IMG/VR virus record: IMGVR_UViG_3300028145_000001
Location: 1 to 42,526 of that record
DNA from: a virus
Lineage: Duplodnaviria > Caudoviricetes
Direction: 5' to 3' (one strand)
Length of the DNA stretch: 42,526 nucleotides
Position 1 is the stretch's first letter. The number at the start of each line of letters is the position of its first letter. The notes beneath the pieces are model-generated. The model was not told where the DNA came from. It ran no database searches and worked only from the letters and a program-made list of their open reading frames with translations. The translations under genes and the position numbers were made by a program. Below, one piece after another: positions 1-42,526 of this stretch.

Positions 1-127
1 TGCCTGTGATTGTCCACGTCGAACCAGAAGTATTGACACAAAAGAATTGTAGGTAAGTTCCCGCAGTTATAGCGTTCAGCCCGTCGCCTAATCCCGTCTC
101 GCACCGTAGCTTGTTATACGGTGAAGC
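1..127. repeat. Terminal direct repeat, left copy (circular-assembly overlap)
   Basis: Identical to 42400-42526. The 127-bp length is a typical assembler k-mer, and the ORF across the join stays in frame. Confidence 0.97.
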
Positions 128-2143
128 GAGCGTAGGAGAGGCAGATGTACCGCCGAGCGCTCCTGCGAGTTGCACAATGCCCGCTTGTCCAGTGGTTGCT
201 AATGGGACTTCCAAACTGATGCTATCGGTATTACCGCTCGCGGAAGTCTGAACGACTAGATTCTGATTGTTAGCTCCAGCGGCCGGTGTGGTGGAGTTGA
301 AATTCTTGATAGCTTTGGTAGTCGCGCTGCCATTGACTTGTACTTGGATGCTCTTGCCGCCGCTGATACTAGAAGCGTTCAATTCAGAAGGCAAAATGTT
401 CCGTATTATCGCTTGCGTTCCAGCTCCACCATTTCCTGAAAAAACATACCAGTAAGAGAGGCCATTCGCCGGTGGCGTAGTGCCTACATCGCTCAAATCC
501 CCGTCTATGGTGGTTGACATTTGAGCGAAATGGTTGGCGGTCGCACCATTGTCGAAAACTACTGAGCAAAAACCGATGATACATTCTCCGGTTGATCCTA
601 CCAGTCCCGGCGCAGCACCATTCAATATAACGGCAACGCCGATAGGGGCGTTCGTGGTCGTAGTTGTGTGATTACAAATGATTGCCTTGGCAGCACCATC
701 ATCACAGGACATTTTATTCGCGGTTGTTCCGGTGACGGCATTATTAGGTACCCAAAAGTTGTAGGCTCCAGATGAGTTCACATCAAAACCAAAATCATTT
801 CTGGCCGCATGGGCTCTATCATCCAAAATAGAGCCGTCTACAAGTGTGATCGCTCCGCTGGCTACTGGAACCTTTCCCGAGGTAAGCGCTCCCGACAAAT
901 TACCTGAGCCAACGCCGCATGTTGGGCAACTGATGTTAGGCGTAGCGCCACCAGTTGATACGATTGGCGCGGAGGCCGTCACGTTAGTTACTGTTCCGCT
1001 GCCCATATTGGCGCAATCAGCGATCCATTTTGTTGTGGAATTCGGGTCTACACGTATTCTGCAAAACACATTCGCTGCTACGGCAAGCGTGGCACCTCCA
1101 TTGATTGTCCAAGTCGTCGGGGTGATCGTGTCAGCATGTGTTGAATGATTGCTATATATGAAAACGAAGCCGGGATTGATTCCCAGCGTATCGGCCGTGG
1201 GCAATGTAACCGTGACAGACTGTGATGCCGCAACATCATGATCAATCGTAGTCAATTGATCAGCAAGCGCTATTGTGTAGGTGGTCGTTGCCCCATTTAT
1301 TGAAGTGTCTATCGCTCCAGCGGTGCAGTTGTTAACGAACGGTGGCCCAGTGGTGTCCCAACAAGGAACGTCACCATCGATCGGAGAGGTATTGCTCACC
1401 AGCCAGAAGGTGTTCCCGTCCAATGCATTCACTGGTGCCAAGTCTTGCAGCGTTTTTTGTCCAGCGACTACCGACACTCCTAGAACGTCGCCACTGGTGA
1501 AGGTGCTCGCCGCGGGGAACAGCGCCACATTGGTATCAGCCCCATTCCATAAATGGACATTCAGAAGAGTAGTGTCCAGGCAGATTTGTCCTGTGGCCGT
1601 AGCTGTGCATCCGGCACTGTTCGGGATAGCCAACGAAGTGCCAAGAAAATTCACGTTTCCATTGAAAAAACTAAGGTTGGTGATACCCAGGTTGAAAGCC
1701 TTGTCCACATTTGGATCTGGTATTTGATCCAACCTAGGAAAACCTGGCGGTGGTGGCGGGCCGGCACTAGTACTTCCTTGTGAAAAATAATTTGCGCCGT
1801 CATTCCAGAGATCAGCACCTTGATTAGATTGCAATATAAGGCTTGCATTTCCGTCAATTGTTCCGCTTACCGGAGTGATCGTAACCGTTCCAGCGCCGAT
1901 ATTCTTGACACTGAACATGATACCGGGGCCAGAACAAGGATCATTTGGAGCGAATAATGTGGCTGCAACAGCGGAACCATTGTTGAAAGTAACTAGTTTC
2001 GTGGCATCCGTGCAGACGAAAGTGTAGGTTGTTCCTGTTTGGGCATTCACTCCTGAGAGCATTCGCGCTGTATTGGTTTGCGCCATAGCGGGCAAAACGG
2101 TGAAAAAGGACAAAACGGTGAAAAGTCCTAGAAGTTTTCTCAA
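1..2143 (-). CDS. Origin-spanning signal-peptide tail-fibre-like protein, 5' part (790 aa in total; absent from the ORF track)
   Basis: TTG start at 2143 overlaps the upstream TGA. Translates MRKLLGLFTVLSFFTVLPAMA|QTNTARMLSGVNAQTGTTYTFVCTDATKLVTFNNGSAV..., with fibre-type repeats (TYT..D....V.LP...G....KN...TVTITP..TING) and many Cys. Open to base 1 and continues at 42399; 2143+230=2373 nt = 791 codons. Confidence 0.9.
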   Translation of the reverse strand, partial: MRKLLGLFTVLSFFTVLPAMAQTNTARMLSGVNAQTGTTYTFVCTDATKLVTFNNGSAVAATLFAPNDPCSGPGIMFSVKNIGAGTVTITPVSGTIDGNASLILQSNQGADLWNDGANYFSQGSTSAGPPPPPGFPRLDQIPDPNVDKAFNLGITNLSFFNGNVNFLGTSLAIPNSAGCTATATGQICLDTTLLNVHLWNGADTNVALFPAASTFTSGDVLGVSVVAGQKTLQDLAPVNALDGNTFWLVSNTSPIDGDVPCWDTTGPPFVNNCTAGAIDTSINGATTTYTIALADQLTTIDHDVAASQSVTVTLPTADTLGINPGFVFIYSNHSTHADTITPTTWTINGGATLAVAANVFCRIRVDPNSTTKWIADCANMGSGTVTNVTASAPIVSTGGATPNISCPTCGVGSGNLSGALTSGKVPVASGAITLVDGSILDDRAHAARNDFGFDVNSSGAYNFWVPNNAVTGTTANKMSCDDGAAKAIICNHTTTTTNAPIGVAVILNGAAPGLVGSTGECIIGFCSVVFDNGATANHFAQMSTTIDGDLSDVGTTPPANGLSYWYVFSGNGGAGTQAIIRNILPSELNASSISGGKSIQVQVNGSATTKAIKNFNSTTPAAGANNQNLVVQTSASGNTDSISLEVPLATTGQAGIVQLAGALGGTSASPTLASPYNKLRCETGLGDGLNAITAGTYLQFFCVNTSGSTWTITG

Positions 2144-3324
2144 GGGTGGATACCTGTGCAATTTATCTGCGTCCAATGCACCGCAGCCGCGCCAAGGGTT
2201 ACAGTTCGGACAGTCACCGAAATGGTGCTCTGAGAGGCTATCTGTAAATTGACTCGCCCCGTTGTCGGATTTGAGCCATCTACTGGAGTCACACCATTAC
2301 AAGTCACCGAATAATTGTTGTCAGCGAAAGCCACTGCCCATGAAATTGTGTTGTCGCAAGTATCGAACGAGCTATTGGTAGTAGTGCAGGGAGTGCCTGT
2401 AACGATGCACCCGCCAGGGCAATAGGTGATAGCCTGGACTTTGCTTGCTCCAATGCTGCATCCCGAAGTAGTTAGTCCGGAATTGGCATCAAGACAAACT
2501 GAAGTACCCGCTCCTCCTGCAATCGTTCCGGCCGTCATTAAGTGAGCATCGGTTCCCTGTGTCGCCACCTGTGGAGTGCCGCCATTAAGCGTGAAACTGT
2601 TTGCCAACAAGGTCGTAAAAATTGCCGAATTAGGAACAGTCACTCCTATGGAGCACGGCACTACCCAAGTGCATCCATTCAGAAGTCCAGCGTTGAGGTT
2701 GTTTACCTGCGTAGTGCTGGCAACGACTAGAGGAGCAGTGCCAGTTATTAGAGTAGAGATGATCTGCCCGCTGAATGTTCCAGTAGTGGCTGTAAATCCT
2801 CCGCTGAAGTTAGGCGTACCGGCAAAGGTAGGACTTCCGGTATAAGTTCCATTCAACGCTCCACCGCCATTGAGATTATTCGGACCGCTTGACGTGAAAC
2901 CGGAATTGAACGTCACCGCTCCATTGAAAGTTGATGTGTTGTTCCAAGTGTTCGTGCCGGTCCAAATGTTGTTCAATCCGAGCAGTGTATTATTGGCAGA
3001 AGAGATATTGTCCTCGCTCCAGAGTTGCACACCTAGCGATGTGCTGAGTACCAGCTTATAGGCCACGCCGGTTAGCCACACATCTGCGCGACCCGCACTG
3101 TCCAATTGGACCGGATTAGTATTTGGGATGAGTCCGTTTGAATCCCTGTAGGTGACGAGCGGGGTTGTGGTTCCGGCCTGGTAAGTTGCCAGCCTGCATC
3201 CTGTACATGGGCGGCCGCTATTATCGAAAAATTGGGACTTTGTGAACGGTAAAAGGGCCACTTGCGCGGAAACACCTCCCGCCAAGGCACACAACAGCGC
3301 AACGATAAGGAGTATTCTTTTCAT
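2140..3324 (-). CDS. Tailspike/fibre with podovirus head-binding (anchor) domain preceded by a Sec signal peptide
   Basis: MKRILLIVALLCALAGGVSA|Q, then QFFDNSGRP...ATYQAGTTTP...NTNPVQLDSAGRADVW...YKLVL...LWSEDNI, the common podovirus tail anchor motif. Lies after the ejection genes like P22 gene 9. Mature part has 12 Cys. Confidence 0.85.
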   Translation of the reverse strand: MKRILLIVALLCALAGGVSAQVALLPFTKSQFFDNSGRPCTGCRLATYQAGTTTPLVTYRDSNGLIPNTNPVQLDSAGRADVWLTGVAYKLVLSTSLGVQLWSEDNISSANNTLLGLNNIWTGTNTWNNTSTFNGAVTFNSGFTSSGPNNLNGGGALNGTYTGSPTFAGTPNFSGGFTATTGTFSGQIISTLITGTAPLVVASTTQVNNLNAGLLNGCTWVVPCSIGVTVPNSAIFTTLLANSFTLNGGTPQVATQGTDAHLMTAGTIAGGAGTSVCLDANSGLTTSGCSIGASKVQAITYCPGGCIVTGTPCTTTNSSFDTCDNTISWAVAFADNNYSVTCNGVTPVDGSNPTTGRVNLQIASQSTISVTVRTVTLGAAAVHWTQINCTGIHP

Positions 3325-3379
3325 GGATTTCGCTTTTGTTTTGCTTTGATTTAACGACTAATCGCTGTACGCTTTCGCT

Positions 3380-3652
3380 ATGGTCCACTCTGCTGCGTGG
3401 GTCGCTTCACTCCTGTTTTTTATCGCGATCACTTTGGCCATCGTTGGCTTACTGATGCGCGTCATAGGAGAGCTTGCTTACCGCTGGGCCTGCCGACAAC
3501 CATGCTTTGAAGGATGCGAATGCGCTAAGTGCGTCATTGCACGGGCCCGTTATCGTCGCTTTGCTGACTGGCATTTGCGAGCGCCGCGGTATAGGCGCCT
3601 ACTCGTGCGTTCGCGGCTCCGAAAGTGGTTTTACCCTTCCCGGCCGCGTTAA
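3380..3652 (+). CDS. Putative small membrane protein (moron, antisense to late operon)
   Basis: N-terminal TM segment and Cys cluster. TG-TACGCT -10-like box 6 nt before the ATG suggests a leaderless mRNA. The 3' end overlaps the convergent gene by 119 nt. Confidence 0.45.
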   Translation: MVHSAAWVASLLFFIAITLAIVGLLMRVIGELAYRWACRQPCFEGCECAKCVIARARYRRFADWHLRAPRYRRLLVRSRLRKWFYPSRPR

Positions 3653-4928
3653 GTGCGATCGCCAACTTTGATTTAACCATTGGCATTCCTAGAACTTTTT
3701 CCAAAGTTGACGCAGCGACCGCCCCGGGTGCGCCTCCGAGTGCCGCACCTGCTCCTGCTGAAACTTTGGAACCTAGGCTGATAATGTCGTGATTCTCGAT
3801 TCTGCGCACTGCGCGCTCCAGCGCCGGCTGCAAGTCATAAAGTTTGCTCTGTGCCGCGTTCAAACCCTTGATTTCTGGGAATTGGGTTTCGAGTTCTTCC
3901 TTGATGCCTCGGGCCAGTGCTTTTTGCGCTTCGATCGTCGCGCTGCTCAATTCTCCATAGGCCTTGTCGCCTAACTGCTGGTAGGTTCCGGTTTTGATTT
4001 TCTGTGCTTGACTGGCCGGAATCTGATTTGGCTGACTGCGCAGAAATTCATTGCCTGATTCGGAAACTGCATCTAAGTCAGCTTCGGGGTTGACTTGGGT
4101 TGCGAATTGCTTGGAAGTTTTCCCCAAGCGGCTCGCCACAGCGTACTTATTGACCGTTGCTCCCCTTGCTGCTCCTGCGTCGATTTCCTCCTGCACGGCT
4201 CCATGCAAATCTTTGAGCAATCCGCTCAATTTAGCCGCACCTTCAGCACTTACTGGAATCTTGTTTTCCAGTCCCGTTTTCACCATCGACTGAACTTCGG
4301 CGCTGCTATATGACCCAGGCGGCGGCTTGAGGGCGCTCTGGTAAAGTTTCGGTGCCAATGCAGCAGCCGCTGGCCTTATCCTTCCCGCCTGTCCTCCGAC
4401 TCCAGCCGCGCCGCCGGCCATTTCAGCACCAGACAGTAAAGCCACCTCGGCCGCTTCGGGATTCCCTTTTAGCGCTTCAGGGGCATTCTTGAGCACGCCA
4501 TAACCGCCATGCGCGACCAGCGCAGCATCGACGGGAACGCCCGTCACTGGATTGGTATTCGCCAGCGCTATCCCGGCACCGAGGGCCACATTCTTAGGTT
4601 CTAGAGCATTGCTGATAAATCTTGCTCCGCGAGCTAGCAGGTCATAGTTATCCGAGGCCATTTCGGCAGAAGAGTAGCTCTGCGGATTCCTGCCCTTTGC
4701 TACCGTACTGAGATTTTCGGTCTGCTTCTCTTGGGACTTCCGTTGCGCCCAATCGGCTAAACTGGCCGTCAATTGTTGGATTTTCCCTGGCACATCGCCA
4801 GAATTGGAGATTCTGTCCCAGAAACTATTAGGGTCGTTGTGATCGGGCTCGTCGATTTTGTAACCTACCGGCAAAGGCGGTCCTGATGTATCGAGCGCAT
4901 ACCCGGCTGGAAGTGGCGGAGTGCCCAT
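3534..4928 (-). CDS. Internal virion/DNA ejection protein (third of three)
   Basis: Ala/Gly-rich and helical, with N-terminal PPLPxGYxxD repeats. Occupies the position of P22 gp16. Confidence 0.7.
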   Translation of the reverse strand: MGTPPLPAGYALDTSGPPLPVGYKIDEPDHNDPNSFWDRISNSGDVPGKIQQLTASLADWAQRKSQEKQTENLSTVAKGRNPQSYSSAEMASDNYDLLARGARFISNALEPKNVALGAGIALANTNPVTGVPVDAALVAHGGYGVLKNAPEALKGNPEAAEVALLSGAEMAGGAAGVGGQAGRIRPAAAALAPKLYQSALKPPPGSYSSAEVQSMVKTGLENKIPVSAEGAAKLSGLLKDLHGAVQEEIDAGAARGATVNKYAVASRLGKTSKQFATQVNPEADLDAVSESGNEFLRSQPNQIPASQAQKIKTGTYQQLGDKAYGELSSATIEAQKALARGIKEELETQFPEIKGLNAAQSKLYDLQPALERAVRRIENHDIISLGSKVSAGAGAALGGAPGAVAASTLEKVLGMPMVKSKLAIALNAAGKGKTTFGAANARVGAYTAALANASQQSDDNGPVQ

Positions 4929-6412
4929 TAGATCGGTTTCCCTGTCGCGGCATCAACCCACTTGCCGCCATCCACAACGATTTTGTGGCCATTCGGGCCT
5001 GTAGCCGTCTTCGCTCCTGCGGGCGGAGTGTATGACTTGGTGGCCGCGCCACCGCCAGTATCAATCTGTGTGAGTTTCTTGTGTGTATCAGTGACGATCT
5101 GCCGATGCTGTTCTGGGCTGTTCGCGTTATTCAAAGCCTGCCGGGATTCGTCCAGAATGCTCTGCTTTTGCAGGAGCTTTCCATGTACTTCGCTCATTAG
5201 CGATTGAATCTGGCCCCGCTGCGAATCCGTAATGCTTAGAGCCTTTGATGGGTCAAGTTGCCATTTATTAAGGGCGGCTTTGAGGCTTTCAAGATTCGAA
5301 CGACCGCCGACGATACGCGAGATTTCCGCTTCATTCATGCGCAAGCCGGAGCCCGCACCGCCGGCCATGACCGTAAGTAACTCAGGCGCCACCAAAGCAT
5401 CGGCCTGTGGTGTCTTCTGGCCTAGCGTATCCTGCAAGCGCCCAAATCTGGCTACCGCGTCCTCGATCGGCTTCCCCACCTTATCGATTTGCCCGGCCGC
5501 AAACTGATAGCTCTTATCTGCACGAGTATCATTGCGGGCCTGTTGGGCCAGTACCATTGTCTGCTTGCGCGTCTCATTGGAGATATCTTGCTGCGCTTTG
5601 GTTCCTTGCGCATTCTCGGTCTGAGTCAGCATTTTGTCGATGCGGTCAAAGTCTTTTTGTGTCGCGGTCGCTGGCAATGTGAACTGCGCGGGCAGAGCCT
5701 TGCCCGGATTGAGCACCTGATACCGGGTAGCCAATCCCTGATTCATCTGGTCCACGTTCGGCAGCGGCAACTCTCCTTCTTTGGCCGCTCCAGCAGCCCG
5801 GATCTTGGCCGCATCAAGTGTCGTCTGTTCCTTTTGCTGCGCTGGCGACTGGGCAATGGCAGTATCAACCATCTGCTGAAACTGTTGCGGATTCGAGTCG
5901 ATAATCTTCCGCATCTGTTGAATCTGTGGGCTGTCTCCCAATTCATTCAGGATGGTATGCGCAACGTTCGGATCGTACTTCGCTTGCTTAATCGCATAAG
6001 CCGCATGGCCGAGCAAGTCGGATTGGCCTTCCTGAATCTTTTGACTTTGTTCGATGAGAGCTTGCTTTGATTTCTGAAAATTAGTGACACTTTCAAGGAT
6101 CGAAGGGATTGCGCCACCATGTCCGGACAAAGCGAGCGCTTTCGACAGACCGTTAGTGTCTATTGTAGGCTGTCCTTGTGAATCAACGCTCATTGCACTC
6201 TTATAAGCGTCGTTGATAGCTTGTTGCTGTTCAAGTTGGCGCTTCTGGGATTCGATCTGCTGTTTTTGCAGTTCTTGCTGGCCAGGAGCAAGGGCCGCCT
6301 GTTGAGAGACTTGTTGCTGCAAACCTTGATTTTGTAGATTAAGGTTCTGCTGCTCTCCCCAATCTCGAATCTGGGGCGGGCGACCCATCAGAGCCACCAA
6401 GGGAATCCCCAT
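4928..6412 (-). CDS. Internal virion/DNA ejection protein (second of three)
   Basis: Gln-rich coiled-coil. Occupies the position of P22 gp20. Confidence 0.7.
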   Translation of the reverse strand: MGIPLVALMGRPPQIRDWGEQQNLNLQNQGLQQQVSQQAALAPGQQELQKQQIESQKRQLEQQQAINDAYKSAMSVDSQGQPTIDTNGLSKALALSGHGGAIPSILESVTNFQKSKQALIEQSQKIQEGQSDLLGHAAYAIKQAKYDPNVAHTILNELGDSPQIQQMRKIIDSNPQQFQQMVDTAIAQSPAQQKEQTTLDAAKIRAAGAAKEGELPLPNVDQMNQGLATRYQVLNPGKALPAQFTLPATATQKDFDRIDKMLTQTENAQGTKAQQDISNETRKQTMVLAQQARNDTRADKSYQFAAGQIDKVGKPIEDAVARFGRLQDTLGQKTPQADALVAPELLTVMAGGAGSGLRMNEAEISRIVGGRSNLESLKAALNKWQLDPSKALSITDSQRGQIQSLMSEVHGKLLQKQSILDESRQALNNANSPEQHRQIVTDTHKKLTQIDTGGGAATKSYTPPAGAKTATGPNGHKIVVDGGKWVDAATGKPI

Positions 6413-6420
6413 CAGATACC

Positions 6421-6438
6421 CTTTCTACGCGTAGAAAG
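6421..6438. promoter_or_regulatory. Perfect 18-bp palindrome overlapping the RBS of the ejection gene
   Basis: CTTTCTACGCGTAGAAAG is self-complementary and lies 8 nt upstream of the ATG at 6412. Confidence 0.5.
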
Positions 6439-6478
6439 TGAGATTTGCGGCGCCATTTTTATTCTAGGCCTCTTGGTA

Positions 6479-7327
6479 TCATCCCGGCTGTCCATAGTCC
6501 TCTGTGCCTTGTCTGGCGAAACTGTTGATTAATGGGCTGGGCCTACTGAAGTTGAACATATTACCCAGATTACCGATGCCGCCAAGGGAGTTTGTGATTC
6601 CGCCCAGTGCTCCCTGCCAAGCGTTGTTTGCGCCAATGTAGCCGCTTGCGCGGGCCGCGCCTGCATTGTTGATGTCTCCAGTGAGTAGGTGTGACGTGTC
6701 GGAATTGATTCCTGCGATATTGCCCGCGCCAGCTTGCAAAAGCCCACCGAGGGAAGAGCCAGCTTGTGCGCCGAGGCTAGAAACGCCCGCCAGCCGGTTA
6801 TACAGGTTGTTCTGGTTAGAGTTGAAGGTGTTGAAATTCGTCCCATAGGTTTGCAGCGCTCGGTTGTAAACGTTGCCATATTCGTTCGAGGCTGAATTCT
6901 GGGCGTAGTCATTGATATTCTTGGCTGTGCCACTCGACAGAAGCCCGCCACGCGCTGCGGCTGAGTTTTGTAGAGCGCTGAGTCCCTGTTGGAGCCTGAA
7001 CTGATAGCCTGGATCATTCTGTTCAGTGACTCCGGTCGGTGTCGTGAAAGAACCATAGCCCTGAGTAAGCGAGCCGCCGGGCTGCAAAAGACTTGAAAGA
7101 TTTCCTATCGCAGATTGGCCGGCTGTATTGTAAGGCTGGAGAGCCGCTGTCTGCTGTCCGGCTACGCCTGTTTGGTAATTCGTTGATAGGGTTTGATTAT
7201 CGCGAGCCGCCTGTGCGGCTTGATTTGCGGCTGCCTGCTGTGCTTTGGCGGCTTTGTCCGCAGCGCTTGAACCGAGGATTCCACCGAGTAAACTCCCGCC
7301 AATTCCGACTGCTGCGCCAATGGGCAT
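6479..7327 (-). CDS. DNA transfer/ejection protein (P22 gp7-like)
   Basis: Hydrophobic Gly-rich N-terminus and the PGYQFRLQQG...SAAARGGLLSSG motif typical of podovirus DNA transfer proteins. Confidence 0.8.
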   Translation of the reverse strand: MPIGAAVGIGGSLLGGILGSSAADKAAKAQQAAANQAAQAARDNQTLSTNYQTGVAGQQTAALQPYNTAGQSAIGNLSSLLQPGGSLTQGYGSFTTPTGVTEQNDPGYQFRLQQGLSALQNSAAARGGLLSSGTAKNINDYAQNSASNEYGNVYNRALQTYGTNFNTFNSNQNNLYNRLAGVSSLGAQAGSSLGGLLQAGAGNIAGINSDTSHLLTGDINNAGAARASGYIGANNAWQGALGGITNSLGGIGNLGNMFNFSRPSPLINSFARQGTEDYGQPG

Positions 7328-7785
7328 TAGGCTGCCTCTCTCGAAATTCCTAGCAACGTGACTCCTTGGAGCTTCCCGTTCCTGAGATAGCTGTCAGGAT
7401 TGAAGCCAAATTCTTTCATTCCGGCATTTCTGGAGAATTTGAGGGCCAATCGATTGAATTGCGGCACTTCAGTAACGAGACGGCGACAATCAAGATTTGC
7501 GAATACCCATGCAATGAGTTCTTTTGCTGCCGTGGCTGCTTTGGGTCCATAAGAATTCGGCAGCAGGCACGTGTGTACCCTGTAAGTGACCGCGTTGTCG
7601 GCAATGACAGCAAATAGTCCCAAGACTTCCTCTCCATCTTTGGCTAAGAGATAGTGCATGTAGTCTTGGCGAACAGGTTCCCAGTTTTCAGCCGATGGGC
7701 TTTTGTCGTCAGTCACTTTTGGATATACCGATGGGTCAGTCACGATTTGTTTAATCAGTTCCCAGTCAGTCGTGCGCTCGATCAT
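7327..7785 (-). CDS. P22 gp14-like / DUF2824 GNAT-fold protein
   Basis: Start reassigned to MIERTTDWE (ATGA overlap). Contains VHTCLLP...RLVTEVPQFNRLALKF...GMKEFG. Syntenic with P22 gene 14. Confidence 0.75.
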   Translation of the reverse strand: MIERTTDWELIKQIVTDPSVYPKVTDDKSPSAENWEPVRQDYMHYLLAKDGEEVLGLFAVIADNAVTYRVHTCLLPNSYGPKAATAAKELIAWVFANLDCRRLVTEVPQFNRLALKFSRNAGMKEFGFNPDSYLRNGKLQGVTLLGISREAA

Positions 7786-8606
7786 GGCTTGTACTGAAAT
7801 TGCGTTCCATCGTAAATCGCTAGAACGTATTGACCCGCTGAAATGTCGGCCGCTGCGAGATTCACGAGAGCGCCGCCGACCCATTTCTTGATGTTCTTAA
7901 CCGCCAATCCATTTACTGCGAGAGTGGAAGCGCCGGCGTTCGCATTAACCGCCAAGAAAGACACGCGCAAACCATTGAAATAAGCAACAATGGCTGGCAC
8001 TAGAGCCACTGCATAGGCTCCCGCTGTCCCTGTATCAACTCCGAAATTGTAAGAAAAAGCCTGTACTTCTGTTTTTTTGGCGAAGTCCGCTGGAATATCG
8101 AGCGACACTAGAGCCCGGAAAGACGGCGGCGCGGCACCACCAAATGCCGGACCGGACCATACCGTGTTCGGAGTTTCTGCTGCTTTAATGACCGCTATCG
8201 TCCCTGGTCCCGTACCTGAGACGGTAAATTCAGCCGGCATGGTCAGATTGGTGGTCAAACTGGCAGAAGGACTCTTCCAATCTACGCCATCCGCTTTTGT
8301 CGGGTCGGATGTGAGAACCGTCCCCGCTGCTCCTACTGCTTTTAGATCGGTGGTATTAGGCCCTGTGCCGACCAGCAGATTGCCTTTTACCCAGGCAGTC
8401 TGACCTGTACCACCTAGCGCGGGAGGATAATCACCTGCCTGCGGAACGATGGCTCCGGTACGACCGAATACCGAAGTAACCAACACTGTCCCTATCTGCG
8501 TGAAAATATCTTGGAACCACTTAATCCAAGGAAGAGAGATACCGCTTCCTTGATCGTTATTTTCCGCGAAAGGCGTTCGTACCGGAGGGGGAACAATCTG
8601 CGCCAT
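7782..8606 (-). CDS. Tail needle/short fibre protein
   Basis: PPP.RTP...PWIKWF N-terminus and fibre motifs VTSVFGRTGA, GGTGQT, NAGASTLAVNGL. Sits at the gp26 position. No signal peptide and no Cys. Confidence 0.7.
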   Translation of the reverse strand: MAQIVPPPVRTPFAENNDQGSGISLPWIKWFQDIFTQIGTVLVTSVFGRTGAIVPQAGDYPPALGGTGQTAWVKGNLLVGTGPNTTDLKAVGAAGTVLTSDPTKADGVDWKSPSASLTTNLTMPAEFTVSGTGPGTIAVIKAAETPNTVWSGPAFGGAAPPSFRALVSLDIPADFAKKTEVQAFSYNFGVDTGTAGAYAVALVPAIVAYFNGLRVSFLAVNANAGASTLAVNGLAVKNIKKWVGGALVNLAAADISAGQYVLAIYDGTQFQYKP

Positions 8607-10201
8607 TAGGCCCCAATCTCCGCATAACCGGCTATGATTCTCCAGGGAACAGGATCAGTCATGGCAATCTGATACACACGATCCCTAGAACGCCCAAGCC
8701 TGCGCTTCATCACACGAGCTTTGAATTCCCCGGCCTTCCCGCAATCTAGAATGTACTCATTGCTCCAGGTGTGGGAATCATCGCTCCAGCTAATTGAAAT
8801 CTGCGGAGCACGTTCGACGGTTCCATTTGGACTTGTAATGGCTATCCCTGTGAAATTGACGTAGAAAACGAATCGCCCTGTACCATTCTGGCTGACCATC
8901 GGTAATACGGTCGGATAGTTGGCGTTGTACGGAACCGAAGTCAGCGTAATAGCGCCAATCAGATTTACGCCAAGGCGCCACGAAGTAGTGTTGGTGTCGG
9001 CATCATTGAAAAACAAAGTCTGCGGTGTTCCCGTTGCCCCGCCAGTCGTTGTCAAGATGCCGATATTGTTGATGCCCATAGACCACAGGGCATTACTAGA
9101 ATCAATCAGAATGATGCTGGTAGGTAGGTCACTACCGGGTAAGGCAGGAATAGGCCCCAGGCCAGTTTCTAAGAATATTTGCACTTGATGGTGTGCTACA
9201 AAGTGCTGATCATCCGAAACGTGCGCTGCGCGTCTTACCCGGCGAATCAAAGCGCCATCATCGGTTGCAAAATCCCAGGTTGAGCCATTCCACTTTGGGA
9301 TTTCCATGTCATAAATCTTATTGCTTTCGCGGCCTCCAACCAGATGCTTTCCGAAATTGAAAGTATGAAACTGGCTCAAATGTCCGCGGAAGAAACCGAA
9401 GTTTACGTCCCAAAAACCGACTTCATGCCACATATTCGTGGCCGTATCGTAGCGCCAGGTCTTTCCTGCCGAGGGAAAATCCAACTGATAGAAGTAGTGC
9501 CCTTCCATCTGAAAACTGTAGCCAATCGCATCATCGACTCTGCTGTACCCTTGCATGGCGAATTCGATGGCATGGTTGGAGACTCGTGCAGGTGTATAGC
9601 CTTGCGCTCGCCAGACTACCGCAGCACCGCGATCATCGGAACCGAGCCAGAAAACCGTATTATCGAGCTTCACAGGAGAGAACTTCGCCGCACATCCCTG
9701 TTCGATGTACCCGCCCGGCACAACGTCAAACGGGAATATGTTCCCTGAGTCGTAGTACACCACGCACTTTGTTGCGCTCCACAACCAGATTTCACGATGA
9801 TCCACGAGCATGGAGACAAGATTGTCGGGGAACACGGAGACGAGCGCAGCGCCATTTGTTGTCCAATCTGTAGCATCAAGAGGCCCTGATACATAGAAGC
9901 GATTTGAATCGGCAATCAGCGCGATAAAGAAACTATCCGAGTAACCGACTAATGAGACTGGCCCTGTGAAGTTCGCGGCGGGGATAGTGCTTAGAGCGTT
10001 GGTTGCCAGATTGAATAGATATAAAGCTCCGCCACTGGCGATGATTAACTGTTGGGCGCTCGCTGCCATTGAAACCGGCAAGCTGTCATTTGCGATCAAT
10101 CCTTCGCTTGCGGCGGTGGAATTCACGAATATCTCAAACAGAGTATTGTCCGCCGCTCCAAATGTTCGGCCATTGATTGTGAATAGTCCTCGGATGCTCA
10201 T
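8606..10201 (-). CDS. Tail hub / packaged DNA stabilization protein gp10-like, main (C-terminal) part
   Basis: Contains IRGL..., GYIEQGCAAKFS, RVSNHAIE, TWRYD...WHE and WSDD.HTWSNE...GKAGEFKARV..RRLGRSRDRV....TDPV. Confidence 0.85.
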   Translation of the reverse strand: MSIRGLFTINGRTFGAADNTLFEIFVNSTAASEGLIANDSLPVSMAASAQQLIIASGGALYLFNLATNALSTIPAANFTGPVSLVGYSDSFFIALIADSNRFYVSGPLDATDWTTNGAALVSVFPDNLVSMLVDHREIWLWSATKCVVYYDSGNIFPFDVVPGGYIEQGCAAKFSPVKLDNTVFWLGSDDRGAAVVWRAQGYTPARVSNHAIEFAMQGYSRVDDAIGYSFQMEGHYFYQLDFPSAGKTWRYDTATNMWHEVGFWDVNFGFFRGHLSQFHTFNFGKHLVGGRESNKIYDMEIPKWNGSTWDFATDDGALIRRVRRAAHVSDDQHFVAHHQVQIFLETGLGPIPALPGSDLPTSIILIDSSNALWSMGINNIGILTTTGGATGTPQTLFFNDADTNTTSWRLGVNLIGAITLTSVPYNANYPTVLPMVSQNGTGRFVFYVNFTGIAITSPNGTVERAPQISISWSDDSHTWSNEYILDCGKAGEFKARVMKRRLGRSRDRVYQIAMTDPVPWRIIAGYAEIGA

Positions 10202-11097
10202 GGAGCATTCACGAAAGCAGCGGTGAGCATTCTTGCCTCATTGACAGGCCCGCCAGGAAAATTATTCCATGAAGGGGTATAGAGTGCCGGAGGAGCCTGG
10301 GTACTACCAGCAAGCGAATAAACCCCAACCGATCCACGGTCGCCAATGCCAGTCGCTTTTCGCAACAGTGGGCTATTTGCTGTCGTGGTCCCAGCACCTT
10401 GAACTAGGCTTATCAACCCCGTATAAACCGAAGGAGTAACAGGAGACCCGCTGTACGATGTATCTGGAGTATTGACAGTCTGCGTGCTTGCTGCCGAAAC
10501 GTGCAAAGTGGTCAAGAATCTAACAGGGAAAAACCACCCGTTCGCGTCACCGTTCGTGTTGCTTCCTCCCCAGGTGATCGTCATCACATAATTTCCAACG
10601 GGAACGTGATTTGTCGCCGTCCCGTAGAACAAATAGAGCTGCTTGCCTAGGGCCGGGAATATGTCATACGCGGCGTTATAAGTGACACCAGAGCCCGGAA
10701 GCGCTGAGTAAGTAGCTCCGGTAACCGATTCACTGACTCCGACGATTGGAAATGTGTTGCCAGTGGATAATTGACTGGTTACAGTGAAAATTACCAAGTC
10801 CCCAGGAAATATTTCCCCTGTGGACCACGGTACATTCGTCCTGCTGTTGCCGCTCGAAGTGCCCACATAAACCATCTGAAAGAAGCTACCGAATACCGGA
10901 ATGTCTGCAGGTGGAATTGGTGGTCCTACCGGGGAGAGAATCACAAATGACTTCAGACCGGGTGCAGGGTAGAGAACAATTTCATTGTTGCCCATGCCTA
11001 ATTCGATGCGTTCCGGGTAAAGATTTATCGTGCTTTGGGCATCGGCATTGCTCGACTGGCTTGTATAACTAGGGCCGATCAAGGGGAATTTTGGCAT
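10198..11097 (-). CDS. gp10-like N-terminal segment fused to a beta-sandwich domain
   Basis: The first ~55 aa (FPLIGPSYTSQS.NADAQSTINLYPE...LYPAPGLKSF) match the usual gp10 N-terminus. The remaining ~240 aa are unrelated beta-rich sequence. Confidence 0.75.
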   Translation of the reverse strand: MPKFPLIGPSYTSQSSNADAQSTINLYPERIELGMGNNEIVLYPAPGLKSFVILSPVGPPIPPADIPVFGSFFQMVYVGTSSGNSRTNVPWSTGEIFPGDLVIFTVTSQLSTGNTFPIVGVSESVTGATYSALPGSGVTYNAAYDIFPALGKQLYLFYGTATNHVPVGNYVMTITWGGSNTNGDANGWFFPVRFLTTLHVSAASTQTVNTPDTSYSGSPVTPSVYTGLISLVQGAGTTTANSPLLRKATGIGDRGSVGVYSLAGSTQAPPALYTPSWNNFPGGPVNEARMLTAAFVNAP

Positions 11098-11840
11098 CAG
11101 TGACGGCCGCCAACAATGGAATCAGAACGGTAATCGTAATGTCCGCCCTCTGAAGATAGTGCTGGGTCACAGAATGACTGAATCAGCGGCAGATTCATGC
11201 TTCTGACGCGAGCCAGAGATTCCGTTGCCAGTGTTTGCGAAACTCCCACTGTTACTTGACTGTATTCGCCCGGCATTTCCGCAATGAGTCTAATGGCCAA
11301 GTTGTACCGCAGCGCTTCTAAGTAGCCAGGCGGGAAAGTCAGATCGGTAACAAGGTCAGGAAATTGATTAAGTGCTTGCCAACTGTAAATCCGCGTATTG
11401 ACCGGAATCGTCGGGATGGTCCAGTAGTTCAGATTCCGCAACGGAAACGCGCCGTCGTCATAGACTTGCAGCGGAAGGCTGCCCGGTACCAACTTGACTG
11501 GAATCTCATCCTGCCAATCAGCATCGGTCAGCATCTCCATTGGCAGCTCGAGCGGCTGTGCCGGATTGTTCAGCGAAACGATACTGATTCGCTCAATTTT
11601 GGCTGGCCGCGCAACATTGAAATTCCCGCCAGGCCCCATTGTGTAGGTTTGCTGCCCTGGAACTAGCGGGAATTCCTGAATGTTGATTGTGAACGCCATC
11701 AAACGCTCAGCCTGCCAACTGTCCAGCATCTGATTGAGCACCATCAGACCATCCGCCGCTTCATCAGCAGGCATGGTTTCGCCGGATGCCAGAGCGCCGA
11801 TTAGGCGCATCGAGCTTGAAATCAGGTCTTGGGCGTTGAT
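11097..11840 (-). CDS. Head-tail adaptor (P22 gp4-like)
   Basis: A..DGL.VLNQMLDSW and PPGYLEALRYNLAIRL motifs plus synteny. Start probably at ATC 11840; the first ATG is at 11810. Confidence 0.8.
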   Translation of the reverse strand: MNAQDLISSSMRLIGALASGETMPADEAADGLMVLNQMLDSWQAERLMAFTINIQEFPLVPGQQTYTMGPGGNFNVARPAKIERISIVSLNNPAQPLELPMEMLTDADWQDEIPVKLVPGSLPLQVYDDGAFPLRNLNYWTIPTIPVNTRIYSWQALNQFPDLVTDLTFPPGYLEALRYNLAIRLIAEMPGEYSQVTVGVSQTLATESLARVRSMNLPLIQSFCDPALSSEGGHYDYRSDSIVGGRH

Positions 11841-11849
11841 GGGATTGCC

Positions 11850-12044
11850 TTACTTGCCGATCTTGATGGGTTTCTTGCTGCCGAACGTCGGCGCCGAGGC
11901 TGTCGCGGCCGCTTTTGCGACTGGTGCATCTGCCTTGCCGCCCGGCTTCGTGGTATAGCCAGCGCCTAGAGCCTTTTCTTCCTCTTTGCTGTGTACGAGC
12001 GCCTCACCCTTCGAAGGATGGTACAAATATTTGGGATATTCCAT
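11850..12044 (-). CDS. Small virion-region protein (paralog B)
   Basis: AAGGAG RBS, then MEYPKYLYHPSKGEALVHSKEEEKALG. Confidence 0.75.
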   Translation of the reverse strand: MEYPKYLYHPSKGEALVHSKEEEKALGAGYTTKPGGKADAPVAKAAATASAPTFGSKKPIKIGK

Positions 12045-12057
12045 TGATTTCTCCTTT

Positions 12058-12222
12058 TTAGTGCGCCGACCTTGCTTTTTCTTTTTCCGGATGCTTGAAC
12101 GGGACATTTGACCAGTCCTTGCCGAGTGCGATGTCCTCTTCCTCGCTATTCACGACTCTGGGCTCTTTTGTCGCATGATACTTCCATGCCGGGTAGCGAG
12201 TGTCTTTCACTTCTTCAGCCAT
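12058..12222 (-). CDS. Small virion-region protein (paralog A)
   Basis: AAGGAG RBS, then MAEEVKDTRYPAWKYHATKEPRVVNSEEEDIALG. Confidence 0.75.
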   Translation of the reverse strand: MAEEVKDTRYPAWKYHATKEPRVVNSEEEDIALGKDWSNVPFKHPEKEKARSAH

Positions 12223-12232
12223 AATTCTCCTT

Positions 12233-12490
12233 TTACGATAGCCGCATGATGAACAAATCGAGCGGATCTTCATTCGCCAAATCCACCGTAGCAACTTGCT
12301 GTATCTGGTCGGGTACGGTGATGACGTTCTCGAACAATGCTCTAAGTGAGTTGGTGAAAGCGCTGGCATTAGCCCGGCTGTGGACGTTCAATACCAAATC
12401 TCCCACTAAAACACCCGGAGCGGATTTGGCCCCTGCGCCGCCCGCACCAGTCAGCGACGTATAAAACACAGTCACATTGTTGAGAGCCAT
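12233..12490 (-). CDS. Small beta-rich virion protein (capsid decoration candidate)
   Basis: Start MALNNVTVF, in the post-coat cluster. Confidence 0.65.
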   Translation of the reverse strand: MALNNVTVFYTSLTGAGGAGAKSAPGVLVGDLVLNVHSRANASAFTNSLRALFENVITVPDQIQQVATVDLANEDPLDLFIMRLS

Positions 12491-12498
12491 TTCTGTTC

Positions 12499-12891
12499 CT
12501 AGGTAATGCTGGTGACGTTCGAGGCGACGACTTGCCACACGCCATTGAACGCTCGCAAGATCACACCACTGCCTTTGAATGCTTTGAACGTCGCCACGTT
12601 GGCGAGAGCTGCCCCGTTTGCGAACAGAGCTACTGTGGTGATGGTATGCGCGAAAAGGGTGTCGGAATAGACAGCGATGCTCAGATTATCGTCCAGGCCA
12701 ACCGTTGGAGCGCCGAGCGTCATGGCGTCCGCAGAACCAGTCTTGACGATGTAATTCCCCGAAACGTGCGGATTGATCACATCGGCGGTCCCGGTCAAAA
12801 GAATGGGCGGCATCTGCATGGCATCGCCATCGTAGATTTGCAAAACGGTGTCACCAAAAATTGCACCTTGATTCGTTAATCCTCTTGCCAT
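12499..12891 (-). CDS. Capsid decoration/fibre protein (paralog of the C-terminal domain of 12947..13612)
   Basis: AAGGAG RBS and MARGLTNQ start. Aligns by eye with the upstream gene. Confidence 0.7.
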   Translation of the reverse strand: MARGLTNQGAIFGDTVLQIYDGDAMQMPPILLTGTADVINPHVSGNYIVKTGSADAMTLGAPTVGLDDNLSIAVYSDTLFAHTITTVALFANGAALANVATFKAFKGSGVILRAFNGVWQVVASNVTSIT

Positions 12892-12912
12892 TGTGAATCT
12901 TCTCCTTAGGAA

Positions 12913-12940
12913 ATTGTGGGGCGGTGCCGCCGCCCCTCGG
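12913..12940 (-). repeat. GC-rich hairpin repeat, copy 2
   Basis: Minus strand reads CCGAGGGGCGGCGGCACCGCCCCACAAT. Confidence 0.7.
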
Positions 12941-12946
12941 AAAAGA

Positions 12947-13612
12947 TTAGGACAGGACGACGAAAGAGGAAGTGTTGGGATTCCCGCAGGAAATGACATG
13001 GTAAACCAGGTTGCAAACCCTGAGAGTCATGCCGGCGCCACGGAATGCGGGAAATGTGGCGGTAGTCTTGAGTGCCGTGCCGCCTGCGAACAGCGACGTG
13101 GCAGTGATCGTGTGGGCAAATGCGACATCGGACCAGATGTCAATGATGTTGCCTTCCTGGGCCGCCGTGGGAGCCGCCAATGTCATCAAATCAGCCGCGG
13201 CAGACTTGATAACGTAGAAGGCCTGCACACCCGCAGGAATCACGTCCGCCAAACCAGTCAGGAACGTGGTTGCCGGCCGGTTGAAGGTTGCAACCGTTGC
13301 ACTGGAGGCCACGAGCGGATTTCCAGTGAACATTTCTTGGTTCGTCGGGAAATCGGCCAATCCGCCGACTTGCACCTGAGCGCCAGAAGAGTGCGCCTGC
13401 GCCGAAGAGCCCCAATAGCCACGAATGCAGAAATTGAGCGATGTCCCGATGGGCGCCGCAGTGACCAGAATATATTCTTGGTCAATCAGCAGTACTGTGA
13501 CTCCTGCTCCGGTCTGGTTATTCGGAGCGGTGATACCTGTTGCGCTTGCCACGCCAAAGCTGGTCTGCGTGGAAGTAATTGCACCTGAAAGCGTTGTTGC
13601 GGTGATAGCCAT
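12947..13612 (-). CDS. Capsid decoration/fibre protein
   Basis: Follows the coat gene. N-domain TTLSGAIT...IDQEYILV...RGYWGSSAQAHSSGA plus a C-terminal fibre domain. Confidence 0.7.
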   Translation of the reverse strand: MAITATTLSGAITSTQTSFGVASATGITAPNNQTGAGVTVLLIDQEYILVTAAPIGTSLNFCIRGYWGSSAQAHSSGAQVQVGGLADFPTNQEMFTGNPLVASSATVATFNRPATTFLTGLADVIPAGVQAFYVIKSAAADLMTLAAPTAAQEGNIIDIWSDVAFAHTITATSLFAGGTALKTTATFPAFRGAGMTLRVCNLVYHVISCGNPNTSSFVVLS

Positions 13613-13650
13613 AAATCTCCTTTTGAGTTCCGAGCGGTACGGTCGTTGGG

Positions 13651-13682
13651 ATTTGGGGCGGTTTATGCCGCCGCCCCCTCGG
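13651..13682 (-). repeat. GC-rich hairpin repeat, copy 1 (after the coat gene)
   Basis: Minus strand reads CCGAGGGGGCGGCGGCATAAACCGCCCCAAAT. Confidence 0.7.
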
Positions 13683-13705
13683 GCTAAGGTTTAACTGCTA
13701 AAAAA

Positions 13706-14917
13706 TCATCCGGGGATGCGAACAGCCAATTCGGGATAGAACACCTGCCAGCCGCCAAGGAAATCCAAGCGCAGCGGGAAGCGGTCAGTGTTGATGTCAT
13801 AGGCGCGGACTGCGCGAATGCTGATTTTCAACTGGTCGTCCATGACGCGATCGGCCATGTCAACGCCCTTCGGCAAATCGAGGTCGGCCGACGCGAAAAT
13901 GAAAGCGTCGGGATGGCAAGCCAAACCGCGAGGCGAGGCGTTGTTGGCCGCACCGTTCACGGTGATAACAGCGTTGGCTGCCGGGGCGTTGGTAACGGTC
14001 TGGAAAGCGCCGGAAATGATGATGGAAGGCGAAATGTTAATAGTGCCGTTGCCAGAACCGTCAGAGCTGAAGTCTGCAGTGACAACGAAATCCTGCAAAC
14101 GACCAGTGGAGCGGCGATTCTGTGGATTGACTGCAAACACGCCGGCGATCTGGAACACGTCTCCCTTGCTCAACCGCTTGGCAGCAGCTGCCGTCCAGCC
14201 AGTCGTTACGATTGAGGCGCCAGTCTGACCAGCAGTGGCGTTGACCGTGGGCGAACCGCCGAGAGGCCCGACCGTCTGAGTGCCAACGTTCTGGTCAAGG
14301 AACCAGTCAAATCCCAGAGCGCCGCGGCCCATCAAGCCACTGACATACTGAGTGCTCACTTTGGCTTGCGGATTGAACAGGCCAGCCAATGAGCCCACGA
14401 TATTGCGGTTCATCTTGGGCGACATGATCACATTGCGGTCATCGCGTGGGCAGGCAGCGTTGTCCAGAATTTCGGCAACCTGCAAATAGGCATCAGTGGT
14501 GTTGGGAACTGTGCCGGGAACGCCAATTTCCCAATAGACGTTCTGGAACTGCGCCAGACCGTCATCGTCAACTTGGTTGGCCATCGACACCACGTGCTTA
14601 TCCAAGAAACGAGTCTTGAAATCGTCGATATTCAGGGCAAGTTCTTGGGAAGTGACTGCAAAGGAACGCTGATACTGCGTGGTAAGCGTCACGGGGACGC
14701 TGGTTTCGGTGAGGTCCTGAAGGATCAGCCCTTGACCGGATGCGTAGACGCTGCGGACGGGCTTGCGGATGTTGCAAACGCTGCCAATTTTCGCGCCTTT
14801 GCGCTCGAACTGGTCATCGTAGTCACGATTGACATGGCCAGTGAACGTCAGGGTGTTTTTGAGGACGCGAGAAGTTTCTCGCGTAATCATTCCGATTGTA
14901 AGTTCGGTGTTTGCCAT
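13706..14917 (-). CDS. Major capsid protein (P22 coat gp5 family)
   Basis: MANT...ITRE...VNRDYDDQF...GAKIG...RKP, and C-terminal RAYDINTDRFPLRLDFLGGW....PELAVRI. Confidence 0.93.
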   Translation of the reverse strand: MANTELTIGMITRETSRVLKNTLTFTGHVNRDYDDQFERKGAKIGSVCNIRKPVRSVYASGQGLILQDLTETSVPVTLTTQYQRSFAVTSQELALNIDDFKTRFLDKHVVSMANQVDDDGLAQFQNVYWEIGVPGTVPNTTDAYLQVAEILDNAACPRDDRNVIMSPKMNRNIVGSLAGLFNPQAKVSTQYVSGLMGRGALGFDWFLDQNVGTQTVGPLGGSPTVNATAGQTGASIVTTGWTAAAAKRLSKGDVFQIAGVFAVNPQNRRSTGRLQDFVVTADFSSDGSGNGTINISPSIIISGAFQTVTNAPAANAVITVNGAANNASPRGLACHPDAFIFASADLDLPKGVDMADRVMDDQLKISIRAVRAYDINTDRFPLRLDFLGGWQVFYPELAVRIPG

Positions 14918-15093
14918 AACTCTCCTTTTGAATTTGTGGGAAACGCATATTGCTTTTCTGCCGTTTCCGATTCAGCAGGGAGTTTCTGGCCAACCCTTTC
15001 GGGCGACCCCGGCTACATATTTTTTACCGTTCCGAGTCGGTAAAGAGGTTCTGAAAAGACAAGCTCTTCGCGGGTATTAAAAGCTAAATTTGT
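14918..15093 (-). ncRNA. Candidate structured cis-regulatory leader of the coat gene
   Basis: Four hairpins, one with a GAAA tetraloop and two with near-identical TCGGAA loops. Confidence 0.5.
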
Positions 15094-16038
15094 TTATCTG
15101 ACTCGGCCAGCGTCGCGGGCCTTCTCGTAATCCCGAGGCGACATTTTGTCGAGTGGGACTGTCGATTTCGTGCTGCCCGTATTGATTGGCCGAATCGGTG
15201 GAGCAGACTTGCTCACAATTTTTGCTGGCTTTTCCTCGACTTCAATCTCTTCCTCGGTTTCTTCCTCGTCTTCGTCTTCTTTCTTTTCAGGAACGACGAT
15301 TTTGTCGCTTACCCGCGCAATTGCTTTAACCACACCAGCAGGTGTCAACTCGCCAAGCGCCATCAACTCTTCGGGATGGCTCGCATAGTAATAGAGAATT
15401 TCTCCGCTGTTTTCGTCCTCGTAAACTGCTGTTCTGAAGGCATCAGCGGCCGCCACTTCCATCTTGGTGAGATTCCGTTCGGTCCAAGGAGTTTTGGCGT
15501 TGTCCACAACGTCGTCATAATCCTCATGATTCGCCCGGGCTGCATTGACCCGCTCTTTATAGCTCTCTACGATCTGCTCTACGGTTTCTTTCTCGGCTTC
15601 GGCTTCAGCTTGTTCTGCTTGCGCTCGTAATTTCTGGTCTACCTTCCAATCCGTAAGAGCCTCGAAATACTCTTCTAGAGTCTTGAAATCGTCCTGATTT
15701 GGCTTTGCATTTACGGGAGCAACTTTCTCCGGTTCCGGCTTCGCGGCCTTGCCTTCCAACTCCTTTGCGCGGGCTTCGGCTCGTTCTGCCCTTTCACGCG
15801 CCTCCGCATTCTCACGAATCAGCCGATCAATCTTTTTCTGCGCGCCATTCCACCCTTTTTGTTTGGGCTTTTCCTCTTTTACCTCGGCACCTTCTGCGGT
15901 TTCCTGCTTCTCCGTTTCTTTCTCCGCAGGTTTTTCAACTGGCATTTCGACAACAGTTTTGCCTGCATCCCGAGCCTTGTTGTACTCAGTGGGCGATAGA
16001 GTTTCGATTCCAACTTCTTTTACTTCTGCTTCCGGCAT
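15094..16038 (-). CDS. Capsid scaffolding protein
   Basis: Acidic coiled-coil between portal and coat; KP..DDFKTLEEYFEALTDWK and EILYYYASHPEE motifs. Confidence 0.85.
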   Translation of the reverse strand: MPEAEVKEVGIETLSPTEYNKARDAGKTVVEMPVEKPAEKETEKQETAEGAEVKEEKPKQKGWNGAQKKIDRLIRENAEARERAERAEARAKELEGKAAKPEPEKVAPVNAKPNQDDFKTLEEYFEALTDWKVDQKLRAQAEQAEAEAEKETVEQIVESYKERVNAARANHEDYDDVVDNAKTPWTERNLTKMEVAAADAFRTAVYEDENSGEILYYYASHPEELMALGELTPAGVVKAIARVSDKIVVPEKKEDEDEEETEEEIEVEEKPAKIVSKSAPPIRPINTGSTKSTVPLDKMSPRDYEKARDAGRVR

Positions 16039-18135
16039 CTATTCCGCTCCTTGGTTCGCTGTTGCCATTTCCGCTTCGTGCTGCTGGTCTGCCTGCTGCC
16101 CTTGCGCGGCTGCCGCTTGCTGTTGCGCGGCCTGTTCTTTCTCATGCTGTTGCTGATTGGCCTGCATTTCAGCTTCATGCGCATCGCCATGCAACAACTG
16201 GTAAGTCTTTATTTCGTTTTCCGCGAAGGACTGGTTCAGATCCTTGCTGGCGTTCAATTGCGCAACGGCTAGTTTCGTTGCTTCCTGCATTCGAACAACA
16301 GATTGTTTCGTTTGCTCCTGAAGCTGAGTAATCTGCACTTTACCTTGCTGCTCGATCTGCTTCGTCTCGATAACTTTCTGCGCTTCTGTTAAAGCCTTGG
16401 TCAACAACTCATGCTGCTTTGAAAGTTCCTGCATCGTCGCCTGCATTTGCTGCATTTGTACTTCTGGATCACCGTCATCGCCACCGATGATTTTCGGATC
16501 AATCATTCGTTTCAGGCGCTCCGCAATGTCTTTAGATTGCGGAATGTCCATGTTGCCAACGGTAATATCTGCGATGTTCGCTGCCATCGGTGGCGGCAGA
16601 GTCTTCATCAAATCGAGCTGCGTTGCGGCTGCTTCCTGGCGCTTGGTCTGATAGCTTGGGCCAACTGCCACAGTCACGTCATATCGCCCGACCCCAATGT
16701 CATAAATTTTCTTAATTTTTTCGGTTAATAGCTTCTCTGCGGCTGCTTTTTGTTCCGCACCGTTATGCGTAACGACCTGACTCACTGAACCATCGGGTTT
16801 GATGATCCTGCGAACTCGTGGAACGTCATATTTGTCCCGAATCCACTGGAGCAGGACTCGCCCGAACCGGCGCATAGTACGTGCTACGTTGTCGGAGTAG
16901 TTGAATGTCGAAACTGCGCCTTGAGTCTGAAGCCGTTCAATCGCCTTGCCGGACTCATCACCTTTCCGCTGCCCCAAGGAAGGATCATAAATGCCTAAAG
17001 CTGACTTCAGATCCAGCCCCGCCTGCTGCACAAGCTGTTGAATAGCCTGAATAGGCGGTTCTACCGTCTGGCGCTGCGGAACAGGTGCTGGTTTTCCACC
17101 TACATCCGTTTGGCGGTAGTACAGAACTTCAATATCGCCAGTATTTGCATTCGCCCAATCGTTCTCCATGATTGTTTGGCCCTCGGCAACCAACCAAGGT
17201 GCTTGCGGTGCCAGCGCAACAGTCTCGGCGGCTTTCGAAACCATGAAATTCTTGAAGCGCTGCGCATCTTTGCCATTGCGAATCAGCCCGGCAAGGTAGC
17301 GCTGACCGTCCACATCAATATCATCGCCATAAGCGGTGAAAACTGGAATCGAAGTGCCGGGCAGATCGGTAGGGCCTTCCAGAATCTCAATGGCGTTGAA
17401 CTTCCACCACTTTACTTTCTTGACTGGCCGTTTCTTGCCTTCGACTTTCTCCTCAGTGACTTGAAAATATTCAGCGACCCGGACGGTGTCCTTGCTCATC
17501 CACTCAGGCGGTACGTTTCCAACTCCAGTGAAGTTCGCAAGTGAGAGTTCCGATTCACTGAAATCCTCTGAATAGGTTTCCTTGGGAACATCAGAGACAA
17601 CGAAACAGTGCTTAGCCTTCTGCTGTGATGCCCCAGCCTGCCAATACACCGAAAAATGGTCGCGGATCGGCTCTACAAAGATTTCCTGTTCGTCTGTCTC
17701 ATCATCCGCATAATCAGAAAGAAGCCGCCAACTACCAAAGCCAATGCGAACCACGCTTTCGTGAGCACCGTCATAGGCAATCTCTGCATCGCTGTTGACT
17801 TCGATGTGCCTGACAAGGCCCTGAAGTATCTCCGCAGTCTCAACATCGGCTTCATCGCCAACCGGATTAACTTCAAGCGCCGGCCGCTGCTGCCTATATT
17901 CATTGCAGACAATCCGTACTGACTGCTGCAACTGGTCCATCGTGAGGCAGGGCTTATTCTTGCGCTCACGACGCGACCGGATATTTGCATCCCACTGGTC
18001 GCCAGTTGAGAACCTTAGATCGTCAAGGCATTTCGTGCGGCTGGCGGATTCAGCTTCTGATGCAGCCTGAAATTCCTTCAGCCTGGCCTGGAGAAAGTCT
18101 TCAAACTGCTTGGTTGGCTGCTTCTCTTCAGGCAT
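16039..18135 (-). CDS. Portal protein (P22 gp1-like)
   Basis: 698 aa; DLRFSTGDQW...RKNKPCLT, GLIRNGKDAQRFKN, GRYDVTVAVGPSYQTKRQEA, Gln-rich C-terminal barrel helix. Confidence 0.93.
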   Translation of the reverse strand: MPEEKQPTKQFEDFLQARLKEFQAASEAESASRTKCLDDLRFSTGDQWDANIRSRRERKNKPCLTMDQLQQSVRIVCNEYRQQRPALEVNPVGDEADVETAEILQGLVRHIEVNSDAEIAYDGAHESVVRIGFGSWRLLSDYADDETDEQEIFVEPIRDHFSVYWQAGASQQKAKHCFVVSDVPKETYSEDFSESELSLANFTGVGNVPPEWMSKDTVRVAEYFQVTEEKVEGKKRPVKKVKWWKFNAIEILEGPTDLPGTSIPVFTAYGDDIDVDGQRYLAGLIRNGKDAQRFKNFMVSKAAETVALAPQAPWLVAEGQTIMENDWANANTGDIEVLYYRQTDVGGKPAPVPQRQTVEPPIQAIQQLVQQAGLDLKSALGIYDPSLGQRKGDESGKAIERLQTQGAVSTFNYSDNVARTMRRFGRVLLQWIRDKYDVPRVRRIIKPDGSVSQVVTHNGAEQKAAAEKLLTEKIKKIYDIGVGRYDVTVAVGPSYQTKRQEAAATQLDLMKTLPPPMAANIADITVGNMDIPQSKDIAERLKRMIDPKIIGGDDGDPEVQMQQMQATMQELSKQHELLTKALTEAQKVIETKQIEQQGKVQITQLQEQTKQSVVRMQEATKLAVAQLNASKDLNQSFAENEIKTYQLLHGDAHEAEMQANQQQHEKEQAAQQQAAAAQGQQADQQHEAEMATANQGAE

Positions 18136-18421
18136 TGATTACTGCGAGAATGTCGGCCTCTTGAACGAGATGTAGTGTCTTGTCTGCGCCCACTGGCAGA
18201 TTGTCGTAAAAGTCTTCGGCTAAGTCATTCCACTTGGATGAAAAGCAAACCAGTGCCCCGGGCTTCACGGTAGTCTCGTAGAAGTACCCGTCCCGCCACT
18301 TTCCAGGGCCTACGGCTAAGACTTTCCCCTTCATGCCCTTCTCTGCATCCGTGAGCATGATCGTGCCTTGTGGCTCTTCTAAACGCTGAATCAGCACTCT
18401 ATCGTGCATAGGTTGGATCAT
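18128..18421 (-). CDS. groES: Co-chaperonin GroES (Cpn10) homolog
   Basis: MIQPMHDRVLI...GKVLAVGPGK...VKPG...EADILAV. Confidence 0.88.
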   Translation of the reverse strand: MIQPMHDRVLIQRLEEPQGTIMLTDAEKGMKGKVLAVGPGKWRDGYFYETTVKPGALVCFSSKWNDLAEDFYDNLPVGADKTLHLVQEADILAVINA

Positions 18422-18849
18422 TGGCCCTTCACCATGCTTGGCTGAACCTTCAAATGAGGAAATTCGAGGTGATAGTTGTGGACCGCTGCAGTGCCGTAGA
18501 TGGACATGCAGATGATTGGTACTGCGGTATAGCTGACGATCCGCCAAGGCCTCGTGTCGTCCTCACCCACCGTTAAGTGCCAAGCAAGAGCGTGGTAACT
18601 GGTTTGCAAGCTCATGCTCAGTAGCGCTACTCCGATAACCTTCTGCCTAGATGGGTTACGCCCTAGGAAACGGTTGCCCTCGATCTGCCTGTTGGTACGC
18701 TGAACAGTGGAAGCCGCATCCGCTCCAATGGATGCCGCAACAAAGAATTCCCCAAGGTACCATTTCTTGTCGGTGTACCAGTGCCGCGGCCGCGCTACAG
18801 CGGAGGCAGGTAGAACCAGAAGAATAATCGACAGCAGAGCGCGTTTCAC
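18418..18849 (-). CDS. Signal-peptide/membrane protein
   Basis: GTG start (GTGA overlap), KRALLSIILLVLPASAVA signal, then hydrophobic helices. Confidence 0.65.
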   Translation of the reverse strand: MKRALLSIILLVLPASAVARPRHWYTDKKWYLGEFFVAASIGADAASTVQRTNRQIEGNRFLGRNPSRQKVIGVALLSMSLQTSYHALAWHLTVGEDDTRPWRIVSYTAVPIICMSIYGTAAVHNYHLEFPHLKVQPSMVKGQ

Positions 18850-19016
18850 CCCTTGTGCCAACTCCGCGCATTGATTGCAAAAGTCGCGCGCTTGCGCTCT
18901 GCCGGAGAACTGGAATGCTTCGCGCTCATCAGTTGCTTGAGCGATAGTTTCTTGCCCGGCTTCACGCCTAGGTTCTTGTGCAATAGGCCGCGGTGCGACG
19001 GCTTAATCTTAATCAT
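18846..19016 (-). CDS. Small basic phage protein
   Basis: MIKIKPSHRGLLH...KRATFAINARSW, a recurrent small basic phage family. TGATG overlap. Confidence 0.7.
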   Translation of the reverse strand: MIKIKPSHRGLLHKNLGVKPGKKLSLKQLMSAKHSSSPAERKRATFAINARSWHKG

Positions 19017-19192
19017 CAATTGTCCTTGATGAGATAAAACTTGTTTCCCAGCTCGAAAGCCATAGCTTTGCGCCAAATGTGGGAACTTCCTTGCACATTC
19101 TCGACATAAGCGAAGCCTTCTTTGATAAGGGTCGGATTGGCCTTCACAAACTTGTCAAACTCTTCTTTTGGCACTTCTACCTTGCGCCTCAT
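19016..19192 (-). CDS. Hypothetical protein
   Basis: MRRKVEVPKEEFDKF..., translationally coupled. Confidence 0.55.
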   Translation of the reverse strand: MRRKVEVPKEEFDKFVKANPTLIKEGFAYVENVQGSSHIWRKAMAFELGNKFYLIKDN

Positions 19193-19290
19193 GGCCAAAG
19201 ATTCCGTAACCAACGATGCAGATACGCGCCGATCTTCGTGCGGTGATAGCAAAACTCTCCATGACAACTGTGCCAGCCAAGTTGTTTCAT
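19189..19290 (-). CDS. 33-aa hypothetical protein
   Basis: MKQLGWHSCHGEFCYHRTKIGAYLHRWLRNLWP, with ATGA overlaps at both ends. Confidence 0.5.
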   Translation of the reverse strand: MKQLGWHSCHGEFCYHRTKIGAYLHRWLRNLWP

Positions 19291-19481
19291 GGCTTCATTA
19301 GTGATTTCAGGCTTATCTTGCGACCCACTTTGGGCCGATAGCCTGTTTTGCCTACGCGGGCTTTCAGGCTTCCTTTCGGAGTGGCGTTATCCCATTCAGC
19401 AACTTTCGCTGCCCCACCAAGAGCCTTCAAACCTGCCGGTGAGTGGCCCCACCTAGCCTGTGCTTTAGATGCCCAAGGCAT
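19287..19481 (-). CDS. Small basic phage protein
   Basis: MPWASKAQARW...AEWD, a common terminase-linked family. AGGAG RBS. Confidence 0.7.
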   Translation of the reverse strand: MPWASKAQARWGHSPAGLKALGGAAKVAEWDNATPKGSLKARVGKTGYRPKVGRKISLKSLMKP

Positions 19482-19767
19482 CAGCTTCTCCTATATGCCA
19501 AATGCCGGCATTCGGATTGTCTTGTTCTCCAAAATCTTGTGGATAAAACAGCGCATAACAACCTCCGTTAGCGCTGCACAACTAGCAATCCTCGAAATAA
19601 TCATAGTGCAGTGGCTTCCCGCATTCCTTGCATAGTTTTGGCTGCGGCTGCTTGTGCGCGGTGCTCTTCTGGTTAGGTAAGCAGCTTTCGCTGGCGGTAT
19701 CATTTCCGCGTGCGCTGAATCCAGCCGCAGACTCAGTTCTTCCCGCGCACAAATTTACGCCATCCAT
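19465..19767 (-). pseudogene. Zinc-ribbon ORF interrupted by an in-frame TAG
   Basis: CKECGKPLHYDYFEDC*LCSANGGCYALFYPQDFG...; TAG at 19582-19584. Confidence 0.4.
19642..19752 (-). ncRNA. Candidate structured (pseudoknotted) RNA just after terL
   Basis: 10-bp closing stem, three internal hairpins and a 9-nt complementarity to the 3' flank. Confidence 0.45.
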
Positions 19768-21227
19768 CCCGTGTCTCTTTCGCCCGGGTAGTACATTTCC
19801 GGTGGCGGTGCCTTGAACTTCGGAGCTATTGTCACCGCAAATGTCATGGCCAGCATGTCACCGCAATCAGGGCTGCCGAGCGATGGAACGCGCTCTTTCA
19901 TTTCGTCTTTCGTCTCAAGCTCTATCTGGCCTTTGGAGTTGTAAGAATACAGTGGCGCCACTAATTGCTCAGCCAGTTCTGGATCGTTGGGAATCTCCGG
20001 CCCGCCCACGAACCAATCGCGCATCAATCCCCACACTTCCGACCGCCGATTGCGATACTTCTTTTCGTCGTTCGCAGTTCCGCCACCATGAAACTCAAAG
20101 CAGGTAAAACCACGTGCTTTGATCTGGTCCACTGTGCCAGAGCCTAGACCGTCGCCGTCGATTACCGTCGCATCGGTCTTTTCTTCTTGCTGCCAGTAAA
20201 TCACTCGCTCTGCCACAAATACCGTGCTCTTGCCGCGTAGTTTCTCAAGAATCACAGCTTTGCGGCCTTGCCGATAGCCTATTACCGTCTGATCGGCGCC
20301 GTACCGCGCCACATCGCAAGCTAGAATCTTTGGCATCTCCTCATGTCCAACTACTTTTGCATGGCGTGCCGCTTCAATGTGATCTGGCTGAATAAACTGG
20401 TCTGTACCTACAAGCGGAAACTCACCCCGAATCCAGATCCTAACGTGGTAGCTATCCTCGCCGTGATCCGCCACCTGCCTATTCTGCTCGGCATGGTTCG
20501 TCCCTTCTACTGTCCGCGAGTCAATCCGGTAAGTTTTCCAGCGATGAGCGTTCTTGCCGAAGCACTCCCGAAATGAACCATTCGCCTGAGTAGGGTTGCC
20601 AAAAGCAAGGAAGATAATCTCAGTGTTTTCATCCGTGAAAGTGCCTTGGGTGTTGTTCCAGATCACATCATCGATGCCGCTGGCTTCATCGAAGATAACC
20701 AGCATTCTCTTGTCTTTGTTGTGCAGACCTGAGAATGCTTCTTGGTTCTCAGCCGACCAGGGGATGAAGTCTGTGCGCCATTCCCGTTCATGGCCTTTCT
20801 GACGGGCCGTGATGCTTGTGGCTTTGACTTCCCACCAGTGGCGATTGAATGAAAGACGCGTCCATTTTGCTACTTCGGGCACTGTCTTAGTTGCTAGTTG
20901 CGTACCTGTATTTGCGGTTACTACGACTTTGCAATCACCACAGGTGCTCATTGCCCAGTTGATGAACATGGCGATTAGGGCCGACTTGCCGATTCCCTTA
21001 CCAGATGCGACAGCGACTTGGCAGGGCTGGAATCTAGTCGCTGGATTCTGTAGATGGTCGCGAACGAATCCCAGAATCTCAGCCTGCCACTTGCGCGGTC
21101 CTACAGCCTGCTCAAGCTCACCTTGGCCCCAAGGGTAAAACCTCCTCGCGAATTCCAGAGGGTCAAGGGCCGTCTCACCCACTTCCTCGATAAGCTCTGA
21201 CTCTAGTTCAATTGCTGCCGTTGCCAT
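19755..21227 (-). CDS. terL: Terminase large subunit
   Basis: Walker A ASGKGIGKS, Walker B VIFDEASG, coupling motif GNPT, nuclease DVARYGADQT and SPDCGD. Confidence 0.95.
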   Translation of the reverse strand: MATAAIELESELIEEVGETALDPLEFARRFYPWGQGELEQAVGPRKWQAEILGFVRDHLQNPATRFQPCQVAVASGKGIGKSALIAMFINWAMSTCGDCKVVVTANTGTQLATKTVPEVAKWTRLSFNRHWWEVKATSITARQKGHEREWRTDFIPWSAENQEAFSGLHNKDKRMLVIFDEASGIDDVIWNNTQGTFTDENTEIIFLAFGNPTQANGSFRECFGKNAHRWKTYRIDSRTVEGTNHAEQNRQVADHGEDSYHVRIWIRGEFPLVGTDQFIQPDHIEAARHAKVVGHEEMPKILACDVARYGADQTVIGYRQGRKAVILEKLRGKSTVFVAERVIYWQQEEKTDATVIDGDGLGSGTVDQIKARGFTCFEFHGGGTANDEKKYRNRRSEVWGLMRDWFVGGPEIPNDPELAEQLVAPLYSYNSKGQIELETKDEMKERVPSLGSPDCGDMLAMTFAVTIAPKFKAPPPEMYYPGERDTGWMA

Positions 21228-21753
21228 GTTTTTGCTTGCGGATCTGGTTCAACTTCTCTGCCAACCCTTCCATGCCTGTCACTTCCACGCGATCGGTGAA
21301 GAGTTTGAGATGTCTACCGAGTAGCTCAAGAGCACGGAGCTTATCTGCGAGTTTGATCTTTCGAGTTGTTCCAACGTGCTTAGCCTGGCCTGGGCCAAAA
21401 TGTTCAAACAGCTTCTCGTGGTCGAGACCCACAAGCGCGGCGCGGGCCGAACTGTCCCATTGGCTGATTGGTTTGAGTGAGCCATCGTCTTCGAATACCG
21501 ATCCTGCATCGTAGCCGGCTAACTTGCGAAGCTCGCCAAGGACCCAATCAGCCGAAATGTCTAGTTTCTTCGCTCGTGCTTCGGTCAGTGCAGCCAGAAC
21601 GGCTTTAACCTTAGGATTCCTTAGAAGCTGCGAAGCGGTAACGTGCGCTGACTTCTCGGTGTAACCTGCTGATTTTGCTGCCTCTGTGCCGTTGAGCCCG
21701 TTTGCGAGGTAAGCGCGTGCGAACATTTCCCATTTTTGGAGTTTCTTCGCCAC
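21208..21753 (-). CDS. terS: Terminase small subunit
   Basis: FARAYL..NGTEAAKSAGY..KSA...ASQLLRNPKV and KIKLADKLRALELLGRHLKLF. Confidence 0.92.
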   Translation of the reverse strand: MAKKLQKWEMFARAYLANGLNGTEAAKSAGYTEKSAHVTASQLLRNPKVKAVLAALTEARAKKLDISADWVLGELRKLAGYDAGSVFEDDGSLKPISQWDSSARAALVGLDHEKLFEHFGPGQAKHVGTTRKIKLADKLRALELLGRHLKLFTDRVEVTGMEGLAEKLNQIRKQKHGNGSN

Positions 21754-21756
21754 AAC

Positions 21757-21969
21757 TTACGCTGTTACCTTCAAATCTTTCAGGAAATCTCTGTCGAAAT
21801 CGGACAGTTCGGCCCACTGGACGAACATGCCTCCATGAAAAAGAATGCCATCTTTGATCGCGGCTTTATCGCACAACTTCGTGGCCAGTCCGTCAATAAA
21901 CTGACAGCCGCACTGCATATTCATGACGGTTGAAGTTGCCGCTGGCTTAGGGAATCCTGGAGGAGTCAT
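21757..21969 (-). CDS. Hypothetical protein
   Basis: ATGA coupling; C-terminal LSDFDRDFLKDLKV. Confidence 0.55.
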   Translation of the reverse strand: MTPPGFPKPAATSTVMNMQCGCQFIDGLATKLCDKAAIKDGILFHGGMFVQWAELSDFDRDFLKDLKVTA

Positions 21970-22319
21970 ACCGCTTGTAGTTGCCCCTGGGCTAATTGCG
22001 CCACCATTTGAGGAAGACGCAACTGCAATCCTTCTGGCGTCTCCATCAGCTCACGCAATCGCTGCTCATCTATCTCCCAGATGAAATGGCCTGCTAGGAA
22101 TCTCTTGAGTTGCGCCGGAGTCACTTTCAGTAATTGTGCGATGCGCTCTAATTCCCGGAAGTTGTGAAATATCATAGTCTTACGTTGGCCTATGAACTGG
22201 AAACGCCCTTCAGCTACCTTGCGCAGTTCTCCAGCTAGCAGCATCTGCTCTTTTGCTGCAGTGGGTACACGCTCTGCCGATCCGTCTGGGTGATAAATGA
22301 GAAACTGCTTGGTTGGCAT
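21966..22319 (-). CDS. Hypothetical protein, first gene of the late operon
   Basis: 117-aa ORF after the late leader. Confidence 0.65.
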   Translation of the reverse strand: MPTKQFLIYHPDGSAERVPTAAKEQMLLAGELRKVAEGRFQFIGQRKTMIFHNFRELERIAQLLKVTPAQLKRFLAGHFIWEIDEQRLRELMETPEGLQLRLPQMVAQLAQGQLQAV

Positions 22320-22489
22320 CGTTTAGAGACTAAAATACCTGCGAGCACTTCCACGCCATAACCACTAATCTGACGCGCTAGGCGGATGCGCGGTACTATT
22401 TTGAGAGCAGCACCGATTCGTTTTCTCTCGAACGATGCTGCCCTGAGGGTGTTTCTGTGTCCCTGTGGAGGAACTACATGTCAGGCTGG
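22320..22489 (-). ncRNA. Structured late-operon leader (candidate attenuation/antitermination RNA)
   Basis: Short hairpin GTTCCT-CCAC-AGGGAC, then a ~15-bp hairpin at 22405-22443; CTGAC/GTCAG could close both. Confidence 0.45.
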
Positions 22490-22519
22490 AGTATGCTAAG
22501 AGGAGAAATTGCACGTCAA
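22490..22519 (-). promoter_or_regulatory. Putative late sigma70-type promoter
   Basis: TTGACG-N18-CATACT in the only large gap before the terminase operon. Confidence 0.55.
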
Positions 22520-22533
22520 GGGAAATCAGTGGG

Positions 22534-22710
22534 TTACTGCGTTTTATGCCCAATTCTTGTGGTTGCTTTAGTTAGCTGCGGAAGCGTCCAATAGCGCGAG
22601 AATCTTTTGCCGCATTTCTTGCATTGGTATCTGCGATAGGTCGTTTGACCGTTTGGCCGTGAGTCGATTACAAGCGCTTCTCCGGTGCACGTTGGGTCAG
22701 GGCATTTCAC
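22534..22710 (-). CDS. NrdR-N/Ogr-like zinc-ribbon protein, candidate late regulator
   Basis: GTG start; KCPDPTC...VIDSR....RRYQCKKCGKRFS resembles the NrdR zinc ribbon. Lies immediately upstream of the late promoter. Confidence 0.7.
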   Translation of the reverse strand: MKCPDPTCTGEALVIDSRPNGQTTYRRYQCKKCGKRFSRYWTLPQLTKATTRIGHKTQ

Positions 22711-23057
22711 AAATATTTCTCCAGAAATTCTTTCGCTTTTCCGCAGAGAATCTGCTGATTCGTGAACCTCAGTACGCGCCAACCTTCCATGATCGCAGTA
22801 TTCTGGCGTTCGTAATCATCTTCGAGCGCCTTTCCGCGGCGGTGGCCGCCGTGCCATTTCCCTCCATCTGCTTCAAAAGCGATTCTCAGTTGCGGAATTG
22901 CTACATCGAACTGCCACTTCCGGCCTTCACAGAATCTATGCTCTGCGACGACCCACTTTCGCGAATAACCCATTTTGCCGAGACGTTCAGCCAGATAATC
23001 CATCAGCCAGATCTGAGCTTCAGAAAGCGATGGCTTGGGATAACCAGGTGCATTCAC
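22707..23057 (-). CDS. DUF559/Vsr-like PD-(D/E)XK endonuclease
   Basis: EHRF...RKWQFDVA.P..RIAFEADGG.W...H......DYERQN.A...GWRVLRFT. GTG start with RBS. Confidence 0.85.
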   Translation of the reverse strand: MNAPGYPKPSLSEAQIWLMDYLAERLGKMGYSRKWVVAEHRFCEGRKWQFDVAIPQLRIAFEADGGKWHGGHRRGKALEDDYERQNTAIMEGWRVLRFTNQQILCGKAKEFLEKYL

Positions 23058-23167
23058 TTGCCGTCTCCCTTTTCCCTGCTCACCCGCTCGGTTTTGGTTA
23101 GGTAGCCGATAATCCAGCCTAGGATAAACATGAACATTGCCACCGCATATACAGTTGATCCTCTCAC
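23054..23167 (-). CDS. 37-aa single-TM protein
   Basis: MRGSTVYAVAMFMFILGWIIGYLTKTERVSREKGDGK, with GTGA overlaps at both ends. Confidence 0.55.
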   Translation of the reverse strand: MRGSTVYAVAMFMFILGWIIGYLTKTERVSREKGDGK

Positions 23168-23820
23168 TTCCGTCCCTCTTTCTCTGCTTCTCCCTGCGGT
23201 GGGGCTGGATTATCTGCGTTTGGACGCAAGCAATCCGAATGTCCCTGCTTCCAAGTTTTGGAGAGTGAGGGAGGCATACCACATACGCAACACATCGGAG
23301 TGGGAGGCGTGTTGACGTGCTGCAACCCTTTGTTTACGTCCTGCGGTGGCTCTGCGCTGGCGAGAGAACGATGATTAAGCGCATCTGCTGCTTCTTGCCA
23401 CGCGAACTGCTTCCATAAGAGCGGTTGCAAAGCAATCCTCACATCGTCAGCGGTTAAGGGCTGCGCCGCCTTCTCAGCCATTGCCTTCTGTCCGCGCTGG
23501 AAGGCTGCTTGCAAGTCAGCTTCGTCAACGTATTGCGTCAGCGGCTCTCCGCTATCCGGTTGCGCTTTCCCCTGTGGCTCTGCGGCTCTTGCTGCATCAA
23601 AACTACGTTCTAGCTGACGAACTGCTCGTTGTGCATTAACTGGCTGTGGCTGGTTCGCTTGGCGGGCGGCATCCTCTGCATCCCAAAACTCAGATAGTAT
23701 TGTCGCGGCAATGCGGTCTTCGGCTGCATCGCTGCCACCGCAGAACTCATCCGTAATCTGCTGTGTGGCTTCGCTGACCCATCGTGGTGCCGTGCGTGCT
23801 TCCTGCTTTCCCTCGCTCAT
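23164..23820 (-). CDS. Mosaic hypothetical protein
   Basis: GGAGG RBS; short helical modules joined by AEPQ linkers; C-terminal Cys/His cluster. Confidence 0.65.
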   Translation of the reverse strand: MSEGKQEARTAPRWVSEATQQITDEFCGGSDAAEDRIAATILSEFWDAEDAARQANQPQPVNAQRAVRQLERSFDAARAAEPQGKAQPDSGEPLTQYVDEADLQAAFQRGQKAMAEKAAQPLTADDVRIALQPLLWKQFAWQEAADALNHRSLASAEPPQDVNKGLQHVNTPPTPMCCVCGMPPSLSKTWKQGHSDCLRPNADNPAPPQGEAEKEGRK

Positions 23821-23954
23821 CGCTGCCTCCACAAACTCCGGGTAGTGTGAATGCCAGCGTGACCTTTGGGCCGCTCACACTCGAACTCGCCCCATCCACT
23901 TCCACAAGCGTTCCACCACCATCTAGCGAAAGACATTCGCACTTTGCGTCTCAT
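23817..23954 (-). CDS. Small Cys/His protein
   Basis: MRRKVRM...CGS....CERPKGHAGIH; ATGA coupling. Confidence 0.5.
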   Translation of the reverse strand: MRRKVRMSFARWWWNACGSGWGEFECERPKGHAGIHTTRSLWRQR

Positions 23955-24145
23955 CGCTGTTCTCCCTTGGCTTGGCGCTCGGCCTCCAGTCTCCGTAACG
24001 CTTTGTTGCCATGTTGAGTGCAATAATTCTTTCCGTTCACTATCGTTGTGGCCCGACGCTCGCAATGCATGTCTGAACCATTAGGCCCGTAAGTCGCGTT
24101 AGGATACTTTTCGCACAACACTCGATTATTTCTCGGTAGGCCCAT
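23951..24145 (-). CDS. Small zinc-finger-like protein
   Basis: CE...CERRAT...GKNYCTQH; GGGAG RBS. Confidence 0.55.
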   Translation of the reverse strand: MGLPRNNRVLCEKYPNATYGPNGSDMHCERRATTIVNGKNYCTQHGNKALRRLEAERQAKGEQR

Positions 24146-24452
24146 TGCTCCCCTTTCGCTGGCGCTGGCCGGATTCACGCAAGGTCAGCGGACGCACTTC
24201 ATCTGTCGTTGTTGCAAACGTGTCTCCAATATTGACTCGCCGCACGACCAAATATCCGCTTAGTATGAGCGGTTCAGTCTTTTCTACTCGCAAAACGTCC
24301 CCAGCAAAACAACGGACAAGACTACCCGACGAATTGGAGAGTTTGAATTTGGCGCAGACTAGCTGCCCTACACGAAAACTAGGTTCTTGTAAGCGAAACT
24401 TCGGCCCAGCTTTGGCTTTCTCGCTCCGCTTCATCGGGTGCTCTCCGGTCAC
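24126..24452 (-). CDS. Hypothetical protein (SH3/KOW-like beta fold)
   Basis: FRVGQLV...EVRPLT.RE; start may be 24434. Confidence 0.5.
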   Translation of the reverse strand: MTGEHPMKRSEKAKAGPKFRLQEPSFRVGQLVCAKFKLSNSSGSLVRCFAGDVLRVEKTEPLILSGYLVVRRVNIGDTFATTTDEVRPLTLRESGQRQRKGSNGPTEK

Positions 24453-24847
24453 GCCTTATTCGTTCCTTCTACATTTCGCTTCTCACGGTCTGCCTTGCGC
24501 TTGCCAAGCCATAACAACGCTTCGTCCAACTTCGTGATAGCAACAGAATTTTCCTTGCAAGGAAATGCAGCGTTGAATCCTTCGATCTTCTCCTTAGCCC
24601 ACGCGATCACATCATCAATCTGACAACCATTCACGCCGAACTCCTTGATAGGCCCACTCTGAATAGTGAACTGTACCGAGGATTCTTCGCCGTGAACTTG
24701 AGGCCAACCGCGTTCTTCTATAAAACTAGACATTTCGATACCCTCCTGTGAATTGTCACCACAACTACAGCACTTACCGCCGTCGTACCAGTGATTGCAG
24801 TGAATCTTGTCATCGCTCTTAGGGCACTCAGTTTCCCAGTCGCTCAT
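24449..24847 (-). CDS. tad1: Tad1-family anti-Thoeris/anti-CBASS signal-sponge protein
   Basis: Core F.IQ.GPIKE.GVNG....D.I......I..F...FPCKEN..AITKLDEALLWL..R..DR..RNVEGTN matches the Tad1 pattern as I recall it. A second start with GGAGG RBS at 24733 gives the 94-aa core alone. Confidence 0.75.
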   Translation of the reverse strand: MSDWETECPKSDDKIHCNHWYDGGKCCSCGDNSQEGIEMSSFIEERGWPQVHGEESSVQFTIQSGPIKEFGVNGCQIDDVIAWAKEKIEGFNAAFPCKENSVAITKLDEALLWLGKRKADREKRNVEGTNKA

Positions 24848-25320
24848 CGTCCGCTCTCTTTCTCTGGCTGGCCCTGCGCTGCTGCGAGGATGCTGTAGGG
24901 GTTGCGATCTGTGGGACGCGGTTCGGCTGCACGACGGCAGCGCCGACACAGCCAAATCACGTCGTAGCGGTTTTCCCAGGCATAGCCTTTGTAGTGGTGG
25001 GATTCTAGGTAAACGTATTTCCCGCAATGGGCACAATTCTTTGGCTTTACCATTGTCCCGCGATGAATTTTGTTCTGTACGGCCCTGCGAGCGTGAACCT
25101 TATCTGGGTGTTTCGCTAGTTGGGCATAGATATATCGCTTTGCGTGTTCCTTTGCTGTGGGTTTTTGCTTACACCGACCAGAATATTTGACGCCACACGC
25201 TTTACATCTGCGGCTACCTCGGTACACTCGTGTGTTTTTAGGGGTATACTCGTGCCCTTGTGGGCAGTGAGTCTTGCGAGAATTAGCGTGTGTTTTCATC
25301 TTCTCGTCTGCGCCGCTCAT
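24844..25320 (-). CDS. HNH-related zinc-finger protein (possibly degenerate nuclease)
   Basis: KTHCPQGHEYTP.NT...CKAC plus KP..CAHCG...HH..Y.....V.WLCRRC; the His residues usual after CxxC are absent. Confidence 0.65.
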   Translation of the reverse strand: MSGADEKMKTHANSRKTHCPQGHEYTPKNTRVYRGSRRCKACGVKYSGRCKQKPTAKEHAKRYIYAQLAKHPDKVHARRAVQNKIHRGTMVKPKNCAHCGKYVYLESHHYKGYAWENRYDVIWLCRRCRRAAEPRPTDRNPYSILAAAQGQPEKESGR

Positions 25321-25733
25321 CGTTGCCTCACTGCTATCACGCGGTTGTGATAACGCTTGTGCCAGCTCGGGCAGACGTATAATGCGCAAGCAACCGAGTC
25401 GCACTTCTTTCGCAGCGGGCAGTTGTGATGCCATTCTCCGGTTTCTTCCCAGTTCACTTCGTGCGGCTCGACGCAGCCCTGGCAGATGGCGGGCGAAATT
25501 TCTTCGACTGTGCGCGGGTCAGTCGGGTCAAACCATGTTGCTTCGCCGCCGGCGTTGCGAAAGATTTCCAGGCGCCGTTGTGTGTGCGCCAGCATCCCGT
25601 GCAGGTACTCATGCTCGCCGCGGCGGTAACTGGTGGGCTTGCTGGCCGTGCCCCAGCGTTGCTTTCTGCGTTCGCGGAGTAGGCGGCGGGCGTTGGTGAT
25701 TTCTTGGCGGAGTTGCTGGTCGGTTTTGCTCAT
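25317..25733 (-). CDS. Hypothetical protein with Cys-rich C-terminus
   Basis: Start MSKTDQQ (ATGA overlap). Confidence 0.55.
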   Translation of the reverse strand: MSKTDQQLRQEITNARRLLRERRKQRWGTASKPTSYRRGEHEYLHGMLAHTQRRLEIFRNAGGEATWFDPTDPRTVEEISPAICQGCVEPHEVNWEETGEWHHNCPLRKKCDSVACALYVCPSWHKRYHNRVIAVRQR

Positions 25734-25891
25734 GGTCGGCAATTCTGGCTGTACCAATCCTTCATTTTTTCTCTGACTTTGTTCTCCGGTATCGCTCGCC
25801 ATCTCCGCATACGATCGCGGTTATAAGTCGGGTGTTTCTTGCGCCATTCCCGCAAATAGTTCCTATGCCACTCACGAGACATTTTGCTCAT
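25730..25891 (-). CDS. 53-aa basic helical protein
   Basis: MSKMSREWHRNYLREWRKKHPTYNRDRMRRWR..., with ATGA overlaps at both ends. Confidence 0.55.
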   Translation of the reverse strand: MSKMSREWHRNYLREWRKKHPTYNRDRMRRWRAIPENKVREKMKDWYSQNCRP

Positions 25892-26277
25892 GTGTGCCTA
25901 CACAACCCAAACTTTCCGTCCTGCGTCACCTGCCTCCATCCCGTCCCCCGGCAGTGCTCGCAGTCTGTGGGAATCGTTCGCTTCTGCGTTGGCAAGTTGG
26001 CCAGCACAATTTCCGCTGAGCTTCTTACCTCCGCTGGTGTCGGGCGGAATTTGCAAGTCTTCGCTGCTTTCAGAAACGCCTGGTGCAGAACCGCCGGACG
26101 GATGTCTTTCAGTGCTTCCTGGTAAAGCAGGGCTAGTTCTTCCGTGATTTCTTCCCGGTATGTTTGCGCGTAGAGTGTCAGCCAGTCGGCTACGGTGTCC
26201 GAGAGCGTTCTTGATGGCTTGCTGACTTCTCTCTGCTCGCTGCTGTTCTCGGCTGGTATCTGGCTGTCGTGTGCCAT
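25888..26277 (-). CDS. Replicative helicase loader/inhibitor-like protein
   Basis: LY.EALKDI....L..AF......CKFRPTPAEVR, then CEHCRGTGW. Directly follows the initiator domain. Confidence 0.7.
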   Translation of the reverse strand: MAHDSQIPAENSSEQREVSKPSRTLSDTVADWLTLYAQTYREEITEELALLYQEALKDIRPAVLHQAFLKAAKTCKFRPTPAEVRSSAEIVLANLPTQKRTIPTDCEHCRGTGWRQVTQDGKFGLCRHT

Positions 26278-27205
26278 TGTTTTCCTTCCTGGGCTCGAAT
26301 ACATCGCGCCACCCGTTACGGATTGAATTTTCAAGACACTCAACAGGATCGTGGCCAGCGTCTTTCAACTTCTGCAACTCTCTACGAACCAATTCCCCGG
26401 CATGGTCTGTTAGTGGGTATCGAATTTTCTTCCGCATCTCAACGAAGGCAAGCCAGAGGTGTACGGGAACGATGGAAGGTTCTGAGAACAAAGCTGCGCC
26501 GTCAGGCGCGGCCTCTTTCTTTTCTTCTAATGTTTTATATGGAGTCTTGGAGTCTGGAAGTCTAGAATCTGGGATAGTTTGAAGTTTGTTTAGCGAACGT
26601 TCAACGAACGTTGACCAACCGTCCGGTCGTAAGTCTTCTGTTTTCTGTTGTTTTGTGGAATTACATTTAAGACATAGTGGTTGAAGGTTAAGAATCGCGT
26701 CACTTCCTCCATCAGTGACCGAAATAATATGATCTTTTGTGAGGGGGATTCCGGCAACTCCACATGCGAGGCATTTGTTGCCGCAAAATTGAACAAGAAA
26801 CGCCCACTCTAACTCAGTATGGCGTCCTCGTTTACGCGCTTCCTGTTCCGACTTCCACCGATCACGGCCATACTCGGCTTTCTTTCTCCGTGCGGCGACA
26901 CTGAACTGCGCACCCTTTTTTGCTCGCTCGCTTTTTTCTTTGGCGTAAGCGAATTCTTCCTCGGCTCGTTTGTTCTTAAACCCGAGCTTCGTGGCTTTGA
27001 AATATTTTCTAAGGATATTACTGACGGCGGCCTTTTCTTCTCGGCTTACGGCAGAGCAAACTCTAAAGGCTTCGTCCTCTGTACGAAGGCGCCTTTCGCT
27101 TGCATAAATGTGATCCAAAAGCAGGGTATAGGCACCGTGCTCCAACATGCTCAGGCCCATCGTGTCGCGCAGATAGTCTCCCGGAAACCTTCTGTAGTAG
27201 TTCAC
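25898..27205 (-). CDS. Replication initiator (DUF1376/YdaU N-domain) with internal HNH endonuclease domain
   Basis: MNYYRRFPGDYLRDTMGLSMLEHGAYTLLLD (DUF1376); CLACG...DHIISVTDGGSD.ILNLQPLCLKCNSTK (HNH); C-terminal WLAFVEMRKK...LENSIRNGW. Confidence 0.85.
   Translation of the reverse strand: MNYYRRFPGDYLRDTMGLSMLEHGAYTLLLDHIYASERRLRTEDEAFRVCSAVSREEKAAVSNILRKYFKATKLGFKNKRAEEEFAYAKEKSERAKKGAQFSVAARRKKAEYGRDRWKSEQEARKRGRHTELEWAFLVQFCGNKCLACGVAGIPLTKDHIISVTDGGSDAILNLQPLCLKCNSTKQQKTEDLRPDGWSTFVERSLNKLQTIPDSRLPDSKTPYKTLEEKKEAAPDGAALFSEPSIVPVHLWLAFVEMRKKIRYPLTDHAGELVRRELQKLKDAGHDPVECLENSIRNGWRDVFEPRKENNGTRQPDTSREQQRAERSQQAIKNALGHRSRLADTLRANIPGRNHGRTSPALPGSTERHPSGGSAPGVSESSEDLQIPPDTSGGKKLSGNCAGQLANAEANDSHRLRALPGDGMEAGDAGRKVWVV
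26541..26615. other. Candidate replication origin repeats inside the initiator gene
   Basis: CGAACGTT occurs twice, next to short (G/A)AGTCT repeats, in the linker region where lambdoid origins lie. Confidence 0.35.
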
Positions 27206-27519
27206 GCTGAGCGCCTCTTAGGGGAACGCGATGGCTGGGCCGTGACTCGGTGTACTGTTTGGCGGTTCATTGCCTTAGCAAGTACCGTAACAGCCACTGT
27301 TATCCTGTCTATTTTTTGTTCCACGCCACTAATCCAAGCAAAAATAGCTTTGCGGCCTTCGTCCTCGCCGTGCTCCAATGCCTCATGACTCTGCATGAGC
27401 TTGTCCTGACCTTCGGTGAGGGATTTCAGTTGCGCCATGACGGTTTTCATAGAGCAATTAGCGTTGTGAACGTCAATTCCGATTTCCCAAATATTGTCTC
27501 GATCTGCTTTTCGGAACAT
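27202..27519 (-). CDS. Coiled-coil hypothetical protein
   Basis: AAGGAG RBS; GTGA coupling to the initiator. Confidence 0.6.
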   Translation of the reverse strand: MFRKADRDNIWEIGIDVHNANCSMKTVMAQLKSLTEGQDKLMQSHEALEHGEDEGRKAIFAWISGVEQKIDRITVAVTVLAKAMNRQTVHRVTAQPSRSPKRRSA

Positions 27520-27528
27520 TCCAGCTCC

Positions 27529-27612
27529 TTACAGCGAAAAAACCAGCACCACCAAAATAGCAGTCAGTACCGTTATGGCCACGATCCGCACAACAAAACC
27601 CAGCACTTTCAT
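27529..27612 (-). CDS. 27-aa single-TM peptide
   Basis: MKVLGFVVRIVAITVLTAILVVLVFSL; ATGA overlap. Confidence 0.5.
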   Translation of the reverse strand: MKVLGFVVRIVAITVLTAILVVLVFSL

Positions 27613-27713
27613 CGCTTCACCGCCAACAGATACAGAAAAGCTCCAGCTATAAGGAAGCACCACACACAAGCCCTGAGCAGCTGCAAATCGCTTGGAGCGT
27701 TAGGCTGCCTCAC
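27609..27713 (-). CDS. 34-aa single-TM peptide
   Basis: GTG start; RQPNAPSDLQLLRACVWCFLIAGAFLYLLAVKR; coupled at both ends. Confidence 0.5.
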   Translation of the reverse strand: MRQPNAPSDLQLLRACVWCFLIAGAFLYLLAVKR

Positions 27714-28015
27714 TGCCGGCCTTCCTCGTATAGATTCTTGATTGAATCGTCGCTGATAGCTGCCAGCACCCGGCACATGATCGGGTAAGCCAAAGTAGGG
27801 TTGCCGCCGCAAATCTCCACCCAGCGATCCTTTTGTGTATGCCATTCCTTGTACGTCTCGCTATCAGTCACAAACACCACCCTGGTATGGCCTTCCTTGT
27901 TCTCTCGACGGCGTTGGGCTTCTACTTTGGGCATGTATAGCTTGCCTGCCTCGCCGCCGCGTCCTTTGCTTACTAGGAACTTGCAGTGCTCAAGTACGTC
28001 TTTTACTGTTTCCAA
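27710..28015 (-). CDS. Hypothetical protein
   Basis: 101-aa ORF in the operon. Confidence 0.6.
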   Translation of the reverse strand: METVKDVLEHCKFLVSKGRGGEAGKLYMPKVEAQRRRENKEGHTRVVFVTDSETYKEWHTQKDRWVEICGGNPTLAYPIMCRVLAAISDDSIKNLYEEGRQ

Positions 28016-28295
28016 GTAGTACCCACCTTCCGATTAGCCCACAGTGACGCGCTTCCCGCCGTGAGCGCTCCCAACAGACAAGCTGCCAATGTTCCCGGTC
28101 AAAAACATTCCCGGCCGCTGAACCAAGTTCCAGATTCCAGCCGTTTCGCTCTATCTCGTCCCTAACATCGTCAATCGTCAAAGTCTGGCCGCCATAGCCC
28201 ATCCAGCGAGCGCATATCTGGGCCTTCCAGAGATCATCAGCGTGTTTCTTGCTGGCTCTGCCTAATCCCTCTAACTTCAACTGGATTCCGCTCAT
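27990..28295 (-). CDS. Conserved phage protein (possible winged helix)
   Basis: TIDDVR...AAGNVF...W.....S.R..RH...I..W pattern. Confidence 0.6.
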   Translation of the reverse strand: MSGIQLKLEGLGRASKKHADDLWKAQICARWMGYGGQTLTIDDVRDEIERNGWNLELGSAAGNVFDREHWQLVCWERSRREARHCGLIGRWVLLGNSKRRT

Positions 28296-29134
28296 TGGGC
28301 TGCCTCAAGTTTGTGAACATCTACTCCCATGTCACCCGCCAGCTTCTCAAGTAGTCCGACCAGCTTCTCCGCAGGTACCAGCGCGGTACCCTCTTTCGTT
28401 TTTTTGGCGCCGTGGGCTGTAAACGCCATTCTCAGCATGTCTTCTTTCTCCAGATTCGAGCCGATATAGGCCTGGATATTCACGAACTCAGCAAAATGGC
28501 CATTATGCTTTTCAGGTAGGGTGTAGAAGATCGTAGTGACTCGCACAGGTGGCCGTTCCGCGGCAGGGGGAGCGTTTCTAGGCGTTTTACCGGCTTTCTG
28601 GCGGTCTACCTCTTCCTCAACAAACTTCTTGGCTGCTGCCGTTTGCTTGTCGGTTTTCTCGTCTCCCTCCGGGTCGGAATCGTCAGGGATTAGGAATGCG
28701 TGTCTCAGCCCGTACTTAAGAGCGCCAGTCATGGCCTTATAAACTGCTTTGTCGCCCTTATCGGTTCCGGTGCCACAACTGTGCAGGACAATGGGAACTG
28801 TCTCTGGCGAGTCACCATCGAAGAACGAGAATTGCATCTTGATGTCTACGGCCTGCATCACGCCTTCTTTGGCCGGAATCTCGTAATTGCGCATATCGAT
28901 CACATCAGAAACCAAATAGATATTGCGTTCTGATAGGGCTTTGCGCACCAGCCATGCCACATCCGCCGCCTTGACATACTTGTAATTCTGGAACTTGTTT
29001 TCCCCGCGCTTTTCCACGGAGTCAATCTCGCGGACTATATCCGCCAGCTTGGCCACTAGATGTTTGGGAGCCAGTGGTACGATTGATTCAGTTCGCGGTT
29101 GTTGTTGTTCAGCTCCGTTTACTTGGCTTGGCAT
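28292..29134 (-). CDS. erf: ERF-family single-strand annealing protein
   Basis: VEKRGENKFQNYKY....DV and GTGTDKGDKAVYKAMTGALKYGLRHAFLIP...DPE. Confidence 0.88.
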   Translation of the reverse strand: MPSQVNGAEQQQPRTESIVPLAPKHLVAKLADIVREIDSVEKRGENKFQNYKYVKAADVAWLVRKALSERNIYLVSDVIDMRNYEIPAKEGVMQAVDIKMQFSFFDGDSPETVPIVLHSCGTGTDKGDKAVYKAMTGALKYGLRHAFLIPDDSDPEGDEKTDKQTAAAKKFVEEEVDRQKAGKTPRNAPPAAERPPVRVTTIFYTLPEKHNGHFAEFVNIQAYIGSNLEKEDMLRMAFTAHGAKKTKEGTALVPAEKLVGLLEKLAGDMGVDVHKLEAAQ

Positions 29135-29300
29135 TTCTATCTCCCTGAACGCAAATTAAGTGCGCTCTCCTGTACATCCCGCCGTCGAAGTACCTTTCAT
29201 GGGCCCTAATTTCTGTGTGGCAAATGGCACAAACTGGGCCATTTCTTCCGCTGCGAACTAAAAGCGGGTAGTTGCTCCATGCCGTTGTCATTGGCTTCAT
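29109..29300 (-). CDS. Small zinc-finger protein
   Basis: CAICHTEI...AHLIC. Confidence 0.5.
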   Translation of the reverse strand: MKPMTTAWSNYPLLVRSGRNGPVCAICHTEIRAHERYFDGGMYRRAHLICVQGDRNAKPSKRS

Positions 29301-29421
29301 CGTCTGCCTCCCACTCTTCCGCTTGGTCTATCAACTCATAGCAGATGCAAGGTTCTTGTTCGCAGAAGCACGGCTGGCCCACGGCTGAGGCTTCTCTGAA
29401 GTCCTCGTAAGGGTCACTCAT
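29206..29421 (-). CDS. Small acidic Cys-rich protein
   Basis: CFCEQEPCIC plus an acidic tract. Confidence 0.45.
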   Translation of the reverse strand: MSDPYEDFREASAVGQPCFCEQEPCICYELIDQAEEWEADDEANDNGMEQLPAFSSQRKKWPSLCHLPHRN

Positions 29422-29566
29422 TGGTTGTCCCTATCAGTTCGTCAAGAATCCATCCGGCTCGCATGGCGTTATTAGCTGTAGGACCTTCCTCACTGTCGGC
29501 GGTGTCTTCGTAGCCCTTGATTAGCTGCTTGACTAGGAGCAGAGCGTCCACTTCCTCCGCCGTCAT
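29414..29566 (-). CDS. 50-aa hypothetical protein
   Basis: MTAEEVDALLLVKQLIKGYED...; ATGA overlap. Confidence 0.5.
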   Translation of the reverse strand: MTAEEVDALLLVKQLIKGYEDTADSEEGPTANNAMRAGWILDELIGTTNE

Positions 29567-29766
29567 GGCCGCATCCCCGGCACGCGCATCAGCATGTCCA
29601 TGCGTACATCAAATTTGGCTTTGTCCAGTGTCTTGAGTGTTTTGGTCCAGACTTCCTCTTCTCCTATGTACTGGTGAGCGAAGAGGACGTGCTCATATGC
29701 GTGAATCAGCATGGTCAGGCCGTCCTGCTTTGGTTTCTCAAACTTGATTCTGTCGAGTAAGCTCAT
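29563..29766 (-). CDS. Hypothetical protein
   Basis: AGGAG RBS; coupled. Confidence 0.55.
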   Translation of the reverse strand: MSLLDRIKFEKPKQDGLTMLIHAYEHVLFAHQYIGEEEVWTKTLKTLDKAKFDVRMDMLMRVPGMRP

Positions 29767-29836
29767 CGATAGCTCCTGAGTCTCCGAACCATGGCTCGTC
29801 GCACGAGGAAATCAATCAGGTGCTCCATAAACCCCC

Positions 29837-30082
29837 CTACGCTTTTTTCTGGAATATCCGAATGTTTCTGGCTCTGGCCGGTCGCCCAATCTGTGAAACC
29901 GACCGCATCGCCAGCGTCCGCACAAACTTGTCTATGTACTCGATAGCTTCGAGAGCAGCTAATGCTTGATCGGGATTCTTGCGGCGCACCGCTTGGTTGG
30001 CTTCCCGCTGCAAGTCCTCTTTGAAGCCAGCCGCTACAGCTTCGATTTCCTCGATGGACAACGAACGTCCTTGATTGAGCAC
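29837..30082 (-). CDS. Hypothetical helical protein
   Basis: GGAGG RBS before the GTG start. Confidence 0.6.
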   Translation of the reverse strand: MLNQGRSLSIEEIEAVAAGFKEDLQREANQAVRRKNPDQALAALEAIEYIDKFVRTLAMRSVSQIGRPARARNIRIFQKKA

Positions 30083-30261
30083 AGGTATAGCCTCCAGGGG
30101 TAGCTGCGGGTGACTTCGAGCACAGTAGGACGCCTGTGCTAGTAGCGACTGAGCTAAGACGTGTTGAAAGTAATGGGGTTACAGGGAAGAAAAACCGAAA
30201 ATTAAAAGGTAGTTCAGTTATATTATGTTGACTCAAATTTTCGCCTAGGATTCGCATGTGG

Positions 30262-30726
30262 TTAGGCTGCCTGTTCCTTGGATTTCTTTGCGTAGAAAGC
30301 GAGCAGCAAACCAGCGAGGCACAGCACAATCGTGGAAGGCTCAGGGGTGGAGACAGGGGGGTCAATGACCGCTGCGCTGGAGACCGTGGCTACCAGATTC
30401 CAGTTGCCAAAGCTAACGAGCACATCCGAGCCAGTTACGGGGAAGAAAAAATAATCAGCGAAGAACGTGGTCAATCCGGCGTTTTTGCCCTTAGCCAGCA
30501 AAGTTCCATTGAGGATCGCTTCACCCAACCCATTATTGGAGAAAGTCTGCACGAAGAAATCGTAGGTGAAGGTGTCGCCGGGGCTTTTCACTGTGCCGTT
30601 AAGCTGGGTGTCCGTGATTGGCCCAATGCAGTCGTTTGGGTCAGTGCAGGAGCCCGGTAGTACCGTTACACTATCAGCGTAGGCTACGGGACAAAGAAAC
30701 AGAGCCATAATCAATGCTTTCTTCAT
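30262..30726 (-). CDS. PEP-CTERM sorting-domain surface protein
   Basis: Signal peptide MKKALIMALFLCPVAYA|D. C-terminal TPEPST motif, TM (IVLCLAGLLLAFYA) and basic KKSK. Confidence 0.88.
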   Translation of the reverse strand: MKKALIMALFLCPVAYADSVTVLPGSCTDPNDCIGPITDTQLNGTVKSPGDTFTYDFFVQTFSNNGLGEAILNGTLLAKGKNAGLTTFFADYFFFPVTGSDVLVSFGNWNLVATVSSAAVIDPPVSTPEPSTIVLCLAGLLLAFYAKKSKEQAA

Positions 30727-30878
30727 GCCGCCTGCTCCTTGGCTTTAAGGCTTTCTGCTTTGCCGCTTGGGAATAAGCGATAGGTTCTTCCGTCCACTTG
30801 GACAATAACTGGCCGGTTGCACTGCCGACAAAAATCAAATGCCTCTTGCATAGTCTCGAATTGGCCGTTCGATTTCAT
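30723..30878 (-). CDS. 51-aa hypothetical protein
   Basis: MKSNGQFETMQEAFDFCRQCNRPV...LFPSGKAESLKAKEQAA, with ATGA overlaps at both ends. Confidence 0.6.
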   Translation of the reverse strand: MKSNGQFETMQEAFDFCRQCNRPVIVQVDGRTYRLFPSGKAESLKAKEQAA

Positions 30879-31033
30879 GCTGTAACCTGCTCTGCTTCTT
30901 TATGAAGTAATTGCCGAATTATTTCTGAGATGTCCGTGTGCCTGGAAACGGCCAGCTTGTCGAACTTGGCTTTCTCGTCTCGCGTAACCCTTACCCGTAT
31001 CACGTCATCTCGGTATTGTTTCTTTGTTTTCAT
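30875..31033 (-). CDS. Ribbon-helix-helix transcriptional regulator (Arc/CopG/MobC-like)
   Basis: RDDVIRVRVTRDEKAKFDKLA......ISEIIRQLL; first gene of the early operon. Confidence 0.8.
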   Translation of the reverse strand: MKTKKQYRDDVIRVRVTRDEKAKFDKLAVSRHTDISEIIRQLLHKEAEQVTA

Positions 31034-31042
31034 AGCACTCAA

Positions 31043-31072
31043 AGTGTCCCAGATGTGGCTACATCGTGTCAA
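31043..31072 (-). promoter_or_regulatory. Early promoter with palindromic operator in the spacer
   Basis: TTGACA-N18-GACACT, with the inverted repeat GATGT-N4-ACATC at 31052-31065. Confidence 0.65.
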
Positions 31073-31174
31073 ACGAATTCGTAGTACTATTAGTTACATT
31101 TTGAGCAGGGCTGTGGAAATGTGTCCTAAAAAGCAATAGGCCCCCTATCCTCAAATGTGTATGCTGGATAGCAA

Positions 31175-31291
31175 ATGAAGAGACATGCCGATCTGACCGA
31201 GTGGATGTTATGGCTGGCGTTGATAGCGTTCTCGGTCCTGGCAGTATCCGAACGCCTAGCCGTTGCCGCGCTGCGGACATTTCCGCTCTAA
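31175..31291 (+). CDS. 38-aa single-TM peptide, divergent from the early operon
   Basis: MKRHADLTEWMLWLALIAFSVLAVSERLAVAALRTFPL. TGTG-TATGCT extended -10 lies 9 nt upstream. Confidence 0.45.
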   Translation: MKRHADLTEWMLWLALIAFSVLAVSERLAVAALRTFPL

Positions 31292-31333
31292 AAACAAAGG
31301 CCCCGCCATCTCCCTCTCAGGGACAGCGGGGCC
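31290..31333 (-). terminator. Rho-independent terminator ending the late operon
   Basis: GGCCCCGCTGTC...GATGGCGGGGCC stem followed by TTTGTTTTT. Confidence 0.8.
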
Positions 31334-31362
31334 CAATAGACTCCTTTCTCCAGACTTCCGGG

Positions 31363-31782
31363 TTAAACGGCTGTTCCGAAGAGCATTCCTACCTTTTTCA
31401 CAAGGTTCGGCACCAGGGTTGCCGTGTCCACGTCGTCAGCGATGGGCGCGCCGGTATCGTCCAGGACCGGAGTCCCGTCCGCATTGGCGAGGTGGTTGGT
31501 GATGTTAATTGGCACATTGACCTGGGCAGGCGAAGCAGCCGCCTTGATCTTCGCGCTAGCCAGCGTAGCCGTTCCTGCCGGAACCACCGTGCCATCGTCC
31601 AAGGTGTAATCCTTGTCGGTCGGGCGCGGCACCGCATCCTGAGTGATTACCCAGGTTGCAGGGTCGGCAGAGGTAATGGTACTGGTCTGACCGGGCTGTA
31701 ACTGGTCGCCCGGCTTATTCGCGTCATCGAGCCCGACAATGAAAATATCGTCAGACTGGCTTCCGTTCATTTTGAGTGGCAT
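31363..31782 (-). CDS. Acidic beta-rich (Ig-like) protein, last late gene
   Basis: AAGGAG RBS; beta-strand pattern. Confidence 0.65.
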   Translation of the reverse strand: MPLKMNGSQSDDIFIVGLDDANKPGDQLQPGQTSTITSADPATWVITQDAVPRPTDKDYTLDDGTVVPAGTATLASAKIKAAASPAQVNVPINITNHLANADGTPVLDDTGAPIADDVDTATLVPNLVKKVGMLFGTAV

Positions 31783-31794
31783 GAATTCTCCTTT

Positions 31795-32058
31795 TTATTT
31801 GCTTACTCCAAAAATTAGGACAGCCCGTTTGAGCGGTCCTGGTACTGCCGGTGGCGGCGTTGACTCCGCCGCGGCAATCTTTTGAAGAAAATCGGTCTGT
31901 TCTTGCTGCTCCTCGAAAGTGGCCTGCCCTTTGAGCAGCTCGTGGATGTCGCGCAATTCGCTCAACGATTCGAGAGCCAGCAGATTGCGCTCCTGGGCGA
32001 GCTTGACGAGCACTCTCAGGTAGGGCGTCATGTCCTGTTGCTTGAAGTCTTTGGGCAT
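31795..32058 (-). CDS. Hypothetical protein
   Basis: Coiled-coil with a Pro-rich linker. Confidence 0.6.
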   Translation of the reverse strand: MPKDFKQQDMTPYLRVLVKLAQERNLLALESLSELRDIHELLKGQATFEEQQEQTDFLQKIAAAESTPPPAVPGPLKRAVLIFGVSK

Positions 32059-32060
32059 GA

Positions 32061-32237
32061 TCAGCCCCGCAACACGTCGAGGTTTGCTTTACTGATAATG
32101 TCCTGCTTATGGGCGAGCAGCGCATCGATCGCCGCCTGGACTGAGGCAATGATTTCCGCCGGCGCCTTGCCGCCCTTGAGGCCGGACAGGAATGGCAATA
32201 GGAACTGAATGCCTAAGTCAAGTAGGGTTAGATACAT
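32061..32237 (-). CDS. 58-aa amphipathic protein (lysis-associated candidate)
   Basis: MYLTLLDLGIQFLLPFLSGLKGGKAPAEIIASVQAAIDALLAHKQDIISKANLDVLRG. Confidence 0.6.
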   Translation of the reverse strand: MYLTLLDLGIQFLLPFLSGLKGGKAPAEIIASVQAAIDALLAHKQDIISKANLDVLRG

Positions 32238-32240
32238 GGC

Positions 32241-32618
32241 TCACTTCCCCCCTGTGGCGGTCTTAAGGTCAGCCGCAATCTGGTTGTAATTGGTGATGGC
32301 GGCACGCAACTTGGCCTCGGCTGTCACACCGGCAGCGGTATGAAGGTCCGGAGCGTTACAGGCACCGCCATTGTTGAAGTCCGGCCCGGAACAGTAGACG
32401 GTGATAGCGTCGATGAGGGCATCCTTGGCCCCGGTCGCCTTGGTTAGATCGTCACAGACTGTGGTGGTGGGAGTGGTCGCGCACTCGGGATGCTGTGCCT
32501 TCTCTTTATCGAGGAAGGCTTTCGCCGCTACGACAGTGTTATAGGCGGACCTTTCTAGTGGCGTGCAGCCGGCAGTCAGCAACACGACAATCAAAACAAC
32601 TGGAAAGAGTTTTTTCAT
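32241..32618 (-). CDS. Lipoprotein (spanin candidate)
   Basis: AAAGGA RBS; MKKLFPVVLIVVLLTAG|C lipobox; helical with two Cys pairs. Confidence 0.75.
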   Translation of the reverse strand: MKKLFPVVLIVVLLTAGCTPLERSAYNTVVAAKAFLDKEKAQHPECATTPTTTVCDDLTKATGAKDALIDAITVYCSGPDFNNGGACNAPDLHTAAGVTAEAKLRAAITNYNQIAADLKTATGGK

Positions 32619-32636
32619 AGTTTCCTTTCGGTATTT

Positions 32637-32717
32637 TCTCCAGCCCAAACAGCTATTGCCTATGGCTCTAAAGAGCCTCCCGATCTGCGGTAGCACTTCG
32701 CTCGATTGAGCTGGAAA
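32637..32717 (-). ncRNA. Candidate structured RNA upstream of the lipoprotein gene
   Basis: 12-bp stem TTTCCAGCTCAA/TTGGGCTGGAGA enclosing GGCTCT-TT-AGAGCC and AGC-GAAGT-GCT hairpins. Confidence 0.4.
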
Positions 32718-32724
32718 CTTTTTG

Positions 32725-32964
32725 TTAAAAGGGGAATATGCTGAACATCGCGTTGACGAACCATACGACGGTGATCACGATGAGGACGATCCGAAGGATC
32801 TGGAACATCCAGCCGGTTTCCGGTTTGCTGAACTTCGCCGCAACGATGTCGAAAATGCTCCAGATTCCCCACAACACTACGAGCATCAGGACTAGGCCCA
32901 GAACGATGCCCAAAAATCCGTGTATCCCATAGAATCCATATCTCACTTGTGCGAGCAGTGTCAT
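32725..32964 (-). CDS. Two-TM membrane protein (holin candidate)
   Basis: Two long hydrophobic helices, in the lysis region. Confidence 0.6.
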   Translation of the reverse strand: MTLLAQVRYGFYGIHGFLGIVLGLVLMLVVLWGIWSIFDIVAAKFSKPETGWMFQILRIVLIVITVVWFVNAMFSIFPF

Positions 32965-33563
32965 AACGCCTCTTTTCTAAGTTTCAATTTCTTGGACCAA
33001 CCACTGAGCCCAATCCAACCGAAGGCCCCTATCACCATTACTGGAAGCAGCGAGTCATTAAGTTCCCGCCACTTTCCGTATGGCTGCAACGTATAGCCGA
33101 AGTCGAAGATTCCTAGGAGCATCCAAAGAACTGCGAGCGTGCCGTAGAGATTGCGGTGATAAGTGAAAGGAGCCGTTAGTGCCAGCCCGAGTCCGGCCGC
33201 AGTCACGATCACGCCGTCAAGCAGGCAAATCCACTGATCAGCGCTAGGCGGCCCGGCAATTCCCCTTATACCCATCCACAATAGGATTCCGGCAAACGGA
33301 ACGACTGTCAGCGATGCCCAGCTTGAAGTGCGCGCCGCGACGATGCAGGCGAGCAAGCGCACGGGTGCTAAGCAGAGGCAATAGAGCACCCGATACCAGT
33401 TGTCACTCCAACTGAATTCCGGCACATGCCGCACGCTTTCAAGAATGGCCGTCGCAACTAACTCTGCAATGAAGTACAGCCTAAGCGTTCGGGTCGGAAG
33501 TGGACTGAGAGCCGCCAGCGTCATCGTTAGCAGGAGCAGGCAGGAAACTACCCACGTAATCAT
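32961..33563 (-). CDS. Polytopic (~6-7 TM) membrane protein
   Basis: Alternating hydrophobic segments; likely start MITWVVS. Confidence 0.7.
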   Translation of the reverse strand: MITWVVSCLLLLTMTLAALSPLPTRTLRLYFIAELVATAILESVRHVPEFSWSDNWYRVLYCLCLAPVRLLACIVAARTSSWASLTVVPFAGILLWMGIRGIAGPPSADQWICLLDGVIVTAAGLGLALTAPFTYHRNLYGTLAVLWMLLGIFDFGYTLQPYGKWRELNDSLLPVMVIGAFGWIGLSGWSKKLKLRKEAL

Positions 33564-33678
33564 GTCCGGGTACAAGGTAAGCAATGTCCTCCGCTTCGGC
33601 TTGGATAGTCGCTCTTACGCCTTTGGATGAGAAAACTGTGAATCTGAATGTCTTTCCTGGCTTTCCGCTGCCTGACAT
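33481..33678 (-). CDS. Small hypothetical protein overlapping the membrane-protein gene
   Basis: AGGAGG RBS; ATG directly after the upstream TAA. Confidence 0.5.
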   Translation of the reverse strand: MSGSGKPGKTFRFTVFSSKGVRATIQAEAEDIAYLVPGHDYVGSFLPAPANDDAGGSQSTSDPNA

Positions 33679-33918
33679 TTAGTACCTCCTGAATTGAATT
33701 CCGTTCTTTGCTTCCAAATAGGTGGCGATATTCTCAGTCATCAGCCGGTGCTCAATGGCGTCTTCCTTGAGTTTGCTAATGGCTTCGCTTTGCCTAGCAA
33801 TCTCCTCTAGCTTCTCGTCTTCACGCCCGCGCTGGCGAGCAGCAAGGAACATGTAGGCGATGAATTGGGCTATTAGGCTCCCAACCCACAGAACGATGGC
33901 TAGGTATGTTGAGTTCAT
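33679..33918 (-). CDS. Single-TM + coiled-coil protein (holin/antiholin candidate)
   Basis: N-terminal TM and charged helix. Confidence 0.6.
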   Translation of the reverse strand: MNSTYLAIVLWVGSLIAQFIAYMFLAARQRGREDEKLEEIARQSEAISKLKEDAIEHRLMTENIATYLEAKNGIQFRRY

Positions 33919-33941
33919 GGGGCGTCAAGAGCTTTCTCCTT

Positions 33942-34325
33942 TTACTGCCTTTCTTCTCGCGAATCCACAACATGCTGCTTGGCTTCGTGTTCGGCTAATT
34001 TGGCTTTTGCTTTTTGCACTTCCTCTATATCACTTGGATCTTGACTAAGGGCTGCGATCCGTTGGGCCTTCTCAAGAATCAGCGCCAGGGCTATTCCATA
34101 CTGACTGTTCACTAGGGTATGCGTCTTTTCTGCTAGGACTAAGATCGTTTCTGACTTGTGGTCGGCGCGATTCGCCACATCAACCGCCACATCCGCCACT
34201 TTCTGCACTTTCTGAGCTGCCAGTTTGGCGATAACGAGCTGCGTAATGGTCAGCAGCGCAACCATTAGCGGAGTGAGAAATGCCAGCCACTGCGCTGTTG
34301 CGCTTTGAATCACTGGGGTTTGCAA
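33942..34325 (-). CDS. Single-TM + coiled-coil protein
   Basis: GGAGG RBS with TTG start; HTLVNS motif common in lysis-region proteins. Confidence 0.6.
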   Translation of the reverse strand: MQTPVIQSATAQWLAFLTPLMVALLTITQLVIAKLAAQKVQKVADVAVDVANRADHKSETILVLAEKTHTLVNSQYGIALALILEKAQRIAALSQDPSDIEEVQKAKAKLAEHEAKQHVVDSREERQ

Positions 34326-34343
34326 AGGGCCTCCTGGGTATGT

Positions 34344-34634
34344 TCATGGTTTTGCTTCCTCTGGGGACAACGGTACTACCAGTTTTTGCTCGCCTGTCTT
34401 GGCGTTCTGTAGATTCACTGCCGCCGCGAAGTTCGGGCTAGCCTCTACCTTGCTCGCATACGCACGGGACAGGTTCCCAGCCAGCGTATTTGCGAACTTG
34501 AAAACGAACTGGTAGAAAAGGCTTGAGGATGCCTGCGGGGATGGCAGCGATCCGACAAAAGAGATGGCGATGTAATAGCCTACTAGGACATCGCTTGTCT
34601 GATGGGCCCGTAGAAACGCTATGATTGAGTTCAA
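34344..34634 (-). CDS. Holin-like membrane protein
   Basis: Coupled to the endolysin; two amphipathic/hydrophobic helices around LPSP. Confidence 0.55.
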   Translation of the reverse strand: MNSIIAFLRAHQTSDVLVGYYIAISFVGSLPSPQASSSLFYQFVFKFANTLAGNLSRAYASKVEASPNFAAAVNLQNAKTGEQKLVVPLSPEEAKP

Positions 34635-34987
34635 GTTGCCTCCGGTGGATAAATCGTACCCTTCGCTACTTGGCAGTGAATGTGTTCGTTGTCCATCCCT
34701 GGGTCTTCGAGAAAAGCATAGAAGCGCGGTCCCAAGTGGAGGAGCAGGGTTTGCAACGCATGCTCCGGGTTTAGTAGATCGTGTGTTCGTATGTCATAAG
34801 CCTCGCCACGGTGGTGCGGGTCTTCCGGCCCTGAATGCTCTCCATCGCAAGCAGATGTAATCGTCAGATCGTGCTTTATCTCTTTCGCTGTCAGGGCTAT
34901 GGCGCTTAGAAGGTCAAAACCGCCTGGAGCTATGACCGTGAAAATAACGCCAGGCTTAGTGCGAACTACGTAAATCGTGGAAGCCAT
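34631..34987 (-). CDS. Endolysin, peptidase M15 (Hedgehog/DD-peptidase fold)
   Basis: ITS..DGEH....PHHRGEAYDIR...EHIH zinc-ligand pattern. Confidence 0.8.
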   Translation of the reverse strand: MASTIYVVRTKPGVIFTVIAPGGFDLLSAIALTAKEIKHDLTITSACDGEHSGPEDPHHRGEAYDIRTHDLLNPEHALQTLLLHLGPRFYAFLEDPGMDNEHIHCQVAKGTIYPPEAT

Positions 34988-37368
34988 CAGTTATTTTGTA
35001 ACTGCACCCAATTTGTGCCGGACGCCGCCAAGGAAACCAGCTTTGACTGCAAGACTAGAGTGGCCTTATTGGCTACTGTGATGTTCGCAGCGCCGTCGAT
35101 AGTCTCCGAACCGAAGGGAATCACGGTACAGGTATTGGCGCCACTGGTGGTGACGTTTTTGACGGTGATAGTCTGCCCGGTCATCCCGACAGATGTCGGC
35201 AACTGGATATTTACACTGTTCGTTGTTGTGTTGCAGTTAATATATACATCGGAATCAAAAGCATAGTAAGTGGTCGTTCCAGCCGCACCTTTGAACGCTG
35301 CGATTCCGGTACCGACAGTGGCTGACGCGCTGACAGTGATGCTATTCGTATATCCCGATGCGGCAGCAACAGCGCTTTGGTCACCTATTGTGCTGACCGA
35401 GGAAGCTGTTTGTGCCCTTATGACCATGCTGGGAACATAGCCGGGATTGAAAGTTATAAAAGGACCACCAAAGACGAAGGCATATCCAATCAGTAGATCA
35501 TTCGCCTGAGTTGTAGTGATTGCTGCGCTGGTGAGAGAAGTACCAGTTCCAGTTGCTATGGGAGAGTTAGCATCAAGAGGAGTTACCGTGGCCACGTCCT
35601 TGTACTCGTTGCAGGCCACATAAACAAGAGTAGTGGAGGCGCTGAAGGTCAGGATAACGGTCTCTGCTCCACCGACGATATTGGGAGTGAACCATGCCTG
35701 CACTTTTTGGCTTGCAACTGTAGAAGCGGCAGTTACCGCAGTCCATGTATTCGTCTGCGAATCCGTGACCGTCGATAGGTTCTGCCCTGATGACCACGAC
35801 ATAGCGCAGAAAAGCAAACTTCCTGCCGTAGTGTTGGTAGTGAATACCTCGTTGACTGGAGAACCGGACCCGGCACTGAATATTTGCACATTTATGCCGC
35901 GCCCATTCTTGATATTGTTACCTACGGCCGTATTAGCGCTCGTAGTATCCTTACGGCCAAACAAACGATTAATGCCACGAGCGGCAATCTGCGCCATTCT
36001 TTGCTGTCCTAGCGCTGTAGGGTGCAGCCCATCACTGAACCAAGTAGCGTTAGCTGAAGCGCCATCGGCGCCTAAAACCGGGTCGGACGCAAGATCAATC
36101 AATCCATCAGCAAAGGTTTGCCAGTTCTGTCTGATAAGAGGATTAAAACCGTTTTTCGTGGTGTCGGCACCAGTACGGCTCATGACCGTCATCGGAAGGC
36201 ACTTTCCTCCAAGCAACCGTACCTGGGTGCATTGTCCCTTCATGTAGGCAAGGCTGACAGCGAAGGACGCATCGGTGTTGATACCGAGAGATGGGATGAA
36301 AATGTTCTTCAGAGTGTTCTGCCGGATAAGAGGTAATATTCCGTTAGCCATCAGGGGATTCATCGAAGTAAAAGTCTGACCGGACAACGCTTCAGCGCTT
36401 GACTGGTAAGATTGCTCAAGTATATTTACAGCGCCGATGGAGAAATCCACTGGCCAGGGAGGTTGACCGTTGCCTCCAAGGATTGAATCACCAAGAGAGA
36501 ATAGCTGATCGTTGTTGGCTTCCGTTCCGCCAAGGAAGGGCGGGAATCCTTGCCCCTGCCCGTACTGCGCCAGCGCCGCGGCGTCTTGTGCCGCCTCTGC
36601 CGCTGTCAGTACCCGGTTGAAGAACCGCAGCCGCACGATGGTCCCGGTGAAATAGGTTTGTGCAGCAAGTCCGCTTCCGGCCGCAGTCCCGCAGACCTGA
36701 TACACACCCGTCGTCTGCAAACCCGCCGAAGCACCCTGCACAAAGTAAAAAACAGGCTCGACGCCGTTCATGTAGATGTGATCTGATGCCGCCATCGTGG
36801 CGATCAAGGCAGCATTCCCGTTCATTATGTCGATGCCTCCAGTCTTTCTGAGACTGTTACCATAGACGCTGACCGCCCCTCCGCCTTGGACAAGATTCGA
36901 TCCGGGGCTTCCAAAGAACAGGGCGAGCCCGTTGGCGTTACTCGCTGCTCCGTTACCGTTTCCAAATACAATGCCATTGACGGCTTGGGTATTTGAATTT
37001 GACTGGTAGGAGACGTAGGCTTCGATGGTTAGAGCAGAGTTGAGGGCTGCCGGCAGTAGAACGCCACCATTTCCTGTGCAGACCAAGCCAGCCGTGCTGG
37101 CTGAAATTGTTGGAGCCGTGCCTACTGTGCCCGTGGCGTTATTGCCGGAACCGGACGAATCGGGCAATGAAGCTACCGTATCCCCTGGGCTCATCTTGTA
37201 GTCGGCCAACAGGCCATTGGTGACCCAAATCACTGGCACTGAGGACTGCGTAACGGAGCTGCCACTGCTGCCACCAATCGCCGGGCTTGAATAAGCTCCG
37301 CTCTGCCCAAATGCCGAGCCAGCCCCAAACAGAATGAACAGCAGAAAAGTGAGAGTCTTTTTCATCAT
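34987..37368 (-). CDS. Signal-peptide protein: LamG-like + SGNH esterase + beta-sandwich + fibre domain
   Basis: Signal ...GAGSAFG|Q; YFTG.IVRLRFFNRVLTAAE (LamG); GDS, GIN and DGLHP (SGNH blocks); C-terminal LP....GQTITVKN...ETIDG fibre module. Confidence 0.85.
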   Translation of the reverse strand: MMKKTLTFLLFILFGAGSAFGQSGAYSSPAIGGSSGSSVTQSSVPVIWVTNGLLADYKMSPGDTVASLPDSSGSGNNATGTVGTAPTISASTAGLVCTGNGGVLLPAALNSALTIEAYVSYQSNSNTQAVNGIVFGNGNGAASNANGLALFFGSPGSNLVQGGGAVSVYGNSLRKTGGIDIMNGNAALIATMAASDHIYMNGVEPVFYFVQGASAGLQTTGVYQVCGTAAGSGLAAQTYFTGTIVRLRFFNRVLTAAEAAQDAAALAQYGQGQGFPPFLGGTEANNDQLFSLGDSILGGNGQPPWPVDFSIGAVNILEQSYQSSAEALSGQTFTSMNPLMANGILPLIRQNTLKNIFIPSLGINTDASFAVSLAYMKGQCTQVRLLGGKCLPMTVMSRTGADTTKNGFNPLIRQNWQTFADGLIDLASDPVLGADGASANATWFSDGLHPTALGQQRMAQIAARGINRLFGRKDTTSANTAVGNNIKNGRGINVQIFSAGSGSPVNEVFTTNTTAGSLLFCAMSWSSGQNLSTVTDSQTNTWTAVTAASTVASQKVQAWFTPNIVGGAETVILTFSASTTLVYVACNEYKDVATVTPLDANSPIATGTGTSLTSAAITTTQANDLLIGYAFVFGGPFITFNPGYVPSMVIRAQTASSVSTIGDQSAVAAASGYTNSITVSASATVGTGIAAFKGAAGTTTYYAFDSDVYINCNTTTNSVNIQLPTSVGMTGQTITVKNVTTSGANTCTVIPFGSETIDGAANITVANKATLVLQSKLVSLAASGTNWVQLQNN

Positions 37369-37805
37369 CCACCCGTAATTGTTGCGGTGATCGTGACGCT
37401 ATTCGTTCTCGACCGCATCAAAAGGCGCGCATATTTAGCGTTCACCAGAACCGCATCCAAGTGGAAGGTTTGGTTCGTGGCATCAACGGTCGTCACGTTG
37501 CAATTTGAACAAGTCTGGTAGTTCGTGTCTGAGTCGGTAGCAGCCACCTGCACATCGACCTCAAACGCGCCAGGTGCGCCGCTGAATTTCCCGTCTACGC
37601 TGAAAGGGCTACCTGAGCGGCCTATTGCAGCGACTAGTGCGACTTGCTGCGAGGCAGAGTTATTGCCGGCGCCAGGCGTCGGTGTCTCGGCAGACCAAAC
37701 TGCGATGACTTGCCCAGGCGCGCAATTGATCGGATTTGAAGCGTTGTAGACCGGCTGCGCGAAGGTGGCCGCAGTGATGAGAAACCATGCAAGTAAGCGT
37801 TTCAT
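37365..37805 (-). CDS. Signal-peptide jelly-roll-like protein (adaptor candidate)
   Basis: MKRLLAWFLITAATFA|Q; all-beta, with FEVDVQ.A.TD....Y...AKYARL. Confidence 0.75.
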   Translation of the reverse strand: MKRLLAWFLITAATFAQPVYNASNPINCAPGQVIAVWSAETPTPGAGNNSASQQVALVAAIGRSGSPFSVDGKFSGAPGAFEVDVQVAATDSDTNYQTCSNCNVTTVDATNQTFHLDAVLVNAKYARLLMRSRTNSVTITATITGG

Positions 37806-37933
37806 TTTGATTTTCCTTTAGTCTTTCGCCGCACAAATTGCCGGGAAATCATTTCTTGTTCTTCAAATAATCTTTGGATGGCGTGCATCATCTTTGTTTC
37901 TAGGATTGTCAAACGGACAGATTTTCTATTCAT
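37802..37933 (-). CDS. 43-aa basic protein
   Basis: MNRKSVRLTILETKMMHAIQRLFEEQEMISRQFVRRKTKGKSK, with ATGA overlaps at both ends. Confidence 0.5.
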   Translation of the reverse strand: MNRKSVRLTILETKMMHAIQRLFEEQEMISRQFVRRKTKGKSK

Positions 37934-40473
37934 AGGCTTCTAGCTATATGTTTCCCGACTCCCTGACCTATCAATGTCACCGCAGGTACTGCCGCCGTGC
38001 CAGTGTATGTGAAAGTCAATGTAGAAGATTTGCCGCCTCCCGTGGTCGGGTGAAAGTGGACGGTTGCCGTGCAGTTCAGGCCGCTGGCCAAAGTTCCAGA
38101 GCAAGTAGTGTTATCCAGCACGAACTGCGTAGAATCTCCGCCCGTGATCGCCACACTGGAAAAGGTCATGATCTGGCCGCTGTTGTTGGTCAGAGTCACT
38201 ACCTGCGTACTGCTCGACTTGCCCGTGTGGATGTTCCCAAAGGAAAGCGATGTAGGTGAAACCAGGACATTCCCGAGTGTCGCTGTGCCGGTAAGTGTCA
38301 AGGTGTCAGGACTGAGCGGGTCACTACTGGTTACTACAATCGAGGCGCTCTCTGGAGCTGTCGTGCTTGGAGTCTCAGTCACAGTGATGACGCAACTGGC
38401 ATTGATAGCCAGAGTTCCGCCACAAGTATTGGTTTGCGCGAAGTCTGCCCCGTTTGGCCCGCTGGGATTCGCCACAACGATGCTCGAAAGGGTGGCTGTT
38501 CCGGTATTCGTTAAAGTCGAGGTCTGGGCGACACTCACGAGGCCAACAATACCTTTCGAGAAGTCTAGGTTAACCGGGAATAGATTAGCGTTTGGCTGCG
38601 TGTTCACGGTTGCTGAAACTTCCGTAGAATTGGCGCTCGTTCCGGCTGCATTGTGCGCCGCGACCACATAGAAATAGGTACCATTGGCCAGCGCAGTATC
38701 GCTGTAGTTGGTCACTGTCGGGCTGGCAATCGTGGTATATGGCCCGCCTGTGACTGTCGAACGACCAACCACGTAATTTGTCGGCGTGCCAGTTGAAGTG
38801 CCCCAAGCGAGGTTTACTGCGGCGCCGATGGCCGTGGCTGTTAGTCCCGTAGGAACTGAGGGAATGGAAATGGAAGTCTGCCCACTGCCTGTGAATGGAA
38901 CAGATGCATTGACTGTGCCAGTCATGGTCAGAGTTGTGGAACGAGCGCCTTGCGATGCCGGCGTGAACGTGTAAATCAGCGTGCAATTGGCTCCGACTGT
39001 CAAGGTCGCGGCTGGTACGACGCAAGTACCGCCTGTTTTTGTCCAGTCAGACGCATTTCCGCCAGACACACTAAGACCTGTGTAGACTTCGGACGCAGAG
39101 CCGATGTTCGATACCGTAATGGTCACTGGGGAGCTGGTCGAGCCCACATTGACCGTCCCAAAGGCTGCCGGGTTAGGCGAAAAACTGATAACCGGAGCCG
39201 TGGGCGAACCGCCAACCAAAGGATGCGGGTAGGCGAAGGCTGTGTAGCCCGGTTTCGCTGTGCCGCCGAGGGCGCTAACGCTACCGCCTCCACTCGGTAG
39301 TACGATTGGCAGAGTCAATGCTGTGTTCTGGGCGTCTCTTCCCCACTGAAAGAAAGTGTTCCAGTTGAAAGCACAAGGATTGCCCCAAGCGAAACCTGAT
39401 CCCGCTTGCAGAGCCGCTCCTCCATTGGCGGTATTGTTCCAAATCCAGATAGGATCTGTGAAGGTTGTCGAGCCGTTATGGTTCTGCCCAAGTTGGTGCG
39501 GAACTGGATAACTTACGCTCCCACAAGCGCCTTGCGGGCGGGCATCCTCGCAACCGCGGTTGTTCATTCTGATTTCGCCCTTGGTACCCCAGCAACTGCT
39601 GGTCAGGTGATCGAAAGTGTTGTTGTAGATAACGCCGCTGGCGCCGCGGAGCCAGATGTAGGAGCCAATATTAGAAAGGCTACTGTTGCCTGCCGCGCAA
39701 GTCTTGTCCGGGTAGAGAAAAGAATTGTTATAAATCTCAAATTCGCGCATCCCATAAGGCGAAGTGTCCCAGCCGTGGCTATTGAATCCACCAGACTCGG
39801 TAAAAGTGTTGTGACGAACGACGATACGGCAATTATCGTCGCAGTCGAAAACTCCATTTGCTCCACCAAAGAAAGTGCTGTCCTCGACGTAGACATTCAG
39901 CAGGCCGCTGGTATCGTTGGTTCCCATGCTGTCGGCCGTGGTCCACGAGGTTGTGTGCGATAAGTCTTTCACGGTCATAAAGAAGTCGCCGTAGTGGTTG
40001 CTGGTGAATGAAATATGGGAAAAGATGACTCCACCAGCCACAAAATTGTCAATTGGCGTGTCGTTATTCACTTGGAAATCGACGTTCTGAAAGATTACTG
40101 GCTGCCCGGTCGGCCAGGGCCCGTTAATGGTGATAGGGTGAGGCAGAGTATTGGCTCCGGTCGCAGCGAGGATAGTCAGATTCTTTATGCGAACGATGTT
40201 TGCAGCCTGTTTGGTAATGTTGAACGTAGGGTGCGCCGTCACAGTGATATTGGTGACGCCAATACCCGCCCCGCTGACGATGATGCCCTTGTTCAGCGTC
40301 ACGCCATTCAGTCCCCACGCGCAATTCCCTGCCGGAATGTTCACTGTTTGCCCTGTTGTAGCGGTGTTGATGGCGTTCTGCACATCAGTCTGCGAGCAAG
40401 AGAGCGAGTTCACCTGGGCATGAGCCGAAGCGCAGAGCAGGAGAAAAACTGGCAGGGTTAGAATTTTCCTCAT
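37930..40473 (-). CDS. Signal-peptide protein: right-handed beta-helix + ASH (choice-of-anchor D) Ig x3 + FN3
   Basis: Signal ...CASAHA|Q; DVQNAIN.A..G.TV.IPAG beta-helix cap; three 'F....VG..S....TLTN.G...F....TC...LA....C...V.F.P' repeats; PTGLTA...V.LAW...Y.D..L.NGTYFYVVAA.N (FN3). Confidence 0.85.
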   Translation of the reverse strand: MRKILTLPVFLLLCASAHAQVNSLSCSQTDVQNAINTATTGQTVNIPAGNCAWGLNGVTLNKGIIVSGAGIGVTNITVTAHPTFNITKQAANIVRIKNLTILAATGANTLPHPITINGPWPTGQPVIFQNVDFQVNNDTPIDNFVAGGVIFSHISFTSNHYGDFFMTVKDLSHTTSWTTADSMGTNDTSGLLNVYVEDSTFFGGANGVFDCDDNCRIVVRHNTFTESGGFNSHGWDTSPYGMREFEIYNNSFLYPDKTCAAGNSSLSNIGSYIWLRGASGVIYNNTFDHLTSSCWGTKGEIRMNNRGCEDARPQGACGSVSYPVPHQLGQNHNGSTTFTDPIWIWNNTANGGAALQAGSGFAWGNPCAFNWNTFFQWGRDAQNTALTLPIVLPSGGGSVSALGGTAKPGYTAFAYPHPLVGGSPTAPVISFSPNPAAFGTVNVGSTSSPVTITVSNIGSASEVYTGLSVSGGNASDWTKTGGTCVVPAATLTVGANCTLIYTFTPASQGARSTTLTMTGTVNASVPFTGSGQTSISIPSVPTGLTATAIGAAVNLAWGTSTGTPTNYVVGRSTVTGGPYTTIASPTVTNYSDTALANGTYFYVVAAHNAAGTSANSTEVSATVNTQPNANLFPVNLDFSKGIVGLVSVAQTSTLTNTGTATLSSIVVANPSGPNGADFAQTNTCGGTLAINASCVITVTETPSTTAPESASIVVTSSDPLSPDTLTLTGTATLGNVLVSPTSLSFGNIHTGKSSSTQVVTLTNNSGQIMTFSSVAITGGDSTQFVLDNTTCSGTLASGLNCTATVHFHPTTGGGKSSTLTFTYTGTAAVPAVTLIGQGVGKHIARSL

Positions 40474-42173
40474 ATCGTTTCAATCCTCAATTCGTTTCGC
40501 TTGATGGCCCTGACGAACGTACCGTGTTTTCTAGGAACACTACTTGGAGGCGCTACCGTGCCATTGGCCGGCCGCAAAGCGACAAGTCCAAATGCCCATA
40601 CTCCCGACGTATTGTTAGCTTCAGAGCAAGACATGGTGTAACCAGTGGCAGTGGTAACGATTCGGTATCCGGTTGCAGAAGGAACCACATTCCCTATTTG
40701 CGTGAAAGATGCGTTGACGGTCATCAATCCGGTGTTGGTGAATCCAAAACAAACTCCGAAAATTAGTTCGTTGGGAACCAGAGTTGTAAGGCTATTCGAT
40801 GTCAGCGTTGCGGGTGTCGCCGTAGTTCCACGAGTGAATCCGGTATTATCGCTAGAAACAAAGTTGGCATTAGAAAACTCAGCTATAGAGACAACGAAAT
40901 TTGTACCACCGCCTCCAACACAGGAAACCGTGTTTGCCCCGGACGATGGGGCGGTGCCGGCCATTACCATGATTCCGGCTATATTCGTGGCGTCACTTGT
41001 ACTTTTTATTGAATTGGTGATCGCAGTTAGTAGCTTATATGGAGTTCCAATTGAATCCGTGCAATATCCGATCCTTGCGAATGAAGCGGAATAGCCCATA
41101 TTCACAACCAACAAATTCCCAGATGTTACATTGGAGACGTAAGCTAGATTGGGCGCGCCCGATTGCCCACCCGCCACGCTAGTTCCCTGCACGAAGGTAA
41201 TCGCATTGAGCCCAGTCGTGATCTTGAATGTTATGGACTTGGTTGCGGTATGCACGGCGCCCGCATCCTGCACTTGAATCGTTGCGCTGTAATTGTTACT
41301 TACGCTAGGCGTTCCGGTGATTGCTCCTGTGCTGGAGTTGATTGATAGACCTGTGGGTAGAGCACCAGAACTGACAGACCAGGAATATGCGCCAGCGCCG
41401 CCGGTCGCGAGAACCGTGTAGCTATAAGCGTGCGTGGTATCTCCATCCGGAGCAGCCGAAGGACTTTGAATGGTCAAGGCATTTGATTTGAATGCGATGT
41501 TGAAAAGAGTGCCGGAAGTACCCCCATTATCGACGGTGATTGTATTTCCCGCTCCCGCTGCGCCTGCGATACGTAGGAATCCCGCCCCGGAGTCAGTCCC
41601 TCCCATTGAGCCAACTTGCCACCATGTCCCCATGTCGGCATCCTGGAGCCCTTGCCACCCGGCGTTGTTATCGTTTCCCATTCCGGCATATATGCAGTCA
41701 CTGTTAAGGGTAGTTGTGATGCCGGGCGTGGTCACAGTGGATGGAGTACCGAAAAACGTGCTGGTCGCTGACGCATCCACGGTCGTAACGTCACAAGCGG
41801 AAGTGCCGATAAGTTCCACCGCATTCACGTTCATGAATGAAGCTCCAGTGACTGCCACATTTATAGTGTTCGCTCCAGTGGAACCGGCTATGCCAGTCAG
41901 AACCGCAACCCTTTCTGTATGCGATGTATCGGACAAGACGCGGGTATAGCTAGTGGTCAGAGTATCCGTAGCGCTCGCGGTGTTAGTTGTACCGAAATAA
42001 CTGATTCCTATAATTATCGCATCGCCGCTGTTTGTGGTGCTCAAAATGCAATTTATTGAAGCAGCGTTTGTAGATGTGCTGCATGATTGCCGAATAGGAA
42101 TAGTTGGGAATTGCGCCCAAGCACACGGAGCACAGAGCAGCAGAACGAACAACCATTCGACTAGTTTTTTCAT
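40470..42173 (-). CDS. Signal-peptide protein: two beta-sandwich domains flanking a putative Ig (He_PIG) domain
   Basis: Signal ...CAPCAWA|Q; YSYTVLATGG.GAYSWSVSSGALPTGLSINSSTGAITGTP. Confidence 0.85.
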   Translation of the reverse strand: MKKLVEWLFVLLLCAPCAWAQFPTIPIRQSCSTSTNAASINCILSTTNSGDAIIIGISYFGTTNTASATDTLTTSYTRVLSDTSHTERVAVLTGIAGSTGANTINVAVTGASFMNVNAVELIGTSACDVTTVDASATSTFFGTPSTVTTPGITTTLNSDCIYAGMGNDNNAGWQGLQDADMGTWWQVGSMGGTDSGAGFLRIAGAAGAGNTITVDNGGTSGTLFNIAFKSNALTIQSPSAAPDGDTTHAYSYTVLATGGAGAYSWSVSSGALPTGLSINSSTGAITGTPSVSNNYSATIQVQDAGAVHTATKSITFKITTGLNAITFVQGTSVAGGQSGAPNLAYVSNVTSGNLLVVNMGYSASFARIGYCTDSIGTPYKLLTAITNSIKSTSDATNIAGIMVMAGTAPSSGANTVSCVGGGGTNFVVSIAEFSNANFVSSDNTGFTRGTTATPATLTSNSLTTLVPNELIFGVCFGFTNTGLMTVNASFTQIGNVVPSATGYRIVTTATGYTMSCSEANNTSGVWAFGLVALRPANGTVAPPSSVPRKHGTFVRAIKRNELRIETI

Positions 42174-42399
42174 TGAGTGAAACTAACCACCCAAGTTGTT
42201 TGCTTGCTCGTTCCATCGGCTATGAAAGTAAAGGAGATTGCGTCGTTGTTGGGTAGTGTGGTTGTGCCGCTCTGCGTGCCGGCTGCACCGCCGCCGCTCT
42301 TTGTGCTGTTGCAGGTGACTGCACCTGTAAGTAGCCCCGTACCGGCGTTGTTGGCGGCATTCAGAGTCGAGGTTCCCGCATTATCGGTCCAGCAGTTTA
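42170..42399 (-). CDS. Origin-spanning signal-peptide tail-fibre-like protein, 3' part
   Basis: Reads ...ITGINCWTDNAGTSTLNAANN...KQTTWVVSFTQ-stop. The TGA overlaps the ATG of 40470..42173. Confidence 0.9.
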
Positions 42400-42526
42400 T
42401 GCCTGTGATTGTCCACGTCGAACCAGAAGTATTGACACAAAAGAATTGTAGGTAAGTTCCCGCAGTTATAGCGTTCAGCCCGTCGCCTAATCCCGTCTCG
42501 CACCGTAGCTTGTTATACGGTGAAGC
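42400..42526. repeat. Terminal direct repeat, right copy (circular-assembly overlap)
   Basis: Identical to 1-127. Confidence 0.97.

What the first reader, a model, noticed from the sequence alone, without database searches (positions are those of the whole stretch)
2140..3324. Podovirus head-binding anchor domain behind a signal peptide, with an added CxxC
Seen: the signal peptide is followed directly by the canonical tail-anchor motif. Where I recall homologs reading PLAGGKL, this one reads PCTGCRL. The mature protein has 12 Cys. This is the strongest single link between the exported block and the virion, because the anchor's known role is to dock on the tail hub.
Basis: partly seen in the sequence, partly recalled or inferred. 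Interest (0 to 1): 0.8.

Follow-up and report, generated by a model that had tools for sequence, protein, structure and literature searches.

The report
Phage tail spike with export signal
The only recognisable tail-docking protein of this uncultured short-tailed phage begins with a sequence shaped like a bacterial secretion signal and carries cysteines in pairs, so it is likely exported and folded outside the cytoplasm and would join the virus particle only when the cell bursts, a route that our paper searches did not find described for tailed phages.

Summary
Confirmed. ORF 2140-3324 (-) of a complete P22-like phage encodes a 20-residue Sec-type leader, then a Pam1/Pan3/P22-type tailspike head-binding domain (profile E 1.4e-16 to 7EEQ; Z 10.2), a shaft and an H-type-lectin-like tip. 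The mature chain has 12 Cys. It is the only anchor gene found in the genome, and five leader-bearing, Cys-containing genes follow it. Among 266 homologs, 63 of 125 leader-bearing and 0 of 141 leaderless proteins have the CxxC. Cys counts are even in 103 of 119 versus 48 of 126. In GTDB genomes the leader occurs in 5 of 5 Acidobacteriota loci (one ambiguous) and 0 of 33 others. The anchor stays conserved (37 of 38 columns), and a complex prediction gives weak support for docking (0.46; best control 0.00). The CxxC is optional, one of several paired Cys gains, and best read as a structural disulfide. Best model: Sec export, periplasmic oxidative folding, attachment to the tail hub at lysis (0.62). 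Export, disulfides and virion incorporation are inferred, not shown. Earlier notes of this scan report the same pattern in other genomes; seven paper searches found no description.

The parts
2140..3324 (-). Tail spike/fibre gene, 394 aa: leader + head-binding anchor + shaft + lectin-like tip; 12 Cys in mature chain
3265..3324 (-). Sec/SPase I-type signal peptide, residues 1-20 (basic n-region, hydrophobic core, V-S-A|Q junction); predicted by heuristic
2995..3264 (-). Pam1/Pan3/P22-type tailspike head-binding domain, residues 21-110
   Evidence: profile E 1.4e-16 to 7EEQ; Z 10.2, rmsd 4.5, 89 aligned to 7EEQ; Z 9.5, rmsd 2.4, 83 aligned to P22 2VNL
3196..3207 (-). C40-x-x-C43 motif replacing the conserved L-x-G-G turn of leaderless homologs; predicted local disulfide
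2449..2994 (-). Low-confidence Thr/Gly/Asn-rich shaft (residues ~111-292) with 4 Cys (218, 224, 277, 289)
   Evidence: pLDDT mostly under 55
2143..2448 (-). C-terminal H-type-lectin/Gp53-like beta-sandwich tip (residues ~293-394) with 6 Cys; likely glycan receptor binding
   Evidence: discoidin I Z 8.8, R1 pyocin fibre Z 8.4, Helix agglutinin Z 7.9; feature score 0.92 to a cluster with H_lectin on 10% of members; no Pfam hit
1..2143 (-). 5' part of next gene (TTG start overlapping the anchor gene's stop); leader-bearing, 790 aa, 18 Cys, continues across the terminal repeat
42170..42526 (-). 3' end of the same wrap-around gene
34987..42173 (-). Four further leader-bearing, Cys-containing genes (40470-42173, 37930-40473, 37365-37805, 34987-37368; Ig-like, ASH and weak GDSL-like domains), none with an anchor match
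8606..11810 (-). Leaderless, Cys-poor tail hub: adaptor (11097-11810) and split gp10-like nozzle (10198-11097 + 8606-10201), the predicted docking partners
3534..7327 (-). Three leaderless, Cys-free ORFs in the ejection-protein slot directly upstream (6479-7327 matches phrog_598, DNA ejection); they define the tailspike slot

Best explanation
This gene encodes the only tailspike-type head-binding domain found in a complete P22-like phage genome, behind a predicted Sec signal peptide, so the spike is likely exported, would fold and form disulfides in the periplasm, and would dock on the cytoplasm-built tail hub only when lysis opens the inner membrane. Shown by sequence and calls: anchor homology, single copy, tailspike gene slot, leader features, paired cysteines, purifying selection, and restriction of the leader to Acidobacteriota loci among named genomes. 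Inferred: Sec export and SPase I cleavage at A20|Q21; disulfide formation (C40-C43 being one optional local bond that replaces a Leu/Gly packing contact); trimerisation; binding to the nozzle/adaptor junction at or after lysis; glycan binding by the lectin-like tip; an Acidobacteriota (probably Terriglobia) host. The anchorless exported neighbours may hang on the spike or act as free proteins; that is untested.
For: Anchor identity. Single anchor: 1 match in the window at E<=1; exactly one match, leader-bearing, in 5 of 5 records at least 90% complete (window, G806, G807, G809, G813). Same slot after the ejection genes as the leaderless tailspikes of cultured phages PBR31 and vB_PspP-H6/1; 4 of 4 cultured homologs fetched (of 33 records) start at the domain. 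Leader type: small-x-small-Q junction in 112 of 125; K/R in the first six residues in 110 of 113 short leaders; lipobox-like in 4 of 125. All 14 core virion/packaging genes scored lack such a leader. Oxidising compartment: even mature Cys count in 103 of 119 leader-bearing versus 48 of 126 leaderless (93 of 107 versus 23 of 43 for >=4 Cys). C40 occurs in 65 rows and C43 in 65 of 130 leader-bearing rows, 0 and 2 of 176 leaderless rows; Cys inside the domain number 2 in 73, 1 in 2, 3 in 4 and 0 in 46 leader-bearing proteins. Anchor not decaying: 37 of 38 columns conserved at >=70% in leaderless anchors have the same top residue in leader-bearing ones; dN 0.11-0.23 with dS >=1.2 or saturated in 6 of 6 pairs. 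Complex of 3 anchors + nozzle + adaptor: weak support, score 0.46, best control 0.00 (including nozzle replaced), run agreement >=53%, partner pLDDT >=79; the mark was reached by 116 of 157 solved and 2 of 215 mismatched pairs, but at <=0.60 by only 18 of 157 and both mismatches, and it may be recalled from solved Pam1/P22 tails. Host: 5 of 5 Acidobacteriota loci versus 0 of 33 others; nozzle tree groups all 13 leader-bearing phages in one 14-row clade, SH-aLRT 99. P22 heads and base-plate parts assemble in vitro (Israel 1967, title only seen in a reference list; details recalled).
Against: No proteomic, cleavage or virion evidence exists; the leader call is heuristic. In the window an in-frame GTG at V22 lies 12 nt after a GGAGGT, so a leaderless isoform is possible here; 9 of 15 leader-bearing loci have some in-frame start near the junction, though only 2 with an SD-like motif. 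One leaderless anchor (L026, MAG labelled Bacteroidetes) nests inside the leader-bearing nozzle clade. Independent-pairs test of leader versus CxxC on the 92-residue anchor tree had only 4 supported pairs and was not significant (median p 1), so the counts are not phylogenetically independent. A divergent second anchor type exists (L128, L129; E 4e-4 and 4e-5) and a very distant anchor could have been missed. 16 of 119 leader-bearing proteins have odd Cys counts, and 2 of the 5 downstream window genes have odd mature counts by my reading (37930-40473, 37365-37805).
Confidence: 0.62

Rival explanations
1. The protein is exported but acts free of the virion, as a secreted lectin, decoy or receptor-masking factor for the infected cell, with the anchor serving only to trimerise or to organise the exported neighbours.
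For: Five anchorless exported genes follow it. Secreted cellular relatives of phage fibres exist (Bdellovibrio MAT proteins carry a signal peptide, PMC10769870 passages; WceF appears at Z 6.6). An earlier scan note (e1-6220173) favoured a free enzyme for a similar gene. Divergent leader-bearing anchor-like genes lie in phage-like clusters interleaved with host genes (L136, L137).
Against: It would leave the phage with no recognisable tailspike anchor. The anchor is as conserved as in leaderless virion proteins and under purifying selection. The gene keeps the late-operon tailspike slot. No PF00589 integrase was found in the genome, which weakens lysogenic conversion for this phage. The domain was found in only 2 of 401 Acidobacteriota genomes sampled, so it is not a general host secreted family.
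Confidence: 0.17
2. Dual start: an internal start just after the leader makes an ordinary cytoplasmic tailspike for the virion, while the full-length form is exported for another role.
For: Window has GGAGGT then GTG at V22 (12-nt spacer), and the annotated ATG has no SD-like motif. 9 of 15 leader-bearing loci have an in-frame start within -3..+5 of the junction.
Against: 6 of 15 loci, including close relatives L002 and L004, have no such codon; only 2 of 15 have an SD-like motif with it. Many window genes lack an SD motif. Paired Cys throughout the chain fit an oxidising compartment, not cytoplasmic folding.
Confidence: 0.08
3. The leader is an uncleaved membrane tether: spikes are anchored on the periplasmic face of the inner membrane and particles acquire them while passing the membrane, or the phage leaves by a non-lytic route.
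For: A hydrophobic N-terminus could also act as a signal anchor; SAR-type tethers are known for phage endolysins (PMC6116005 passages). No endolysin or holin was recognised by Pfam or PHROGs.
Against: Canonical small-x-small|Q junctions in 112 of 125 leaders favour cleavage. ORF 34631-34987 has an H-x-x-G-x-A-x-D...H-x-H pattern with weak similarity (E ~0.9) to the hedgehog N-domain fold, read from recall as an M15-like endolysin, so ordinary lysis is likely.
Confidence: 0.08
4. The CxxC is a redox-active or metal-binding site that gates docking, rather than a plain structural disulfide.
For: C-x-x-C spacing; it lies in the virion-facing domain and is exclusive to leader-bearing forms.
Against: Absent from 62 of 125 leader-bearing homologs, and it differs between L002 and L003, whose nozzles are nearly identical. 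It sits in a loop before a beta-strand of a beta-sandwich, not at a thioredoxin helix N-terminus. Other homologs gained non-CxxC Cys pairs at several different sites.
Confidence: 0.05

Closest known systems
Cyanophage Pam1 tailspike head-binding domain (PDB 7EEQ) and Pan3 tail spike (9VYG, 9VYH)
   Same: Homologous N-terminal anchor (27-28% identity; profile E 1.4e-16 and ~2e-15; Z 10.2 and 8.9).
   Different: Here a 20-residue leader precedes the anchor, C-x-x-C replaces the L-D-G-A / V-P-G-A turn (alignment), and the body is a short shaft plus lectin-like tip. The Pam1 paper (Zhang 2022) was seen only as a reference entry.
P22 gp9 / Sf6 gp14 tailspike head-binding domain (1LKT, 2VNL, 8TVR, 7SG7)
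   Same: Same fold (Z 9.1-9.5, rmsd 2.4-4.3); same P22-like genome plan with coat PF11651 and portal PF16510; six trimeric spikes on the gp4/gp10 hub (PMC8402733 passage).
   Different: [quoted passage not shown]
Leaderless tailspikes of cultured phages Xanthomonas PBR31, Rhodoferax P26218, Shewanella X14, Pseudoalteromonas vB_PspP-H6/1
   Same: Same anchor family (41-48% identity); in PBR31 and H6/1 it is annotated directly after internal/ejection proteins.
   Different: All four annotated CDSs start at the domain with no leader.
Bdellovibrio MAT fibres; Pantoea WceF
   Same: Exported, phage-fibre-like or tailspike-like proteins (PMC10769870 passages; WceF entry title).
   Different: Chromosomal host proteins, not part of a virion operon; MATs have their own conserved N-terminal domain after the signal peptide.
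Filamentous phage pIII (recalled, no call) and Sec/SAR-exported endolysins (PMC6116005 passages)
   Same: Phage proteins that use Sec; pIII is a disulfide-bonded adhesin of a virion.
   Different: Inoviruses assemble in the membrane and are not tailed; exported endolysins are not virion parts.

Membership tests
Pam1/P22-type tailspike head-binding domain | Sequence homology to solved head-binding domains | tested here: met
   7EEQ E 1e-4; E 1.4e-16; 9VYG ~2e-15
Pam1/P22-type tailspike head-binding domain | Same beta-sandwich fold | tested here: met
   (pLDDT 72-90 over model residues 11-90), (top six rows all head-binding domains, Z 8.9-10.2)
Pam1/P22-type tailspike head-binding domain | N-terminal domain of the gene following the ejection proteins in a podovirus late operon | tested here: met
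Pam1/P22-type tailspike head-binding domain | Trimer docks at the adaptor-nozzle junction | tested here: inconclusive
   weak support, 0.46 versus best control 0.00; role in cyanophage A4 from PMC12002296 passage
Pam1/P22-type tailspike head-binding domain | Present in the mature virion | not testable with these tools
   no isolate or proteome available
Canonical cytoplasmic podovirus tailspike (P22 gp9 type) | Leaderless, made and folded in the cytoplasm | tested here: not met
   20-residue leader; internal start not conserved
Canonical cytoplasmic podovirus tailspike (P22 gp9 type) | Central parallel beta-helix glycanase | tested here: inconclusive
   no Pfam hit; shaft modelled at low confidence
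Sec/SPase I signal peptide | Basic n-region, hydrophobic h-region, small-x-small c-region | tested here: met
   (heuristic; SignalP not available)
Sec/SPase I signal peptide | Not a lipoprotein or Tat leader | tested here: met
   window leader has no lipobox or twin-Arg motif (sequence); lipobox-like 4 of 125, RRxFL-like 2 of 113
Sec/SPase I signal peptide | Export and cleavage in vivo | not testable with these tools
   needs reporter fusion or N-terminal sequencing
Thioredoxin-type redox CxxC | CxxC at the N-terminus of a helix in a thioredoxin fold, conserved in the family | tested here: not met
   loop before strand E24-29 of a beta-sandwich; absent in 62 of 125 leader-bearing homologs
H-type lectin / Gp53-like fibre tip | Discoidin/Helix-agglutinin beta-sandwich at the C-terminus | tested here: inconclusive
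   Z 8.8, 8.4, 7.9 and atlas 0.92, but no PF09458 hit
H-type lectin / Gp53-like fibre tip | Binds a glycan | not testable with these tools
   needs glycan array
Secreted cellular fibre (MAT/WceF type) | Chromosomal gene outside a virion operon | tested here: not met
   gene lies in a complete 42.5-kb virus record with direct terminal repeats

The most novel reading that the evidence does not exclude
A widespread clade of Acidobacteriota podoviruses builds its particle in two compartments: head and tail hub in the reducing cytoplasm, and the whole host-recognition apparatus (anchor-bearing spike plus several anchorless fibres and enzymes) in the periplasm as disulfide-bonded, N-terminally processed proteins. 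Infectious virions are completed only at lysis, making Sec, SPase I and the Dsb system host factors for tailed-phage morphogenesis.
Probability: 0.55. Interest if true: 0.88.

Novelty: new variant of a known kind. Interest (0 to 1): 0.72.

Why it matters
Tailed-phage particles are held to assemble wholly in the cytoplasm. A virion anchor that is the genome's only one and yet carries an export signal implies a final assembly step across the inner membrane. It would make receptor-binding proteins dependent on host secretion and disulfide enzymes, and it gives a simple marker (leader + anchor) for phages of Acidobacteriota, a major soil phylum (general knowledge). It predicts that these spikes must be expressed in the periplasm to fold. 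This 394-residue, single-copy gene with solved homologs is a clean test case.

Tried and rejected
Pfam gave no family for the protein or its last 86 residues; PHROGs gave only phrog_26190, unknown function. Dual start as a general mechanism was rejected but stays possible for this window. Lipoprotein and Tat leaders were rejected. The anchor-domain tree (306 rows, 95 columns) was too poorly resolved to count origins: 26 changes versus 97.9 shuffled, at least 4 forced by starred branches; the independent-pairs test was uninformative. The nozzle tree (47 of 89 rows kept after thinning near-identical leaderless ones) gave 2 changes. A phylum survey found few prophages: 2 of 401 Acidobacteriota and 5 of 401 Pseudomonadota genomes; 5 of 6 Pseudomonadota matches read as leaderless, one is cut by a contig end. 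A loose screen of downstream ORFs gave leader-like starts in 26 of 39 ORFs behind leader-bearing anchors and 8 of 155 behind leaderless ones, but it counts L047 and L024 copies more than once and several hits look spurious, so I give it little weight. Disulfide geometry could not be measured because model coordinates are not returned. The scan index held nothing for this genome or sequence. The 1967 P22 in-vitro assembly paper is not held. phiCbK, PMC12309495 and the HFTV1 preprint passages gave no precedent for an exported tail spike. Sequencing-run tools were not used.
Full report
Setting. The window is a complete virus record with a 127-bp direct terminal repeat. All recognised genes lie on the minus strand: terminase subunits, P22-like portal (PF16510), scaffold, P22 coat (PF11651), adaptor, gp10-like nozzle (phrog_578) and an ejection protein (phrog_598). 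No PF00589 integrase was found. The finding's ORF (2140-3324, 394 aa) follows the three ORFs of the ejection-protein slot.

Observation. Residues 1-20 read as a Sec leader: two basic residues, a hydrophobic core scoring 3.77 (highest of 19 genes scored; the 14 core virion and packaging genes score at most 2.25) and a V-S-A|Q junction. This is a heuristic, since SignalP is not available. The chain has 13 Cys, 12 after the leader, with C40-x-x-C43 at 3196-3207. Five more leader-bearing genes follow, one of 790 aa with 18 Cys that spans the terminal repeat.

Domain identity. Residues 23-117 match the Pam1 tailspike head-binding domain (7EEQ, E 1e-4). A 41-row domain profile gives E 1.4e-16 to 7EEQ and about 2e-15 to Pan3 9VYG. 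An AlphaFold2 model of the mature chain (mean pLDDT 59.6; 72-90 over the anchor; 57-89 over the tip) returns head-binding domains as the top six structural matches: Pam1 Z 10.2, P22 2VNL Z 9.5 (rmsd 2.4), Sf6 Z 9.1, Pan3 Z 8.9 (Foldseek agrees). The C-terminal ~100 residues match discoidin I (Z 8.8), the R1 pyocin fibre tip (8.4) and Helix agglutinin (7.9). The ESM Atlas top cluster (0.92) carries H_lectin on 10% of members, but Pfam gives no hit. In cyanophage A4 the trimeric head-binding domains contact adaptor and nozzle (PMC12002296, passage). P22 has six tailspike trimers on gp4/gp10 (PMC8402733, passage).

Leader and cysteines among homologs. The 266 homologs (the best 120 of 184; 146 new among the best 150 of 20,635, whose query included the leader and so favours leader-bearing rows) fall into 125 with a hydrophobic extension and 141 that start at the domain, with none in between. 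The CxxC occurs in 63 of 125 and 0 of 141 (7 of 23 and 0 of 97 in the set searched with the domain alone). Median Cys content is 1.84% versus 0.49%. Mature Cys counts are even in 103 of 119 versus 48 of 126. In the column table, C40 occurs 65 times and C43 65 times among 130 leader-bearing rows, 0 and 2 times among 176 leaderless rows. Leader-bearing proteins without the CxxC often show another Cys pair at different sites. This pairing is the usual signature of disulfides formed outside the cytoplasm (established knowledge). The CxxC itself is optional: P0002 and P0006 (86% and 73% identical in the domain) lack it, and L002 and L003 differ in it despite near-identical nozzles. These counts are not phylogenetically independent; the formal pairs test had 4 supported pairs and was not significant.

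Is the anchor still used? The profile finds one match in the window at E<=1 and exactly one, leader-bearing, in 5 of 5 records at least 90% complete. Four less complete records also have one each; G810 has three, two of them truncated repeats. Of 38 columns conserved at >=70% in leaderless anchors, 37 keep the same top residue in leader-bearing ones. dN is 0.11-0.23 with dS >=1.2 or saturated in 6 of 6 pairs. A predicted complex of three anchors with this phage's nozzle and adaptor scored 0.46 against a best control of 0.00 (weak support; run agreement >=53%, partner pLDDT >=79). The mark was reached by 116 of 157 solved and 2 of 215 mismatched pairs, but at <=0.60 by only 18 of 157 and both mismatches, and the pass may come from likeness to solved tails. 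Four cultured-phage homologs fetched (of 33 records) all start at the domain; PBR31 and H6/1 are annotated as tailspikes right after internal/ejection proteins.

Host range of the trait. Of 38 GTDB loci, all 5 labelled Acidobacteriota (Acidiferrales, gp2, Sulfopaludibacter, Bryobacterales, and Vicinamibacterales with an ambiguous leader) carry the leader; 0 of 33 others do. MAG labels can be wrong, but L016 lies on a 446-kb contig and L017 on a 4.55-Mb chromosome. A nozzle tree places all 13 leader-bearing phages in a 14-row clade (SH-aLRT 99) whose remaining row, L026, is leaderless. The window's nearest named relative on it is the Acidiferrales locus L009. The host of this phage is therefore inferred, not shown.

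Mechanism. The best reading (0.62) is Sec export, SPase I cleavage, oxidative folding and trimerisation in the periplasm, then docking on spike-less particles when lysis breaks the inner membrane. P22 heads and base-plate parts assemble in vitro (Israel 1967; only the title was seen, in a reference list; that this step is spontaneous is recalled). ORF 34631-34987 weakly resembles the hedgehog N-domain fold (E ~0.9), which I read from recall as an M15-like endolysin, so ordinary lysis is likely. Rivals: a free secreted lectin or decoy (0.17); a dual start giving a cytoplasmic isoform (0.08; the window has a GTG at V22 behind GGAGGT, but 6 of 15 loci have no internal start and only 2 have an SD-like motif); an uncleaved tether or non-lytic exit (0.08); a redox or metal role for the CxxC (0.05).

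Known systems and novelty. The protein works like a P22/Pam1 tailspike and its anchor passes the homology, fold and gene-order tests. It fails the defining leaderless, cytoplasmic feature of canonical tailspikes; a preprint legend states that P22 tailspike has no signal peptide since it needs no export (10.64898/2026.09.13.751334, passage). Exported fibre-like proteins are known from cells (Bdellovibrio MATs, PMC10769870, passages) and exported phage proteins from endolysins (PMC6116005, passages) and inovirus pIII (recalled). Seven searches aimed at a precedent (listings and abstract starts, with passages of four listed papers read) found no tailed phage with a Sec-exported virion spike. The library lacks most subscription papers, including the Pam1 structure paper, and no supplements were read. 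Eight earlier notes of this scan describe the same pattern in other genomes; they are unchecked AI notes and not support, but they show this is a recurring trait, not a first sighting within the scan. Verdict: observation confirmed, interpretation supported with the CxxC downgraded to an optional structural disulfide; new variant of a known kind, with an assembly route that would be new if shown; interest 0.72.

Noticed in passing
window 10198-11097 and 8606-10201 (-): The gp10-like nozzle is split: the first ~54 residues are fused to an extra ~245-residue domain in one ORF, the rest is the next ORF. The same split occurs in L001-L003; the nozzle is one ORF in L048 and L047. A different split nozzle is described for phage A1002 (PMC13730344, passages).
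   Followed up: partly
L136 (G001:C3:1-20000) and L137 (G019:C46:24000-43999): In two Acidobacteriota genomes a capsid-like gene (phrog_14242, E 1.8e-5), genes that look by eye like portal, scaffold and adaptor, and a 1526-1610-residue open frame for a leader-bearing, Cys-rich tailspike-like protein (PF12708 in L136) with a divergent anchor lie interleaved with host genes; possibly a domesticated or decayed particle module.
   Followed up: partly
window 18128-18547 (-): GroES/Cpn10 homolog between terminase and portal regions (PF00166, E 1e-11).
   Followed up: no
window 30262-30726 (-): Small protein with a leader-like start and a PEP-CTERM motif (PF07589, above cut-off).
   Followed up: no
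window 34631-34987 (-): Candidate M15-like endolysin unrecognised by Pfam and PHROGs; weak likeness to the hedgehog N-domain (E ~0.9), followed by small hydrophobic ORFs that may be holin or spanin genes.
   Followed up: partly
L047:9321-11625: The 5' part of the anchor gene occurs three times in tandem (two truncated); may be an assembly artefact.
   Followed up: no
L002:9377-10000: The anchor ORF has a long in-frame upstream extension that starts like a leader and then has about 190 unrelated codons before a second hydrophobic stretch; possibly an insertion into the leader.
   Followed up: no
L006:11610-13568, L014, L021, L024: Some phages with leaderless anchors have a leader-bearing gene just downstream, Cys-rich in L006 and L024, so export of tail-region proteins is not confined to the leader-anchor clade.
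   Followed up: no
L026:9986-11161: Leaderless anchor nested within the leader-bearing nozzle clade; MAG labelled Bacteroidetes, locus has many apparent frameshifts.
   Followed up: partly
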